Shown: positions 1-64,000 of the stretch, in pieces
Layout: each line of letters begins with the position of its first letter
Position numbering within the stretch: the first letter of the stretch is position 1
From: an uncultured Candidatus Rokubacteria bacterium
GTDB lineage: Bacteria; Methylomirabilota; Methylomirabilia; Rokubacteriales; CSP1-6
Length of the DNA stretch: 64,000 nt
Assembly (NCBI GenBank): GCA_963762145.1
Contig: CAVXJS010000008.1
Location: 32,001-96,000 of the forward strand
Reading direction: 5' to 3'
Position numbers and translations under genes: made by a program
The notes under the pieces: model-generated
Databases searched by the model: none
The model's input: only the letters and a program-made list of their open reading frames with translations
Told to the model about the DNA's origin: nothing

Positions 1-96
1 GCGGAAGCTGGGCCAGAGCGCGAGGAGGACCGGCTCCTCGACGTCCTTGAAATACAGGACCCGGCGGAGGAAGCCGATCTCGGGAAGGCTGGCCAC
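1..96 (-). CDS. N-terminus of a probable cNMP-binding (Crp/Fnr-like) protein, running off the window edge
   Basis: Manual translation from GTG at 96: MASLPEIGFLRRVLYFKDVEEPVLLALWPSFR, resembling the FLRxVxxF start of cNMP-binding domains; only 32 codons visible. Confidence 0.45.
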   Translation of the reverse strand, partial: MASLPEIGFLRRVLYFKDVEEPVLLALWPSFR

Positions 97-123
97 TCAG
101 ATCCGTCCGGCGGGCACCCGCAA

Positions 124-345
124 TCAGGTCGCCCAGCGCTTGAGCATGACGTTCTGCAGCGCGCGCGCCCGATCCCGGTCCGAGACATTGCTGGTGCTGC
201 CCAGGGCGTGCTCGATCGCGGCCCGCTCGTCCGGGGTGAGCTCGAAGCCGGCCAGCACCCGCGCGGGCTCCCGCACGAGCTCGGCGAGGAACTCCTTGTC
301 GATCATCACCTGTCCGACCAGGTCCTGGATGCCCTTGCTCGCCAC
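124..345 (-). CDS. Small NHLP-clan (Os1348/Franean1_4349-like) leader-type protein
   Basis: 73 aa; IQDLVGQVMIDKEFLAELVREPARVLAGFELTPDERAAI matches the nitrile-hydratase-like leader pattern (G+xxxDxxF...P...GxxLTxxE). Confidence 0.6.
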   Translation of the reverse strand: MASKGIQDLVGQVMIDKEFLAELVREPARVLAGFELTPDERAAIEHALGSTSNVSDRDRARALQNVMLKRWAT

Positions 346-461
346 GACCGACCTCGACTTTTCCAGCCCCTCAGAAGATGGCTAGAAGCCCAATTTAGCA
401 TGCACGGCGCGGTTTTAATACCGCCGATCCTCCCTCGGCGCGGCGATCGACGCCCCGGCGG

Positions 462-489
462 TGTCAACGCCTTGCCGATTTCGTTCGTC
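462..489 (+). promoter_or_regulatory. Putative ECF sigma-dependent (autoregulatory) promoter
   Basis: TGTCAAC-N17-CGTC about 40 nt upstream of the ECF sigma start; AAC/CGT is the typical ECF -35/-10 signature. Confidence 0.55.
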
Positions 490-528
490 AGGTCTGATGA
501 GAGGGGACGGAACGCCCGTCAGAGGGAC

Positions 529-1041
529 GTGGAGCCCGCACCCCGGCCGGATCTGCTGGTCGCCGCCCACTACGGGCGGCTCCAACGCCTGTGTCGCCTG
601 CTCCTGGGCGACGCGCAGGAGGCCGACGACGTGGTGCAGGAGGTGTTCCTGAAGGCGCACGAGGCCGAGCGGCTCGGCCAGGTCCCGGCGAGCTGGGGCG
701 CCTGGCTCACCCGGGTCGCGGTCAACGCCTGCCGCGACCGCCGGCGGGCCGGCGGCTGGATGCGCTTCCACCTGCGCGGCGTCCGGCTCGACGAGGTCCC
801 GCTGGTGGCGCTGACGCCCGCGCCCAGCGACGTCGCGATCGGCGAGGAGACCCGCCGACGGATCTGGTTGGCCTTCCGCGCGCTGCCGCGGCGTCAGCAG
901 GAGGTGTTCGCGCTCCGCCACATCGACGAGCAGCCCACGGTGGCGGTCGCGGCGGCCCTCGGGCTGAGCCCCGGGAGCGTGAAGCGGCATCTGTTCCGCG
1001 CGGTGCGCGCGCTGCGCCGGAGCCTGGAGGACACGCGATGA
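529..1041 (+). CDS. ECF-family RNA polymerase sigma-70 factor
   Basis: Region 2 EADDVVQEVFLKA...AWLTRVAVNACRD and region 4 LPRRQQEVFALR...SPGSVKRHLFRA; start placed at GTG 529 after GAGGG, within ORF 208..1041. Confidence 0.9.
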   Translation: MEPAPRPDLLVAAHYGRLQRLCRLLLGDAQEADDVVQEVFLKAHEAERLGQVPASWGAWLTRVAVNACRDRRRAGGWMRFHLRGVRLDEVPLVALTPAPSDVAIGEETRRRIWLAFRALPRRQQEVFALRHIDEQPTVAVAAALGLSPGSVKRHLFRAVRALRRSLEDTR

Positions 1042-1508
1042 GCCCGTGCCTGTCCGACGAGGCGCTCGAGCGCGTCGAAGCGGAGCTCGCCTCGGTGGCC
1101 GAGCGGGCCCATCTGGCCGGCTGTGCGGCGTGCGCGGCGCGCCACCGGCGCATCCGCGGCGAGCTGGCCCTGATCACCGGTGTCCTGCGCGACACGGCCG
1201 AGCCCCGGACGCGGCCGCTCGCCACCCGGCGACGGCGCTGGATGCCCGCCACCGCTGGGCTCGCCGCCGTCGCGGCCGCGCTGCTGATCTGGGTCGAGGT
1301 CGCGGTGTGGCGCGCGGTGACCCCGGTGCCGCCCACCATGCAGCCGCACGAGGTGGCCGCGATCCTGGCCGACGTCTCCGCCGCGCTGTTCTCGGTGAGC
1401 GGCGATCCCGCCACCGCGACGACGGGTGCGACGGCGGACGATCCGGCCGCGAGCCTGGAGCTGATGGCGCAGGAGCTCGACCATGCGCTCACCGGAGGAG
1501 AACCATGA
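1038..1508 (+). CDS. Zinc-binding (ZAS/zf-HC2) membrane anti-sigma factor
   Basis: ATGA overlap with sigma; HLAGCAAC (HxxxCxxC) motif followed by one TM helix (GLAAVAAALLIWVEVAVW). Confidence 0.8.
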   Translation: MSPCLSDEALERVEAELASVAERAHLAGCAACAARHRRIRGELALITGVLRDTAEPRTRPLATRRRRWMPATAGLAAVAAALLIWVEVAVWRAVTPVPPTMQPHEVAAILADVSAALFSVSGDPATATTGATADDPAASLELMAQELDHALTGGEP

Positions 1509-2011
1509 CGAGCCCGTTGACGATCCGAACGATCCTGGCCGCCGCGCTCCTGATCGCCTGGCCCGCCACGGCGACCTTCGCCCAGGCGCCGCCGACCGAC
1601 CCCGGCGCTGCGCTCGGCGGCATGCACGGGTCCACGGGCCGGATGGACGGCGAGCTGTGGCTGATGATCCGCGGCGCGGCCCTGACGCCGGAGCAGCAGG
1701 CGAAGGTGCGCGGGATCCTGTCCACGCACCGCGCCACCACGCGGCCGCTCGTCGAGCAGCTCCGCCAGGCGCAGCAGGAGCTGGGCGCCAAGCTGCTCGC
1801 GCCCGGGCCGCTGCAGCCCGCCGACCTGCAGCCGCAGCTCGGGCGCATCGGCCAGCTCCGCGACCAGCTCGCGCAGGACGGCGCGCAGGCCGCGCTCGAG
1901 GTCCGCGCGGTCCTCACGCCCGAGCAGCTCGCGCGGGCCGCCCAGACCAAGGAGCGGCTGACCCAGCTCCGCGAGGAGATGCGCCAGCTCGTGCAGCCAC
2001 CGCGCCCCTAG
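1505..2011 (+). CDS. Periplasmic Spy/CpxP-family (LTXXQ) protein
   Basis: Signal peptide; LTPEQ motif twice (ALTPEQQAKV, VLTPEQLAR); ATGA overlap with anti-sigma. Confidence 0.85.
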   Translation: MTSPLTIRTILAAALLIAWPATATFAQAPPTDPGAALGGMHGSTGRMDGELWLMIRGAALTPEQQAKVRGILSTHRATTRPLVEQLRQAQQELGAKLLAPGPLQPADLQPQLGRIGQLRDQLAQDGAQAALEVRAVLTPEQLARAAQTKERLTQLREEMRQLVQPPRP

Positions 2012-2012
2012 C

Positions 2013-2297
2013 ATGAAGCGCCTGCTCGTCATCCTGCTGCTGCTCGCCATCGCGCTGCCCGGGCTCGCCCACGCGAGCCCGCCGGATCCTGCCTGGATCC
2101 CGGGCATCTACGACGATGACGACGGCGACGCGATCGGCGCGCTGATCGGCTCCGGGGCCGGAGCCGCGCCGCCGGCCGCGCCCGGCGCCGGCCCGCTCTT
2201 CCTCCCGCTGATCGCCCGCCTGGCCCCGACCCGGGAGCGGCCACCGCTCCAGGTGTGGGCCTCCGCGGCCCCGTCCCGCGCTCCACCCGCTCGCTAA
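2013..2297 (+). CDS. Small secreted protein with acidic motif and C-terminal RAPP motif (candidate arrest peptide)
   Basis: Sec signal MKRLLVILLLLAIALPGLAHA, then SPPDPAWIPGIYDDDDGD, ending SRAPPAR-stop. Confidence 0.7.
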   Translation: MKRLLVILLLLAIALPGLAHASPPDPAWIPGIYDDDDGDAIGALIGSGAGAAPPAAPGAGPLFLPLIARLAPTRERPPLQVWASAAPSRAPPAR

Positions 2298-2354
2298 CCC
2301 CGCCTCGATCCCGTCGTCTCCGATCACCTCACACCCAACGGAGGAGGACTGTTC

Positions 2355-2804
2355 ATGCTCAGGATCGTCAAGCTGCTCGTGGCGAGCTTTGCGGTGGCCG
2401 CGCTCGGCGTGGCCGGACTCGACGCGCACGTGGCGCGCGCCGACTGGCGCGCGATCGCGGTGGACTGGGACGAGTCGGCGCCCGTGGTCAAGACCCTCGA
2501 CCCGGACGACGAGGGCGCCCTCGCCGACCACTTCTTCCACGTCGAGTGGACGGCCGGGCCGGGCGCAACCGGCCGCACCCGGATCACCGGCTACGTCTAC
2601 AACGACTATGGCGATTCCGCGATCCACGTCGCGCTGCGCATCCACGAGATCGACGCGAGCGGCAACGACGTCGCCAGCGTGGTCGCGCCGATCGGCGAAG
2701 CCGTCCCGGGTCACGGTCGGACCTACTTCGACGTCGCGGTCCCAAGTAGCCGCTTCTACCGGGTGGACGTGGCGTCCTTCGACTTCGTCGAGCTCCCCGG
2801 CTAA
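2355..2804 (+). CDS. Secreted beta-rich protein, FxLYD-like Ig-fold domain
   Basis: SD GGAGGAGG; signal peptide; ITGYVYNDYG...IDASG...VPGHGRTYFDV pattern. Confidence 0.65.
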   Translation: MLRIVKLLVASFAVAALGVAGLDAHVARADWRAIAVDWDESAPVVKTLDPDDEGALADHFFHVEWTAGPGATGRTRITGYVYNDYGDSAIHVALRIHEIDASGNDVASVVAPIGEAVPGHGRTYFDVAVPSSRFYRVDVASFDFVELPG

Positions 2805-2817
2805 GGAGGCAGACACC

Positions 2818-3384
2818 ATGCTCGATCGGGAGCCCGGGGCCGTGGTCGCGGTGTTCCCCACCAACCACTTCATCATCGAGGAATCGCACTTCACGAGCCA
2901 CGTCGCCGAGGCCGCCGCCTACGTGCGGACGCATCCCGGGTGGCTGCTGCTGCTGGGCGTGCCCCCGACGGAGGCGGCGCCCGCGCACGGGTGGATCGAG
3001 CCCGGCGAGCCGGTGGGCTCGACGGGCCGCCGCGCGGTCCATCGCGTTCGTGCGTTCCACGACGAGCCGCCCGCGGGGCGTGCCCTGTGCAACACCCTCG
3101 TCTTCACCGCCACCGTCACCGCCCTCGTGGAGGCCGGCCGGGCATGCCTGCCCCTGCTCCACGACCGGCTCACCCGCTTCGATCTGTTCACCGGCACGCG
3201 CTACGAGGCCATCGCGCTCCAGCAGGCCTATCTCTTCGCGCCCACCGCGGATTTCTCCCGCGCGGTCCTCGCGTCGGCCGACGTCCCGCTGGCGGTCGTG
3301 GAGATCCCGGCGCTGACCTGGTGGGACCTGGGCACGCCGGAGCGCGTGTCCCGCAGCGTCGGGATGGGGAGTCCCCGCGAATGA
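2818..3384 (+). CDS. N-terminally truncated mannose-1-phosphate guanylyltransferase-like protein
   Basis: SD AAGGAGG; [11 protein letters not shown] (cf. PSDH), [16 protein letters not shown] (cf. GIxP..YGYI), WWDLGTPER (cf. WSDLG); lacks the N-terminal LAGGxGxR motif. Confidence 0.6.
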
Positions 3385-3447
3385 TGCGTCCGGGCTCCCC
3401 GTCGAAATATGCTACAAGCGAAGCCACACAGAGGGGAGGCGACCGAC

Positions 3448-3829
3448 ATGGCGGGGCGGGCCCGGAGGTTCTGGGTGATCTGCGTCATCCTGTCGGTGGT
3501 CATCGCGGCCGGCGCGTACTACGCGGTGGCCCGGCCCAAGCGTCCTCAGCCGGTGGCGCCCGCGGCCCGATCCTCATGACGACGATGGCCGCCCTGCTGG
3601 GCGCCCTGCCCCTGGCGCTCGGTACCGGCACCGGCTCCGAGCTGCGCCGCCCGCTGGGCGTCAGCATCGTGGGGGCCTGCTGCTGAGCCAGCTCCTCACC
3701 CTCTACACGACGCCCGTCGTGTACCTGTTCCTCGAGCGCTGGCGCTTGCGCACGGTGAGCGGCTGGCGCAAGCTCTCCGGGCGGCTCGGCGGGCGACGGC
3801 CCATCGAGCAGATCAGCGGCGGCAAGTAA
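3448..3829 (+). pseudogene. Collapsed RND efflux remnant: adaptor-like N-terminal anchor joined to the C-terminal end of an MdtB/MdtC-type permease
   Basis: 3448-3579 [31 protein letters not shown]... with SD; from about 3562 [36 protein letters not shown](fs)[21 protein letters not shown], the last two TM helices of MdtB/C. Confidence 0.8.
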
Positions 3830-3857
3830 CCCCTCATCCCAGGAGACGACGATCGTC

Positions 3858-4475
3858 ATGGAGCTCGATCCCAAGACCCTCAAGGCCGAGTCCACCTACA
3901 AGCTGCTGATCGGATGCGTGGTGCCGCGGCCGATCGCGTGGGTCTCCACGGTGGGCTCCGACGGCGTGAACAACCTCGCCCCCTTCAGCTTCTTCATGGG
4001 GGTCTGCGGGGACCCGCCGACCATCGCGTTCTCCTCGGGCCCGCGCTCGAAGGATCACAAGGACACGGTGCGCAACGCCGAGCACACCGGTGACTTCGTG
4101 GTGAACATCGTGGACGACGACCGCGCCGAGCAGATGAACCTGAGCTCGGGCGAGTACCCGCCCGAGGTGGACGAGTTCACGCTCACCGGCCTCACCGCCG
4201 CCCCCGGGGTGCGGGTGCGCTCGCCCCGCGTGGTCCAGGCGCCGGTCAGCCTCGAGTGCCGCGTGGCCCAGGTCATCCCGGTCGGGCGCGGGCCCCACAG
4301 CCTGGTGCTGGGCGAGATCGTGTACTTCCACGTGCGCGACGACGTCTACGACGCGGCCACCGGGCGCATCGACGTGGGCCGCCTCAAGCCGATCGGCCGC
4401 CTCGCCGGCCACCAGTACTCCTACATCCACGACATCTTCGAGATGAAGCGCCCGAACGAGAACTACAAGGGGTAG
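3858..4475 (+). CDS. Flavin reductase-like FMN-binding protein (DIM6/NTAB family)
   Basis: VVPRPIAWVST, NLAPFSFF, KDTVRN, PIGRLAG motifs. Confidence 0.92.
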   Translation: MELDPKTLKAESTYKLLIGCVVPRPIAWVSTVGSDGVNNLAPFSFFMGVCGDPPTIAFSSGPRSKDHKDTVRNAEHTGDFVVNIVDDDRAEQMNLSSGEYPPEVDEFTLTGLTAAPGVRVRSPRVVQAPVSLECRVAQVIPVGRGPHSLVLGEIVYFHVRDDVYDAATGRIDVGRLKPIGRLAGHQYSYIHDIFEMKRPNENYKG

Positions 4476-4508
4476 CCGCGGCCCCCGGCCAGCGGGGCCG
4501 GTGACGGA

Positions 4509-6041
4509 TCAGGCCAGCGCGCGGGCAACCTTCTCCAGCAGGCCGTCGGGCGAGAACTTCCGGTGGACGAGCCACTCCTCGGGCGCGTGCAGGACGAGGC
4601 GCGGATCGGGCTCGCCGACGTCGCCGACCACGAACAGGGTCCGGAGCGAGGGCCGCGTCTGGCGCAGGCGCGCGGCCAGCTCGGCGCCGTTCAGCCGCTC
4701 GAGCATCACGTCGGCGATCAGCAGGTCGATGGCGCCCGGGTGCAGGGAGGCGACGGCCAGCGCCTCCTCCGCGCCCGGGGCGGCGAGGACCGTGTACCCA
4801 CAGCCGCCCAGCGCCTCGACGAGACGATTCGCGGTCGCGCGGTCTTCCTCGACCACGAGCACGGTGGCGTCCGACGCGGGCCGGACCGGAGCGGCCGGTG
4901 CCACGGGCAGGTGGATGCGCACCGTGGTTCCCACCCCGATCACGCTGTCCATCTCGACGTGGCCGCCGTGCTGCTGCACGGAACCGTAGACCATCGCGAG
5001 CCCGAGCCCGGTGCCCGAGCCGACGTCCTTCGTGGTGAAGAACGGCTCGAAGGCGCGCGCCCGCACCTCCTCGCTCATCCCGTGGCCGGTGTCGGCGACC
5101 GAGAGCGTGACCGACGCCGCGGCGCCGCGCCCGCCGGTGACCGCGGTCGCGACGATGATCCGCCCGCCCTCCGGCATCGCGTCGGCGGCGTTCCCCAGGA
5201 GCTGCTGGACCACGTGCTCGAGCTGGGTGCGGTCCGCGTCGAGCGGCGGCAGCCCGTCGCGGAGCCGGGTGACGAGGTCGACGCCGGGCGGCAGCCCGCG
5301 TTGCAGCGCGGGCAGCGCACCGCGCAGGACGTCGTTGAGCTCGAGCCGCCGCGGCGCGAAGGCCTGCCGCCGGCAGAAGGCCACGAGCTGCGCGGTGAGG
5401 TGGGTCGCGCGCTGGCCCGCGCGCTCCACGATCTCGAGCTGGCCGCGCAGGGTCGCGTCGTCGCGGTACTGGGTGAGCAGCCACTGCGCGCGCCCCAGGA
5501 TCACGGTCATGAGGTTGTTGAACTCGTGGGCCACCCCGCCCGCGAGCCGCCCCACCGCCTCGAGCTTCTGCGCCTCGCGGAGCCGGGTCTGGCTCTCCCC
5601 GAGCGCCGCCTCCGCGCGCTTGCGCGCGGTGATGTCGCGGGTCACGCTGAGGATGCCGGTGGGCCGCCCGCTCTCGTCCCGCACCCAGGTGAAGGTCGAT
5701 TCCACCCACACCGTCGATCCGTCCTTGCACGGCTGCTCGAGCTCGAGGCGCCGGAAGGAGTTCGGCGGGGTCTGGCCCGCCTGCTCGACCGCCATCACCT
5801 CCACGAAGGCCTGGTTCACCACCTCCTGCGAGTGCGGGGTGAGCCGCTCCGCCGGCCCCTGGAGGAGACACTCCTCGGGCGTGTAGCCGCGCAGCTGGTA
5901 CACGGAGGGACTCACGTAGATCGCGCGCCCCTCGAGGTCGAAGACCGCGAAGACGTCGGCGGAGTGAGTGGCCAGCAGCCGGTAGAGGCGCTCGCCCTCC
6001 TCGGCCAGACGGGCCGGGGTCTGCGGGGCGGGATCGGTCAT
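4509..6041 (-). CDS. PAS-domain hybrid sensor histidine kinase with (degenerate) receiver domain
   Basis: PAS/PAC (RDITARK), H-box GRLAGGVAHEFNNLM, FEPFFTTK..GTGLGL, C-terminal REC. Confidence 0.92.
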   Translation of the reverse strand: MTDPAPQTPARLAEEGERLYRLLATHSADVFAVFDLEGRAIYVSPSVYQLRGYTPEECLLQGPAERLTPHSQEVVNQAFVEVMAVEQAGQTPPNSFRRLELEQPCKDGSTVWVESTFTWVRDESGRPTGILSVTRDITARKRAEAALGESQTRLREAQKLEAVGRLAGGVAHEFNNLMTVILGRAQWLLTQYRDDATLRGQLEIVERAGQRATHLTAQLVAFCRRQAFAPRRLELNDVLRGALPALQRGLPPGVDLVTRLRDGLPPLDADRTQLEHVVQQLLGNAADAMPEGGRIIVATAVTGGRGAAASVTLSVADTGHGMSEEVRARAFEPFFTTKDVGSGTGLGLAMVYGSVQQHGGHVEMDSVIGVGTTVRIHLPVAPAAPVRPASDATVLVVEEDRATANRLVEALGGCGYTVLAAPGAEEALAVASLHPGAIDLLIADVMLERLNGAELAARLRQTRPSLRTLFVVGDVGEPDPRLVLHAPEEWLVHRKFSPDGLLEKVARALA

Positions 6042-6084
6042 GATCGATTCACGATATCACGGGGCCCAAAGGGCCCGGCCATCC

Positions 6085-7146
6085 TCACGCCCTCTCGCGC
6101 CGGATCTCCTGGACGAGCTCGCGGAGGATCCCCTGCTCGGCGGCAGTGGCCGCGGGGATGCTGAACTCCACGTCGGTGACGAGACCGCGATAGCGCTCCA
6201 CGAGCTTCCGCCCGATCTCGGCGTAGGTGCCCACCACCGCGTAGGTGTGGAGGACCTCGTCGTCGATGCGGGCGGGCATCTCCTCCCAGCGCTGGGCGCG
6301 CGAGAGCACCGCCAGCTCGGCGGCCAGGTCGCCGAGACCGTGCAGCTCGAAGGCGGCGCGATAGCCCGGGGTGGATGCGTAGAAGGCCACGCGCGCCCGC
6401 ACGTCCCGCACCCGCGCCACGAGCGTGGCCTCGTCGGGCGCGGCGCAGACCAGCGGCTTCATCGCGACCGCGAGCGCGGGGCTCCGTCCCGCCGCGGCCG
6501 CGCCCGCCCGCATCGCGGGCAGCATCACGTCGCGGATGTAGCGCGGCGTGCACACCGGATGCGGGCGCAGCCCGTCGGCCACCTCGCCCACGAAGCGGCA
6601 CATGGTGGGATTCACCGCGGCCACGTGGATCGGGATGTCGGGGTGCTCGATCGGTCCCGGATCGAAGAGCGGGACCATCAGGCTCAGGTTGTAGTGCGGG
6701 CTCTCGAAGGCGAGCGGCGCGCCCTGCTGCCACGCCGCCCACACCGCGCGCACCGCCCGCACATAGTCGCGCATCCACGGCCCGGGCGGCCGGTACGTCA
6801 GGCCGAAGCGCCGCGTGATGTGGCCTCGCACCTGGCTGCCGAGCCCGAGCACGAAGCGCCCGCGCGAGAGCTTCTGGATGCTCCACGCCGACATCGCGGT
6901 CACGGTCGGGCTGCGCGGGAACGCCATCGCCACCGCGGTGGTGAGGCGGAGGCGCGTGGTGCCCGCCGCGGCGAGCGCCATGACCACGTACGGGTCCACC
7001 TTGGTCTCCTCCACCGCGAGGCCGTCGTAGCCGAGCGATTCCACGAGCCGCGCGTCGTCGACGACGCGGCCGAGGTCGAGCGGCGTCTCGGCGGCCCGGA
7101 GGCCGGGATCGAGCTTGCCGAGCGGCAGGAGCGTCTCGACGCGCAT
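6085..7146 (-). CDS. LLM-class oxidoreductase, probably F420-dependent (TIGR03617-like)
   Basis: AFPRSPTVTA, GRFVLGLGSQVRGHITRRFG, FYASTPGY motifs. Confidence 0.88.
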   Translation of the reverse strand: MRVETLLPLGKLDPGLRAAETPLDLGRVVDDARLVESLGYDGLAVEETKVDPYVVMALAAAGTTRLRLTTAVAMAFPRSPTVTAMSAWSIQKLSRGRFVLGLGSQVRGHITRRFGLTYRPPGPWMRDYVRAVRAVWAAWQQGAPLAFESPHYNLSLMVPLFDPGPIEHPDIPIHVAAVNPTMCRFVGEVADGLRPHPVCTPRYIRDVMLPAMRAGAAAAGRSPALAVAMKPLVCAAPDEATLVARVRDVRARVAFYASTPGYRAAFELHGLGDLAAELAVLSRAQRWEEMPARIDDEVLHTYAVVGTYAEIGRKLVERYRGLVTDVEFSIPAATAAEQGILRELVQEIRRERA

Positions 7147-7212
7147 GGGGCGTCATGCTAGCGGATGCATTTGCACCTGACAACGGGCGCGAGACGGGCT
7201 ATCGTTACCGCC

Positions 7213-7986
7213 GTGATCCAACTCTTCGCGCTCTGCGGCGGGTACATCGAGCTGGACCGGGCCAGCATGCTGGACGACCTCCCGGCGGGACAGCCCTGGA
7301 CGGTGCCGGTGATGACCTTCCTGGTCGCCCACCCGCGCGGGCGGCTTCTCTTCGACACCGGCATTCACGCCCAGGCCCGCCTGGATCCGATCGGGCGCAT
7401 GGGCGCCGAGCGGGCCAAGCGGCTCGCGGTGAAGTCGAAGGAGGGAGAGGACGTGGTGCCCCAGCTCGCGCTCCTCGGGCTCCGGCCCGACGACGTCACC
7501 TACGTGGCCAACTCGCACCTGCACTTCGACCACTGCGGCGGCAACGAGTTCTTCCCGCGCGCGACCTTCCTGGTGCAGAAGGCGGAGATGGACGCGGCGC
7601 GGCGGCCCGGCTTCGCCCCCGGCTACAACCCGAGCCCGATCGATTTCGACCATCCCCTCGACTACCGGCTCATCGACGGCGAGCACGACGTCTTCGGTGA
7701 CGGCAGCGTGATCCTCTTCCCCACCTTCGGCCACACGCCCGGGCACCAGTCCCTCCGCGTGCGCCTGGGCAAGGGGGCGGACATGGTCTGCGCCGCCGAC
7801 GCGTGCTACACGCGGGAGAACATGGATCGGGACGTGCTGCCGCGCATCCTCTGGAACGGCCCGATCATGCGGGAGTCGCTCGCCGCCCTCCGGCGCCTGC
7901 GGGACCAGGCGGGCGCCACCGTGTTCTTCGGTCACGATCCCGCGCAGTGGCAGGCGACGCCGCAGGCGCCTGCCGCCATCGCCTAG
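7213..7986 (+). CDS. N-acyl-homoserine-lactonase-family metallo-beta-lactamase-fold hydrolase
   Basis: SHLHFDHCG (HxHxDH), GHTPGHQS, FFGHD; start placed at GTG 7213 within ORF 7165..7986. Confidence 0.9.
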   Translation: MIQLFALCGGYIELDRASMLDDLPAGQPWTVPVMTFLVAHPRGRLLFDTGIHAQARLDPIGRMGAERAKRLAVKSKEGEDVVPQLALLGLRPDDVTYVANSHLHFDHCGGNEFFPRATFLVQKAEMDAARRPGFAPGYNPSPIDFDHPLDYRLIDGEHDVFGDGSVILFPTFGHTPGHQSLRVRLGKGADMVCAADACYTRENMDRDVLPRILWNGPIMRESLAALRRLRDQAGATVFFGHDPAQWQATPQAPAAIA

Positions 7987-7999
7987 CCCGACGCCGCCG

Positions 8000-8839
8000 G
8001 TGCTCGCCACCCTGCTCGACGGGCTCACGTTCCCCGAGGGGCCCCGCTGGCACGACGGCCGCCTCTGGTTCTCGGACTTCTACACCCACCGAGTGCTGGC
8101 TGTCTCGCCTGACGGGACCGTAGAAACCATTCTGGAAATCCCGCAGCGCCCGTCGGGCCTCGGCTGGACGCCGGACGGGGCCCTGCTCGTGGTGTCCATG
8201 CTCGACCGCCGCGTGCTGCGCGTGGAGAACGGCGCGACGCGCGTGCTCGCCGATCTCTCCGCGGTCGCGACCGGGCCGTGCAACGACATGGTGGTGGACG
8301 GCCGGGGCCGGGCCTACGTCGGCAACTTCGGCTACGACCGGCACAAGGGTGAGCCGCCGCGGACCACGTGCCTGGCGCGGGTGGATCCGGACGGCCGCGT
8401 CACCCGCGCGGCCGAGGACCTCTTCTTCCCCAACGGCACCGTCATCACCCCCGACGGCCGCACCATGATCGTCGGCGAGACGCAGGGGCACCGCCTCACC
8501 GCCTTCGACGTGGCGCCCGACGGCACGCTGAGCAACCGGCGCGTGTGGGCGCAATTCGAGGACGCGGTCTTCCCCGACGGCATCTGCCTCGACGCCGAGG
8601 GGGCGATCTGGGTCTCCGACGCGCGCGGATCGGCGCTGCTGCGGGTGCGCGAGGGCGGGAAGATCGACGGCACCGTCTCCACCGGAAGCCGGTACGCCTT
8701 CGCCTGCATGCTCGGCGGCGCCGACCGGCGCACCCTGTTCGTCTGTACCAGCACCGGCAGCGGGCCGGGGATGGCCGACAAGCGCGACGGCGCGATCGAG
8801 ACCGTCCGCGTGGACGTGCCCGGCGCGGGGCGCCCCTGA
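8000..8839 (+). CDS. SMP-30/gluconolactonase/LRE family protein
   Basis: FPEGPRW, CNDMVVD, FPNG, FPDGICLDAEG motifs. Confidence 0.92.
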   Translation: MLATLLDGLTFPEGPRWHDGRLWFSDFYTHRVLAVSPDGTVETILEIPQRPSGLGWTPDGALLVVSMLDRRVLRVENGATRVLADLSAVATGPCNDMVVDGRGRAYVGNFGYDRHKGEPPRTTCLARVDPDGRVTRAAEDLFFPNGTVITPDGRTMIVGETQGHRLTAFDVAPDGTLSNRRVWAQFEDAVFPDGICLDAEGAIWVSDARGSALLRVREGGKIDGTVSTGSRYAFACMLGGADRRTLFVCTSTGSGPGMADKRDGAIETVRVDVPGAGRP

Positions 8840-8864
8840 CCTCCTCACGAAAGGCTGGCCTGCC

Positions 8865-9698
8865 ATGACCACGACAACCGCAGCGACGCGGCCCGACGAC
8901 GATCCGGGACTGACGGGACGGGTGGCCATCGTCACCGGCGGCGGGGCCGCCGGCGACGGCATCGGCAATGGCCGCGCGGCCTGCATCCTGCTGGCCCGTA
9001 GTGGGACCAACGTTTTGGTCGTCGACCGCGACGAGGGCCTCGCCAAGCGCACCGTCGAGATGATCGGCGCCGAGGGCGGGAAGGCCTCCGCGCTCTCGGT
9101 GGACGTCACCGACGAGGCGCAGTGCGCGGCGATGGCGCGCGAGGCGGTCGCCCGCTACGGCCGGCTCGACTTCCTGATCAACAACGTGGGCATCGGCAGC
9201 AAGGGGAGCGTGGTGGAGGAGAAGCCCGACACCTGGCGGCGGGTGATGCAGGTCAACGTCGAGACCATGTTCCTCGCCTCCAAGGCCGCGATCCCCGAGA
9301 TGATCCGCACCGCCCAGGGCGGCGCCATCGTGAACATCTCGTCGATCTCGGCGCTCCGTCCGCGCGGTCTCACCACCTACTCGGCCTCGAAGGGCGCGGT
9401 GATCGCGTTGAGCCGAGCCATGGCGGTGGACCACGGCCCCGACGGCATCCGGGTCAACTGCATCGCCCCCGGCCCGGTCTACACCCCGATGGTCTACGCG
9501 CGCGGCATGAGCCCGGAGGCGCGCGATCAGCGGCGCCGCGCCTCCGTCCTCGCCCGCGAGGGCACCGGCTGGGACATCGGCCAGGCCGCGCGCTTCCTGC
9601 TGTCGGGCCACGCCCGCTACATCACCGGCCATGTGCTGGTGGTGGACGGCGGCGCCACCCTGGTCGGGCCCGCCCGCGAGTCCCAGACCGAGCACTGA
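8865..9698 (+). CDS. Short-chain dehydrogenase/reductase
   Basis: TGGG..GIGNG, NNVGI, YSASK catalytic motif, IRVNCIAPG. Confidence 0.93.
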   Translation: MTTTTAATRPDDDPGLTGRVAIVTGGGAAGDGIGNGRAACILLARSGTNVLVVDRDEGLAKRTVEMIGAEGGKASALSVDVTDEAQCAAMAREAVARYGRLDFLINNVGIGSKGSVVEEKPDTWRRVMQVNVETMFLASKAAIPEMIRTAQGGAIVNISSISALRPRGLTTYSASKGAVIALSRAMAVDHGPDGIRVNCIAPGPVYTPMVYARGMSPEARDQRRRASVLAREGTGWDIGQAARFLLSGHARYITGHVLVVDGGATLVGPARESQTEH

Positions 9699-9712
9699 GC
9701 AAGGAGATCACG

Positions 9713-10648
9713 ATGCGCTTCGGCATGTTCACGAGCATGGGCAACCAGACGTGGCCGGCGGTGCTGGAGATGTGGAAGCACGCGGAGGCCACGAAGTGGG
9801 ACGTGGCCTGCGTGACCGACCACTTCATGCCGAACACGAAAGAGCGCGAGGGCGCGATGCTGGAGGGCTGGAGCACGCTCACCGCGCTCTCCACGCTGGT
9901 CCCGCGCATCCAGGTCGGCACGATCGTGCTCGGCAACACCTATCGTCACCCCGCGGTGGTGGCCAAGATGGCCGCGCAGGTGGATATCATCTCGGGCGGG
10001 CGGCTCCTGCTCGGGCTCGGCGCGGGCTGGCAGGAGAACGAGCACGAGGCCTACGGCATCCCGTTCTACACGATGCGCGAGCGCCTGGAGCGTCTCGACG
10101 AGGCCTGCCAGGTGATGAAGTCGCTGTGGACGCAGGACCGCAGCAACTTCAAGGGCCGCTACTACACGCTCTCCGACGCCCCGCTCCAGCCCAAGGCGGT
10201 GCAGAAGCCGCACCCCGAGCTGATGATCGGCGGCGGCGGCGAGAAGGTGACGCTCCTCACGGTGGCCCGCCACGCGGATCACTGGAACGTCTGGGGCGGG
10301 CCCAAGGTGCTGGCCCACAAGGGCCGCATCCTGGACGAGCACTGCGGCCGCGTGGGCCGCGACCCGAAGACCATCCGCCGCTCGGCCAACATGGCGCTGC
10401 TGATCACCGACAAGAAGGCGGAGGTGGACGCGCTCGCCGAGACGATCGGCACCCGCATGGGCCGCCACGCCGCGGACGCGCGCGACACCTGCCTGGCCGG
10501 CACCCCCGAGCAGATCCGGGCCACGCTGGCCGAGCTGCGGGCCGCCAAGGTGGACACCCTGTTCGTCCCGACCCTGTTCCGGCCCCTGCCCGAGCTGCGC
10601 CGGGACCTGGACCGCTTCATCGCGGAGATCGCGCCCGCGTTTCGCTGA
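9713..10648 (+). CDS. LLM-class oxidoreductase, probably F420-dependent (TIGR03560-like)
   Basis: SD AAGGAG; TDHFMP, GNTYRHPAVVAKMA, GLGAGWQENEH, IGGGGEK. Confidence 0.9.
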   Translation: MRFGMFTSMGNQTWPAVLEMWKHAEATKWDVACVTDHFMPNTKEREGAMLEGWSTLTALSTLVPRIQVGTIVLGNTYRHPAVVAKMAAQVDIISGGRLLLGLGAGWQENEHEAYGIPFYTMRERLERLDEACQVMKSLWTQDRSNFKGRYYTLSDAPLQPKAVQKPHPELMIGGGGEKVTLLTVARHADHWNVWGGPKVLAHKGRILDEHCGRVGRDPKTIRRSANMALLITDKKAEVDALAETIGTRMGRHAADARDTCLAGTPEQIRATLAELRAAKVDTLFVPTLFRPLPELRRDLDRFIAEIAPAFR

Positions 10649-10708
10649 GCCTCCAGGTAGGCTGCCCTGCAGGTAGGCTGAGGGCCGGGGCCGAGGCATA
10701 CTGAGCTC

Positions 10709-13700
10709 GTGACCCGACGCCGTCTGCTCGTCTCCGTCGCGGTCGTCCTGCTCGCCACGCTCGTGGTGACGGCGACCGCGCTCTGGCTCGCGCTGCCGAG
10801 CCTGGCCCGCTGGGCGCTGGTCCGGCAGGTCGCGGCCCAGGCCGGCCGCACGCTCACGATGCGGGAGTTCACCCTCGACCTGCGCGGCGGCCACCTGCGC
10901 ATCACCGGTCTCCGGCTCGACGACCGCGAGCCCGGCCCGCCGCTCGCCGAGCTCGACCGGCTCGAGGTCCGCTTCCGCCCGAGCACGCTGCTGCGCGGCC
11001 ACCTCTGGATCGAGGAGCTCGCGCTCGACAATCCCCGCGTGCGTATCGTTCGGACCGCGCGCGGAGTCCTGAACATCTCCGATCTCCTGGAGCCGTCCGG
11101 GCCCCGGAAGAGGACGGCCGCCGTCACCCTCGATCGCTTGGCGTTGACCGGTGGCGCGATCGTGTTCGAGGACCGCACGCTGACTCCGCCCCGCACCTGG
11201 CGGGCCGAGGCGCTGGCCGTCGAGGCGGCTCTGCTCTCCACCGTGAACCCCGAGCCGCGCGGCCACGGCCGGCTCACCACGAAGGTGGCGGGCGCCCCGC
11301 TGTTGGTCGAGATGTCCGAGGTGCGCCTCGCCCCGATGCACGGGCGCGTGCGGGTCAACTTGAGCAACATGGACGCGACCCTCGCCAACCTGTACCTGTC
11401 GGCCGACACCGCGGTCGTGCTCGAGCGCGCCCTCGTCTCGGCCGGGCTCACCATCACTGCGGACGCGCAGGACGGGCTTCGGCTCGACGGCCAGGCCCGG
11501 CTCGACAACGTGACGGTGCGCCGCCGCGGCGCGGACACCTCGCTGGTAACCGTGCCGTCGCTGACCTTCGTGCTGACCACCGTGAACGGCGCGGACGGGC
11601 GGCCGCGCGGCCACGTCGAGGTCGTCGGCCGTGCCACCGTGCACGATCCGCGGCCCGGCCAGACCAATCGCTTCGAGCTGGACCGCATCAAGCTGGTGAT
11701 GGACGGCCTGGACGCTTCGGGGCGGGCGCCCGCCCAGGTCGCGCTCACCGCGACGCTGCCGGGCGGCGGCGCGCTCGACGTGCAGGGCACCGCGCGCTCC
11801 ACCCCCCTCGGGTCGACCCTGCGCGCGCGGATCAGCCGCGTGGACCTGGCCTTCTGGGCGCCCTATCTCGACCTGCCGCTTCAGTTCAACGGCATGATCG
11901 AGACCGACCTCACGGTGGACGTCACCGGCCCGGCCGCCGGAGCGGCAGGCGGCGTCACGACACGCGTCCGCGGGCGCGCCACCCTCAACGACGCCACCGT
12001 CTTCGGGCCCCGGGGCATCGACGCACCGACTCCCGACGCCGCCCCCGCCGGCGTCGCGCCGGCGGACCGGACGCGCGAGGGCCGACGCCGGCTCCTCGCC
12101 GCCGAGCGGATGGAGCTGACCGGGCTCGACGCGCAGTGGCCCAAGGTGCGCATCGAGCGCCTCCGTCTGGCCCGGCCGCGGGTGACCATCGAGCGGGACC
12201 GCACGGGGCACTTCCCGATCGTGGACGTGGTGCAAGCGCTCCGGCCCAGGCCGGCGGCCACGCCGTCGGCCGCCCCCGCCGCCAGGCCGCCGGGAGCGAC
12301 CACCGGCGCGCTCGCGCTCGAGATCGGCGAGGTCGCGGTCGAGCAGGGCCGGGTCCGCTTCGACGATGCCACGGTCGCGCCCATCGCGCGCCTGCGGATC
12401 GAGCCGATCGCGCTCACCGCGAACGCCGTCACCTGGCCGGAGGGCCGGCCCGGCCGGGTCAAGCTCACCGCCGGCACGCCCGAGGCCGGCACGGTCGATG
12501 CCGAGGGCACCGTCGCGCTCGACCCCGTCCGCTTCGAGCTCCGCGCGCGCGCCACCGGCGTCGCGCTCGCGCCGTACCGCGCCTACGTGCCGCTGAGCGC
12601 GCGCCTGCAGGGCCGGCTCGAGGCGGACCTGACGCTCAAGGGCCAGCTCGGCGAGCCGATGCAGCTCAACGCCCGCGGCACCACCGCGCTCGTCGACGTC
12701 TCCTTCTCCGACGGTGATCGGCCCGTGCTCACCGTCGGCCGGATCGAGACGAGCGGCGTCGACTACACCTGGCCCGCCACCGCCGTCATCGAGCGCGTGC
12801 ACATGAAGAAGTCGTGGGTGCACATCGAGCGGCGGCCCGACGGTACCCTGCCGATCACGACCCTGTTCGCCCCGCCGCGCCCGGCGGCGGGCGCGGGCCC
12901 GGCCGCCCCCGCGCCCGCCGCGGCCCCGCCGCCCGGAGCGGCGCCCACCCCGCCGGCGACCGCCGACGCGATCAAGCCGGCCGTGACCGTACGGGAGACC
13001 ATCTTCGAGGACGGCAGCGCGACGATCACGGACGCGGCGGTGAGCCCGGTCGCGCGCCTCGAGGTGACCGGCGCGCGCCTGTCCTCGCGCGATTTCCAGT
13101 GGCCTGCCCGCGGGCCGATCCCGGTGCAGCTCGACATGTCCGCGCCGGGGTCCGGAACGATCAGCTCGAAGGGGCAGCTCGACCTCACGACCCGGACGAT
13201 CGAGGCCCAGGTCACGCCGCGCGGCGTGGATCTCTCGCCGGCGCGGCCCTACCTGCCGCTGCGTGGGCGGATCGCGGGCAAGGCGAGCGGGGACCTACTC
13301 GTGAAGGCGACGCTCGAGCCGCTCGCGATCACCGCGCGCGGCACGGCCACGCTGGCCGACCTGGCCGTGGCCGACGGCGACCGGCCGGTGGCCACCGCGG
13401 CCCGGCTCGAGACCACCGGGATCGACTACACGTGGCCGGCGACCGTGGTGGTGGAGGCCGTGCGGCTGCAGAAGCCGTGGGCCCAGATCGAGCGCGCGGC
13501 CGACGGAAGCTTCCCCATCGCCGCGCTGCTCACCCCGCCGCCCGCCCCGTCGGCGCCGAAGACGCCCCAGCCCAAGCCGGAGCCGAAGGTCGACGTCCGC
13601 GTGCGCCGCGCCGCGATCGAGGACGGCGTGATCGCGATCGTGGATGGCGCGGTGAGCCCGCCGGGCCGCATCCAGCTCCAGGGCGCGAGCCTTCAGATCG

Positions 13701-15400
13701 AGAACATCGGCTGGCCGGCGCGCGAGGCCTCCCAGGTGAAGCTGCGCACGCAGACCGCCACCGGCGGACATCTCGAGGCCCAGGGGCAGCTTCGCGTGGA
13801 CACCCAGACGGTGGACATGCAGATCGCGGCCAAGCAGCTCGACCTGGCGACGATGCAGGCCTTCCTGCCCTCGCGCGGCACCATCGAGGGCAAGATGGAC
13901 GCCGACCTGCGCGTGCGGGGCACGCTGGCGCCCCTGTCCGTCGCGGCCACCGGCCGGCTCGCCTTCGACGACCCCACCTTCGGTGACGGGCAGCGCATGC
14001 TCGCCTACATCAAGCGGGTGGACGTGGCCCGTCTCGACGCGGACTGGCCGCGCCGCGTGACGGTCGAGCGCGTCGCCGTCGACAAGCCGTGGCTCCTCCT
14101 CGAGCGCGAGACCGACGGCACGGTGCCGCTGCTCGGCCTCCTGGTGGCGAGCCCGTCCACCCCGAAGACCGCGCCAGCGCCGCCCGGTCCGGCGGCGCCC
14201 GCGCCACGCGACCGGGTCGCGGCCGCGCCGGGCGCCCCGACGGGCGCCGCCACGCCGCCACCCGTGGTCAGGGTCGGCGCGCTCGCGGTGGAGGAGGGCT
14301 TCGTGCGGTTCGTGGATCGCTCCACCACGCCGGCCTTCGTCGAGGAGGCCTCCCGCATTGCGCTGACCGGCCGTGGGCTCGGGACCGCGCCCGACAGCCG
14401 CGGCCAGGTGGCCATGAACGGGCGGCTCACCGGCGGCGCGCCCTTCGAGATCAAGGGCACGCTGGGCGCGATCGGCGGCCCGCTCAACCTCGAGCTCGAC
14501 GGCAAGCTGAGCGACTTCCCGCTCACGCGCGTGAATCCCTACAGCAACAAGCTCATCGGCTGGGTCGCGCGGCGCGGCGCGTTCGGCGCCACCGTGCACT
14601 ATCGGGTGGTGAACGACCGGATCGAGGCCACCAACGACCTGCTCATCGGCCAGCCCGAGTACGCCCCGTCGCGCAGCGGTGACGAGGTTCGCGACCGGGT
14701 CGGGGTGCCCTTCGGCATGCTCGTCTCCCTGCTCAAGAACGTGCGCGGGGAGATCAAGCTCGAGGTGCCGCTCTCGGGCGACCTCGCGTCGGGCCAGTTC
14801 GATCTGAGCGACGCGTTCTGGGCCGCGATGCGCAAGACCGCGGTCAGCGTGATGGCCCTGCCGCTCAGCTGGGTGGGCAAGATCTTCTACACCGAGGACG
14901 CGCGGATCGAGACGGTGCAGATCTGGCCGGTCTACTTCGAGGCGGGCACCACCCGCATCACGCGCGACTTCGAGCAGCACGCCGAGCGGCTCGCCGGCTT
15001 CCTGCGGGAGGCGCCAGGGGTGACGCTGGCCATGAAGCCCGTCCACACCGTGGAGGACATCGTGGCGCTCAAGCGCGCGGCGGTGCGCCAGCGCATCGAC
15101 GCGGGCGCCCGCGAGCCGGGGCAGACCGCGGAGGCGGTCACGGCGCGGCTCTTCGCGGAGCGCTATCCCGGTCAGCCCGCGCCGTCGGGGCTGGAGGCGC
15201 TCGTGACCGAGCTGGTGAAGGCCGAGCCGAATCCGGACGCGGCGGCCCGCACCCTCGCGACCCAGCGCATGGAGATCACCCGCACCCGCCTGCAGGCCGC
15301 CAAGGGAAGCGCCAACGCCGAGCGCCTGCGCGCCACCGAGGGCGTGGTCCCGGTCGAAGCCTCCGGCCAGGGCCGAGTCGAATTCGAGATCGTCCCCTGA
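10709..15400 (+). CDS. Large DUF748/AsmA-like envelope protein with internal repeats
   Basis: 1563 aa; N-terminal TM anchor; LDRLEVRF..LWIEELALDNPRVRIVR..LNISDL; repeated beta-rich units; C-terminal LLKNVRGEIKLEVPLSGDL typical of DUF748 proteins. Confidence 0.85.
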   Translation: MTRRRLLVSVAVVLLATLVVTATALWLALPSLARWALVRQVAAQAGRTLTMREFTLDLRGGHLRITGLRLDDREPGPPLAELDRLEVRFRPSTLLRGHLWIEELALDNPRVRIVRTARGVLNISDLLEPSGPRKRTAAVTLDRLALTGGAIVFEDRTLTPPRTWRAEALAVEAALLSTVNPEPRGHGRLTTKVAGAPLLVEMSEVRLAPMHGRVRVNLSNMDATLANLYLSADTAVVLERALVSAGLTITADAQDGLRLDGQARLDNVTVRRRGADTSLVTVPSLTFVLTTVNGADGRPRGHVEVVGRATVHDPRPGQTNRFELDRIKLVMDGLDASGRAPAQVALTATLPGGGALDVQGTARSTPLGSTLRARISRVDLAFWAPYLDLPLQFNGMIETDLTVDVTGPAAGAAGGVTTRVRGRATLNDATVFGPRGIDAPTPDAAPAGVAPADRTREGRRRLLAAERMELTGLDAQWPKVRIERLRLARPRVTIERDRTGHFPIVDVVQALRPRPAATPSAAPAARPPGATTGALALEIGEVAVEQGRVRFDDATVAPIARLRIEPIALTANAVTWPEGRPGRVKLTAGTPEAGTVDAEGTVALDPVRFELRARATGVALAPYRAYVPLSARLQGRLEADLTLKGQLGEPMQLNARGTTALVDVSFSDGDRPVLTVGRIETSGVDYTWPATAVIERVHMKKSWVHIERRPDGTLPITTLFAPPRPAAGAGPAAPAPAAAPPPGAAPTPPATADAIKPAVTVRETIFEDGSATITDAAVSPVARLEVTGARLSSRDFQWPARGPIPVQLDMSAPGSGTISSKGQLDLTTRTIEAQVTPRGVDLSPARPYLPLRGRIAGKASGDLLVKATLEPLAITARGTATLADLAVADGDRPVATAARLETTGIDYTWPATVVVEAVRLQKPWAQIERAADGSFPIAALLTPPPAPSAPKTPQPKPEPKVDVRVRRAAIEDGVIAIVDGAVSPPGRIQLQGASLQIENIGWPAREASQVKLRTQTATGGHLEAQGQLRVDTQTVDMQIAAKQLDLATMQAFLPSRGTIEGKMDADLRVRGTLAPLSVAATGRLAFDDPTFGDGQRMLAYIKRVDVARLDADWPRRVTVERVAVDKPWLLLERETDGTVPLLGLLVASPSTPKTAPAPPGPAAPAPRDRVAAAPGAPTGAATPPPVVRVGALAVEEGFVRFVDRSTTPAFVEEASRIALTGRGLGTAPDSRGQVAMNGRLTGGAPFEIKGTLGAIGGPLNLELDGKLSDFPLTRVNPYSNKLIGWVARRGAFGATVHYRVVNDRIEATNDLLIGQPEYAPSRSGDEVRDRVGVPFGMLVSLLKNVRGEIKLEVPLSGDLASGQFDLSDAFWAAMRKTAVSVMALPLSWVGKIFYTEDARIETVQIWPVYFEAGTTRITRDFEQHAERLAGFLREAPGVTLAMKPVHTVEDIVALKRAAVRQRIDAGAREPGQTAEAVTARLFAERYPGQPAPSGLEALVTELVKAEPNPDAAARTLATQRMEITRTRLQAAKGSANAERLRATEGVVPVEASGQGRVEFEIVP

Positions 15401-15402
15401 TC

Positions 15403-15486
15403 GGGGTCAGGTCTTGAATTACGACATTTCAACCCGGCCCGGCCCCACGTCTCCTCAGGGAATGTCGTAATTCAAGACCTGACCCC
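15403..15486. repeat. Palindromic REP/REPIN-like element, family A copy 1
   Basis: Perfect 26-bp inverted repeat GGGGTCAGGTCTTGAATTACGACATT at 15403-15428 and 15461-15486, between convergent genes. Confidence 0.9.
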
Positions 15487-16077
15487 AAACTGCGGGTTGT
15501 CGGTGCGGTCGATGAGGGACTCGGGGCCCTCGGTGGGCAGGGCCTCGGCGTAGTTCTGGGCCGCGTCGATGTCCTGCTCCCAGACGTCGCGCGGCAGCTC
15601 GTAGAGGACCTCGATCCCGTGGCCGTCCGGGTCCGAGATGTACACGCTGTGGGTCATGCCGTGGTTGATACGCCGGTGAAACGTGACGCCCTTGGCCTGC
15701 AGGAACTCGAGCTGCTTGAGCCACGACTCGCGATCGGGCCAGGCGATGGCCACGTGGTTGAGGCCGACCTTGGGCCCCATCAGGCTCCACGTCTCGGGCG
15801 CGCCCTCCGCCACCGCCCCGTCCTTGCGCGGCACCTCGGCGAGGGCCAGGTCGTGGTGCGAGACATCGCCGTTGTCGGCGACGCCGCTGTAGAAGCGCAT
15901 CTTCGGCCGGACCTTCCCGGGCTGGGGCTTGAGCTCCGCCACGCACCGGAAGCCCACGATCTCGGTCCAGAAGCGGTGCGAGACCTCGATATCCCGCACG
16001 TTGAGCACGATGTGGTTCACGCCGCGCGGCGTCTGGGCGCTCCCGGCGGCACGAACGTCCGATTCGGTCTTGGCCAT
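15472..16077 (-). CDS. VOC/glyoxalase family protein
   Basis: GVNHIVLNVRD, HHDLAL, GLNHVAI, SVYISDPDGHGIEV motifs. Confidence 0.9.
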   Translation of the reverse strand: MAKTESDVRAAGSAQTPRGVNHIVLNVRDIEVSHRFWTEIVGFRCVAELKPQPGKVRPKMRFYSGVADNGDVSHHDLALAEVPRKDGAVAEGAPETWSLMGPKVGLNHVAIAWPDRESWLKQLEFLQAKGVTFHRRINHGMTHSVYISDPDGHGIEVLYELPRDVWEQDIDAAQNYAEALPTEGPESLIDRTDNPQFGVRS

Positions 16078-16141
16078 GGCTCTCTCCTCGGCGGCGACTA
16101 TCGCCTGCCCGCCGATGATACCGTGCCGGGGCGCCCCTGCG

Positions 16142-17023
16142 CTAGGCGCGCAGCCGGGGGTCGAGCGCGTCGCGGATGGCGTCGCCCACGAAGTTGAGGC
16201 CGACCACGGTGATGAACAGCGCGGCGCCCGGCCCGAAGACGATCCAGGGCGCCTGCTGGAGATACCCCCGCCCCGCGTTGATCATGCTGCCCCAGGAGGC
16301 GGCCGGCGGCTGGATGCCCAGGCCCAGGAAGGACAGCGAGGCCTCGGCGAGGATCGCGAAGGCCACGCTCAGCGAGGCCTGGACCACGATGGGCGCGGTC
16401 GCGTTCGGCAGCACGTGCGACCAGGCGATGCGCCAGCCGGGCGCCCCGAGCGCGCGGGCCGCGTCCACGTAATCGCGCGCCATGATCGACAGCACCTGCC
16501 CGCGCATGAGCCGGGCGAACGTGGGCGTGTAGACCACGCCGAGCGCGATGACCACGCCGGTGAGCCCGGCCCCGAGCACCGCGCCCAGGGCCAGCGCCAG
16601 CACCAGCGGCGGGAACGAGAGCACCGCGTCCATCACCCGCATGACCAGGTTGTCCACCCGGCCGCCCGCGTAGCCGGCGAGCAGGCCGAGCAGCGCGCCG
16701 GCCAGCACCGCGATGGCCACCGAGCCGAAGCCGGCGACCAGCGAGACGCGCGTGCCCCAGATCACCCGCGAGAGCACGTCGCGGCCGACGTTGTCGGTGC
16801 CGAGGAAGTGCGTCCGGTCGGGGCGGGCGAGCGTGTTGTTGAGGTTCTGCTTGAGCGGATCGTAGGGCGCCACCAGCGGCGCGAGCAGCGCCGCCATGAT
16901 CGCCAGCAGCATCACCGCGGCGCCGAACGGGGCCAGGCGCGCCCGGGCCGCGCGGCGCAGGGTCTCCCAGCGCCGGTCACGGACCGAGCGGGACGGCGCG
17001 GACGCCACGAGGATGGTGGCCAC
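16142..17023 (-). CDS. Peptide/nickel ABC transporter permease (DppC/OppC-like)
   Basis: LGTDNVGRDVLSR, EAA-loop YVDAARALGA, EASLSFLGLG. Confidence 0.93.
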   Translation of the reverse strand: MATILVASAPSRSVRDRRWETLRRAARARLAPFGAAVMLLAIMAALLAPLVAPYDPLKQNLNNTLARPDRTHFLGTDNVGRDVLSRVIWGTRVSLVAGFGSVAIAVLAGALLGLLAGYAGGRVDNLVMRVMDAVLSFPPLVLALALGAVLGAGLTGVVIALGVVYTPTFARLMRGQVLSIMARDYVDAARALGAPGWRIAWSHVLPNATAPIVVQASLSVAFAILAEASLSFLGLGIQPPAASWGSMINAGRGYLQQAPWIVFGPGAALFITVVGLNFVGDAIRDALDPRLRA

Positions 17024-17027
17024 GGCG

Positions 17028-17973
17028 TCAGCGATGCCGGATCCGCGGGTCGATCCAGCCGTAGAGCAGGTCGACCATCAGGTTGCTCAGGATGAAGCCC
17101 ACCGCGATCAGCAGCACCACGCCCTGCACCAGCGGGTAGTCGCGCGCGAACACCGCGTCCACCACCAGGCGTCCCACGCCGGGCAGCGCGAACACGTACT
17201 CGGTGATGACCGCGCCGCCGATCAGGGTGCCGAGCTGCAGGCCGAGCACGGTGACCACCGGGATCAGCGCGTTCTTGAGCGCGTGCCGCCGGATCACCGC
17301 GCCGTCCGAGAGGCCCTTGGCGCGCGCGGTGCGGACGTAGTCCTCGGAGAGCGCCTCGAGCATGCTCGAGCGCAGCGTGCGCGTGATCACCGCGGCCAGG
17401 GCCAGGCCGAGCGTGATCGCGGGCAGCGCGAGCGAGCGAATCCCGTCCCAGGGCTCCTCCATCGGATCCACGTAGCCCGAGATCGGCAGCCAGCGGAGGG
17501 TGACGCCGAAGAGGAAGATCAGCAGCAGCGCGATCAGGAAGTTCGGCATGCAGATGCCGAAGAGGGCGAACGAGGTGCCGAAGCGGTCGAGCGGCGAGTT
17601 GCGGCGCGCCGCCGAGAGGATGCCGATCGGGATGGCCACCAGCAGCGAGATGGCCATCGCGAAGCCCGGCGAGCTGAAGGCTCGGCTTGATGCGCCGGCC
17701 CACGTTCTCGATCACCGGCTCCTGATTGCGGATGGACCGGCCGAGGTCGCCCTGGAGCAGGCGCCCCATCCACGTCGCGTACTGCAGGTAGAGCGGCCGG
17801 TCGAGGCCCAGGTCGCTCCGGAGCTGCCGCTTGACGCTGTCGTCTACCGACTCCGCCATCATCGCGTCGATCGGGTCGCCGGGCGTGAGGTGGATGAGCG
17901 CGAAGACCCCCGCGGTGACCAGCAGCAGCACCGGGATCGTCGCGAGCAGCCGGCGGAGGATCAGCAGGCCCAC
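17028..17973 (-). CDS. Peptide/nickel ABC transporter permease (DppB/OppB-like), one apparent frameshift near 17670
   Basis: PGDPID..GLDRPLYLQY in ORF 16912..17973 joins DYVRTARAKGL, RDYPLVQG in ORF 17028..17657. Confidence 0.88.
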
Positions 17974-17980
17974 CGCCGGG

Positions 17981-19562
17981 CTACTTCAGCCAGACGTCCT
18001 TGAAGCGCATCATGCCGTCCGGGATCGGGTCGTAGCCCTGCACCCGCGGGCTGAAGGCCTTGGGCTCGATCGGGTGGACGATGAAGATCATCGGCAGCTC
18101 GTCCTGCAGGATGCGCACGAGCTGGCTGAAGAGCTTCTTGCGCTCGGCCTGGCTCGAGAGCTCGCGCGACTTGTCGAGCAGGGCGTCGATCTGCGGGTTC
18201 GAGATGCCCGACCAGTTGAGCGAGGTGCCCGGCGTGGTCTTGATAGAACTGGTAGGTGTTGCCGTCGGGATCCGGCCGGCCGCTCCACTGGTAGCTGACC
18301 ATCTCGAAGTTCTTGCCGTTGCCGTCCGAGAGCAGCGTGGCCGAGTCCACCAGCTTGATCTTCATGGTGATCCCGGCCTCCGCGAGCTGGGCCTGGATCA
18401 CCTCGGCCTCCTGGACGTTGATCGGGATGTTGTTGGTGGTGACCGTGAAGGTGAAGCCGCCGGGCTTGCCGCCCTCCGCGAGCTTGGCCTTGGCCTTCGC
18501 GAGGTCGCGCTTGATGAACGGAATCGAGCGGTCGTAGGCCCAGCTCGTCGGCGGGATCGGCCCGTTGGCGGGCACGCCCACGTTGAGCCACACGCCCTTG
18601 ACGATCTGCTCGAGGTCGAGCGAGTAGGCCACCGCCTGACGGAGCGGCCTTGTTGTCGAACGGCGGCTTGGTGTGGTTGAGCTGGTAGGCGAAGTCGGCG
18701 AGCGACGGCACGTCGAGTACCACCACGTTCCGGTCGGCCTTCACGGCGGCCACGTCGCGCGGCTGCGACGTAGTCCATCACGTGGATCTCGCCCGCCTGG
18801 AGGCTCTGCAGCTTGACGGTGTCGTCCGGGATGGGCCGGTAGCGGATCTGCTCGAGGTAGGGCCCGCCCTGCTTGTTCCAGTAGTTGTCGTTCGCGTCGG
18901 ATGATGAGCCGGTCGTCCTTCACCCACTCCACGAACACGAAGGGCCCGGTGCCCGCGCCCCGGGCGTTGCGCTCGAGCTCGGCCCCCCGCTCCTGCGCCG
19001 TCTTGGGCGAGACCATCATGCCCGCGCGGTCGGTCAGAGTGGCGAGCAGCGCCGCGTCGGGCCGCTTCAGGTTCAGCCGCACCGTGTAGTCGTCCACCAC
19101 GTCCACCGTGTCGATGCTCGCCGTCTCACCCTTGCGCACCGACTTGGGCTCGGTCTTCATGCGGTTGAAGTTCCACTTCACCACCTCGGCGTTGAAGTCG
19201 GTCCCGTCGTGGAACTTCACCCCGCGGCGCAGCTTGAAGATGAGGGTCTTGGGGTCGGGCTGCTGCCAGGACTCGGCGAGCCCCGGCTTGATGCCGAGGT
19301 TGGCGTCGAGCACCACGAGCGGCTCGTAGATGTTGTGGTAGACCTGCCGGTCGATCTTGCTCCCCGACAGATGCGGGTCCATGGTGGCCGCCTCGACGTA
19401 GAAGCCGACGCGCAGGGTGCCGCCCTTCTTGGGGGTCTCCTGGGCCCACGCCCGCCCGGCGGCGCCGGGCGCGAGCGCGCTCGTCGCCCCCGCGAGCGCG
19501 GCGAGCCGGAGAAAGTCACGGCGAGATTCCGAGTGGGTCGCGTCGGGCTGCCTGGCCGCCAT
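17981..19562 (-). CDS. Family-5 ABC substrate-binding protein with Tat signal, several apparent frameshifts
   Basis: SRRDFLRLA Tat motif; PGLAESW, LRRGVKFHDGTDFNA, GTGPF; pieces in ORFs 18741, 18088 and 17961; SD AGGAGG. Confidence 0.88.
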
Positions 19563-19575
19563 ACCGTGTCCTCCT

Positions 19576-19630
19576 GAAGAGTGGGCCGAAGAGTGGGCTG
19601 AAGAGTGGGCCGAAGAGTGGGCCGAAGAGT
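19576..19630. repeat. 12-bp tandem repeat (GAAGAGTGGGCY x 4.6)
   Basis: Units start at 19576, 19588, 19600, 19612, with a partial unit at 19624; intergenic. Confidence 0.95.
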
Positions 19631-19645
19631 CGGTTGTCGGGTCGC

Positions 19646-20800
19646 CTACAGCCGGCTCTCGTCGATCTTGAGGCCGAGCCAGTGGCGGCCGACGAGCTCG
19701 TAGTGGGCCAGCCGGGCCTGCAGGTGCTGGCTCATCACGTGGACGTCCTGGAAATGGCGCTGGATCGGGCTCGACTCGTAGGCCGCGGTGGCGCCCGCCA
19801 TGTTGTAGACCATGTCCACCACCGAGACCGCGGTGCGGATGCCGTCGGTGGTGGCCAGGCGCAGCACCGCGCGCTGCTCGAGCGTGACCGCCCCGTGGGT
19901 GACCACCGCGTCCCAGATCCCGCCCACCGCCTCCCGGAGAAAGGCGAGGCCCGACCGCACCCGTGCCTCGGCGCGGCCCACCTCGTTCTGGATCATCGGC
20001 TGGTCGCGCAGCAGCGCGTCCATGGCCCGCGGGGTCTTGGTGGTGGCCAGCTCCATGAACGCGTCCAGGCAGCTCCGGGCGGTGCCGAGCGCCACCGCCG
20101 CGTCCCCGGAGGCGAAGACCAGCGTGCGCGGCAGCCGGTAGAGCGGGCCCGGCTCGACCAGCGGCGCGGTCACCGACTTCACCGTCCGGTCCTCGGGCAC
20201 GAACACGTCGTCCACCTGGAAGTGGTTCGTGCCGGTGCCGCGCATGCCGCGGACCTGCCAGGTGTCGAGGATCTGGGCCTCCGCGCGCGGCACGAAGCAG
20301 TAGCGCATCTCGGGCTGGCCGTCGTCGAGCCGGGGGCGGCCCTGCTCGGTGACGGTGGTGTGGGCGGCCAGCCACGAGGCGTGCCGGCTGCCGGTGCTGA
20401 AGCCCTGGCGGCCGGTGACCCGGTAGCCGCCCGGCACCACGATGGCCTGCGCGCTGGCCTGCGGCGTGTTGGCCACCACGCTGCGCGGGGTGTCGATCCA
20501 GATGGCCCGCGCGGCCGAGGGCTCCATTCGCGCCGCGTAGGTCGCGAAGACCGAGACCTGGTTGGTCACCCATGCGGTGCTCGCGTCGGCCCGCCCGAGC
20601 TCCTCGATCACCTGGATGTAGCTCGGCAGGTCCATCTCGAAGCCGCCGAGCGTCCGCGGCAACACGAGCCGGAAGAGGCCCGCGTCGGCCATCGCCTCGA
20701 AGAGCGGACGCGGCAGCTCGCGCAGCGCGTCCGTCTCCGGGGCCGACGACCGGATCAGCGGCGCGAGCTTCCGCGCCGTCTCGAGCGGCGACGGGGTCAC
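19646..20800 (-). CDS. Acyl-CoA-dehydrogenase-fold flavin-dependent hydroxylase (HsaA/C2-like)
   Basis: LGRADASTAW, FSTGSRHASW, WQVRGMRGTGT, IQRHFQDVH; GTG start overlaps the upstream stop. Confidence 0.88.
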   Translation of the reverse strand: MTPSPLETARKLAPLIRSSAPETDALRELPRPLFEAMADAGLFRLVLPRTLGGFEMDLPSYIQVIEELGRADASTAWVTNQVSVFATYAARMEPSAARAIWIDTPRSVVANTPQASAQAIVVPGGYRVTGRQGFSTGSRHASWLAAHTTVTEQGRPRLDDGQPEMRYCFVPRAEAQILDTWQVRGMRGTGTNHFQVDDVFVPEDRTVKSVTAPLVEPGPLYRLPRTLVFASGDAAVALGTARSCLDAFMELATTKTPRAMDALLRDQPMIQNEVGRAEARVRSGLAFLREAVGGIWDAVVTHGAVTLEQRAVLRLATTDGIRTAVSVVDMVYNMAGATAAYESSPIQRHFQDVHVMSQHLQARLAHYELVGRHWLGLKIDESRL

Positions 20801-21117
20801 TGGATCGGCGAGTGCGGCGTCGCGGTCAGGCGGGTCACCTTGATCTGCTCGCGGTCGATCATGGTGCCGACCCGCGCGGAGATCTCGTTCTTCCAGTAGT
20901 CGCTCTGGTAGACCGCGTCGTAGAGCCGCTTCCGCTCCGCCTCGCTGTCGAAGCGGCGGATCCAGACGTAGACCGACTGGTCCTCCTCGCCGACGAAGCT
21001 GCCGAGGATGACCATGCCCATCTTGACCTGGAACGGGATGATCTCCTCCTCCATGCACTTGACCCACTTCTCCTGCTGCCCGGGACGGATGTGGTACTGC
21101 CTGAGCTCGAAGAACAT
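20797..21117 (-). CDS. NIPSNAP family protein
   Basis: MFFELRQYHIRPG...YVWIRRFDSEAER...LTATPHSPIQ; SD GAGGAGG. Confidence 0.9.
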   Translation of the reverse strand: MFFELRQYHIRPGQQEKWVKCMEEEIIPFQVKMGMVILGSFVGEEDQSVYVWIRRFDSEAERKRLYDAVYQSDYWKNEISARVGTMIDREQIKVTRLTATPHSPIQ

Positions 21118-22226
21118 CACGGCCTCCTCGGTTCGAGTGCACTCCCCGCCAGCCAGTCCGCCACCGCCCCGCACCCGGCGTGATCCGGGCGCTCCCGGGC
21201 CAGATCCAGCGCCGTCTTGCCGTCCCCGTTCCGCCGGGCCGGATCCGCGCCCGCGTCCAGCAGCAGCTTCACCGTCTCCAGGGCCCCCGCGCGCGCCGCC
21301 TCGTGCAGCGGGCCGCCGCGCGCGCTCGTCGCCTGGGCCAGGCGTCGGTCCTCGACCAGCCGCTGCCGCACCTTCGACACCCACCCCCAGCTCGCGGCCA
21401 CGCAGATCCCGAACGCCTCAGGCGTGCAGCCTAGCACGGGATCGCGAAGCGTGGGATCCGCGCCCGCGGCGCGCAGGAGGGCCACCACCGGGGCCGCTCC
21501 CGCGAAGTACGCCCAGTGGAGCGCCGTGCCGCCCGCGAAGGCACGGAAGGCCAGGTCGGGGCCGTGCGCGAGGAGCTCCCGCACCGCCCCCTCGTGGCCG
21601 GCACGACAGGCGATGTAGAGGGCGTCGGCCACGATCTCGGGGACGGAGTCGGGCGGGCACGGCAGCCGGGTGCCGTCCGGAGCGAAGCGCGTGCTCCCGG
21701 TCTTCGAGGCGCCGGTCTTCGGACGGCCGTCGGGGCCGAAGAAGGCGCGGATCCGCTCGACGTCGCCCAGGCCGGCGGCGCAGAAGAGGTCGGGCTCCAC
21801 GCCGGCCCGCACCAGCGCCCGCGCCGCGTCGAAGGACTCTGCGGTCACCGCCCAGGACAGCGGGGTGTGCGCGGAGTGTGCGTAGGCCCGGCCCGGGTCC
21901 GCGCCGCGGCTCAGCAGCACCGGGACCAGGCCGGCGCGGTTCGCATCGACGGCGGCCAGCAGCGGCGTCTGGCCATCGGCGTCGCGCGCGTTGGCCAGGC
22001 CGGGATCGGCGTCGAGCAGCCGGCCCACGGTGCCCTCGTCGCCGACGCTTGATCGCGTCGAAGAGCTCGCTCGACCGGTCGGGCGGCGCGATCCGGCGGC
22101 AGCGCCGATCGAGCCGGGCGCGCAGCGCGCGCCAGCTCGTGAAGCCGTGCTCCCGCGCGTACCGCGAGCTGGGCGGTCGGCCAGACGCGCGTGCCGGGTT
22201 GCACGCGAAGCAGCGTCGGGTGAGTC
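21117..22226 (-). CDS. Ankyrin-repeat protein; 5' part frameshifted, start approximate
   Basis: GQTPLLAAV, HTPLSWAV, GTALHWAY, GPLHEAA, GKTALDLA; upstream AQLA/AREHGFTSWRAL motif split across frames. Confidence 0.8.
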   Translation of the reverse strand, partial: DSPDAASRATRHARLADRPARGTRGSTASRAGARCAPGSIGAAAGSRRPTGRASSSTRSSVGDEGTVGRLLDADPGLANARDADGQTPLLAAVDANRAGLVPVLLSRGADPGRAYAHSAHTPLSWAVTAESFDAARALVRAGVEPDLFCAAGLGDVERIRAFFGPDGRPKTGASKTGSTRFAPDGTRLPCPPDSVPEIVADALYIACRAGHEGAVRELLAHGPDLAFRAFAGGTALHWAYFAGAAPVVALLRAAGADPTLRDPVLGCTPEAFGICVAASWGWVSKVRQRLVEDRRLAQATSARGGPLHEAARAGALETVKLLLDAGADPARRNGDGKTALDLARERPDHAGCGAVADWLAGSALEPRRP

Positions 22227-22321
22227 GACCCTTCACGCGGACCGTCAGCCGCCTGGTCGGCTGGGACAAGTCTACGACGGGTCGCCGCCAGGTCAAGGCC
22301 TCGTGTAGAATCCCGAGGGTC

Positions 22322-23359
22322 ATGACCCACCTCGTCTGCGGCTGCTGCCATGTGCGCGCGGCCGCCCCGGTCGCGCTCGCGGCGCCGCGCGGACCGCGCC
22401 GTCCGGCCCCGGCCTCCCACGGCCGCCCCGCCGCGGCCGCCCCGCGCGCCGCCGCCAACCCCGGCGTCCAGGGCTATTCCCCGCCGCCGCCCCCGGTCAG
22501 CCCGATCAAGGGGCTGATCGACTTCCACACCCACGCGGCGCCCGACATCTTCGGCCGGGCCCTCGACGACGACGAGCTCGCCACGCTGGCCGCCACGCGC
22601 CAGATGGAGGCGGTGGTCTTCAAGAACCACGTGACCCACACCGCCGACCGGGCCTTCCTCGTCCGCAAGCACGTACCGGGCATCAAGGTGTTCGGCGGCA
22701 TCACCCTCAACCACGCGGTCGGCGGGCTCAATCCGCAAGCGGTCGAGTGGATGTGGCGGATGCAGGGCGGCTTCGGCCGCGTGGTCTGGTTCCCGACGTT
22801 CGACGCCGATAACCACGTGAAGCGCGCAGGCACCGCGCCGGCCGGGATCCGCGTGCTGGACGAGCGCGGCCAGGTCCTGCCCGCGGCGCGCGCGGTGCTG
22901 AAGGTCTGCGCGGCCCAGCGCCTCGTGGTGCAGACCGGGCACGCCTCGCCCGACGAGGCGCTGGCCCTCATCGCGGCCGCGCGCGAGGAAGGCTGCGAGC
23001 GGATCGTGGTCACCCACGCCCAGTTCGACGTGGTGGGCATGAGCCTGGCGCACATGAAGAAGGCGGCGGCCCTCGGGGCCAAGCTCGAGCTCTGCGCCCT
23101 GCTCATGCTGTCCGGGCCGACCTCCCCGCTCGAGTTCATGCACCACACCGCGCGGGTGGAAGTCTCGGACACCGCGGCCCGCATCAAGGCGGTGGGCGCC
23201 CAGCACTTCGTGCTCGGCACCGACCTGGGCCAGGCCGGCAACCCCACCCCCGCCGACGGCCTCCAGATGCTGGTGGGCGGCCTCATGAAGGAAGGCATCA
23301 CCCGCGACCAGATCCAGACCATGGGGCGCGAGATTCCGGGCGCGCTCTTGATGGGCTGA
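22322..23359 (+). CDS. Amidohydrolase-fold protein (DUF6282-like)
   Basis: IDFHTHAAPD (HxH), FKNH, TGHASPDE, VTHA, LGTDLGQ; TAGAAT just upstream. Confidence 0.8.
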   Translation: MTHLVCGCCHVRAAAPVALAAPRGPRRPAPASHGRPAAAAPRAAANPGVQGYSPPPPPVSPIKGLIDFHTHAAPDIFGRALDDDELATLAATRQMEAVVFKNHVTHTADRAFLVRKHVPGIKVFGGITLNHAVGGLNPQAVEWMWRMQGGFGRVVWFPTFDADNHVKRAGTAPAGIRVLDERGQVLPAARAVLKVCAAQRLVVQTGHASPDEALALIAAAREEGCERIVVTHAQFDVVGMSLAHMKKAAALGAKLELCALLMLSGPTSPLEFMHHTARVEVSDTAARIKAVGAQHFVLGTDLGQAGNPTPADGLQMLVGGLMKEGITRDQIQTMGREIPGALLMG

Positions 23360-23373
23360 CGGAGACCCGCGCC

Positions 23374-24652
23374 ATGGCACTGCACATCGAAGTCATCTGC
23401 ACGGGGGACGAGGTGCTGACCGGCAAGATCGTCAACACCAACTTCAGCTACATCACCCAGAAGCTGGAGGACGTCGGGCTCTCCGTGCAGTGGGAGACCA
23501 CGGTCGGCGACGACCGGGAGAACCTGCTGCGGGCCTTCCAGCTCGCGGGCGAGCGCGCGGACGCGGTCATCGTCAACGGCGGCCTCGGGCCCACCGTGGA
23601 CGATCTCTCGCAGGAGATCGCGGCCAAGGCGGCCGGGGTCGAGCTCGCGCTGAACGAGGACTGGCTCAAGCGCATGGAGGACTTCTTCCAGCGCCGCAGC
23701 CGGGTGATGCCGCCCAACAACCGCAAGCAGGCCATGCTACCGACCACCTCAGAGGTCATCGACAACCCGATCGGCACCGCGTGCGGCTTCGCGGTGGACA
23801 TCGGCCGGGCGCGCTTCTACTTCACGCCCGGCGTCCCGCGGGAGCTGCGGCGCATGCTGGAGGAGCAGATCGTGCCGCGCCTGCTCGCCAAGGCCGGCCT
23901 GCCCGGGGCCATCTTCCTCAAGCGCTTCCACTCCTACGGGCTCGGCGAGTCGCACGTGGACTCCCTCCTGGCCGGCGTGGAGGACCTCGTGCCGGACGGC
24001 AGCGTGAAGCTCGGCTTCCGCGCCCACTACCCGCAGCTCGAGACCAAGCTGACCGCGCGCGGCCGCGACATGGACGACATCCGCCGCAAGCTCGAGCCGG
24101 TGGAGCGCGAGGTGCGCAAGCGCGTCGGCAACTTCATCCTGGGCGAGGACGACCAGACCCTCGAGGGCGTCATCCTGAAAGAGCTCCAGGGCCAGGCGGG
24201 CACGCTCTCGCTGGTCGAGACGTTCACGAGCGGACAGATGGCCGCGCGGCTCGCCCACCTGCCCGGCGCCGACGCGGTGTTCCGGCGCGGCGTCATCGCG
24301 CGCGCCCTGCCCGAGGTGTGGGCCGCGGTCGGGCTCACCGGCCCCGCGCCGGACGGCCCGCTGACCCCGACAGGTCGCGGAGACGGTGGCACGCGCGGCG
24401 CGGAGCCAGACCGGCGCCACCCACGCCCTCGCGGTGCTGATCGATCTCGACGACGGCCCCGACCGGATCGAGTTCGGCGGCACCATCTGCCTCGCGATCG
24501 CCACCGCGGGCGACGTGGCCTCGCGCAAGGCCCGCATCCTGGGCGGGCGCGACTGGGTGCGCCTCGGCGCGGTCGAGATGGGGCTCGACTGCCTGCGCCG
24601 CTACCTGCAGAAGCTGCCCGTGTACGAGCGGATCGACTTCGAGAAGACGTAG
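23374..24652 (+). CDS. cinA: CinA family protein (MoCF-binding domain plus degenerate PncC domain), frameshift near 24375
   Basis: CTGDEVLTGKIVNTN, VGDD, GGLGPTVDDLS, PGVPRE; C-terminal part in ORF 24386..24652. Confidence 0.85.
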
Positions 24653-24663
24653 GAGGCTCCCTC

Positions 24664-25499
24664 ATGAAGACCCCGGTGGAGAAGGCGGCCGCCTTCCGCG
24701 CGCTGCACGAGCGGCCCGGCGCCTTCGTGATCCCGAACCCCTGGGACGCGGGTACCGCGCGGCTCCTCGCCTCGCTCGGCTTCGAGGCCCTCGCCACCAC
24801 CAGCCTCGGGCTCGCCAACTCGCTCGGGCGGCGTGGACGGCACCAACGGGGTGAGCCGCGCCCAGGTGATCGAGAACTGCCGGGTGATCGCGGCGGCGAC
24901 CGACCTGCCGGTGAACGCGGACCTGGAGAACGGCTACGCCCACGAGCCGCGCGCCGCGGCCGAGATCATCCGGCTCGCCGCGGCGGCCGGCATCTCGGGC
25001 GGCTCGATCGAGGACGCCACCGGCGAGCCCGAGAAGCCGATCTACGACTTCCATCTCGCGGTCGAGCGCGTGCAGGCCGCGGTCGAGGTGGCGCGCGCCC
25101 TGCCCGTGCCCTTCATGCTGACCGCGCGCGCCGAGAACCTCCTGCACGGGCGCCTCGATCTCGACGACACCATCCGGCGCCTGCAGGCCTTCGAGAAGGC
25201 GGGCGCCGACGTGCTCTATGCGCCCGGCGTGCCGGGACCTCGCCACCATCCGCACCGTGGTGTCGGCGGTGAGCAAGCCGGTCAACGTGGTGATGAGCGC
25301 GGCGGATCCCGATCTCACGGTGGCCCAGCTCGCCGGCGTCGGCGTGAAGCGCATCAGCGTGGGCGGCGCGCTCTCCCGCCTGGCCCTGGCCGCCTTCATG
25401 AAGGGCGCCCGCGAGATGGCGGAGCGCGGCGGCTTCACCTGGATGCGCGACACCGTGCCGACCAAGGAGCTGAAGGACGTGTTCCGGAGGTGGCCGTAG
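24664..25499 (+). CDS. Isocitrate lyase/PEP mutase family protein, two apparent frameshifts
   Basis: PNPWDAGTAR, ATTS, PVNADLENGY, SIED, LTARAEN, GADVLYAPG, KRISVGG. Confidence 0.88.
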
Positions 25500-25503
25500 G
25501 CCC

Positions 25504-26376
25504 ATGATGCCGATCACGGTCACCTGCCTCACGCCCGCCTTCGCCGCGCGGATCGACGGCGTCGACATCAGCCGCCCGCTCGACGAGCCCAGTGGGCCGG
25601 CCATCCGCGCCGCCTTCGACGAGCACTCCGTGCTCCTCTTCCGCGGCGCCGCGCTGGACGACGAGACGCAGGTCGCCTTCAGCCTGCGCTTCGGCGCGCT
25701 CGAGGTGACCCGGAGCATGAACCCGGCCGCGGGCACGCCCTTCGCGCGCCAGTCGAACCTCGACATCAAGACCGGCGAGGTCATCCCCGCCGAGGACCGG
25801 CGGATGGTCTACCAGCTCGCCAACATGCTCTGGCACAGCGATAGCTCCTTCAAGCCGGTGCCCTCGCTCTGCTCGCTCCTCACCGGGCGGATCGTGCCGC
25901 CCGAGGGCGGCGCCACCGAGTTCGCGAGCGCGCGCGCCGCCTACCCTCGCTGCCGGAGGACCTGGAAGCGACGCGCGGAGGCACGCCGTCGCCGTCCACG
26001 ACTTCGCGTGGTCGCGCGACCAGGTCCGGCCGGGCTTCTTCACCGCCGAGGAGCGCGCCTGTACTCCCCGGTGCGCCACCGGCTCGTGCGCGCCAATCCG
26101 GTGAACGGCCGCCGCGCGCCCTCTTCCTGGGCGCGCACGCCTCCCACCTCGAGGGTCTGCCGATCGACGAGGGCCGCGCGCTCCTCCGGGGCCCGCTCGA
26201 TTACGTCACCCAGCCCGAGTTCTGTACCGGCACGAGTGGGAGGCGGGCGACCTCGTGGATCTGGGACAACCGCTGCGTGCTCCACCGCGCCACTCCGTAC
26301 GACACCGAGCGCCACCAGCGCCTCATGCAGCGGACCACCATCGTCGGGCGACCCCGCGGAGCCCGTGGCGCGATGA
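25504..26376 (+). CDS. TauD/TfdA family Fe(II)/2-oxoglutarate dioxygenase, frameshifted
   Basis: WHSDSSF (HxD), GGATEFA, WDNRCVLHRA (alternate frame). Confidence 0.85.
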   Translation: MMPITVTCLTPAFAARIDGVDISRPLDEPSGPAIRAAFDEHSVLLFRGAALDDETQVAFSLRFGALEVTRSMNPAAGTPFARQSNLDIKTGEVIPAEDRRMVYQLANMLWHSDSSFKPVPSLCSLLTGRIVPPEGGATEFASARAAYPRCRRTWKRRAEARRRRPRLRVVARPGPAGLLHRRGARLYSPVRHRLVRANPVNGRRAPSSWARTPPTSRVCRSTRAARSSGARSITSPSPSSVPARVGGGRPRGSGTTAACSTAPLRTTPSATSASCSGPPSSGDPAEPVAR

Positions 26377-27376
26377 AGCAGGTCGTGCTCGATCGCTACG
26401 GCGCGCCGGAAGACGTGCCGCGTGCGCCGAGGTTCCCGACGTCGGCGCGCCCGCGGCGGGCGAAGTCGTGTTCGACGTGCTCCTCTTCCCGATCAATCCC
26501 GGCGGATGTCTCGTTCTGCCAAGGGACTCTATCGCCTGCAGGCCGGCCCTGCCCGCGGCACCGGGCGCCGAGTGCGTCGGGCGCGTCACCGCGGTCGGCG
26601 CCGGCGTCTCGCACGTGAAGCCGGGCGATCTCGTCATCAACCTGCAGCGCGAGAACTGGACCCAGCGGCGCCGTGTCGACGCCGACGACGTGATCGCGGT
26701 GCCGGCCGCGCTCGACCTCCGCCAGGCCGCCATGCTGCGCATCAACCCGCCGACGGCGCTCCTGCTCCTGACCGACATCGTCGAGTTGAAGCCGGGCGAC
26801 TGGGTGATCCAGAACGTCGCCAACTCGGCCGTCGGCCGGCTTCTCATCCGCCTGCGCAGGCGCGCGGGCTGCGCACGCTGAACGTGGTGCGGCGCCCCTC
26901 GCTGTTCGCCGAGCTCGAGGCACTCGGCGCCGACGCCTGCGCCGTCGACGGGCCCGACCTCGCCGAAACCGTGAGGGCCGGACCGGCGGCGCCTCGATTC
27001 GCCTCGGCATCGACGCGGTCTCCGGCCGCGCGACGACCCGCCTCTCCTCGTGCCTCGGCGAGGGCGGCGTCGTGTGCAACTACGGGTCGATGTCCGGCGA
27101 GGATCCGGTGATGTCGCGCGGCGCGCTGACCTCCGGGGGCCAGAAGCTGGTGGGCTTCGTCCTCGGGCGAGGGCTCGCCACGCGCTCGCTCACGCAGATC
27201 CGCGCCCTCTACGCCGACCTCGCCCAGCAGCTTCTCGACGGACGCCTCTCCGCGCCCGTCGAGAAGATCTACCCGATCGAGGAGATCAAGACGGCCCTGG
27301 CCCACGCCCAGCAGGGCGAGCGCACGGGCAAGATCCTGGTCGCCCCAACGGGCCGATCCAGGGAGGCCCGGCATGA
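26373..27376 (+). CDS. MDR-family 2-enoyl thioester reductase-like oxidoreductase, frameshifted
   Basis: PINPAD, PGAECVG, AAMLRINPPTA, QNVANSAVG, YGSMSG, GKILV across ORFs 26255 and 27072. Confidence 0.82.
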
Positions 27377-27777
27377 TCAGGCCCAATCTGCTCGCGTGGC
27401 AATGGAACGACTACGCGGCCAAGCATCGCGACCGCGTGAACCTGCTGGTCCACCTGGTGGCGGTGCCTCTGTTCCAGGTCGGCACGCTGCTCCTTCTGGC
27501 CGGCATGGGCGCCCGGTCCGTCCCCGGAATCGGCATCGGCCTGGCCTGCCTCGCGGCCGGAGTCCTGATCGAAGGCCGAGGGCACGCGCGGAGCGGCGAA
27601 GCGCCCGTACCGTTCGATGGACCGATCGACTTCGCGAGCCGCTTCGTCGTCGAGCAGTGGATCACGTTTCCGCGCTTCGTCCTGAGCGGAGCGTGGCGGC
27701 GCAACTTCCGGGCGGCGGCGGCGCCGCGGGTAGGGGCCCGGGCTCGCCGGGGTCAGGCCCGCAGCACCTTCGCGTAG
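27373..27777 (+). CDS. DUF962/Mpo1-like membrane protein
   Basis: Y..H....N...H..AVP motif and GRGH..E..PF; two hydrophobic helices. Confidence 0.75.
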   Translation: MIRPNLLAWQWNDYAAKHRDRVNLLVHLVAVPLFQVGTLLLLAGMGARSVPGIGIGLACLAAGVLIEGRGHARSGEAPVPFDGPIDFASRFVVEQWITFPRFVLSGAWRRNFRAAAAPRVGARARRGQARSTFA

Positions 27778-28590
27778 CGCGTCGAGCCGCGGCAGCACGG
27801 TCGCGCGGCTCCGACGGCAGCCCGAAGATCGCGCGCTGGACACCCGCCGCCGCGAGCGCGTCGAGCGCCTCCCTCTTGGGCGGCGCGAAGAAGATCGAGA
27901 CCGGCGCCGACTTCGGATCGCGGCCCGCCTGCTTCAGGCGCTCCCGCAGCTCGGGGATCTGCTCCACCGGGTTCTGGTGCGGGCGCATGATCGGCATCCA
28001 GCCGTCGCCGTACTCGACCACGCGGTCGAACGTCGTCGCGCCGTCGCCGCCGATGATGACCGGCGGGTGCGGCTTCTGCGCCGGCTTGGGATCGGACCAG
28101 ATCTTGTCGAAGTTCACGAACTCGCCGTGGAACTCGCCTCGCGCTTGGTCCAGATCTCCTTCATGGCGAGCACGCGCTCGCGGAGCAGCGCCAGCGCGTC
28201 TTGAACGCGGTGCCGTGGTTCTCCATCTCCTCGGCGTTCCAGCCGCCGCCGATGCCGAAGAGGACGCGGCCGCCCGAGAGCCGGTCGAGCGTGGCGACCT
28301 CCTTGGCGGTGATGATCGGGTCGCGCTCGATGACGAGGCAGATGCCGGTGCCGAGCTTGAGCCGCTTCGTCGCGCCCGCCGCCGCCATCAGCGCGACGAA
28401 CGGATCGTAGGCGGACCAGTACTCCTTGGGCAGCTCGCCGCCGCCCGGCCACGGGCTCCGCCGGCTCGCCGGGATGTGCGTGTGCTCCGGGAACCACAGC
28501 GACTCGAAGCCGCGCTCCTCGAGCGCGCGCGCCAGCTCGTCCGGGCGCGATCGCGTAGTCGGTGGGGAACATGACGACGCCGTAGTCCAT
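27753..28590 (-). CDS. LLM-class oxidoreductase, probably F420-dependent (Rv2161c-like), frameshifted
   Basis: MFPTDY, PEHTHIP, LGTGICLVIERDPIITAKEVATLD, GWNAEEMENHG, PKPAQKPHPP. Confidence 0.85.
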
Positions 28591-28670
28591 GAGACGCCCT
28601 CCTTCTATCGGGTCGGCGATTGGGCTGGGGGTTCGCGGGCGATTGTACTACCCTGTGCGGCGGACCGGCC

Positions 28671-29772
28671 ATGACCCTCGCCTCGTCACGTCGTGGTGTG
28701 CGGCGCCGGCGTCATGGGCGCCGCGGTGGCCTACTTCCTCGCCCGCCGCGGCGTCGCGCGTCACGCTGGTCGAGCGCTCGGGGGTCGCCTGCGCGGCGTC
28801 GGGCAAGTCGGGCGGCTTCCTCGCGCTCGACTGGTGCGACGGCTCGCCGGTCGGCCCGCTGGCGCGGCTGAGCTTCGCGCTCCACGCCGAGCTGGCGCAC
28901 CGAGCTCGGCGGCGACTACGGCTACCGCCGCATGGACACGTTCATGATGCGGGCGCGCGAGCGGGGCAGCGGTGGCGGGCGGCCCCCGCGTCCCGCGGCG
29001 CCCGCCTGGATCGACGGGCCGGCCGTCGTGGCCGAGCTGCTCGGCTCCACCGAGACCACGGCCCAGATCCATCCCGCGCGCTTCACCGCCGCGCTGTGGA
29101 CGCGGCGCGCGCGCGCGGAGCCGCGCTGCGCATCGGCGTCGTCGAGGGCTGACAGCGGGACGGCGCCGCGACGCGGGGTGAGGGTGGACGGCGAGGCCTC
29201 GCGGCCGACGCCGTCGTGCTCGCCGTGGGCCCGTGGACGGGCCGCGTCGCGCGGCGCTCGCCTGCCGCGGTCCACGGCCTCAAGGGCTACAGCGTGACGC
29301 TCGACGCGGCGGGCGTGCCGGCCCACGCGCTGTTCATGGACTACCGCACTGGCCGACGGCCGCGCGCTCGAGCCCGAGATCTTCCCGCGGCCCGACGGCG
29401 AGGTCTACATCTGCGGGATGGCCGATCCGCCGCCGCTGCCCGACTCGCCGGAGGGCGTGGAGGTGAGCGACGCGGCGTGCGCCGTCCTCGCCCGCGCCGC
29501 CGGGCGCGTCTCCGCCGGCGCTGGCCGCCGCGCCGATCGCGCGCCGCCAGGCCTGCTACCGTCCCGTGACCGACGACGGCCTCCCGCTGATCGGCCGCGT
29601 GCCCGGCGCGCCGGGCGCCTACGTGGCGACCGGCCACGGGCCGTGGGGCATGCTGAACGCGCCCGGCACCGGCCTGGCCCTGGCCGAGCTGATCGCCGAC
29701 GGGCCGCCGCCCTCGTCGACCTCGGCCGTTCGACCCCGCGCGCCTGCCCCCCGGCCATCTGGACTACCATAG
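28671..29772 (+). CDS. FAD-dependent oxidoreductase (DAO family), heavily frameshifted; end approximate
   Basis: VVCGAGVMG, ASGKSGGFLA, AQIHP, CYRPVTDDGLPLIG, ATGHGPWG. Confidence 0.8.
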
Positions 29773-29799
29773 CGGGCCAAACACCGAAACGGAGGCGCC

Positions 29800-31348
29800 A
29801 TGATCGCGTTCGCCCGTCGCTCCGGCCTCGCTACCCTGCTCGCCCTCCTGCTGGTTCTGCCCTCACCGCCCCGGCGGCGGCCGCGCCGGAGGGCACGATG
29901 ACGTGGGGCATCCACGTCACGCTGGCTCCCCGGTGGCTCGACCCGAGCGACACCGAGGCGTTCATCACGCCGTACATGGTGCTGTACGCCATCCACGACG
30001 CGCTGGTGAAGCCGATGCCCGGCGGGCGACAACACGCCGAGCCTGGCCGAGTCGTGGACGGTCGTCGAAGGATGGCCTCACCTACGAGTTCGTGCTCCGC
30101 AAGGGCGTGAAGTTCCAGAACGGCGACCCGGTCACCGCCGAGGACGTCAAGTTCTCCTTCGACCGCTACAAGGGCACCGCGGCCAAGCTGCTCAAGGACC
30201 GCGTGCGCGAGGTGCAGATCGTCGACGCCAGCCGCGTCCGCATTCACTTGAAGGAGCCGTGGCCGGACTTCATGACCTTCTACGGCACCTCGGCCACCGG
30301 CGCGGCGTGGATCGTGCCGAAGAAGTACGTGGAGCAGGTCGGCGAGGACGGCTTCAAGAAGGCGCCGATCGGCGCGGGGCCGTACAAGTTCGTGAGCACC
30401 AACCCCGGCGTGGACCTGGTCATGGAGGCGTGGGAGGGCTACTGGCGCAAGGTGCCGTCGGTGAAACGGCTGGTGTTCAAGAGCATGCCCGACGAGACGA
30501 CGCGCGCCGCCGCGCTCAAGGCGGGCGAGGTCGACATCGTGTACCTCTTGAGCGGGCCCACCGCGGCGGAGGTCAAGCGGACGCCGGGGCTGCGCCTCGC
30601 CGCGGCGGTGCCGCCGGGCGTGCCGTTCCTCGACCTGCCCGAGCAGTGGGACGCGAAGTCGCCGTGGCCGACCGGCGCGTGCGTCTGGCCGCGAGCTACG
30701 CCCTCGACCGCAAGGCGCTCAACGAGGCCGAGACGCTCGGCATGTCGCGGCCGACCGGTGGGCTCATCCCGCGCTCGCTCGAGTTCGCGAGGGTGTTCGA
30801 GCCGCCGGCCCACGATCCCGCGCGGGCCAAGAAGCTCCTCGCCGAGGCGGGCTACCCGAACGGGTTCGACGCCGGCGCGCTGACGCCGTTTCCTCCGTTC
30901 TTCTCGCTCGCCGAGGGCCTGGGCAACTACCTGCAGGCCGTCGGGCATCAAGACCCGGATGCGCACGATGGAGCGCGCGGCATTCCTCACCGAGTGGCGG
31001 GACAAGAAGCTCAAGAACGTGATCATGGGACTGGGCGCGCCCGCCGGCAACGCCGCGACGCGCATCGAGGCCTACGTGCTCAAGAACGGGATCTACGCCA
31101 ACGGCGTGGTGCCGGAGATCGAGGATCTCTACGCGCGGCAGGCGCGCGAGATCGACCGGAAGAAGCGCGAGGCGCTGGTGCACCAGATGCAGGACATCAT
31201 GCACGAGCGCGTGCTCCACGTGCCGATCTACGAGCTGGCCTTCCTGTGGGGCGTCGGCCCGCGGGTGGAGGAGGCGTGCGTGGACCACATCAAGGGCTTC
31301 TCGTACTCCGCGCCCTACGAGGACCTGAAGCTCAAGGCCCCGCGGTAA
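29800..31348 (+). CDS. Family-5 ABC substrate-binding protein, frameshifted; paralog of 42577..44127
   Basis: HDALVKPMPG, GDPVTAEDVKFSF, PWPDFMTFYGT, PIGAGPYKF, YEDLKLK. Confidence 0.88.
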
Positions 31349-31372
31349 ACCCGCTTCACAGGAGAGGTCCCC

Positions 31373-32213
31373 ATGGACATCGTCGACTCGCAGGTCCACA
31401 TCTGGGCCGCGGATACGCCGGAGCGGCCGTGGCCGGCGGGCCGCGCGGCCGAAGCGCAGAAGCCGTACCCGATCCGCAAGGAGACGCTGCTGTTCCAGAT
31501 GGACCTGGCCGGGGTGCGCCGCATGGTGCTGGTGCCGCCGTCCTGGGAGGGCGACCGCAACGACCTGGCGCTGGAGGCGGCGCGCACGTACCCCGACCGG
31601 TTCGCCGTCATGGGCCGCCTGGCGCTGCAGGACCCGGAGAGCCGCGCGCTGCGTGGCCGACTGGCGGAAGCAGCCGGGCATGCTCGGCATGCGCTTCACC
31701 TTCCACAACGAGCACAATCGCCACTTCCTCACCGACGGCACCGCCGACTGGCTGTGGCCGGCCGCGGAGAAGGCGGGCATCCCGCTGATGGTGCTGGTGC
31801 CGGGCGCGCTCGACCACCTCGACCGGATCGCCGAGCAGCATCCCGGCCTCAAGCTCGTGATCGATCACGTGGGCTCAGCCGTGCGCGGCAAGGCGCCAAG
31901 GTCTGGGACGAGCTGCCGAGGTCTGCGCGCTGGCCAAGCACCCGAACGTGGCGGTGAAGGCCTCGGGCATGCCGTCGCTGTCGAGCGAGCCCTACCCGTT
32001 CCCCGACCTGCACGACGACATCCGGCGGCTGTTGACGCCTTCGGGCCGCAGCGGACGTTCTGGGGGACCGACCTCACGCGCATGCCGTGCACCTACTACG
32101 AGTGCATCACGCTCTTCACCCAGCACCTGCCGTGGCTCAAGGGCGAGGACCTGGAGTAGGTGATGGGGCGCGGCGTCTGCGAGTGGCTCGGCTGGCCGCT
32201 CGCGCGCGCCTGA
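31373..32213 (+). CDS. Amidohydrolase_2 family protein; frameshifts plus in-frame TAG at 32157
   Basis: IVDSQVHIW, VPPSWEGDRND, IDHVG, FWGTDLTR; the frame continues after TAG as VMGRGVCEWLGW. Confidence 0.83.
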
Positions 32214-32224
32214 GGCCGGGCGCG

Positions 32225-33258
32225 ATGCGATTCGGCCTCTTCTTCCAGGCGCCGGAGCCGGCCGGCGAGACGCACGCCCAGCGCTTCACCGAGATGCTCG
32301 ACCTGTCGCGCTCGCCGACTCGCTCGGCTTCGACGTGGCCTGGCTCGCCGAGATCCACTTCGGCGGCGCGTTCTCGCTCCTCTCCACCCCGCTCATGGCG
32401 GTGCCCGTGATCGCCCAGCGCACCCGGCGCATCCGGGTCGGCACCGCGGTGACGCTGCTGCCGCTGCACCACCCGCTGACTGCGCGGAGCAGGCGGCGAC
32501 CGCCGACATCCTCTCGGGCGGGCGCCTCGAGTTCGGGGTGGGCCGCGGCTCCATCCCCACCCAGTTCCACGGCTTCCGGATCCCGTCTCGAGAACCGCGC
32601 GCGCTTCGACGAGGCCTCGACATCATCCGCCTGGCGTGGACGAAGGACCGCTTCAGCTACCGCGGGGCGTTCTGGGAGATCGACAACCTCTCGGTCGTGC
32701 CCAGGCCGCTCCAGCAGCCGCACCCGCCCATCCGGGTCGCCGTGCACACGAGGAGAGCTTCGCCCACATCGCGGACCGGGGCTGCCGATCTACTCGGGCA
32801 CGACGACCACGCCGCTGCCGCAGCTCCGGGAATGCATGGCGGTCTACCGGAGGCGGCTCGCCGCCGCCGGGCACACCTGGCGCGACGACCAGATGGCGCT
32901 GATGTTCCCGATGCACGTGGGGGCCACCGGCGGCGCCGCGCGCGACGCCATGCGGCCGGCGTGCTCCAGTACTACCGGAACATCCAGGCGATCTTCTCGG
33001 CTCCCGACTCCTCGCCGATCACCTGCCCCGCCTAAGACGTCCGAGGAGACCATCGCCAACCTGCCCTACGAGAAGTTCTGCCGCGACCAGGCGTCTTCGG
33101 CGAGCCGCGGAGGTGGTCGACCGCCTGCAGGCGGCGCGGGACGAGTTCGGGCTCTCCCAGATCATCGGCTGGTTCGACCAGGGGTCGCGCTCCCGCGCGG
33201 GGAGGTCGAGCGCACCATGCGCCGCTTCGCCGAGCAGGTGATGCCGAAGCTCGGCTGA
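32225..33258 (+). CDS. LLM-class flavin-dependent oxidoreductase, frameshifted
   Basis: MRFGLFF, WLAEIHF, IRVGTAVTLLPLHHP, FGVGRG, FAEQVMPKL. Confidence 0.83.
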
Positions 33259-33259
33259 T

Positions 33260-33294
33260 CCCTCTCCCCTTCGGGAGAGGGCAGGGAGAGGGGG
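33260..33294. repeat. REP-like palindrome, family B copy 1
   Basis: CCCTCTCCC-cttc-GGGAGAGGG followed by CAGGGAGAGGGG, between convergent genes. Confidence 0.8.
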
Positions 33295-34439
33295 CTACCG
33301 GCTGCCGGGGGTGACGCGGAGGAGGCGTCCGTTGCTGTCGTCGGTCAGCAGGTAGAGCGAGCCGTCCGGGCCCTGCGCGCACGTCGCGGATCCGCGCGCC
33401 GACGCTCCGCCAGGTAGCGCTCCTCGCCGCGCCACGCGGCCGTTCGTCGATCCGCAGCCGCACGAGCGCGCCCGGGCTGAGCGAGCCGACGAAGAGGTCG
33501 CCCTTCCAGTCGGCGAACGCGTCGCCCGTGTAGAACGTGGCGCCGGACGGGGCGATCACCGGATCCCAGTAGTACACGGGCTGCTCCATGCCCGCCTTCG
33601 CGGTGCCATCGCCGATACGCGCGCCCGAGTAGTCCACGCCGTAGGTGATGACCGGCCAGCCGTAGTTCTTCCCCGGCTGCGGGTTGTTGAGCTCGTCGCC
33701 GCCGCGCGCGCCGTGCTCGACCGTCCACAACTCGCCGCGTCGCGGTCGAGCGCCGCCGCCTGGACAGTTGCGGTGGCCGAGCGACCAGATCTCGGGCAGC
33801 GCGCCGGCGCGGCCCACGAACGGATTGTCGCGGGGCGCCGAGCCGTCCGGCGTTGATGCGCACGATCTTGCCGAGCGTGGTCGAGAGATCCTGCGCGCGC
33901 TCGCGCTGGGCGTAGCGGTCGCCGAGCGTGACGAAGAGCGTGCCGTCGCGCGCGGAAGACCAGGCGCGAGCCCCAGTGATTGGGCCCCTCCACCTTGGGC
34001 TGCTGGCGCCAGATCACCTGGGTGCCCTCGAGCCCGCGCTCGCCGAGCCGCCCGCGCGCCACCGCGGTGCCCGCGCCGCCCTGGCCCGGCTCCGAGAACG
34101 AGAGGTAGACGAGCTGGTCCTGCGCGAAGCCGGGGCTGAGCGCCACGTCGAGCAGCCCGCCCTGCCCGCGCGCGTAGACCTCGGGCACGCCGGTGAGCGG
34201 CTCGGAGAGCTGCCCGCCCGCGCTCACGATGCGCAGGCGCCCCGGCCGCTCGGTCACGAGGAAGCGCCCGTCGGGCAGGAGCTCCACGCCCCAGGGATGG
34301 TCGAGCCCGCGCGCGACGTCGGTGACCGTCGCGGCCAGCTTGACCGCGGCCGGCGTCGGCGAGCGCAGCGCCTCCTGCGCCAGCGCGGGCAGGACGAGGA
34401 GCGCGAGCGCCGTCAGGACGACCGCGAGCCGGGAGCGCA

Positions 34440-34440
<1 letters not shown>
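33295..34440 (-). CDS. PQQ-dependent sugar dehydrogenase (YliI/GSDH family), frameshifted
   Basis: GLDHPWG, VTERPGRL, GQGGLLDV, HWGSRL, GHRN, EHGARGGDELN, NYGWP, IAPSG. Confidence 0.88.
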
Positions 34441-35646
<1,206 letters not shown>

Positions 35647-35725
35647 TGAGTGCTTCCCTCCCGCGCCCATCATACATCTGCTATCTTCTCGGCAACCCCT
35701 CACCGACAGCAGGAAAGGACAGGCC

Positions 35726-37373
35726 ATGGCCACGATCACGGGATCGGAAGTGCTGGCGCAGGCGCTCAAGTCGCAGGGCGTGGACACGATGTTCTATCTG
35801 ATGGGCGGCCCGATGCTCGAGACCGAGGCGGCCTGCATCAAGCTCGGCATCCGCGCGATCGACACGCGCCACGAGCAGGCGGCGGCGATGGCGGCGCACG
35901 CCTGGACGCGCGTGACGCGGCGGCCCGGCGTGGCCATGGGCTGCTCGGGTCCCGGCGCCATCAACCTGGTCACCGGCGTGGCGAACGCCTTGACCGACTG
36001 CGCGCCGCTGGTCGCCATCGGCGGCTCGAGCCCGCGCGTGTTCCTCGGCATGGAGGCCTTCCAGGAGATCGACCAGGTCGCCCTGATGAAGCCCATCACC
36101 AAGTGGGCGGAGCGCATCTACGACGCCAGGCGCATTCCCGAGGTGGTCGACACCGCGTTCCGCCAGGCGACCAGCGGCCGGCCCGGCCCCGTGTACCTCG
36201 ACCTGCCCGGCGACGTCCTGGGCGAGAAGATCGAGGAGGAGCAGCTCCACTACCCCGGCCCCTGGCGCCCGGCGCCGCGCAGCCTCGGCGACCCGAACGC
36301 GGTGCGCGAGGCCATCGCGCTGCTGGCCAAGGCGGAGCGCCCGCTGGTCATCGCCGGCAGCGGCGTGTGGTGGTCGGACGGCGCGGCCGCGTTCCAGGCC
36401 TTCGTCGAGGCCACCGGCATCCCGTTCTACACGACGCCGATCTCGCGCGGCATCGTGCCGGAGGATCACGCGCTCGCGTTCCTGAACGCGCGCAGCAAGG
36501 CCTTCACCGAGGCCGACGTGGTGCTGGCGGTCGGCACGCGGTTCAACTAGGTGATCCAGTTCGGCCGGCCGCCGCGCTTCGCGGCCGACCTCAAGGTGAT
36601 CCAGGTCGACATCAACCCGACCGAGCTCGGCCACAACCGCCCGGTCGACGTGCCCATCGCGGGCGACGCGCGCGCGGTGCTCGAGCAGCTCCGCGCGGAG
36701 GCCAAGGGCAAGATCGACGCCCAAGCGCTACGCGGCCTGGACCGGCAAGCTCCGCACGCTCGACGCGGAGAAAGGCGCCGAGCTGGACAAGGCGATGTGC
36801 CGCGACGAGACGCCGATCCACCCGCTGCGGCTCTGCAAGGAGGTGCGCGACTTCATGCGGCGCGACGCCATCCTGGTCGTCGACGGCCAGGAGATCCTGA
36901 ACTTCGGCCGCCAGTCCATCCCGACCTTCGTGCCGGGCCACCGGCTGAACTCGGGCGCGTTCGGCACCATGGGCGTGGGCCTGCCCTTCGGCATCGGCGC
37001 GAAGGTGGCCAAGCCCGACGCGCAGGTGGTGGTGCTGCACGGCGACGGCTCGTACGGCATCAATGCCATGGAGATCGACACGGCGGTGCGGCACAAGATC
37101 CCGGTGCTGGTGGTGATCAGCAACAACGGCGGCTGGACCGCGGACGCCCCGTGGACCAGGCCCCTGCCCAAGCCCGGACGCAACCTCGGCTACACCCGCT
37201 ACGACCGCGTCGCCATGGAGCTGGGCGCGCACGGCGAGTTCGTGGAGAAGCCGCACGACATCCGCCCGGCGCTCGAGCGCGCGTTCGCCTCGGGCAAGCC
37301 GGCGGTGGTCAACGTCATCACCGATTCCAAGGCGCGCGCGACGACCGTGCGGTTCTCGGCGTACACGACATAG
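35726..37373 (+). CDS. Thiamine-diphosphate enzyme (oxalyl-CoA decarboxylase / 2-hydroxyacyl-CoA lyase-like); in-frame TAG at 36548 and frameshift near 36722
   Basis: RHEQAAAMAA, SGPGAINL, AFQEIDQ, GTMGVGLPF, GDGSYG...NNGGW ThDP motif; SD AGGA. Confidence 0.88.
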
Positions 37374-37388
37374 CGGAGGCCCTCGACC

Positions 37389-38586
37389 ATGGCCAAGGCC
37401 CTCGACGGGATTCGCGTCCTCGACCTGACCCAGTACGAAGCGGGACCGAGCTGCACCCAGATGCTGGCGTGGCTCGGGGCGGAGGTCATCAAGATCGAGC
37501 CGCCCACCGGCGAGCCCGGCCGCACCGCGCTGTCCGACAAGCGGGGCGAGGACGCGTGGTTCTTCCTGCTGCTCAACTCGTGCAAGAAGGGCGTCACCCT
37601 CAACCTGAAGTCCGAGCGCGGCCGCGCGATGTTCCTCGACCTGGTCAAGACCGCCGACGTGGTGGTCGAGAACATGGGCCCGGGCGCGATGGATCGCCTC
37701 GGCCTCGGCTGGGAGGCGCTCCACGCGCTCAACCCGCGGCTGATCGCGGCCTCGGTGAAGGGCTTCGGCGGCGGCGGGCCTTACGCCGACTACAAGAGCT
37801 TCGAGTGGATCGCGCAGGCCATGGCCGGCGCCATGAGCATGACCGGCTCGCCCGACGGCCCGCCCACCAAGGCCATCGGGGGTCTGGCCGACACCGGCGC
37901 GGGCCTGCACTACCGCGATCGGCATCCTGGCCGCCATCATCCAGCGCCAGGCCACCGGGGTGGGCCAGCAGGTCGAGGTTGCCCAGCAGGAGTCGGTGGT
38001 GAACCTCCTCCGCATCCACCTGCGCGAGAGCTACGCCACCGGCAAGCCGGCGCCGCGCCAGGGCAACCGCTCGGCGGCCGCCGCGCCGTCGAACATCTAC
38101 CGCTGCCAGCCCGGCGGGCCCAACGACTACGTGTTCATCCACTGCGCCACCGTGGACATGTGGAGGGCGCTGACCCGGATCGTCGGGCGGCCCGAGATGG
38201 GCGACGACCCGCGCTACCACGACCGGCGCGACCGCGTGCAGATCGTCGACGAGATCGACGCGATGATCGAGGCGTGGACCGAGAAGCGTACCAAGCTCGA
38301 GGTGATGGAGATCATGGCCGGCGCCGGCGTGCCGTGCGGCGCGGTGCTCGACTCCACCGAGATCCTGGCCGACCCGCACATGCGCAAGCGCCGCTTCATC
38401 GTCGATCTCGAGCACCCGCGCCGCGGCCCCTACCCGATGCCGGGCAACCCGGTGCGCCTCTCCGACTCCCCCACCGAGGTCGGCCGCTCGCCGCTCCTGG
38501 GCGAGCACAACGCCGACGTCTACGGCCGCCTGCTCGGCTACAAGCCCGAAGACGTCGACCAGCTGAAGCGCGACGGCATCATCTAA
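37389..38586 (+). CDS. Family III CoA-transferase (formyl-CoA transferase-like), frameshift near 37912
   Basis: [58 protein letters not shown]. Confidence 0.9.
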
Positions 38587-38593
38587 CATATCT

Positions 38594-38628
38594 CCCTCTC
38601 CCCTCTGGGGAGAGGGCAGGGTGAGGGG
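38594..38628. repeat. REP-like palindrome, family B copy 2
   Basis: CCCTCTCCCC-tct-GGGGAGAGGG-CAGGGTGAGGGG. Confidence 0.85.
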
Positions 38629-38676
38629 CCAGAAGGTGAGGGCCTGCAGGATGAGGCGGCCCGTCAGGAGAGCAAG

Positions 38677-39612
38677 ATGAGCGACAACCACGCCGTAGTC
38701 GTCGATCCCGCAACCTCCGGCCGCCTGGTTCTCCGCCCGGTCCCCGACCCGACGCCCGACCGTGACGAAGCGATCGTCCGGGTGCGCGCGATCTCCCTGA
38801 ACCGCGGGGAGGTGCGCCGCTCGACCATGGCCGCCGCCGGCTGGCGCCCCGGCTGGGACCTGGCCGGCCACGTGGAGCGCGCGGCGGCCGACGGCAGCGG
38901 GCCCCAGGTCGGCGCGCGCGTGGTCGGGCTGCTGGCGGAAGGCGCCTGGGCCGAGCGCGTGGCCGTGCCCACCCACGCGCTCGCCGAGCTGCCCGAGAAG
39001 GTCACGTTCTCGCAGGCCGCCACCTTCCCGGTGGCCGGCCTCACCGCGCTGCACGCGCTCGGCAAGAACGGGCCGCTCCTCGCCCGTCGCGTGCTGGTGA
39101 CCGGCGCAACCGGTGGCGTCGGCGACTTCGCGGTGCAGCTCGCGCGCCTGGGCGGCGCGCACGTGACGGCCAGCGCCCGCCGCGCCGATCAGGTCCCCGC
39201 GCTGCGCCAGCTCGGCGCGCACGAGGTGACGGTGGGCGACGAGATCCCATCCTCGCCCAAGTACGATCTGATCGTCGAGTCGGTGGGCGGCCGCACCCTC
39301 GGCACCGCCCTCGCGGCGCTCCAGCGCGGCGGGGTCTGCGTCACCCTCGGCGTCTCCGCCTCCGCCGACGTCACCTTCGATGCCCGCACGTTCTTCGCCA
39401 CCGGCCGCACCACGCTCTACGGGCTCTATCTCTTCAGCGAGCTCGGCGCCGAGCCCGCGTCGGTCGGCCTGCGCCGCCTCGCCGACCTGGTGGCCGCGGG
39501 CCAGCTCGCGCCGCACATCAGCGTGGAGCGGCCCTGGACCGAGATCGCTCAGGTGGCGGCGGACCTGATCGCGCGCAAGTACCCGGGCAAGGCCGTCCTC
39601 ACGCTCGGCTGA
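38677..39612 (+). CDS. MDR-family (quinone oxidoreductase-like) dehydrogenase
   Basis: AISLNRGE, PGWDLAG, VAGLTA, VTGATGGVG, GKAVL. Confidence 0.9.
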   Translation: MSDNHAVVVDPATSGRLVLRPVPDPTPDRDEAIVRVRAISLNRGEVRRSTMAAAGWRPGWDLAGHVERAAADGSGPQVGARVVGLLAEGAWAERVAVPTHALAELPEKVTFSQAATFPVAGLTALHALGKNGPLLARRVLVTGATGGVGDFAVQLARLGGAHVTASARRADQVPALRQLGAHEVTVGDEIPSSPKYDLIVESVGGRTLGTALAALQRGGVCVTLGVSASADVTFDARTFFATGRTTLYGLYLFSELGAEPASVGLRRLADLVAAGQLAPHISVERPWTEIAQVAADLIARKYPGKAVLTLG

Positions 39613-39616
39613 GCCC

Positions 39617-40810
39617 GTGCCCAGACTCGACCGGCTGCCTCAGCTCAACCGGAACAACCTGCTGATGCTGCCGGTCCAGGTGAACGACACCGTCCCGTTC
39701 ACGACGCTCTCGAAGCCGCTGGCGGCCTGCCGGGTCGCGATCGTCACGACCGCGGGGCTCCACCGGCGCGACGACCGGCCATTCGGGCCCGGCGAGCAGA
39801 CCTACCGCGTGATCCCGGCCGATACGCCGCTCGCGGAGATCGTCCAGAGCCACACGAGCCTGGGCTTCGACCGCGTCCCGCAGATGCTCGACCCGAACAT
39901 CTCGTTCCCGGTGGACCGCCTGCGCGAGCTGATCGCGCGGGGCGAGCTGGGCGGGACGGCCCCGCATCACTACTCGTTCATGGGCGCGCAGCGGGATCTC
40001 AAGCGCATCCAGGAGGAGACCGGGCCCGAGGTGGGCCGCAAGCTCCGCGATGCGGGCGTGGAGGTGGCCCTCGTCACTCCCACCTGACCCTTCTGCACGC
40101 ACACCGGAGGTGTGCTGGCCCGCGCGCTCGAGAGCGAAGGCATCGCCACGACGTCCATCAGCATGGTGCGCGAGCACACCCAGAAGCTGAAGCCGCCGCG
40201 CGCGCTGTTCGTGCCGTTCCCCTTCGGTCACGCCCTGGGCCGGCCGAACGATCCGGATCTCCAGCACCGTGTGCTGCGCGCCGCGCTGGACCTGCTCGCC
40301 GAGCCGGCCGGCCCGGTGCTCTGCGACTTCTCCGACGACGCCGAGCCCGGCGATCAGCCGCCCGCGCCCGCCCAGGCCTCCGGCATCGCGGCCGCGGCCG
40401 ACGTGCCGGACGATCCCGCGCTCGAGACCGCGCAGATGCGCCAGTACCACGAGCAGTGGCTGGCCCGGAGCGGCGGGCGCACCGCCTTCGGGCTCTCCGG
40501 CGTCCCGGCCACCCGTTTCCGCGGTGTGGTGCGCTTCCTCCAGGCCTTCGCGGAGGGCGAGGACACCGACATGGAGGAGCGCCCGGCCACGGTCCCGCTG
40601 CCGGGCTTCATCCGCTACTGCGCGGACGACTGGAAGGCGCTCTACTTCGAGGCGCGCCTCGCGATGAAGCCGGGCGTCACCGGCGACGAGGTCGCGCGAT
40701 GGTTCTGGAGCGAGACGGCGGCGGGCCAGGTGCTGCGGCGCGTGGGCAAGCGGCTGGAGGCCTCGGAAGACGCGCGCTGGAAGGCGGCCGCGTTCGGGGT
40801 GGCGCGGTAG
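39617..40810 (+). CDS. Selenoprotein of the glycine/sarcosine/betaine/proline reductase B (GrdB/PrdB) family with C-terminal extension; Sec at TGA 40085-40087
   Basis: ORFs 39617..40087 and 40112..40810 are in frame; read-through gives VALVTPT-U-PFCTHTGGVLARALESEGIAT (UxxC); N-terminal RVAIVTTAG, DPNISFPVDRLREL, YSFMG; PPRALFVPFPFGHALG. Confidence 0.88.
40099..40115 (+). promoter_or_regulatory. Bacterial SECIS-like hairpin
   Basis: GCACACC-GGA-GGTGTGC perfect 7-bp stem beginning 11 nt after the UGA, G-led apical loop. Confidence 0.75.
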
Positions 40811-40813
40811 GCT

Positions 40814-40848
40814 CCCCTCACCCTGCCCTCTCCCCGGAGGGGAGAGGG
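40814..40848. repeat. REP-like palindrome, family B copy 3 (opposite orientation)
   Basis: CCCCTCACCCTG-CCCTCTCCCC-gga-GGGGAGAGGG between convergent genes. Confidence 0.85.
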
Positions 40849-40865
40849 AGAGGGCGGGAAGGGTG

Positions 40866-42473
40866 CTACTCGGCCAGCCACACCGTGTCGAGCTGGCAGT
40901 TCAGGAAGTGGCTCGGGGTGATCGTCCAGCCGCGCACCTTGGACAGATGCGGCACGATGCGGTTCCACTGGAACGTCATGATGAAGTGCACTTCCTCGTC
41001 GTAGAGCCGCTTCTCGAAGGCGCGCAGAACCTTCTTCCGCTCCTCCGGGTCGGTGGCGCGCGACTGCCGCACGTAGAGATCGTCCATCACCGTGTCCTTG
41101 TGGCGACTGAAGTTGACCGGTGACGTGCTCATGAACCAGTGCAGATCCATGTCGGGCTCGACGATGGAGTTGCACGGGGCGTTGGTCGACACCTCGAAGT
41201 CGCCGCTCTTCTGCACCGACAGCCACGCCGCCGACTCCAGGCTCACCTGCTTGACGTTGAGGCCGACCTGGCGCCACTGGTCGATCAGCCAGATGCCGAC
41301 CGGCTCGTAGGGCATCGGCACCGCGCGGTTGGTCAGCGTGAAGGACAGGCCCTCCTGGCCGGCCTCCTTCAGCAGCCGCCGCGCCTCCGCGCGCGCGGCG
41401 TTGATGTCGGTGCCGTAGCCGGCCAGCTTCTTGAGCTCCTCGGGCGGCGTCGCCCACGGGGTGCCGGGCACCTGGATCCCCGCCACGTCCTTCACCACCG
41501 CGATCTTGGAGAGCGCGGCCGAGCCCGCGTAGCGATCCAGCGCCAGGCTGAGCGCGCGGCGCACGCGCTTGTCCTGGAACGGCTTCTTCTCCTGGTTCAT
41601 CGCCACCTGGATCGAGCAGTTCCACGGGCTCTCCTGCACCGTGATCTTGTTACCGAGGGCCTGCACGAGCGAGTCCCGCTGCGAGGGGCTGAAGCCGCGG
41701 AACTGGACCATGGCCCGCTCGCCGCGGATGGCCGCCACCTGGGCCCCCGCGTCCTGGATGAAGATCGCGCGGTAGCCGTCCAGATACGGCTTGCCCTTGT
41801 CCCAGTAGTCGGGGTTCTTCTTGCCCACCCAGTGCGAGCCGCGCACGTACTCGACGAACTTGAAGGGGCCGGTACCGTTGATGTTCTTCTCGTGCCAGCG
41901 CGGGTCCTTGGCGAGGAGCTCGGCCCGGTAGATGTAGTTCCACGGCGACGAGACGTTGGCGATGAACGACGCCTCCGGCGCCTTCAGCCGGAACACCACC
42001 GTGTCCGGGTTCGGCGCCTCGACCGACTCCACGCCCCGGTAGGCGGCCTGCCGGCTCGAGACCACGCCCTGGGGCGGGAAGATGATGTGGTCGTAGGAGG
42101 CCTTCACGTCGGCCGAGGTCATCAGCGCGCCGTCGTGGAACTTCACGCCCCGGCGCAGCTTGAAGGTGTAGACGCGCTTGTCCGGCGACACGGTCCACGA
42201 CTCCGCGAGGTCGCCGATGAACTTGGTGCCGGTCCGGTCGGTGGGATCGACCCGCATCAAGGTGTTGTAGTGCGGCCCGGTGGGGTGGAGCATCGCGAAG
42301 GTCTCTTCGCGGTGGCCGTCGAAGCTCGGCGGCTCGGCCGCGACCACGAAGACCAGCTCACCACCCGAGCGCGGCTGCTCCTGGGCGACGGCCGGCGCGG
42401 GGGCGCCGAGCGAGAGGGCGAGAACGAGACAGCCGAGGATCGCCAGTGATCGCGAGAACGGGATCATGTCCAC
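40866..42473 (-). CDS. Family-5 ABC substrate-binding protein
   Basis: Signal peptide; GDLAESW, LRRGVKFHDG, GTGPFKF, NPDYWDKGKPYLD. Confidence 0.93.
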   Translation of the reverse strand: MDMIPFSRSLAILGCLVLALSLGAPAPAVAQEQPRSGGELVFVVAAEPPSFDGHREETFAMLHPTGPHYNTLMRVDPTDRTGTKFIGDLAESWTVSPDKRVYTFKLRRGVKFHDGALMTSADVKASYDHIIFPPQGVVSSRQAAYRGVESVEAPNPDTVVFRLKAPEASFIANVSSPWNYIYRAELLAKDPRWHEKNINGTGPFKFVEYVRGSHWVGKKNPDYWDKGKPYLDGYRAIFIQDAGAQVAAIRGERAMVQFRGFSPSQRDSLVQALGNKITVQESPWNCSIQVAMNQEKKPFQDKRVRRALSLALDRYAGSAALSKIAVVKDVAGIQVPGTPWATPPEELKKLAGYGTDINAARAEARRLLKEAGQEGLSFTLTNRAVPMPYEPVGIWLIDQWRQVGLNVKQVSLESAAWLSVQKSGDFEVSTNAPCNSIVEPDMDLHWFMSTSPVNFSRHKDTVMDDLYVRQSRATDPEERKKVLRAFEKRLYDEEVHFIMTFQWNRIVPHLSKVRGWTITPSHFLNCQLDTVWLAE

Positions 42474-42576
42474 CTCCGGTGGTGGGTCGGATAAGGGTCG
42501 AGGGCGAGTCTACCAGATGCGGCCCGTGGTAGTCTCTTGGCCGTCCCACTCTCGGTGAGATGGCAGGAGGCGCCCT

Positions 42577-44127
42577 ATGACCCGTGCGCTCCGACCGCTC
42601 GTCCTTGATGCGCTGGCGCTGTGCGGGGCCCTGCTGGCCCTGTGCGCCGCCGCCCCCGCCGGGGCGCAGCCGAGCAGCACCGTCACCGTCGCGGCGCACA
42701 TCACGCTGGCGACCCGCTGGCTGGATCCGGCGGAGACCGATTCCGAGATCACGCCGTTCATGATCTTCTACGCGCTCCACGACGCCCTCGTGAAGCCCAT
42801 GCCCGGCGCGCTCAACTCCCCGAGCCTCGCGGAGTCGTGGAGCATGTCGAAGGACGGGCGCACGTGGGAGTTCGTGCTGCGGAAGGGCGCGCGCTTCCAC
42901 AACGGCGATCCGGTCACCGCCGAGGACGTGAAGTTCTCCTTCGAGCGCTATCGGGGCGCGGCCGCGCCGATCCTGAAGGACCGGGTCCGCGACGTGCAGG
43001 TGGTGGACCCGGGCCGGGTGCGCTTCCACCTGAAGGACCCGTGGCCGGACTTCATGACCTTCTACGGCACGAGCGCCTCGGGGGCCGCCTGGATCGTGCC
43101 CAAGAAGTACTTCGAGCGGGTCGGCGAGGAGGGCTTCCGCAAGGCGCCGGTCGGGGCCGGGCCGTACAAGTTCGTGAGCTTCCAGCCCGGGATCGAGCTG
43201 ACCCTCGAGGCCTTCGACGGCTACTGGCGCAAGCCCCCGAGCGTCAAGCGCCTGGTGATGCGCAGCGTCCCCGAGGAGTCCACGCGCGCCGCCGCGCTCA
43301 AGCGCGGCGAGGTGGACATCGCCTACTTCCTCAACGGCCCCATCGCGGAGGACGTCCGGCGCACCCCCGGGCTGACGCTGACCGCGATGCGCACCAACGG
43401 CGTGCTGTTCCTGATGTTCCCGGAGCAGTGGACGGCCGGCTCGCCGTGGGCGGACCGGCGCGTGCGGCTGGCCGCGAGCCTCTCGGTGGACCGCCAGGCG
43501 ATCAACGAGGCCGAGTCGCTCGGCTTCTCCGGCCCCACCGGCAACATCGTGCCCCGGCACCAGGAGTTCGCCCTGCCGATCCCGGCCGATCCCTACGACC
43601 CGAAGCGCGCCAAGGCGCTGCTGGCCGAGGCCGGGTTCCCCAACGGCTTCGACGCGGGCGAGTTCACGCCGTTCCCGCCCTACAACTCGATGGGCGAGGC
43701 CATCGCCAACTACTTCGGGGCGGTCGGCATCCGCACGCGCGTGCGCACGATGGAGCGCGCCGCCCTGCTCTCCGCCTGGCGCGACAAGAAGCTCCGCAAT
43801 CTCTTCGTGGGCGCCACCGGCTCCGCGGGCAACGCCTCCACCCGCATCGAGGCGTTCGCCACCGCCAGGGGCGTGCTGTCCTACGGCAGCATCCCGGAGC
43901 TCGAGACGCTCTTCACCGCGCAGCTCCAGGAGATGGACCGCAAGAAGCGCGAGGAGATGCTCCACCAGGTCCAGCGCATGATCCAGGAGCGGGTGATCTT
44001 CGCCCCGATCTGGGAGAACGGGTTCATCCGCGCCTACGGGCCGCGCATGGAGGAAGCCGCGCTGAACCTGATCCCCTCGTTCCCCTACGCGGGCCCCCTC
44101 GAGGACCTGAAGCTCAAGCCCAAGTAA
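42577..44127 (+). CDS. Family-5 ABC substrate-binding protein
   Basis: Signal peptide; PSLAESW, FHNGDPVTAEDVKFSF, PVGAGPYKF; SD AGGAGG. Confidence 0.93.
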   Translation: MTRALRPLVLDALALCGALLALCAAAPAGAQPSSTVTVAAHITLATRWLDPAETDSEITPFMIFYALHDALVKPMPGALNSPSLAESWSMSKDGRTWEFVLRKGARFHNGDPVTAEDVKFSFERYRGAAAPILKDRVRDVQVVDPGRVRFHLKDPWPDFMTFYGTSASGAAWIVPKKYFERVGEEGFRKAPVGAGPYKFVSFQPGIELTLEAFDGYWRKPPSVKRLVMRSVPEESTRAAALKRGEVDIAYFLNGPIAEDVRRTPGLTLTAMRTNGVLFLMFPEQWTAGSPWADRRVRLAASLSVDRQAINEAESLGFSGPTGNIVPRHQEFALPIPADPYDPKRAKALLAEAGFPNGFDAGEFTPFPPYNSMGEAIANYFGAVGIRTRVRTMERAALLSAWRDKKLRNLFVGATGSAGNASTRIEAFATARGVLSYGSIPELETLFTAQLQEMDRKKREEMLHQVQRMIQERVIFAPIWENGFIRAYGPRMEEAALNLIPSFPYAGPLEDLKLKPK

Positions 44128-44128
44128 T

Positions 44129-44164
44129 CCCTCTCCCCCCTGGGGAGAGGACAGGGTGAGGGGG
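44129..44164. repeat. REP-like palindrome, family B copy 4
   Basis: CCTCTCCCC-cct-GGGGAGAGG-ACAGGGTGAGGGG between convergent genes. Confidence 0.8.
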
Positions 44165-44169
44165 TGGTC

Positions 44170-45117
44170 CTATTTCCCCTTCAGCTTGGGCAGGAGCTTC
44201 GCCGCCGCCTCGTCCACCTGCGCGAGCTGATCGCCCCCCGCGAAGCGCAGCGCGAGATGCCGCGCGCCCGCGTCGATCCAGCGCCCGAGCCATTCCACGC
44301 AGCCCTCGATCGGCCCCGCGTAGGTGGCCTGGCGGGCCATCATCGCGGCGGCGGGCGCCGCGTAGTAGGTCTCGAGGAACTGGTGCAGGCGCTGCTCCGC
44401 CTTCGCCTTGTCGGGATCCAGGGCGAGCGTCACGTAGGCCGCGCCCGACACCGCGTCGGCGGGCCGACCCGCCGCGCGCGCCGCGGCCTGGATGCGCGGG
44501 AAGTGCTCGGCGAAGAACGTCGCGCTCGGCCCGGTCGGGAACCACGCGTCGAAGCGCGCGGCCTCGCGGAAGGCGGTCGGGCCCCCGCCCCCGATCCAGA
44601 TCGGCGGCCCCCCCGGCCGGTGCGGCCTGGGTCCGACGGTGGCGCCGTCGAGCGTGAAGTGCTTGCCGTTGAACGTGACGCCGTCGCGCGTCCAGAGCGC
44701 GCGGCAGATCTCGATCGTCTCGAGGAAGCGCCCCACCCGGCGCTCCCAGGGCACCCCGCACGCCGCGAACTCCTGGCGGATCGCCGGCGTGTCGGCCGCG
44801 ATGCCGACGCCCAGGATCACGCGCCCCTCCGAGATCCGATCCACCGTGGCGATGAGATGCGCGAGCACCACCGGGTTGCGCAGCGCGGGCAGCAGCACCC
44901 CGGTGCCGAGGCGTACCCGCTTCGTGCGGGCGGCGATGGCGGCCATCAACGTGAGCGGCTCGTGGCGCGGCCGCGCGGTGATCGAGTCGCCGATCCAGAC
45001 CGAGTCGAAGCCGGCCGCCTCCGCGCGCTCCGCCATCGTGAGCAGCGGCCCCGTCTCGGGGCGCCCGGACATGATCGCCTCGCGGGTGGGAATCAGCACG
45101 CCGAACTCGACGGGCAT
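44170..45117 (-). CDS. LLM-class flavin-dependent oxidoreductase
   Basis: SD AGGAGG; GFDSVWIGDS, LGTGVLLPALRNP, GRVILGVG, PPIWIGG. Confidence 0.9.
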   Translation of the reverse strand: MPVEFGVLIPTREAIMSGRPETGPLLTMAERAEAAGFDSVWIGDSITARPRHEPLTLMAAIAARTKRVRLGTGVLLPALRNPVVLAHLIATVDRISEGRVILGVGIAADTPAIRQEFAACGVPWERRVGRFLETIEICRALWTRDGVTFNGKHFTLDGATVGPRPHRPGGPPIWIGGGGPTAFREAARFDAWFPTGPSATFFAEHFPRIQAAARAAGRPADAVSGAAYVTLALDPDKAKAEQRLHQFLETYYAAPAAAMMARQATYAGPIEGCVEWLGRWIDAGARHLALRFAGGDQLAQVDEAAAKLLPKLKGK

Positions 45118-45119
45118 GG

Positions 45120-48100
45120 CTACCTCCTGACCAGATCCTCGACTTCGCGAATGAGGGGCGACGATTCGAGCCCCGCCCGCAGGGCGGGATCCCGGGTCGC
45201 CGCGCGCAATGCGGTGATGATATCCCAGGCTCCGCGATAGCGCCCGAGCGCGTCCTCCCGCCGCCCCCGTGCCGCGTCGAGCCGCCCGAGGGCCACGTGG
45301 CAGAGCCAGGTCTGGCGCGGCTGGCCGATCGCCGTCGCGAGCGCGAGCGACCGCCGCAGCGCCTCCTCCGCTTCCCCCCACACCCGCCGCGCGGTGGCGC
45401 TCTCGCCCTTGAGGCGCCAGGCCCAGGTCTCGAACTTGCGCGACGCCGTCGGCACGATGAACTCGAGGCTCTCGTCGGCGTGCCGGCGGGCCCCGTCGGC
45501 GTCGCCGCGCATCAGGGCGAGCTGGCCCTGGCTCACGTGGCAGTGCATCGCATAGCGCCAGGTCATCCAGCGGGACGGCGGCGGATTCCGCACGATCGCG
45601 CTCGACTCCGCCAGCGAATCGGCCGCGCTGGCGAGATCGCCCCGGGCCATCCAGGCGTCGGCCTCGTTGTTCCGGATGAAGGCCCGGCGCTCGGCGCCGG
45701 TACTGTGGCCGGCGCGGGACGAGCGCCCGGTCGCCTCGTAGGAGCGCTCGGACAGCTCCATGCCCCGGTCGAGGTCGCCGCACTCCAGGTAGAGCCACCC
45801 GAGCGTGTTCTGGTAGCGCGGGATGAAGGAATCGTCGCCGATCCGCTCGGCCATGGTCAGGCCTTCCGTCAGGGCGGCGAGCCCGGCGTCGTACTCGCCC
45901 AGGTCGTTCCACGCCGCGCCCTGGTTCCAGAGGCAGCGCAGCAGCGGCATGACCAGGCGATGCTCGCGGGCGAGGCGAACCCCCTCGCTGGCCGCCTCGA
46001 GGCTCTCCCGGTACTCGCCCCGCCAGGCCGAGCGCAGCGCGAGCGTGTGCAGCGCGAGCACCTGCCGGCCCAGATCGCCCACCGCCCGGCCGATGGCGAG
46101 GGCACGCTCGGTGTCCTCCTTCGCGGCGTCCAGCTCTCCGCTGACCGCGTGCACGAACCCGCGGACGATGAGGCCCCCGGCCAGCGGCCGCTGGGCTCCC
46201 GCGGCCTCCGCCAGCTCGATCGCCTCGCGCGCCCGCTCCAGAGCTCCCGGGAAGTCCTCCGCCCACTGGAGCGCCGAGGCGCCCTGGATCAGCGCATTGG
46301 CCTCCGCGGGACGATCCTGTACCCTCCGGGCCAGATCCACGAGGATCTCGGCCGCCTCCCGCGAGCGCGGGAAGTCGCCCACGCCGAAGAAGAGGTCCGC
46401 CCGGGCGGAGTGGATGGCCATGAGCGTCGTCGCGGGCACGCGATCTCCGAGGCTGTCCGCGGCGCGCAGCGCCTCCTCGTAGAGATCGAGGGCCTGCCGA
46501 AACCCGAAGGCCTGGGTCGCTTTCTCGGCCGCGCGGATCAGGTAGGTGAGGGCGCGCTCGGGATCGTCGGTGCGCGAGAAGTGATGCGCGAGGACCTCGA
46601 AGTGCTCGGGGAGGCGATCAGGGTAGAGCTCCTCGATGGCCGTGCCGACGAGGCGGTGGAGCTCGCGGCGCCGCTGGACGAGCAGGGAGGCGTAGGCCAC
46701 GTCCTGGGTCAGCGCGTGCTTGAAGCCATAGGCCAGCTCGGGAAACCGGCGCCGCTCGTGGATCAGCTCGAGCGCGCTCAGCTCTCGCAGGGCGCCGTCG
46801 GTGCCCTCGCCGACCTGGGACACACGATCGACCAGGCGCCGGCTGAACTCGCGCCCGATCACCGACGCGAGCTGGAGCGTGATCTTGGGCGCCTCGGCGA
46901 GCCGGTCGACCCGCGCGGCGATCACGTCCTGGATGCGGTCCGGCACCGTGATCTGCGAGAGGGGCCGGGTCAGCGTCAGCCGGCCGTCCACCGTCTGGAG
47001 GGCCCCGGTCTCCTCGAGGGCACGGACCAGCTCCTCGATGTAGAACGGGTTGCCCTCGGCCTTGTCCGCGACGAGGCTCCGGAGCTCCCCGGGTAGCGCG
47101 CCGACCGCCAGCACCGCCTGGGCGATGCGCGCGCTCTCCTCCGAGGACAGCGCGGCCGGCACCACGCGCGTGAAGTAGCTCCGCTCGCCGAACGGGCTCG
47201 CGTAGCCCGGGCGGTAGGTGAACACGAGCAGCGCGCGCAGCGCGGGCACGCTCTCGGTCAGGGTCGTGAGGAACTGCTCGCTCACCCCGTCGATCCAGTG
47301 CAGGTCCTCGATCACCACCACCTGCGGCCGCGCCTCCGCGCTGCGCACGAGCATGCCCCGCAGCGCCTCGACGGTCTCGGCGCGCCGCTGCGCGGGCGGC
47401 ATCGCCTCCACGTCGGCGCTCCCCGGGTCGATGGACAGGAGCGCGCGGAGATAGGGCGCCGCCGGCGCAAGCTCCGGATCGATCGCGGCGAGGCCCCGCT
47501 CGACCTTTGCGGCGATCGCCGCCTCCGTGTCCCCATCCTCGATGCCGAGCAGCCGCCGGAGCAGGTCGATCAGCGGGTGGAACGGCATGGCCCGGCCGAA
47601 GGACAGGCAGTGCCCCTCGTGCCACGCGGCCTCGCCGCCGATCCGCCGGCGCAGCTCTGCGAGCAGGCGCGACTTGCCCATGCCCGCGTCCGCCACGAGG
47701 AACGCCACCTGCCCCTGCCCGCCGCGGGCGCGCTCGAAGGCCTCGAGCAGGAGTCCCAGCTCCCGCTCCCGTCCCACGAACGGCGTGAGCCCGCCCTCGG
47801 CCGAGACCTCGAGCCGCGTGCGGGTCTCGCGGGCGGTCAGCACTTCCCACGCGGTCACCGGCTCGGCCTTCCCCTTGACCGCCAGCTCCCCGAGCGACCG
47901 CGTCTCGAAGAAGCCGCGCACGAGGCGGTGGGTCGCGTCCGAGATCGTCACGTGCCCGGGCTCCCCCGCCTGCTGCATGCGCGCGGCCACGTTGGTGGCG
48001 TCGCCGACCGCGGTGTAGTCCATGCGGAGGTCGCTGCCGATGCTGCCCACCACCACGAGCCCGGTGTTGAGCCCCTGACGGGCGCGAAAGCGAATGCCGC

Positions 48101-48686
48101 GCGGGAGCAGCTCCGCCTGGTACGCCTGAAGGGCCCGCGCGATGCCCAGCGCGGCGTGCACCGCGCGCACCGCGTGGTCCTCGTGCGCGATCGGCGCCCC
48201 GAAGATCGCCATGATGCCGTCGCCCAGGAACTGGTTGACCGTGCCCTCGTAGCGGTGCACCTCGGCCAGCATCAGGTCGAAGGCGCGGCTCATCAGCCGG
48301 TGGACCTCCTCCGGATCGAGCCCTTCGGAGAGCGACGTGAAGCCGGCCACGTCGACGAACAGCACCGTCACCTGCTTGCGCTCGCCCTGGAGCGCGCCCG
48401 CGCTGGTGAGGATCTTCTCGGCGAGGTGCCGCGGGGTGTAGGCCCGCGGCGGTGCGGACGTGACGGCAGGCGGTGGGACGGCGGGCGATGGGACGGCGGG
48501 CGGGCGGATCGCCGGCGGTACGACGGGGGCCGGCGCGCCGAGGGCCGCCCCGCACTGATGACAGAAGCGGTTGCCTGGCGGGTTGGGCGCCTGGCACGCG
48601 GGACAGGCCGCGACCAGACGGCTCCCGCATCCGCCGCAGAACTGCGCGCCGGCCGGGTTCGCCTGGCCGCAGCCGGCGCAGGTCAC
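45120..48686 (-). CDS. Class III adenylate/guanylate cyclase with double zinc ribbon, AAA (STAND) ATPase and TPR domains
   Basis: Four CxxC; VLFVDVAGFT, FLGDGIMA, GDATNVAAR; Walker A ADAGMGKS, Walker B VVVIEDLHW, GNPFY; helical repeats. Confidence 0.93.
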   Translation of the reverse strand: MTCAGCGQANPAGAQFCGGCGSRLVAACPACQAPNPPGNRFCHQCGAALGAPAPVVPPAIRPPAVPSPAVPPPAVTSAPPRAYTPRHLAEKILTSAGALQGERKQVTVLFVDVAGFTSLSEGLDPEEVHRLMSRAFDLMLAEVHRYEGTVNQFLGDGIMAIFGAPIAHEDHAVRAVHAALGIARALQAYQAELLPRGIRFRARQGLNTGLVVVGSIGSDLRMDYTAVGDATNVAARMQQAGEPGHVTISDATHRLVRGFFETRSLGELAVKGKAEPVTAWEVLTARETRTRLEVSAEGGLTPFVGRERELGLLLEAFERARGGQGQVAFLVADAGMGKSRLLAELRRRIGGEAAWHEGHCLSFGRAMPFHPLIDLLRRLLGIEDGDTEAAIAAKVERGLAAIDPELAPAAPYLRALLSIDPGSADVEAMPPAQRRAETVEALRGMLVRSAEARPQVVVIEDLHWIDGVSEQFLTTLTESVPALRALLVFTYRPGYASPFGERSYFTRVVPAALSSEESARIAQAVLAVGALPGELRSLVADKAEGNPFYIEELVRALEETGALQTVDGRLTLTRPLSQITVPDRIQDVIAARVDRLAEAPKITLQLASVIGREFSRRLVDRVSQVGEGTDGALRELSALELIHERRRFPELAYGFKHALTQDVAYASLLVQRRRELHRLVGTAIEELYPDRLPEHFEVLAHHFSRTDDPERALTYLIRAAEKATQAFGFRQALDLYEEALRAADSLGDRVPATTLMAIHSARADLFFGVGDFPRSREAAEILVDLARRVQDRPAEANALIQGASALQWAEDFPGALERAREAIELAEAAGAQRPLAGGLIVRGFVHAVSGELDAAKEDTERALAIGRAVGDLGRQVLALHTLALRSAWRGEYRESLEAASEGVRLAREHRLVMPLLRCLWNQGAAWNDLGEYDAGLAALTEGLTMAERIGDDSFIPRYQNTLGWLYLECGDLDRGMELSERSYEATGRSSRAGHSTGAERRAFIRNNEADAWMARGDLASAADSLAESSAIVRNPPPSRWMTWRYAMHCHVSQGQLALMRGDADGARRHADESLEFIVPTASRKFETWAWRLKGESATARRVWGEAEEALRRSLALATAIGQPRQTWLCHVALGRLDAARGRREDALGRYRGAWDIITALRAATRDPALRAGLESSPLIREVEDLVRR

Positions 48687-48689
48687 GCG

Positions 48690-49661
48690 CTAGGCGGCTT
48701 CCCGCCAGGCCCCGGCCTGGTCCAGCGCGGCGGTCTGCTCGGCGTCGAGGGTGAGTTCGATCGCGCCCACCAGCTCCTTGAGCTGCGCCACCGAGGTGGC
48801 GCTCGCGATCGGCGCGGTGATGCCGGGCCGGTGGGCGAGCCACGAGAGCGAGACCTGCGCGGGCGTGGCGCTCGTCGCCGCCGCGACCTTCTCGACCGCG
48901 GCGAGCACGCGGAAGCCCCGCTCGTTCATGTAGGTCCTCTCCACGCCGCCGGCGCGCGCGGTCTTGGGCAGCGGCTCGCCCGAGCGGTACTTGCCGGAGA
49001 GGAACCCGCTGGCCAGCGAGGAGTACGGGATCACGCCGACCTCCTGCTCGCGGCAGAGGGGCTCGAGCTCGCGCTCGTACTCATCGCGGATCACCAGGTT
49101 GTACTTGGGCTGCAGGCACTCGTAGCGCACGGTGGAGGCCCGGTCGGCCTCCCAGAGCGCGCGCGTGAGACGCCACGCCGGATAGTTCGACGCGCCGATG
49201 TAACGCACCTTGCCCTGGCGCACGAGGTCGTCGAAGGCGCGGAGCGACTCCGCGAGCGGGGTCTCCTGGTCGTCCCAGTGGGCCTGATAGAGGTCGATGT
49301 AGTCGGTCTGCAGCCGCCGCAGCGAGGCCTCCACGCCCTCCACGATGTGCGCGCGCGAGAGCCCCTTGTCGTTCGGCCCGGGGCCCATCGGCCCGCACAC
49401 CTTGGTGGCGATCAGCACGGAGGCCCGGTTCTTGCGGGCGGTCATCCACTGGCCGAGCGCGGCCTCCGACTCGCCGCCCTTGTTGCCGGGCGCCCAGCGC
49501 GAGTAGACGTCGGCGGTGTCGATGAAGTTCCCGCCGGCCTCGCAGTAGGCGTCGAGCACCGCCTCGGAGGTCTTCTGGTCGGTGGTCCACCCGAACGTGT
49601 TGCCGCCCAGGCACAGCGCGGACACCTTGAGCCCGGTGCGACCCAGCTTGCGCATCAGCAT
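48690..49661 (-). CDS. Aldo/keto reductase
   Basis: GNFIDTADVY, IATK, LQTDYIDLYQAH, GKVRYIGASN, PYSSLASGFLSGKY. Confidence 0.95.
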   Translation of the reverse strand: MLMRKLGRTGLKVSALCLGGNTFGWTTDQKTSEAVLDAYCEAGGNFIDTADVYSRWAPGNKGGESEAALGQWMTARKNRASVLIATKVCGPMGPGPNDKGLSRAHIVEGVEASLRRLQTDYIDLYQAHWDDQETPLAESLRAFDDLVRQGKVRYIGASNYPAWRLTRALWEADRASTVRYECLQPKYNLVIRDEYERELEPLCREQEVGVIPYSSLASGFLSGKYRSGEPLPKTARAGGVERTYMNERGFRVLAAVEKVAAATSATPAQVSLSWLAHRPGITAPIASATSVAQLKELVGAIELTLDAEQTAALDQAGAWREAA

Positions 49662-49671
49662 GACGAGTCTC

Positions 49672-50811
49672 CTATCTCCAGAGTTGCCGGGACGCCAGCC
49701 GCGCGCCCTCGGTCATCGACTTGAGCTTCTCCCAGACGATCTCGGGCTCGACGAGGGCCTGCGACCGCGCGAAGGTGGCGAAGCCGCAATCGCTGCCCGC
49801 CATCACCCGCTCGCGCCCCACCACGTCCGCGTAGCGGACGAGGCGCTGAGCGACCAGCTCGGGGTGCTCGATGAAGTTGGTGGTGGTGTCGAGCACGCCC
49901 GGGATGATCACCTTGTCGTCGGGCAGATTCACCTGCCGGAACACGATCCACTCGTGCGCGTGACGCGGGTTGGCGCCCTCGAACGACAGCGCCTGCGGCC
50001 GGGCCCGGAGCACCACGGGCAGGATCTCGCGGAGCGGGATGTCCCGGTGGTGCGGGCCCTCGTAGTTCCCCCAGCACAGGTGCAGGCGCATCCGATCCGG
50101 CGGGATGTCGCGGAGCGCGTGGTTGAGCGCGTCCACGTTGCCCTCCGCGAGCTTCACGAACTCCGCGTTGCTGAGGTCGGGAAACGCCAGGTGCCGGCTC
50201 ATGGCCAGGTCCGGGCAGTCCACCTGGAGGAGGAAGCCGGCCCGGTGGATGGCGTCGTACTCCTCCTTCATCACGTCGACCAGCTGCGCCAGGTAGGCCT
50301 CGCGGCTCGGATAGTGCGTGTTCTGGAGGAAGTGCGCGATCACGCCGGGCGAGGCGGCGGACATGAAGGCCTCGGTGGGCACGGCGGCGTCCACGGCCGC
50401 GCGCAGGTTGGCCACGTCCTTGCCCACCGCGGCGCGGTCCTTCCAGTCGATGGGGCCGTTGCAGGCCGGGCGCATGATCGCGGCGCGGCGCTCCGCGCGG
50501 GCCGCCGCTTCGGGGAAGTCCGCCCAGTCGGCCCGCTTGGCCGCCCCGCTCTGGCCGTCGAAGCCGGTGAGCCGGTGCCGCACGTAGGTCGAGTAGCCCA
50601 CCTTGCCCTGCTCGCCGTCGCTGACCACGTCCACGCCCGCGTCCACCTGCAGGCGCACGATGTCGGCCACCGCGCGGCGGACGCGCGCCTCGAGCGCGGC
50701 CGGCTCGGTGGCCCCGCCGGTGTCCAGCGCGTCGAGCATCACGGCCAGATCGGGCGGCCGCGGGAGGCTGCCGGTGTGCGTGGTCAGGATGCGGTCCGTG
50801 CTTCGCTTCAT
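49672..50811 (-). CDS. Cobalamin-independent methionine synthase II family protein (single-barrel, Zn)
   Basis: TTHTGSLPRP, SDGEQ, LQVDCP, HLCWGN, GSDCGF Zn ligands. Confidence 0.92.
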   Translation of the reverse strand: MKRSTDRILTTHTGSLPRPPDLAVMLDALDTGGATEPAALEARVRRAVADIVRLQVDAGVDVVSDGEQGKVGYSTYVRHRLTGFDGQSGAAKRADWADFPEAAARAERRAAIMRPACNGPIDWKDRAAVGKDVANLRAAVDAAVPTEAFMSAASPGVIAHFLQNTHYPSREAYLAQLVDVMKEEYDAIHRAGFLLQVDCPDLAMSRHLAFPDLSNAEFVKLAEGNVDALNHALRDIPPDRMRLHLCWGNYEGPHHRDIPLREILPVVLRARPQALSFEGANPRHAHEWIVFRQVNLPDDKVIIPGVLDTTTNFIEHPELVAQRLVRYADVVGRERVMAGSDCGFATFARSQALVEPEIVWEKLKSMTEGARLASRQLWR

Positions 50812-50870
50812 GGGGGCGAGCGAATCTCACTCCACTCGCGAGCGATTGTCAAGAATGTGCAACCCGAGGG

Positions 50871-51023
50871 CTACTCGATCACCTGGTCCGCCCGGTGCAG
50901 GAGCGACGGGGGGATCGTCAGGCCGAGCGCCTTCGCGGTCTTGAGGTTGATCACCAGCTCGAATTTCGTGGATTGCTCGATGGGCAGGTCTCCGGGCTTG
51001 GCGCCCTTGAGGATCTTGTCCAC
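50871..51023 (-). pseudogene. Orphan 3' fragment of a PF04392-type ABC substrate-binding protein gene
   Basis: Manual translation [50 protein letters not shown]-stop; similarity ends abruptly near 51026. Confidence 0.85.
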
Positions 51024-51210
51024 GTGTCGGTGGCCGTGGGGAGACCGGACGCGCGACGGCGACGCGGGCGCGCGCGTCGAGCATCGTGGTGTATACTTAC
51101 GCTCCGCCCTCTGAGGAGAAGCAGTAGGGCCTCGATGGAGGCCATCTTTGTGTACTCCTCGCTCGTGTCAAGCATCGGGGTCCTACGCGCTGTGGCCGGT
51201 GCTCTGAATC

Positions 51211-51819
51211 ATGGATGGCTGGGATCTTGTCAGACGAAGCATGGTCGTGGCGCTGGAATTCTGGGATCGTGTCAAGCAGGCGACGGTGATGTGGCTGACG
51301 CTCTGGAACGGCGTCAGAAGGACGTGGTTCGGAATCTTAGCCAGCTTGTTCATGGTGGTCGTCATCATCGCTGCGTGTTACGGGGCGTGGGGTGCATGGA
51401 CTTCTTGGCGCCTTGCAAAGCTGGCATCGGTTTCGACGACTTGGCCGAATATCAGAATCTTGAATGACGTGACGGTCGAGACTAGAACGAGGTGTAGAGA
51501 ATCGGTGCTGTCCTACATCGTAGTACTAGTCCCTCCGAAGAATGATGACGCGGTGACTTTGGCGGACAAGACCGACGCCGCCAAAGTCATGACCGACAGA
51601 CTCAGAGAACGTCTCAAAGCGATCCACCTGAGATTTGTCGATAAGGACGGCTTCCCTACTGCGGCCTATGACGTGGCCATCGATGAGTTCGTCAGGTTGT
51701 ACTTCAGCGACCATGCACGCCCCACGACTCTTGAGGCTCGGGGCCGGGTCCCTTGTAGTCCTGCCAGTTACCTTCAAACCAAGTCACTCCTCCTGAGCTG
51801 GACAGAACGGCCTGAGTGA
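51211..51819 (+). CDS. Hypothetical single-pass membrane protein, lower GC than flanks
   Basis: 202-aa ORF, TM FGILASLFMVVVIIAACYGAW; many A/T-ending codons; TATACT at 51092-51097 upstream. Confidence 0.65.
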   Translation: MDGWDLVRRSMVVALEFWDRVKQATVMWLTLWNGVRRTWFGILASLFMVVVIIAACYGAWGAWTSWRLAKLASVSTTWPNIRILNDVTVETRTRCRESVLSYIVVLVPPKNDDAVTLADKTDAAKVMTDRLRERLKAIHLRFVDKDGFPTAAYDVAIDEFVRLYFSDHARPTTLEARGRVPCSPASYLQTKSLLLSWTERPE

Positions 51820-51856
51820 GCAGCCGCGAGTGCCAGCCGCAAGAGAGCGCCTACCC

Positions 51857-52842
51857 CTACTCGATCAGGTGATCCGCCCGCTGCAGGAGCGACGGCGGCA
51901 TCGTGAGACCGAGGGCTTTGGCGGTCCTCAGGTTGATGACCAGCTCATACTTCGCGGGCTGCTGGATGGGAAGATCGGCAGGCTTCGCGCCCTTGAGGAT
52001 CTTGTCCACATAGGCCGCGGCGTGGCGGGAGAGTTCGACGATACCGCTGCCGTATGACATCAGGCCGCCCACTTCCACGTGCTCGCGCACTCGTAGATCG
52101 CGGGCAAGCGGTACTTGGCGGCTCGCTCGACGATCTGCTTCCGGTCGCGAGTGAGGATGGGGCTCGGGAGGACAAAGAGCGCCTCGCTTCTCTCCGAAAC
52201 CATCCTCGCGAAGGCGCGGTCGTAGTCACTACCCTGAATCTCGACGACGACCAGCTTGACCCGCAGGGCTGACGCCGCCTTCTGCGCCTCCTGCAGCGAA
52301 TCCCCGCCGTGTCCACCGACAGCGAGGACCGCGAGCCGCGCGACCCCCGGGACCGCTTCCATGATCAACTCCAACCGTTTGCCGGCGAGCGCGGTCTCGC
52401 CAGCGGTTGTCACCCCGGTGATGTTCCCGCCTGGCCTTGAAAGGCTTGCCACCCATCCCCTCGCGACAGGATCGCCGCCAAAGATCATGACGATTGGGAC
52501 TGTTGCTGTCGTGTCTTTTGCGGCCTGAACGGCCGGCTCGCTCAAGGCGACGATGACGTCCACCTGGAGCCCCACCAGCTCGCGGGTGAGCTGGGGAAGC
52601 CGGTCGATTCGGCCATCCGCGAATCGTCGCTCGACGACGAGGTTTCGGCCGTCGACGTAGCCCAGCTCGCGCAGGGCCACGGGGACAAGGTTCGGTGCCG
52701 TGGCAACCGAGGGGTCTGGGACCCCGCCGGGCGAGAGGATGCCCACACGGGACACCTTCCCCGTCTGCTGCGCCTCGGCGGCGAGCGGCGAGTGGAGGAG
52801 CGCGCCCGCCGCCGCCGCGATGAAGGCCCGGCGGCCGATCAC
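51857..52842 (-). CDS. PF04392-type ABC substrate-binding protein, Tat-like signal, frameshift near 52090
   Basis: [52 protein letters not shown]. Confidence 0.9.
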
Positions 52843-53823
52843 TCGATCACCTGGTCCGCCCGCTGCAAGAGCGACGGCGGGATCGTCAGGCCGAGGGCCT
52901 TAGCGGTCTTGAGGTTCAGCACCAGCTCGAACTTCGTGGGCTGCTCGAGCGGAAGCTCGGCGGGTTTTGCGCCGCGCAGGATGCGGTCGACGTACACCGC
53001 GGCGCGCTGAAATCGATCCAGGCGGCCGGGACCGTAAGAGAGCAGCCCCCCTTCGTCCGGAAACTGCCGTTGCTCATAGAACGCAGGCAGGCGGTGGCGC
53101 TCCGCGAGCTCGACGACCCGTCGCGAGTCGCCGTGGAGCATCGGGTCCGACACCACGATCAACGCGTCGGTACCCAGCCGGGCCATCTTGTCGAATGCCC
53201 CCGCAAGGTCTCCCCCCTTGCGGACATCTACCACATGAGCCCGTACCGACAAGGGTCTTGAGGCCGCTTCGATGGCACGAACGACCGGCGGGGTCGTGGG
53301 GTTCGCCAAGTTCGCGAGCACACCGATGATGTCCGCCTTGGGGAGGATCTCTCGAATGAGCTGAAGGCGTTTCCCACTCAGCTCCGGCGCGAAGCCCGAT
53401 ACCCCGGTTGACGTTGCCGCTCGGGCGCGCCAGGTCCGGCACCACGCCTGCACTCAGCGCATCCCCGAGCGTCTCGATGACGATAGGGATCGTACTTGTC
53501 GCCTGCATCGCTGCCTTGATGGCGGGCGCCGCGACCGCGAAGATCGCATCCGGCTTCCGGACAACCAGCTCGGTCGCCAGGGCCGGAAGCCGATCGTACC
53601 GGTTGTCGGCATACCGAAAGTCCAGAGCCAGATTCTTGCCTTCGATCCACCCGAGCTCCGATAGACGCGCACGGAATGCCTTGAACGTTTCGGCGTCTGG
53701 AACGGCGGATCCAGCGACGAGGACACCCACCCGCGCGACTCTCCCGGACGGCTGAGGCTGAGCAGCGACCGGCGCGGCGAGGAAGCTTCCGGCCACCGTT
53801 CCAAGGAAGGTACGTCGGTCCAC
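52839..53823 (-). CDS. PF04392-type ABC substrate-binding protein, Tat-like signal, frameshift near 53410
   Basis: MDRRTFLG, ELGWIEGKN, LARPSGNV, GGLLSYG, YVDRILRGAKPAELP; 4-nt overlap with the next paralog. Confidence 0.9.
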
Positions 53824-54090
53824 ACAACCCCCCGCCGGGCCGCCCGTCTAGAGGGTCCGGGGCGGAGAGAACCCAAGCTTGGCGAAGTTACACCCGCGCC
53901 GAGTGAGTCCGCTACATCTTCTTGTCGGCCATGCCTTCCGGCGGCACGGTGGGCTTCCCTAGATGCGACCCGGTGCCCCCTGCCGATCGGTAAGCAGACT
54001 CCGGCCACTCTGAACGAACGCCCCGGTACTTCTTCCGCACTTCGCACCGTCCAAGTTCCTTTAACCTCGGTTTGGTGTAGTCCGCCCGCC

Positions 54091-54106
54091 CGGCACGCTG
54101 CTTGCT
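54091..54106 (+). promoter_or_regulatory. Putative sigma54 (-24/-12) promoter
   Basis: CGGCACG-CTGC-TTGCT versus consensus TGGCACG-N4-TTGCW, 30 nt upstream of ATG 54137. Confidence 0.65.
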
Positions 54107-54136
54107 CCTGCGCCGAAGCCCAGAGGCCTGAAAGCC

Positions 54137-54274
54137 ATGCCCAAGTGCGAGAAGTGCGGCGCACAGATGGCGACGATACTCAAGCGGGAAGGTGGGAAGA
54201 CCCAGACGGTGTACGAGTGCTTGGAGTGTAGACGAGAGGAACCAGGCAGGCCGCCCCTAGCCGGTGACGAGTAG
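54137..54274 (+). CDS. 45-aa zinc-ribbon protein (not in the ORF track)
   Basis: MPKCEKCGAQMATILKREGGKTQTVYECLECRREEPGRPPLAGDE; two CxxC motifs. Confidence 0.6.
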   Translation: MPKCEKCGAQMATILKREGGKTQTVYECLECRREEPGRPPLAGDE

Positions 54275-54285
54275 GGGGCTGTCCG

Positions 54286-54483
54286 GTGCCCGTCCTCAGC
54301 GGTGTGGTGAGTGAAGAGGGTGAAGGCTTCCTCGTGCTGGGCGGCGGAACACGGGTCAAGGTCCGGTCGAGTGTACGGCCCGCGGATCTGGTCGTCGGCG
54401 CCCGTGTGGTGGTGACCGCCCAGCTCCGAGGAGCCGAGTGGGTTGCCGAGGACGTCCGGGTTGAGGGTAGTCGGTGTCCGTGA
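54286..54483 (+). CDS. Small OB-fold-like protein (DUF5666-like)
   Basis: 65 aa; GVV..GFLVLGG..DLVVGARVVV..WVAEDVRV pattern. Confidence 0.5.
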   Translation: MPVLSGVVSEEGEGFLVLGGGTRVKVRSSVRPADLVVGARVVVTAQLRGAEWVAEDVRVEGSRCP

Positions 54484-54845
54484 AGCGCCTCTTGATAGTG
54501 GATGACGACGAGAACCTCCGAGAAGTGCTCTCCGACGTTCTGAGCGAACGTGGGCGTGTGATCGATACCGCCGGCGACGGTATCGAAGCGGTAGCGATGA
54601 TCGGTCAAAATCAGTATGACCTGATCCTCAGCGATCTCAGTATGCCGGGCCTCGACGGTCCCGCCCTCTACGACGCCATTCACTCCATTGACCCTGCGAG
54701 CGCGCCTCGGGTGATCTTCATGACCGGGCACGCTGATGGTGGGGCCTACGCCGAGTTCCTCAAAGGGACAACGGAGCCGATGCTGGAGAAGCCCTTCAAT
54801 CTGGACGTTGTTCGAAACCTGGTGAACGTGCTGCTGAGGGATTAG
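54474..54845 (+). CDS. Single-domain response regulator (receiver)
   Basis: LLIVDDD, DLILSDLSMPGLDG, IFMTG, EKPF. Confidence 0.9.
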   Translation: MSVKRLLIVDDDENLREVLSDVLSERGRVIDTAGDGIEAVAMIGQNQYDLILSDLSMPGLDGPALYDAIHSIDPASAPRVIFMTGHADGGAYAEFLKGTTEPMLEKPFNLDVVRNLVNVLLRD

Positions 54846-54928
54846 GGGAGGGCGCGAGCGCACGGGCGCCAAGAATGCTACAGTCTCAGCCGACCCGGCC
54901 CTGATCTCCCACCACGAGGAGGATCGCC

Positions 54929-56051
54929 ATGGGACGCGCTTACAACGTCATCGACGCCGACGGCCACGTGCTCGAACCGGTGGACATCTGGGACAAGTAC
55001 ATCGATCCCGGCCTGTCGCGAGCGGGCGCCGCGGATCGTCATCGACACCGACGGCAAGGAGCGCCTCCTCGTCGAGGGGCAGGTCCTCGGCAGCCAGAAG
55101 GGCTTCGGCGTCATCGGCGCGATCGGGGCCCGGCAGGGCGAGGTAGTCCCGGAGGAGACCATGAAGTACGTGGACGGCCGGCGCGGCGGGTTCGATCCGC
55201 ACGCCCGCATCCCGGACATGGATCTGGACGGCATCGACGCCGCCTTCCTCTACCCGAGCGTCGGCCTCTTCGCGGGCGCGGTGCGGGAGCCGGGGCTCGC
55301 GGCCGGGATGTGCCGCGCCTACAATCGCTGGCTCGCGGACTACTGCCAGCCCTATCCCGACCGGCTGTTCGGGGTGGCGATGCTGCCGATGCAGTCGATC
55401 GACCTGGCGATCCAGGAGATGCGCTACGCGCGGAAGGAGCTGGGCATGCGCGCCGGCTTCCTCCGGCCCAACCCCTACAACGGCAAGATGCTGCACCACC
55501 CGGACTACGCCCCGTTCTGGGAGGAGGTCCAGGAGCTGGACATGGCGATCGGGATCCACGAGGGCGCGAGCGGCGGCATGCCCCAGGTCGGCGTGGACCG
55601 CTTCGAGACGCGCGGGGCCCGGCACATCATCTCGCACACGATGGAGATGATGCTGGCCGCGATGAGCGTGATCTGGAGCGGGGTATGCGACCGCTACCCA
55701 CGCGTGCGGATCGGCTTCATGGAGTCGGGCGGCGGGTGGATCGCGCCGTGGCTCGATCGGATGGATCGCCACTTCGACGACCAGGGCTTCAACGACTCGG
55801 GCCTCTCCATGCGGCCGACCGAGCTGTTCCGGCGCAACTGCTGGATCTCGTTCGAGCCGGTCGAGGGCTGCCTGAGCGCCCTGGCCGACTACATCGGCCC
55901 GCACAAGATCCTGTGGGCCACCGACTACCCGCATCCCGACGGCTTCTTCCCCGGCGCCCCGCAGCTCATCGCGAACCGGCCCGAGCTGTCGGACGCGACG
56001 AAGCGCGAGATCCTGGGCGGGGGCGCCCGGCGCTTCTACGGTCTGACGTAG
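54929..56051 (+). CDS. Amidohydrolase_2 family protein, frameshift near 55012
   Basis: VIDADGHVLEP, RAYNRWLADYC, IGIHEG, MESGGGW, WATDYPHPDG; SD GAGGAGG. Confidence 0.9.
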
Positions 56052-56057
56052 CCGCCC

Positions 56058-57266
56058 GTGACCGACCGGGCGCTGACCGGCCTCCGCATCCTCGACCTCA
56101 CCCAGTTCGAGGCGGGCACCTCCTGCACCCAGCTCCTGGGCTGGCTGGGCGCCGACGTCATCAAGATCGAGCCGCCCGGCGGCGAGCAGTCGCGCCGGAA
56201 CCGGCCGGAGGTGCCGGGGCTCGACGCGATGTTCTTCCTGCTCTTCAACTCCAACAAGCGCAGCGTCACCATCGATCTCAAGAAGCCGGAAGGCCACGCG
56301 CTGTTCCTCCAGCTGGCCGAGCGGGCGGACGTGGTGGTCGAGAACTTCGCCCCCGGCCTGATGGAGCGGCTCGGGCTCGACTGGGAGCGCCTGCGCGCGG
56401 TGAATCCGCGCATCATCCTCGCGCGCCTCAAAGGCTTCGGCCTCTCGGGCCCGTATCACGAGTTCAAGAGCTTCGACATGATCGCCCAGGCGATGGGCGG
56501 CGTGATGAGCGTCACCGGCTTCCCGGACCGCGAGCCCGTGCTCTGCGGCGCCAACATCGGCGACAGCGGCGCCGGCGTGCACATGGCGGCCGGCATCATG
56601 GCCGCGGTCATCGAGCGGCAGCGGACGGGCCGGGGCCAGACGGTGGAGGTCTCCATGCAGGAGGCGGTGGCGAATCTCATCCGCCAGCGCTACGTGGTCC
56701 ACTACCGCGACGGCAAGCCCACGCCCCGCCGGGGCAACGGCGCGCCGCCGGGCGCGGTGCCCGACGGGCTCTACGCGTGCGCGCCGGGCGGCCCCAACGA
56801 CTACGTCTACATCTACGTGCAGCCGATGAACCAGGGCATGTGGCAGGACTTCGCCCGCGCGATCGGGCGCGAGGACCTGCTCGCCGACCCGCGCTGCGTC
56901 GACGCGGCTACCAGATGGGCTCATCGGGACGCGCTCAACGGCATCGCGCGGGCCTGGACGGGCGCGCGCTCCAAGCAGGAGGTGCTCGAGACGCTCGGCA
57001 AGGCGGGCGTGCCGTGCGGCGCGATCCTGGACACGCAGGAGGTGCTGGACGACCCGCACATGAACGCGCGCGGCGCCGTCCTGACGATCGATCATCCGAC
57101 GCGCGGCCGGTTCCGGGTGCCCGGCTGCCCGATCCGCCTGTCATCCTCCGAGCCGGTGACGACGCCGCCGCCGCTGGCGGGCCAGCACACCGACGAGGTC
57201 CTGGCCGAGGTGCTGGGCCTGTCGCCCCAGGCGGTGGCGGATCTGCGGGCACGCGCCGCGATCTGA
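56058..57266 (+). CDS. Family III CoA-transferase (formyl-CoA transferase-like); paralog of 37389..38586
   Basis: LDLTQFEAGTSCTQLLGWLGADVIKIE, ENFAPG, IGDSGAG, PLAGQHTDEVL. Confidence 0.92.
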   Translation: MTDRALTGLRILDLTQFEAGTSCTQLLGWLGADVIKIEPPGGEQSRRNRPEVPGLDAMFFLLFNSNKRSVTIDLKKPEGHALFLQLAERADVVVENFAPGLMERLGLDWERLRAVNPRIILARLKGFGLSGPYHEFKSFDMIAQAMGGVMSVTGFPDREPVLCGANIGDSGAGVHMAAGIMAAVIERQRTGRGQTVEVSMQEAVANLIRQRYVVHYRDGKPTPRRGNGAPPGAVPDGLYACAPGGPNDYVYIYVQPMNQGMWQDFARAIGREDLLADPRCVDAATRWAHRDALNGIARAWTGARSKQEVLETLGKAGVPCGAILDTQEVLDDPHMNARGAVLTIDHPTRGRFRVPGCPIRLSSSEPVTTPPPLAGQHTDEVLAEVLGLSPQAVADLRARAAI

Positions 57267-57269
57267 CGC

Positions 57270-57962
57270 GTGCTCTTCGGTCACTCCGCCGCCCTCTGGC
57301 AGCAGTTCCCCCAGCTCGTCCCCGGCGTGCTCGTCGTGGCGGACGTGCGCCCCGACGTGGACGTGCCGCTCGAGCCGTGGCACGCCCGCGCCCGCGAGCG
57401 GCTCGCCCGCGGCCCGGAGTCCGAGCTGGCCGAGGTGTCGGCGTGGCGGCGCGCCTACACGCAGATGGGGCTCAAGCCCACGCAGTACCGGTCCGCGGCC
57501 GAGGCGCTGCTGCGCCGCTTCCGCCGCGAGGGCGATCTGCCGCGGCTGCATCCCCTGGTCGATCTCTGCAACGCGGTCTCGCTCGCCTTCGCCCTGCCGG
57601 TGGCGGTGTTCGACCTGGCCGGGGTCGACTCGCGGCTGGAGGTCCGGCACGCGGTGGGCGGTGAGGAGCACACCGGCTTCGGCGGCGAGACCGAGCGCGC
57701 GGAGCCGGGCGAGGTGATCTTCGTGGACGCGGCCGATCACGCGCACGCGCGGCGGTGGACGTTCCGGCAGAGCCGCCGCTCGACGGTGTCGCCCGGGACG
57801 CGCGACGTGCTGATCGTCGCCGAGGGACTCCACCCCGCGGCCTCGACGGACGTGCCCGCCCTGATCGACGCGCTCGCCACCCACGTCGGCGGGCTGTGGG
57901 GCGCTCCTCGCCAGCGCGCGGTGCTGACCGCCGCGGCGCCGCGGCTCGAGTTCGCGGCCTGA
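57270..57962 (+). CDS. B3/B4 (PheRS beta editing-like) domain protein
   Basis: WRRAYTQMGLKPTQYRSAAEALLRR, PLVDLCNAVS, RRWTFRQ. Confidence 0.9.
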   Translation: MLFGHSAALWQQFPQLVPGVLVVADVRPDVDVPLEPWHARARERLARGPESELAEVSAWRRAYTQMGLKPTQYRSAAEALLRRFRREGDLPRLHPLVDLCNAVSLAFALPVAVFDLAGVDSRLEVRHAVGGEEHTGFGGETERAEPGEVIFVDAADHAHARRWTFRQSRRSTVSPGTRDVLIVAEGLHPAASTDVPALIDALATHVGGLWGAPRQRAVLTAAAPRLEFAA

Positions 57963-58651
57963 GCGCCCCGCCGCCGGCCGGGCCCAGCGTCCGCTCCATC
58001 GTCGCGCTCTCCCTGCCCGCCGCGGCGGCGGTCCTGGTGTTCGGCAGTCTCTACGGCGCGGCGGCGCGCGGATACCTCGGCGTTCCGCTCACGCTCGCTT
58101 CGTCGCTCCTCGTCTACTCGGGCGCGCTCCAGTTCGCGATCGTGGCCCTGCTCGGCGCGGGCGCCACCACGCTGCCGCTCCTGCTGACCGCGGGCGTGCT
58201 CAATCTCCGCCACCTGGTGCTCGGCGCCGCGCTGCGATCGCGTTTCGAGAGCGGCCCGCTGCGACGGACGCTGCTGGCCTTCTTCCTGGCGGACGAGACC
58301 TTCGGGTTCGCCATCGCGGCCGGCAACGCGGCCGAGCCGCGGGCGGTCGGCGCGGCCACCGAGCGCACGCTGCTCTACTCCGGGCTGACGCTCTATGTCG
58401 CGTGGTTCGTCGGCACGGTCGTCGGGGTGCTGTTCGGCGGGCTCGCGGCGGTCGAAGGGCTGGCGGGCGCGCTCTTCCCCGTCCTCTTCATCGGCCTGGC
58501 CGCGCTCGCGGCGACCCGGCGCTCTCACGTGGTGCGCGCCCTCGCCGCAGCTCTCCTGACCGCCGCGGTCGCCCTCCTGCTGCCCGACCTGCGCATGCTC
58601 GCGCCGGTCGTCGCGGGCGTGGTGGTGGCCCTGCCGGGGGGCGACCGGTGA
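57959..58651 (+). CDS. AzlC family amino-acid exporter permease (start uncertain, possibly CTG 57959)
   Basis: SLLVYSGALQF, LNLRHLVLG, FFLADETFG, YVAWFVGT. Confidence 0.85.
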   Translation: MSAPPPAGPSVRSIVALSLPAAAAVLVFGSLYGAAARGYLGVPLTLASSLLVYSGALQFAIVALLGAGATTLPLLLTAGVLNLRHLVLGAALRSRFESGPLRRTLLAFFLADETFGFAIAAGNAAEPRAVGAATERTLLYSGLTLYVAWFVGTVVGVLFGGLAAVEGLAGALFPVLFIGLAALAATRRSHVVRALAAALLTAAVALLLPDLRMLAPVVAGVVVALPGGDR

Positions 58652-58941
58652 GCCCGCTGGTCCTCGGCGCGCTCGCGGTGATCACGTACGTCAGCCGCGC
58701 CGTCCCGGTGGTGCTGCTCCCGCGCCCCAGCCCCCGCGTCGAGACGATCCTGTCGCGCATCCCCGCCCCGATCTTCGCGAGCCTCGCGACCGCCACGCTC
58801 CTCGGCGACGGCGGCACGCTCGTGAGCGGCCCGACGCTGGCCGCCGCGGCGGGCGCGCTCCTGCTCAGCCCCGCCCGGTCGCTGCTGCCGTGCCTGATCG
58901 GCGGCGCCGTCGGCTACGCGGCCGCCGTCTGGCTGGGCTGA
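58648..58941 (+). CDS. AzlD family membrane protein
   Basis: GTGA overlap with azlC-like gene; ITYVSRAVP...LSRIPAPIFASL. Confidence 0.8.
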   Translation: MSPLVLGALAVITYVSRAVPVVLLPRPSPRVETILSRIPAPIFASLATATLLGDGGTLVSGPTLAAAAGALLLSPARSLLPCLIGGAVGYAAAVWLG

Positions 58942-58950
58942 CGCGCGCCC

Positions 58951-59457
58951 TCAGCGCTTCGCCGGCCACGCCCCCATGACCTGCCGGAGGATCGCCAGCT
59001 CGCCGATGTGATAGGTGTTGTGCTCGGAGACGATCAGCAGCTCGCGGATAAGGGTGTGTTTGGGCGCGTACGGCAACGGCGCGCCGAGGGCCACGCGCGG
59101 ATCGGCCGCGATCTTCTCGAGGGCGGCGCGGTCCTTCCGGAACTCGGCGATCGTCTTCTTCCAGGCCTTCGCGTCCGCCCGGGCGTCCGCCGCGGGCCAG
59201 TAGTCGGCGGGCCAGCTCGGGTGGTGGTAGTCCTCGTCCTGGATGTACTCCAGGATGTCGCGCTGGGCGATGCGCATGTGCTCGAGCAGGTGCCACGGGG
59301 TGTACGTCACGTTCGGCGGGCGGGTATTGATGTGCTTCATCGGGAAGTCGGCCACCACGTCGTCGAAGGTCATGTACGACGGGCCGTGAACCAGGTTCTG
59401 TACCTCGGCGCGCACCGCGTCTTTCTTCATCGGGCTCCTCGTCGGGGGGCTTTTCAC
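58951..59457 (-). CDS. DinB/YfiT superfamily protein
   Basis: TPWHLLEHMRIAQRDIL, YWP, EHNTYHIGE metal-binding His; true start may be ATG 59430. Confidence 0.88.
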   Translation of the reverse strand: MKSPPTRSPMKKDAVRAEVQNLVHGPSYMTFDDVVADFPMKHINTRPPNVTYTPWHLLEHMRIAQRDILEYIQDEDYHHPSWPADYWPAADARADAKAWKKTIAEFRKDRAALEKIAADPRVALGAPLPYAPKHTLIRELLIVSEHNTYHIGELAILRQVMGAWPAKR

Positions 59458-59759
59458 GGAGACCAGGTCGGCCAGGTCGGGACGGGCGGGAAAGTCTTCA
59501 GCGCCTCCTTGAACGCGGTCCAGAGGAACAGGCTCCGCCCCATGCCGGGACCGATCAGGTGCCCCTCGGAGATCCCGAGCTCTCTCCGGGCCACCCTCGA
59601 CGCTTCCCGGAGGTCCTCGACCGCGCTGAAGGTGCCATCGGCCTGCCGGCGGCTGAGGATGGGGGTCGGTCCCGGCGGCGCCGTCGAGAAGCCGAGCAGG
59701 TACTCGGCCCCATCACTGGCCTCGAAGAGAATGCCCTTCACGGTTCCCTGTCCTTTCAT
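59454..59759 (-). CDS. Hypothetical protein
   Basis: 101-aa ORF with SD GAGGAGG and 4-nt overlap with the DinB gene; no recognised motif. Confidence 0.6.
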   Translation of the reverse strand: MKGQGTVKGILFEASDGAEYLLGFSTAPPGPTPILSRRQADGTFSAVEDLREASRVARRELGISEGHLIGPGMGRSLFLWTAFKEALKTFPPVPTWPTWSP

Positions 59760-59801
59760 CGCGCCCCTCCTCGAGAAAAGACTACGCGGGTCACGCCGCG
59801 G

Positions 59802-59829
59802 TTGACAAGGTTGGCTCCAGGTCTAGACT
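59802..59829 (+). promoter_or_regulatory. Sigma70-type promoter
   Basis: TTGACA-N16-TAGACT upstream of SD AAGGAGGT and ATG 59855. Confidence 0.65.
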
Positions 59830-59854
59830 CGATCACCAAGGAGGTCACCGCCCC

Positions 59855-61315
59855 ATGACGAACGGGAACCCCCACGCCTTCCACGTCCGCCCCGACATGC
59901 GCCAGGGCCTGGCTTCCGAGACGCCCCTGCCGACGCGGCTCGTCTCGAACGAAGAGTTCCCGCCGCTGCCCCAGACCGCCGCCCAGCGCCGGGTCGAGGA
60001 CCGCATTCTCGCCGACGCGGCACGCCTGGCCCCGCGGCTCGGGCTGAGCCGGCGCCAGTTCCTGCGCACGAGCGGCGGGATGGCCACCTCGCTCCTGGCC
60101 ATGAACGCGGTGTTCGGGCGCTTCTTCGACGTGCTCCCGGTCGAGGCCGCCGAGCCCTCCGCGTTCAAGGCGCGCGCGGGCGACGCGTTCTTCATCTTCG
60201 ACGTGCAGCTCCACTACGTCGGCGCGGGCTACGACCCGGCCAACGAGGAGGCCGCGCGCCGCGGCGTGTCCAAGACGGCGCTGCTCGGCCTCCGCCAGAA
60301 CTCGCGGCGGCTCAATCCGAAGCTGGCCTCGGATCAGGGCACGCTCGCCGATCTCGCGTGGGCCAACATGGTCAAGGAAGTCTTCCTCGACAGCGAGACC
60401 GACATCGGGCTGATCTCGACGCCGCCCGGCCCGTACCCGCAGGAGGCGGTCGTGCCGCCCAAGGAGATGACCCACATCCGCGACGAGATCAACCGGGTCA
60501 CCCAGTCACGCCGGATGCTGGCCCACGGGCTCATCACGCCGCAGCTCGGGCAGGTCGATCTCGACTTCATGGATCAGCAGGCGGCCACCTTGAAGGTGGA
60601 CGCCTGGAAGGGCTACACCGGCGCCGCGCCGAAGGGCTTCGACCGCGGCTGGTTCGTGGACGACGAGAAGATCGCCTACCCGATGCTCGAGCGGGCGCGC
60701 AAGCTGGGGATCAAGCGCATCTGCCTGCACAAGGGGCTGCCGCTGGGGCCGGTCGCCGATTACAACCACCCGCGCGACGTGATCAAGGCCGCGCGCGACT
60801 TCCCCGATCTCGGCTTCGTGCTCTACCACGCCGGGCTGCTGACCGTGCCGCGCACCCAGTCGGCCGACGTGCCGTGGACCACCGAGTTCTGTCAGATGAA
60901 GAAGAAGGAGCCCGCGCTCACCAACATCTACATGGAGCTGGGCTCCACCTTCGGTCAGCTCGCCACCACGAACCCGACCGCGTGCGCGCATCTCCTTGGC
61001 CAGGTCATCGACGCCTTCGGCGCCGACCACGTGCTCTGGGGCACCGACTCGATCTGGTATGGGTCGCCCCAGTGGCAGATCGAAGCCTTCCGCCGCTTCG
61101 AGATCCCGTCGGCACTGGTGAGCGCCCACGGGTACAAGCCGCTGACCCGCCAGGTCAAGGAGCAGATCTTCGGCCTCAACGCCGCGCGCCTCTTCAGCGT
61201 CGACGCCAACGCCAAGCGCAACGAGATCCCGAAGGACTACCTCGCCCAGATCAAGATGAGCTACCTCGACGAAGGCCCGAGCCCCAGCAACCGCTTCTAC
61301 GGCTGGGTCGCCTGA
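59855..61315 (+). CDS. Amidohydrolase family protein with internal twin-arginine-like motif
   Basis: VSNEEF, LSRRQFL, FDVQLH, CLHKG, LYHAG, LWGTDSIW, IFGLNAARL. Confidence 0.88.
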   Translation: MTNGNPHAFHVRPDMRQGLASETPLPTRLVSNEEFPPLPQTAAQRRVEDRILADAARLAPRLGLSRRQFLRTSGGMATSLLAMNAVFGRFFDVLPVEAAEPSAFKARAGDAFFIFDVQLHYVGAGYDPANEEAARRGVSKTALLGLRQNSRRLNPKLASDQGTLADLAWANMVKEVFLDSETDIGLISTPPGPYPQEAVVPPKEMTHIRDEINRVTQSRRMLAHGLITPQLGQVDLDFMDQQAATLKVDAWKGYTGAAPKGFDRGWFVDDEKIAYPMLERARKLGIKRICLHKGLPLGPVADYNHPRDVIKAARDFPDLGFVLYHAGLLTVPRTQSADVPWTTEFCQMKKKEPALTNIYMELGSTFGQLATTNPTACAHLLGQVIDAFGADHVLWGTDSIWYGSPQWQIEAFRRFEIPSALVSAHGYKPLTRQVKEQIFGLNAARLFSVDANAKRNEIPKDYLAQIKMSYLDEGPSPSNRFYGWVA

Positions 61316-61317
61316 AA

Positions 61318-61400
61318 GGGGTCAGGTCTTACATTCCGACATTTTCGCGACCGATGCTGGACTGGCGAGCTAGAAATGTCGGAATGTAAGACCTGACCCC
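61318..61400. repeat. Palindromic REP/REPIN-like element, family A copy 2
   Basis: Perfect 27-bp inverted repeat GGGGTCAGGTCTTACATTCCGACATTT at 61318-61344 and 61374-61400, between convergent genes. Confidence 0.9.
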
Positions 61401-61403
61401 AAG

Positions 61404-62522
61404 CTAGACGTAGACCCGCGGGATGCGGGTGTTGAGGTTGGTGAGGACCTCGTAGGGGATGGTGCCGGCCCATTCGGCGAGGTGCTCGCAGGTGATGAGC
61501 TCGTCGCCGTCGGCGCCCAGCAGCGTGACCACGTCGCCGTTGTAGGCGGTTTCCCACTCGAGATTGACCATGATCTGGTCCATGCAGACGCGGCCGACCA
61601 CCGGGTACTTCCGGCCGCGGATCAGCACGTGCGCCACGTTGGAGAGCGCGCGGAAGTATCCGTCGCCGTAGCCCACCGGCACCGTCACCACGCGCACCGG
61701 GTGATCGGACTGCCACGTGGAGCCGTAGCTCACCGGGTGGCCGGGCGTGACGACCTTGAAGTAGACCACACGCGAGCGCAGCGCCAGCGCCGGCTTCACC
61801 GGGATGGTCTGCCGCACCTCGATGGACGGGTAGACGCCGTAGAGCAGGATGCCCGGCCGCACCAGGTCCAGATGGCTCTCGCGGAGCTGGAGCACCGCGC
61901 CCGAGTTGGCCATGTGGCGCACCGGCGGCGGGACGCCCTGCTTGTCGTACCACTCGAGCACCTCGAGGAAGCGCGCGAGCTGCAGCCGCGCCGAGGTGAG
62001 GTCCTCGGCGTCCGCGTTGGCGAAGTGCGAGTAGATCCCCTCCACCCGCACCCGCGCGCAGTCGGCCGCCCGCTCGAGCAGCCCGCGCGCACTGTAGTAG
62101 TGCACGCCGATGCGCTCCATGCCGGTGTCGATCTTGAGGTGCACGGTCGCGTCGACGCGCATCTCACCCGCGATCGCGTCGATCTGCTTGAGCTTGTCGA
62201 TGGAGGACGCGGTCAGGGTCAGCCCGTGGCGCAGAAAGATCGGGATCTGGTCGCCGAAGATACCGCCCATGACGAGGATCGGCACGCCGACGCCGGCCTC
62301 GCGCAGCGCGACCGCTTCCTCCAGGAAGGCCACCCCGAGCGACCGCACCCCGAGCCCGACCAGATGCCGGGCCACCGGCACGAGCCCGTGGCCGTAGGCA
62401 TTGCCCTTGACGATCGGCATCACCGCGGCCGGCGCAACCGCCGCCTGGATCGCGCGATAGTTCTCGGCGAGACGGGCGAGGCTGACCTCGACGACCGTCG
62501 GCCGCAGTGAGCCGGTGTCCAC
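61404..62522 (-). CDS. alr: Alanine racemase
   Basis: VKGNAYGHG PLP-Lys motif, HLKIDTGMERIG, VRPGILLYG, VSYG, GRVCMDQ, TIPYEVLT. Confidence 0.96.
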   Translation of the reverse strand: MDTGSLRPTVVEVSLARLAENYRAIQAAVAPAAVMPIVKGNAYGHGLVPVARHLVGLGVRSLGVAFLEEAVALREAGVGVPILVMGGIFGDQIPIFLRHGLTLTASSIDKLKQIDAIAGEMRVDATVHLKIDTGMERIGVHYYSARGLLERAADCARVRVEGIYSHFANADAEDLTSARLQLARFLEVLEWYDKQGVPPPVRHMANSGAVLQLRESHLDLVRPGILLYGVYPSIEVRQTIPVKPALALRSRVVYFKVVTPGHPVSYGSTWQSDHPVRVVTVPVGYGDGYFRALSNVAHVLIRGRKYPVVGRVCMDQIMVNLEWETAYNGDVVTLLGADGDELITCEHLAEWAGTIPYEVLTNLNTRIPRVYV

Positions 62523-62525
62523 CGT

Positions 62526-63611
62526 TTACTTGGGTACCATGCCCTTGAAGCGGGGCATGACCTCCTTCGAGAGCAATTCCATCGAGTGCTGCCACGCCTT
62601 GGGGTTCTCGCTGTAGTCGAAGCAGAACACCAGCAGCGTGCCGAAACCGCCGACCTCCTCGTACAGGGCGTTGAGCTTGTCCGACACGGTGGCCGGCGAG
62701 CCGATGAGCCAGTTGTGCTTGGCGCAGTACTCCGGCGTCACGTCCGAGTCGGGCACCGAGGGATCGTGCTTGAGGTACTCGGTGAACCCGAAGGCGGCGA
62801 GCAGGGGCAGGAAGTACTCGGTCATCATGCGGCCCATCATGCCGCCCGCGGAGAGGCGCATCGCCTCCGCGTCGGTATCGGCCACGAAGACCTCGCGGAC
62901 CATCCGCCAGTCCGACCGCTTGGGGGTGCGCTTGGTGCGCGCCGCGCCTTCTTCCACCGCGTCCCAGTGGCTACTCACGTAGCCCGGGTTCAGGTTCAGG
63001 CTCATCGGCCAGAACCCGCGCTCCCCCGCCAGCTTGAGGGTATCCGAGCCCTTGCTGAGCCCGGCGACCCCGATCGGGGGATGCGGCTTCTGGAACGGGA
63101 AGATGTGCGGCCGGAGCGTGTTGAACATCGTCCCGGTCTTGGTCACGTGCCAGTACTTGCCCTTGTAGTCGAACTCGGGCTCGTCGCTCCAGAGCCGCAG
63201 GATGATGTCGAGCGACTCGCGCGTCATCTCCCGGTTCTGCCCCGACATGCCGTCCACGTTGAACATGGACCAGTCGCTCGGCAGCCCGCTCGCGGCCACC
63301 CCGAAGTTGAGCCGGCCCTGGGCCAGGTGGTCGAGCATCGCGACCCGGTTGGCCAGCTCGGCGGGGTGGTGGTACGGCATCAGGAAGCCGCCCGGGCCGA
63401 TCCGCATGCGCTTGGTCTGCATGAGCGCCTGGGCCACCAGCAGGTCCGGCGAGGGATGCGGCTCCCAGGGGGCGGTGTGGTGCTCGCCGATCCAGGCCTC
63501 GCTGAAGCCCATCTCGTCCGCCCAGCGCAGCTGCTGGAGATCCCACTGGTGGCCGTCGAAGAGCTTCCGCTCCGGCGGGTGCGACGGCATCGTGAACAGG
63601 CCGTAGTCCAT
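62526..63611 (-). CDS. LLM-class flavin-dependent monooxygenase (camphor/limonene monooxygenase-like)
   Basis: FTMPSHPPER, EAWIGEHHT, PYHHPAELANR, GLPSDW, VGGFGTLL. Confidence 0.9.
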   Translation of the reverse strand: MDYGLFTMPSHPPERKLFDGHQWDLQQLRWADEMGFSEAWIGEHHTAPWEPHPSPDLLVAQALMQTKRMRIGPGGFLMPYHHPAELANRVAMLDHLAQGRLNFGVAASGLPSDWSMFNVDGMSGQNREMTRESLDIILRLWSDEPEFDYKGKYWHVTKTGTMFNTLRPHIFPFQKPHPPIGVAGLSKGSDTLKLAGERGFWPMSLNLNPGYVSSHWDAVEEGAARTKRTPKRSDWRMVREVFVADTDAEAMRLSAGGMMGRMMTEYFLPLLAAFGFTEYLKHDPSVPDSDVTPEYCAKHNWLIGSPATVSDKLNALYEEVGGFGTLLVFCFDYSENPKAWQHSMELLSKEVMPRFKGMVPK

Positions 63612-63622
63612 GGTGTACCTCC

Positions 63623-64000
63623 TTACAGATCCTGCTCGAAGGGGTAGAGCGGCCGCCGGCGGTTCCGGTAGGTGAAGAGCCGCAGGTCGGAGCTGGTCAC
63701 GCCGTCGCCGTCGCAGAGGACGATGTGCCGGGCGATCGGCTCGAAGCCGGCCCGGAAGTGCTGGCGTGACTTGATCAGCACGTACTTCTTGCGGCGCGGG
63801 TCGATCCCGCAGTGAGTGAAGACCCCCGTGTCGAACGGCTCGCTGCGGCCCTCGGACACGACGATCTGCATGGCCCCGGTGTCGAGCACGGCGGTCTTGC
63901 CCATGCGCACGCGCGTGCCGGTGGCCATCGGCCCGGTGACGGTGAACTCCCCGTCGGTGATGCGCGTGACCTTGCCGGTCACGCTCAATGGCTTGCCGGT
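63623..64000 (-). CDS. C-terminus of an M81/MlrC family metallopeptidase (partial)
   Basis: MGKTAVL, GIDP, IKSRQHFRAGF, RRPLYPFE are MlrC C-terminal motifs; gene begins outside the window. Confidence 0.88.
   Translation of the reverse strand, partial: TGKPLSVTGKVTRITDGEFTVTGPMATGTRVRMGKTAVLDTGAMQIVVSEGRSEPFDTGVFTHCGIDPRRKKYVLIKSRQHFRAGFEPIARHIVLCDGDGVTSSDLRLFTYRNRRRPLYPFEQDL

Follow-up and report, generated by a model that had tools for sequence, protein, structure and literature searches.

A PrdB-related gene with an in-frame TGA very probably encodes a two-domain selenoprotein in a Methylomirabilota (Rokubacteria)-type bacterium

The 64-kb stretch of DNA analyzed here (the window) contains two open reading frames, 39617..40087 (156 aa) and 40112..40810 (232 aa), that lie in a common frame and are split only by a TGA. 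The locus raises the question of whether this codon ends one gene ahead of another or specifies selenocysteine within a single enzyme and, if the latter, what such an enzyme might do. The first-pass annotation had reported two in-frame ORFs parted by one TGA at 40085, and re-reading of the sequence gives the same picture: translation through the TGA produces ...VALVTPT-U-PFC-THT..., with Sec at residue 157 and Cys at residue 160 of one plus-strand frame (Table 1). The start codon agrees with the MPRL... start seen in aligned homologs. The in-frame TGAs of the window that have at least 60 open codons on either side (116 in total) were ranked for coding-like GC3/GC2 on both sides, and 40085 ranked first. 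The runner-up, TGA 57264, is an ordinary stop separating two same-frame genes and not a Sec codon, and the ranking of the 116 yielded no further selenoprotein candidates in the window.

Table 1. Coordinates of the selenoprotein gene, its parts and its upstream neighbors within the window
Feature	Position	Strand	Remarks
TPP enzyme (oxalyl-CoA decarboxylase/2-hydroxyacyl-CoA lyase-like) and formyl-CoA-transferase-like gene	35627..38586	+	Both further upstream
MDR gene, quinone-oxidoreductase/acrylyl-CoA-reductase-like	38677..39612	+	Pfam ADH_zinc_N + ADH_N
Complete selenoprotein gene	39617..40810	+	GTG start, 397 codons including one Sec codon, TAG stop 40808-40810
PrdB-like domain, residues 24-229	39686..40303	+	TIGR04483, Pfam GRDB, alignment to PrdB
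TGA read as selenocysteine U157	40085..40087	+	TGA in 76/79 loci; aligns with PrdB U151
Cys160 codon TGC, presumed resolving cysteine of the U-P-F-C motif	40094..40096	+	Invariant in family alignment
SECIS-like hairpin	40095..40119	+	Stem 40099-40105/40109-40115, loop GGA 40106-40108, outer pairs 40095-96/40118-19
Variable Pro/Ala-rich linker	40304..40399	+	Conserved Q-A-S patch, residues 253-255, nt 40373-40381
Family-specific C-terminal domain, residues 262-397	40400..40807	+	Motifs GRTxxG, DDLKAxYxE, WxWxxT

Eighty related loci were compared (Methylomirabilota 34, Chloroflexota 26, Tectimicrobiota 6, Actinomycetota 6, Acidobacteriota 4, others 4), 79 of which cover the Sec site. The Cys/Sec alternation that had been proposed as a check is present in the alignment, with TGA in 76 loci and TGC (Cys) in three, all actinobacterial; the Cys forms make up one group in a quick tree, beside the Sec-form Actinomycetota. 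Homologs do not always terminate at this codon, since five full-length Cys homologs are single proteins of 394-399 aa that align over their entire length, and Cys occupies the Sec column in the full-length proteins P0043, P0069, P0096, P0105, P0107, P0125 and P0135. The Cys160 codon is TGC in 77/77 Sec forms and pairs with C154 of PrdB. Both halves of the gene are coding-constrained, third-position changes predominating in 12/12 pairwise comparisons. TGA remains a stop in these genomes, where it terminates the upstream MDR gene and three homologs. The comparative evidence for a Sec codon is far beyond chance, and we consider it highly probable that 39617-40810 is decoded as a single gene through selenocysteine. 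No tRNA-Sec was found in the window or in 60 of the loci, and no selA, selB, selC or selD among the genes of the window. The available part of one review describes a Methylomirabilota MAG with 63 predicted selenoprotein genes (PMC13188914), and Dehalococcoidia MAGs with 46-49 selenoproteins are listed in the accessible text of another source (PMC13326102).

A 7-bp hairpin with a GGA loop, previously noted 11 nt past the TGA, is indeed located there (GCACACC-GGA-GGTGTGC, 40099-40115). Its 5-bp core is intact in 74/74 Sec forms and broken in 3/3 Cys forms, and RNAalifold recovers the same core. Of the alignment cells in the hairpin, 93.9% are paired, a share that drops to 22-56% once the partner columns are shifted, and the covariation score was reached by 0/500 shuffles. 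Pair 19-27 is A-U in 64 sequences, G-C in six and G-U in one and is never broken, with compensation in six sequences. Codons within the stem are frozen (Val GTG 77/77, His CAC 74/74, Cys TGC 77/77, Gly GGT 46/48); the third base of the loop codon is free (1.96 bits), and other nearby Val and Gly codons measure 1.2-1.7 bits. The first base of the loop is an invariant G. Bacterial SECIS elements are described, in the survey text available, as lying directly after the UGA and having a small apical loop that contains G (PMC1088965), and the window hairpin has both the position and the loop G. Folding energies of single sequences were no better than those of shuffled ones (z +0.6; z +0.03), and being non-significant they were therefore rejected as evidence. 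Rfam returned no match for the whole window at gathering scores or for the region ending at 40300 (39950-40300) at E<=10. Judged from the alignment, the hairpin is a predicted SECIS under RNA-level selection.

As had been anticipated, gene callers split the gene. Among the public protein sets, the 232-aa downstream half accounts for 111 of the 120 best matches, and the 156-aa upstream half ending ...TPT for 62 of 120 short matches; the Sec forms encountered there occur only as fragment pairs, one member named 'PrdB' and the other 'hypothetical'. This annotation corresponds to a true stop at the TGA, which would leave a 156-aa N-terminal fragment and a separate 232-aa protein initiated at GTG 40112, and a GGAGG lies immediately 5' of that GTG. 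A spacing of only 1 nt from the GTG is, however, too short for a ribosome-binding site, and the GGAGG is not retained across the family: the loop reads GGC, GGT or GTN in other lineages. A stop would also interrupt the active-site motif halfway, and with it the PrdB homology; the Cys forms are single chains, and the RNA-level constraint on the hairpin is restricted to TGA forms. Two separate proteins are very improbable on this evidence. Because the assembly is indel-prone, with at least six window genes broken by frameshifts or a stop, the window sequence alone would not exclude a base error, but the identical TGA recurs in 76 independently assembled genomes and the gene is free of frameshifts with a GC3 of 0.94 along its full length, leaving a sequencing or assembly error, or a pseudogene, barely credible.

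The N-terminal part of the protein is a PrdB homolog. The PrdB model TIGR04483 scores 145.1 bits against a curated cutoff of 300 (six other family members score 113-157 bits). Pfam GRDB (PF07355) matches residues 18-156 with 32.3 bits against a gathering score of 22, the model ending at the Sec, and the GrdB model TIGR01918 gives 39.8 bits, under its cutoff of 65.45. No curated NCBIfam cutoff is reached, and the chemistry may therefore not be that of PrdB. Alignment with genuine PrdB (34% identity, E 6e-39, residues 31-233) places U157 and C160 opposite U151 and C154 of the PGAP-annotated protein, which sustains the earlier assignment as a PrdB-like UxxC selenoprotein. Polar residues shared with PrdB and situated away from the Sec are invariant in the family, for example H49, D53, S78, D92, N94 and R101. 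The PrdB examples used for comparison were that of Terrisporobacter petrolearius pTP2 (WP_228110000.1) and C. sticklandii PrdB, given as Sec152 of 242 aa in the accessible portion of PMC3091704. A hairpin follows the UGA in prdB as well, at 14 nt as compared with 11 nt in the window gene. The motif is U-P-x-C-T-H in the window family versus U-G-T-C-H-R in PrdB, and unlike PrdB, the family resides in hosts that are not Stickland fermenters. The non-Stickland chemistry proposed in the first-pass annotation would be plausible. GrdB, GrdF and GrdH, the selenoprotein B of glycine, sarcosine and betaine reductases, have Pfam GRDB in common with the window protein. The match is confined to the C-terminal half of GrdB (about 435 aa), and the window protein, with U-P-F-C-T-H-T, lacks the third Cys of the UxxCxxC motif that the available review text gives for GrdB (PMC13188914).

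Unlike PrdB, which has about 241 residues, the window protein has 397 and an extra conserved domain. About 168 residues extend beyond the TIGR04483 match and contain GRTAFGLSG, YCADDWKALYFEA and WFWSET; the extra C-terminal region claimed in the first-pass annotation is thus real and conserved in the family. Alignments place within it a domain of about 136 aa that is absent from real PrdB, and 25 plasmid-borne PrdB-type matches cover residues about 20-233 only. Relatives of the C-terminal domain number 626 representative proteins at E<=1e-3, and searches of Pfam, NCBIfam and PDB with it gave no match. PDB sequence and profile searches likewise returned no solved PrdB or GrdB relative. The only PDB sequences matched were glutaredoxin-like (1kte, 4rqr, 1jhb), at a non-significant E of 0.15-0.6 over about 30 residues. 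The local resemblance lies in V-x-x-x-(K/T)-P-T-C-P-x-C with a helix after it, like the glutaredoxin/thioltransferase site, C-P-F/Y-C after a beta-strand.

We predict a two-domain selenoenzyme with 397 residues, located in the cytoplasm, in which UGA-157 is decoded as selenocysteine through the hairpin that follows 11 nt later within the reading frame and has G in its apical loop. The N-terminal domain would retain the catalytic pair of PrdB, Sec157 as nucleophile and Cys160 as resolving thiol, with the U-P-x-C motif placed at the start of a helix. The C-terminal domain, missing in PrdB, may have assumed substrate binding, the task of PrdA in the Stickland reductases. The course of catalysis, the source of reducing power and the kind of substrate are inferred by analogy with PrdB, for which the accessible text describes Sec attack, resolution by Cys to an Se-S bond and re-reduction to thiol and selenol (PMC3091704, PMC10298544). 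By homology, the selenolate would attack an electrophilic center of a small organic substrate, Cys160 would resolve the adduct to form an Se-S bond, and this bond would be reduced by a dithiol protein of the thioredoxin or glutaredoxin type. In P0201, a distant member of the family, a glutaredoxin domain (PF00462, E 2.9e-10) is fused at the C-terminus, consistent with a thiol reductant, although this fusion was seen in a single representative. A Sec/Cys redox cycle with a thiol reductant is reasonably likely, whereas for a carbon-centered substrate rather than a peroxide the case is tentative. The chances are about even for the explanation as a whole, that is, a PrdB-related selenoenzyme of two domains that is reduced by thiols, acts on an organic substrate and has its C-terminal domain in place of PrdA.

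The same Sec/Cys cycle could instead serve a peroxide or disulfide substrate, in which case the protein would act in aerobes as a thiol-dependent peroxidase or as an antioxidant enzyme. The U-x-x-C following a beta-strand, as in glutaredoxins (weak matches), agrees with such a role, and varied gene neighborhoods would suit a housekeeping function. The survey sections available group PrdB with thiol-based redox families and report it as abundant in the oxic surface ocean (PMC1088965, PMC2398784, PMC1794560), and the title 'Peroxidase activity of selenoprotein GrdB' appears among the references of PMC3091704 in the part accessible. On the other hand, the invariant polar residues shared with PrdB and the conserved extra domain seem to go beyond the needs of a peroxidase, and the gene lies within a catabolic operon in 3/3 actinobacterial Cys forms. 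A peroxidase is unlikely on balance, with about one chance in a few of being right.

The organic-substrate reading can be taken further, to a family that would be the single-chain counterpart, in aerobes, of the two-protein Stickland reductases, its C-terminal part supplying the contribution of PrdA. Cleavage at the Q-A-S patch (Ser255) might generate an N-terminal pyruvoyl group on the C-terminal domain; alternatively, this domain might bind substrates in which the alpha-carbon is already activated by a carbonyl or thioester of the substrate itself. PrdA and GrdE make their pyruvoyl from a Cys. At the third residue of the patch, about 78 of 84 family members have Ser, two have Thr, two Gly and two Lys, and sister subfamilies have a conserved Cys close to this position. 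Comparison with real PrdA by hhalign gave probabilities of 0.4% for the C-terminal domain and 0.2% for the whole family, so the domain is no recognizable piece of PrdA. No longer fused family forms (696-2000 aa) were found, which is weak evidence. We hold this extension to be doubtful; if true, Sec157 would carry out reductive C-N, C-O or C-X cleavage of organic acids in oxic soils and oceans.

The protein might also be an ordinary PrdB whose PrdA-type pyruvoyl partner is encoded elsewhere, acting as a Stickland-type reductase of D-proline or a related amino acid. PrdB is its top NCBIfam match, the Sec/Cys pair aligns at 34% identity to real PrdB, and JGI gives the fragments the name 'D-proline reductase (dithiol) PrdB'. 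The match of 145 bits nevertheless falls well short of the equivalog cutoff of 300, and the 168 additional residues have no PrdB counterpart. In agreement with the earlier remark that no PrdA/GrdE-type partner lies nearby, a Pfam scan of 56 + 82 window ORFs detected no PrdA, GrdE or GrdA family, and tblastn with PrdA over the window and the 80 loci (1.42 Mb) found nothing better than E 0.93, the positive control giving 6e-138. No PrdA or GrdE gene occurs within 10 kb of the gene in the 80 related loci, whereas prdA precedes prdB by about 400 nt in a genuine prd cluster. PrdC, PrdD, PrdE and PrdF families are likewise absent from Pfam scans of the window and related loci, unlike the PrdB operon as set out in the accessible text (prdA, prdC, prdD, prdE, prdF; PMC3091704), and unlike GrdB systems, the gene has no GrdA, GrdC or GrdE gene near it. 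The PrdA search covered the window and up to 10 kb around the gene in the 80 loci, which leaves an ordinary PrdB some room, but we regard it as improbable. A stand-alone relative without an adjoining PrdA is found in the aerobe Roseomonas haemaphysalidis (WP_207415257.1, 302 aa), a Cys-type 'glycine/sarcosine/betaine reductase selenoprotein B family protein' with 35% identity over 209 residues and C-P-x-C at the same place. Unlike the window protein, it is without the C-terminal domain, has Cys for Sec and adjoins selO.

The gene had been described as beginning 4 nt past an MDR oxidoreductase, and this spacing is confirmed: the MDR stop TGA is at 39610-12 and the GTG start follows 4 nt later. 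The two genes are probably co-transcribed in the window's clade, and the MDR ortholog in locus L006 is 87% identical. The suggestion that this NAD(P)H-dependent enzyme is a dedicated reductant recycling the selenoenzyme could appeal to the 4-nt gap, which suggests co-translation, to retention of the pair in six close relatives, and to a second MDR type upstream of the gene in eight Chloroflexota loci. That second type, however, is an unrelated subfamily (BLASTP E = 2). Orthologous MDR genes lie directly upstream in 6/80 loci, all close relatives, and within 10 kb in just 10/80. Loci L004, L020, L021 and L025 belong to relatives at 80-86% identity, yet a CoA-transferase (L004) or an MFS transporter (the other three) stands upstream of the gene there, and the sole fusion seen is with glutaredoxin, not with a nucleotide-binding domain. 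To our knowledge, MDR enzymes deliver hydride to C=O or C=C and not to Se-S bonds. Recycling by the adjacent MDR enzyme is unsupported because the MDR neighbor is confined to the window's own clade, and we rate it slightly below even an ordinary PrdB.

The TPP-enzyme and formyl-CoA-transferase-like genes further upstream are disrupted in the window by an in-frame TAG at 36548 and by frameshifts; both are intact in L006. Across the 80 loci, neighbors detected by blastp were CoA-transferase III in 17, a TPP enzyme in 15, luciferase-like genes in 14 and the enolase superfamily in 13, counts not taken as enrichment because the background is high (the window has two CoA-transferase III and several luciferase-like genes). 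With a reduced ORF set, no neighbor cluster was common to more than 13 loci. Since the neighborhoods vary, no substrate can be read from them.

A relative of the window gene is present in 197 species-level genomes, and such relatives occur commonly in bacteria of soil and sea. To call the gene hidden, as the first-pass annotation did, is an overstatement: in the available text of oxic-ocean surveys, PrdB UxxC selenoproteins rank with the most abundant families (PMC1088965, PMC2398784). Those surveys, as far as accessible, have listed PrdB-type UxxC selenoproteins outside Stickland fermenters since 2005, and the window gene is accordingly a variant of an already known kind. Like the window family, the PrdB family of the Sargasso Sea and GOS surveys comprises PrdB-homologous UxxC selenoproteins with Cys homologs, in organisms and habitats not expected to support Stickland fermentation, and it is listed in Anaeromyxobacter and Geobacter too; in the sections available it is known by counts rather than architecture, with no description of a two-domain form (PMC1088965, PMC2398784, PMC1794560). 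A literature search found no paper on the two-domain form or its function. Function is known only for the clostridial proline reductase among these survey-abundant PrdB-type selenoproteins, and the window gene offers a clean, well-supported example of a distinct and widespread two-domain form. For annotation, the signature of TGA plus hairpin could rejoin thousands of split gene calls. Cys forms are found in the cultured actinobacteria Streptomyces sp. CA-111067 and Umezawaea sp.; there the gene lies in a catabolic operon, and with these forms function can be addressed by genetics and biochemistry without selenoprotein expression. In all three actinobacterial Cys forms, this operon consists of an enolase-superfamily enzyme, DUF1330, the gene itself and an intradiol dioxygenase.

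The two ORFs called across the selenoprotein gene share one frame and are separated solely by the TGA at 40085-40087. Read-through of this codon gives ...EVALVTPT-U-PFC-THTGGVLARALE..., in which the predicted Sec is U157 and the Cys is C160. The gene starts with GTG, 4 nt past the TGA that ends an MDR-family oxidoreductase gene. The window has 116 in-frame TGAs flanked on either side by 60 or more open codons; of these, TGA 40085 has the most coding-like composition on its two sides. The first-pass annotation, made from the sequence alone, had described the shared frame, the TGA, the hairpin and the start 4 nt after the MDR gene correctly in all points, and had expected gene callers to split the gene in two. 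Public protein sets do hold the halves: the 232-aa downstream half accounts for 111 of the 120 best near-length matches, mostly named 'hypothetical protein', and the 156-aa upstream half ending in ...TPT accounts for 62 of 120 short matches, with names such as 'D-proline reductase (dithiol) PrdB' (JGI) and, once, 'glycine/sarcosine/betaine reductase selenoprotein B family protein' (NCBI).

Coordinates of the selenoprotein gene, its upstream neighbor and the broken genes of the window
Feature	Position	Strand	Remarks
Upstream called ORF	39617..40087	+	156 aa
Downstream called ORF	40112..40810	+	232 aa
Complete selenoprotein gene	39617-40810	+	397 residues by read-through
MDR-family oxidoreductase gene	38677-39612	+	ends in TGA
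7-bp perfect hairpin GCACACC-GGA-GGTGTGC	40099-40115	+	begins 11 nt past TGA
Genes in pieces	35627-38586		TPP enzyme (in-frame TAG 36548-50, frameshift near 36,850); CoA-transferase III split near 37,900
Gene in pieces	17961-20573		SBP_bac_5, split
Gene in pieces	29903-31788		SBP_bac_5, split
Genes in pieces	23374-25507
Genes in pieces	33032-35124
Genes in pieces	52060-53823

Other window genes in pieces are those for PEP mutase (3), GSDH (2) and ABC_sub_bind (split). The pattern of broken genes suggests an assembly prone to indels and not natural decay, and the selenoprotein and MDR genes are intact. Because many genes of the contig are frameshifted, the window TGA is trusted for its conservation in other genomes and not on the strength of its own contig. 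Relatives were sought in one genome per species (GTDB representatives), which gave 197 stretches, and the best 80 were kept as loci. Counted from record titles, these belong to Methylomirabilota/Rokubacteria (34), Chloroflexota (26), Tectimicrobiota/Entotheonella (6), Actinomycetota (6), Acidobacteriota (4), Binatia (2), Deferrimicrobiaceae (1) and an unclassified source (1). One locus that begins past the Sec site (L043) was left out of the codon count. The 79 loci covering the site, from the best 80 of 197, carry TGA in 76 cases and TGC in three (an Actinomycetota MAG, Umezawaea sp. and Streptomyces sp.), and full-length database homologs of 394-399 aa, which align end to end including the C-terminal part, have Cys in the Sec column. 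The Cys/Sec alternation at the TGA that the first-pass annotation had proposed as a check is thus present. When the gene is compared pairwise with 12 relatives, substitutions cluster at third codon positions both before and after the TGA every time (12 of 12), and TGA still acts as a stop in these organisms, ending the MDR gene and three homologs of the selenoprotein gene. A quick maximum-likelihood tree of 85 rows nests the window gene among Methylomirabilota and joins the ten Cys forms into a single group (SH-aLRT 80) next to Sec-form Actinomycetota. From these comparisons, we conclude that TGA 40085 is a conserved, predicted selenocysteine codon.

No tRNA gene or sel gene lies within the 64-kb window, and tRNA-Sec was found in none of the 60 loci examined. 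Indirect support for Sec decoding comes from selenoprotein-rich MAGs: the available text of a 2026 review (PMC13188914) gives 63 predicted selenoprotein genes for a Methylomirabilota MAG, and that on BSepDB (PMC13326102) lists Dehalococcoidia MAGs at 46-49. Six copies from MAGs labelled Deferrimicrobiaceae, Limnocylindria, Binatia, Micromonosporaceae and Acidoferrum (L003, L006, L007, L011, L033 and L036) have 72-85% identity to the Rokubacteria gene and fall inside the Rokubacteria clade, reflecting either mis-binned contigs or recent transfer. In a close relative (L038:10001-11192, 88% identity in the best segment), the match exceeds the others by one base and the tree branch is very long (0.98), which is likely due to an assembly frameshift.

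Two outer G-C pairs lengthen the hairpin downstream of the TGA to 40095-40119. Alone, the hairpin is unremarkable in this GC-rich DNA, with a folding energy on a par with shuffled sequence (z +0.6 and +0.03). The argument for a SECIS element is a comparative one. Across 74 aligned Sec forms, 93.9% of the helix cells are paired, as against 22-56% when the partner columns are slid, and the covariation score was reached by none of 500 shuffles. A-U forms the central pair in 64 distinct rows; six rows have G-C (both sides changed) and one has G-U, and no row breaks it. RNAalifold without a supplied structure returned the identical 5-bp core, intact in 74/74, and every one of the 74 Sec forms has G as its first loop base. 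Synonymous-site usage provides the strongest test of the putative SECIS. Across 77 Sec forms the stem codons are frozen (Cys TGC 77/77, His CAC 74/74, Gly GGT 46/48, Val GTG 77/77, Thr ACG 65/76), the Gly codon with its third base in the loop is entirely free (1.96 bits), and nearby non-stem Gly and Val codons vary normally (1.2-1.7 bits). The stem is broken in all three Cys forms despite a nearly identical encoded peptide. Rfam contains no family matching the hairpin region; a real prdB has a 7-bp hairpin that begins 14 nt past its own UGA, compared with 11 nt here. By these comparative measures, the hairpin behaves as a SECIS element.

The NCBIfam PrdB model covers residues 24-229, spanning the TGA, at 145 bits, below its equivalog cutoff of 300, and scores six further family members alike (113-157 bits). 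GrdB-type NCBIfam models give 32-47 bits; the model for the general selenoprotein-B subfamily reaches 39.8 bits, below its cutoff of 65.45. Pfam GRDB matches residues 18-156 above the gathering score, the model ending at the Sec. The canonical prd cluster of Terrisporobacter petrolearius plasmid pTP2 (prdA, a small ORF, prdB, and selD at the edge) served as a contrast. Its PrdB is 34% identical to the window protein over 204 residues (BLASTP E 6e-39); U157 and C160 align with U151 and C154, respectively, and the two proteins share several polar residues at a distance from the Sec. PrdB differs in lacking the C-terminal extension, as 25 plasmid records match residues ~20-233 only. Glutaredoxins are the sole PDB sequences touched by the family profile, at V-x-x-x-T-P-T-C-P-x-C with non-significant E values of 0.15-0.6. 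The window protein is predicted to be a PrdB-homologous selenoprotein that falls outside PrdB and GrdB proper in score, partners and architecture.

Sec-type PrdB homologs outside Stickland fermenters are already known from selenoproteome surveys, the available portions of which (PMC1088965, PMC2398784, PMC1794560) rank 'proline reductase PrdB' (UxxC, pfam07355) with the commonest selenoprotein families in both the Sargasso Sea (42 sequences) and the GOS data (235 Sec and 110 Cys forms), and list it for Anaeromyxobacter and Geobacter. A literature search of main texts found no description of the two-domain architecture, the missing PrdA or the function. A 302-aa stand-alone Cys-type PrdB/GrdB-like protein (C-P-V-C) that lacks the C-domain is encoded on Roseomonas haemaphysalidis plasmid p546-2 (L082:4866-7251), tail to tail with and 5 nt from selO (protein adenylyltransferase); selO also lies ~8 kb from the selenoprotein gene in locus L058.

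The extra C-terminal domain reported by the first-pass annotation is present. Approximately 168 residues follow the PrdB-like part, consisting of a variable Pro/Ala-rich linker and a conserved ~136-residue domain with the motifs GRTxxG, DDLKAxYxE and WxWxxT, which has no matches in Pfam, NCBIfam or PDB and no detectable likeness to PrdA (hhalign 0.4%). Its profile finds 626 representative proteins at E<=1e-3, 206 of them at E<=1e-10; most of the 150 matches listed either have the post-TGA fragment's length (~230-250 aa) or are shorter pieces. The domain is joined to a PrdB-like part in nine of 11 proteins fetched (P0125, P0135, P0203, P0212, P0228, P0250, P0201, P0219 and P0137), and the other two (P0130 and P0259) are not plain post-TGA fragments. 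The fetched set includes distant subfamilies, whose fragments start directly past the active-site motif. The distant member P0201 (361-aa fragment), a single representative, has a glutaredoxin domain (PF00462, E 2.9e-10) after the C-domain, a hint at the physiological reductant. The third residue of a conserved Q-A-S patch in the linker is Ser in ~78 of the 84 rows counted, Thr in two, Gly in two and Lys in two, and sister subfamilies have a conserved Cys close to this position.

The gene stands alone at its locus in the window and the 80 loci, in agreement with the earlier statement that PrdA/GrdE partners are absent nearby. Gly_reductase (PrdA/GrdE), GRDA and PrdC-type families were found neither among the 56 + 82 window ORFs, nor among 97 ORFs immediately next to the gene across the 80 loci, nor among 130 ORFs within 10 kb in seven loci of different lineages. 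A tblastn search of the window plus the 80 loci (1.42 Mb) with a real PrdA gave a best E of 0.93; as a positive control, an unlisted prdA upstream of prdB was found at E 6e-138. Fused forms longer than 695 aa were not found, which is weak evidence. The prdA homolog directly upstream of prdB on Peptoclostridium acidaminophilum plasmid EAL2_808p (L081:4648-5928), 47% identical to pTP2 PrdA (E 6e-138), does not appear in the gene table of PLSDB, which is known to have such gaps.

A single gene with a Sec codon and SECIS, PrdB homology including the Sec/Cys pair, an added conserved domain and no PrdA nearby form the established core, to which a working can be proposed by analogy. In PrdB, as described in the available text of PMC3091704 and PMC10298544, Sec attacks the substrate, a Cys resolves the adduct to a selenide-sulfide, and a thiol/selenol protein re-reduces the enzyme. 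Sec157 would likewise be the nucleophile, Cys160 would form the Se-S bond, and a dithiol protein would regenerate the enzyme, as the glutaredoxin fusion suggests. With the PrdA pyruvoyl group absent, the substrate must be activated another way, and in our opinion the C-domain helps to bind it. We tentatively propose that the substrate is a small organic electrophile. The main rival reading, an antioxidant role with a peroxide or disulfide as substrate, fits the abundance of the family in oxic habitats, and the title of one paper names a peroxidase activity of GrdB, but we consider it rather unlikely. Self-processing at the Q-A-S patch to yield a pyruvoyl group is very improbable and is weakened by the Gly and Lys variants.

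The same-strand run in the window contains a TPP enzyme, a family III CoA-transferase, the MDR and, last, the selenoprotein gene. The intact copies in L006, a related locus, score just below cutoffs: the TPP enzyme as acetolactate synthase (449 bits, cutoff 587), oxalyl-CoA decarboxylase (390, 557) and 2-hydroxyacyl-CoA lyase (353, 600), and the CoA-transferase as formyl-CoA transferase (432, 442). A dedicated role of the adjacent MDR in recycling the selenoprotein, as first suggested, is not supported. Of the 80 loci, 6 have an orthologous MDR directly upstream, each of them from a close relative, and 10 have one within 10 kb; slightly more distant relatives have a CoA-transferase or MFS transporter in its place, and the classical Zn-ADH-type MDR upstream in eight Chloroflexota loci, with a GNAT downstream, is unrelated to that of the window (BLASTP E = 2). 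A common pathway for MDR and selenoprotein is possible inside the window's clade.

The most recurrent neighbors in the 80 loci are CoA-transferase III (17), TPP (15), luciferase-like (14) and enolase-superfamily (13) proteins; these are not read as specific partners because they are abundant paralogs in such genomes, the window alone having two CoA-transferase III. Entotheonella loci have a metallophosphoesterase overlapping the gene start and an ETF gene downstream, and further loci contain luciferase-like monooxygenases, Rieske oxygenases with xanthine-dehydrogenase-type subunits, or binding proteins. In the three actinobacterial Cys-form loci (L037, L040 and L077; ~8200-12650), the gene directly follows a DUF1330 gene in every case. 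Dioxygenase_C (intradiol dioxygenase) comes next in L037 and L077 and is represented by a blastp homolog within L040; each locus has an enolase-superfamily (MR_MLE) blastp homolog, Pfam-confirmed upstream only in L077, where a LysR regulator and a CoA-transferase are also nearby. This neighborhood resembles a cat-like ring-cleavage operon and offers a lead to the substrate. In a Terriglobia MAG (L010, 5600-19250), five or six DUF6152 paralogs are scattered around the selenoprotein gene, and an intradiol dioxygenase and a dienelactone hydrolase are encoded there as well.
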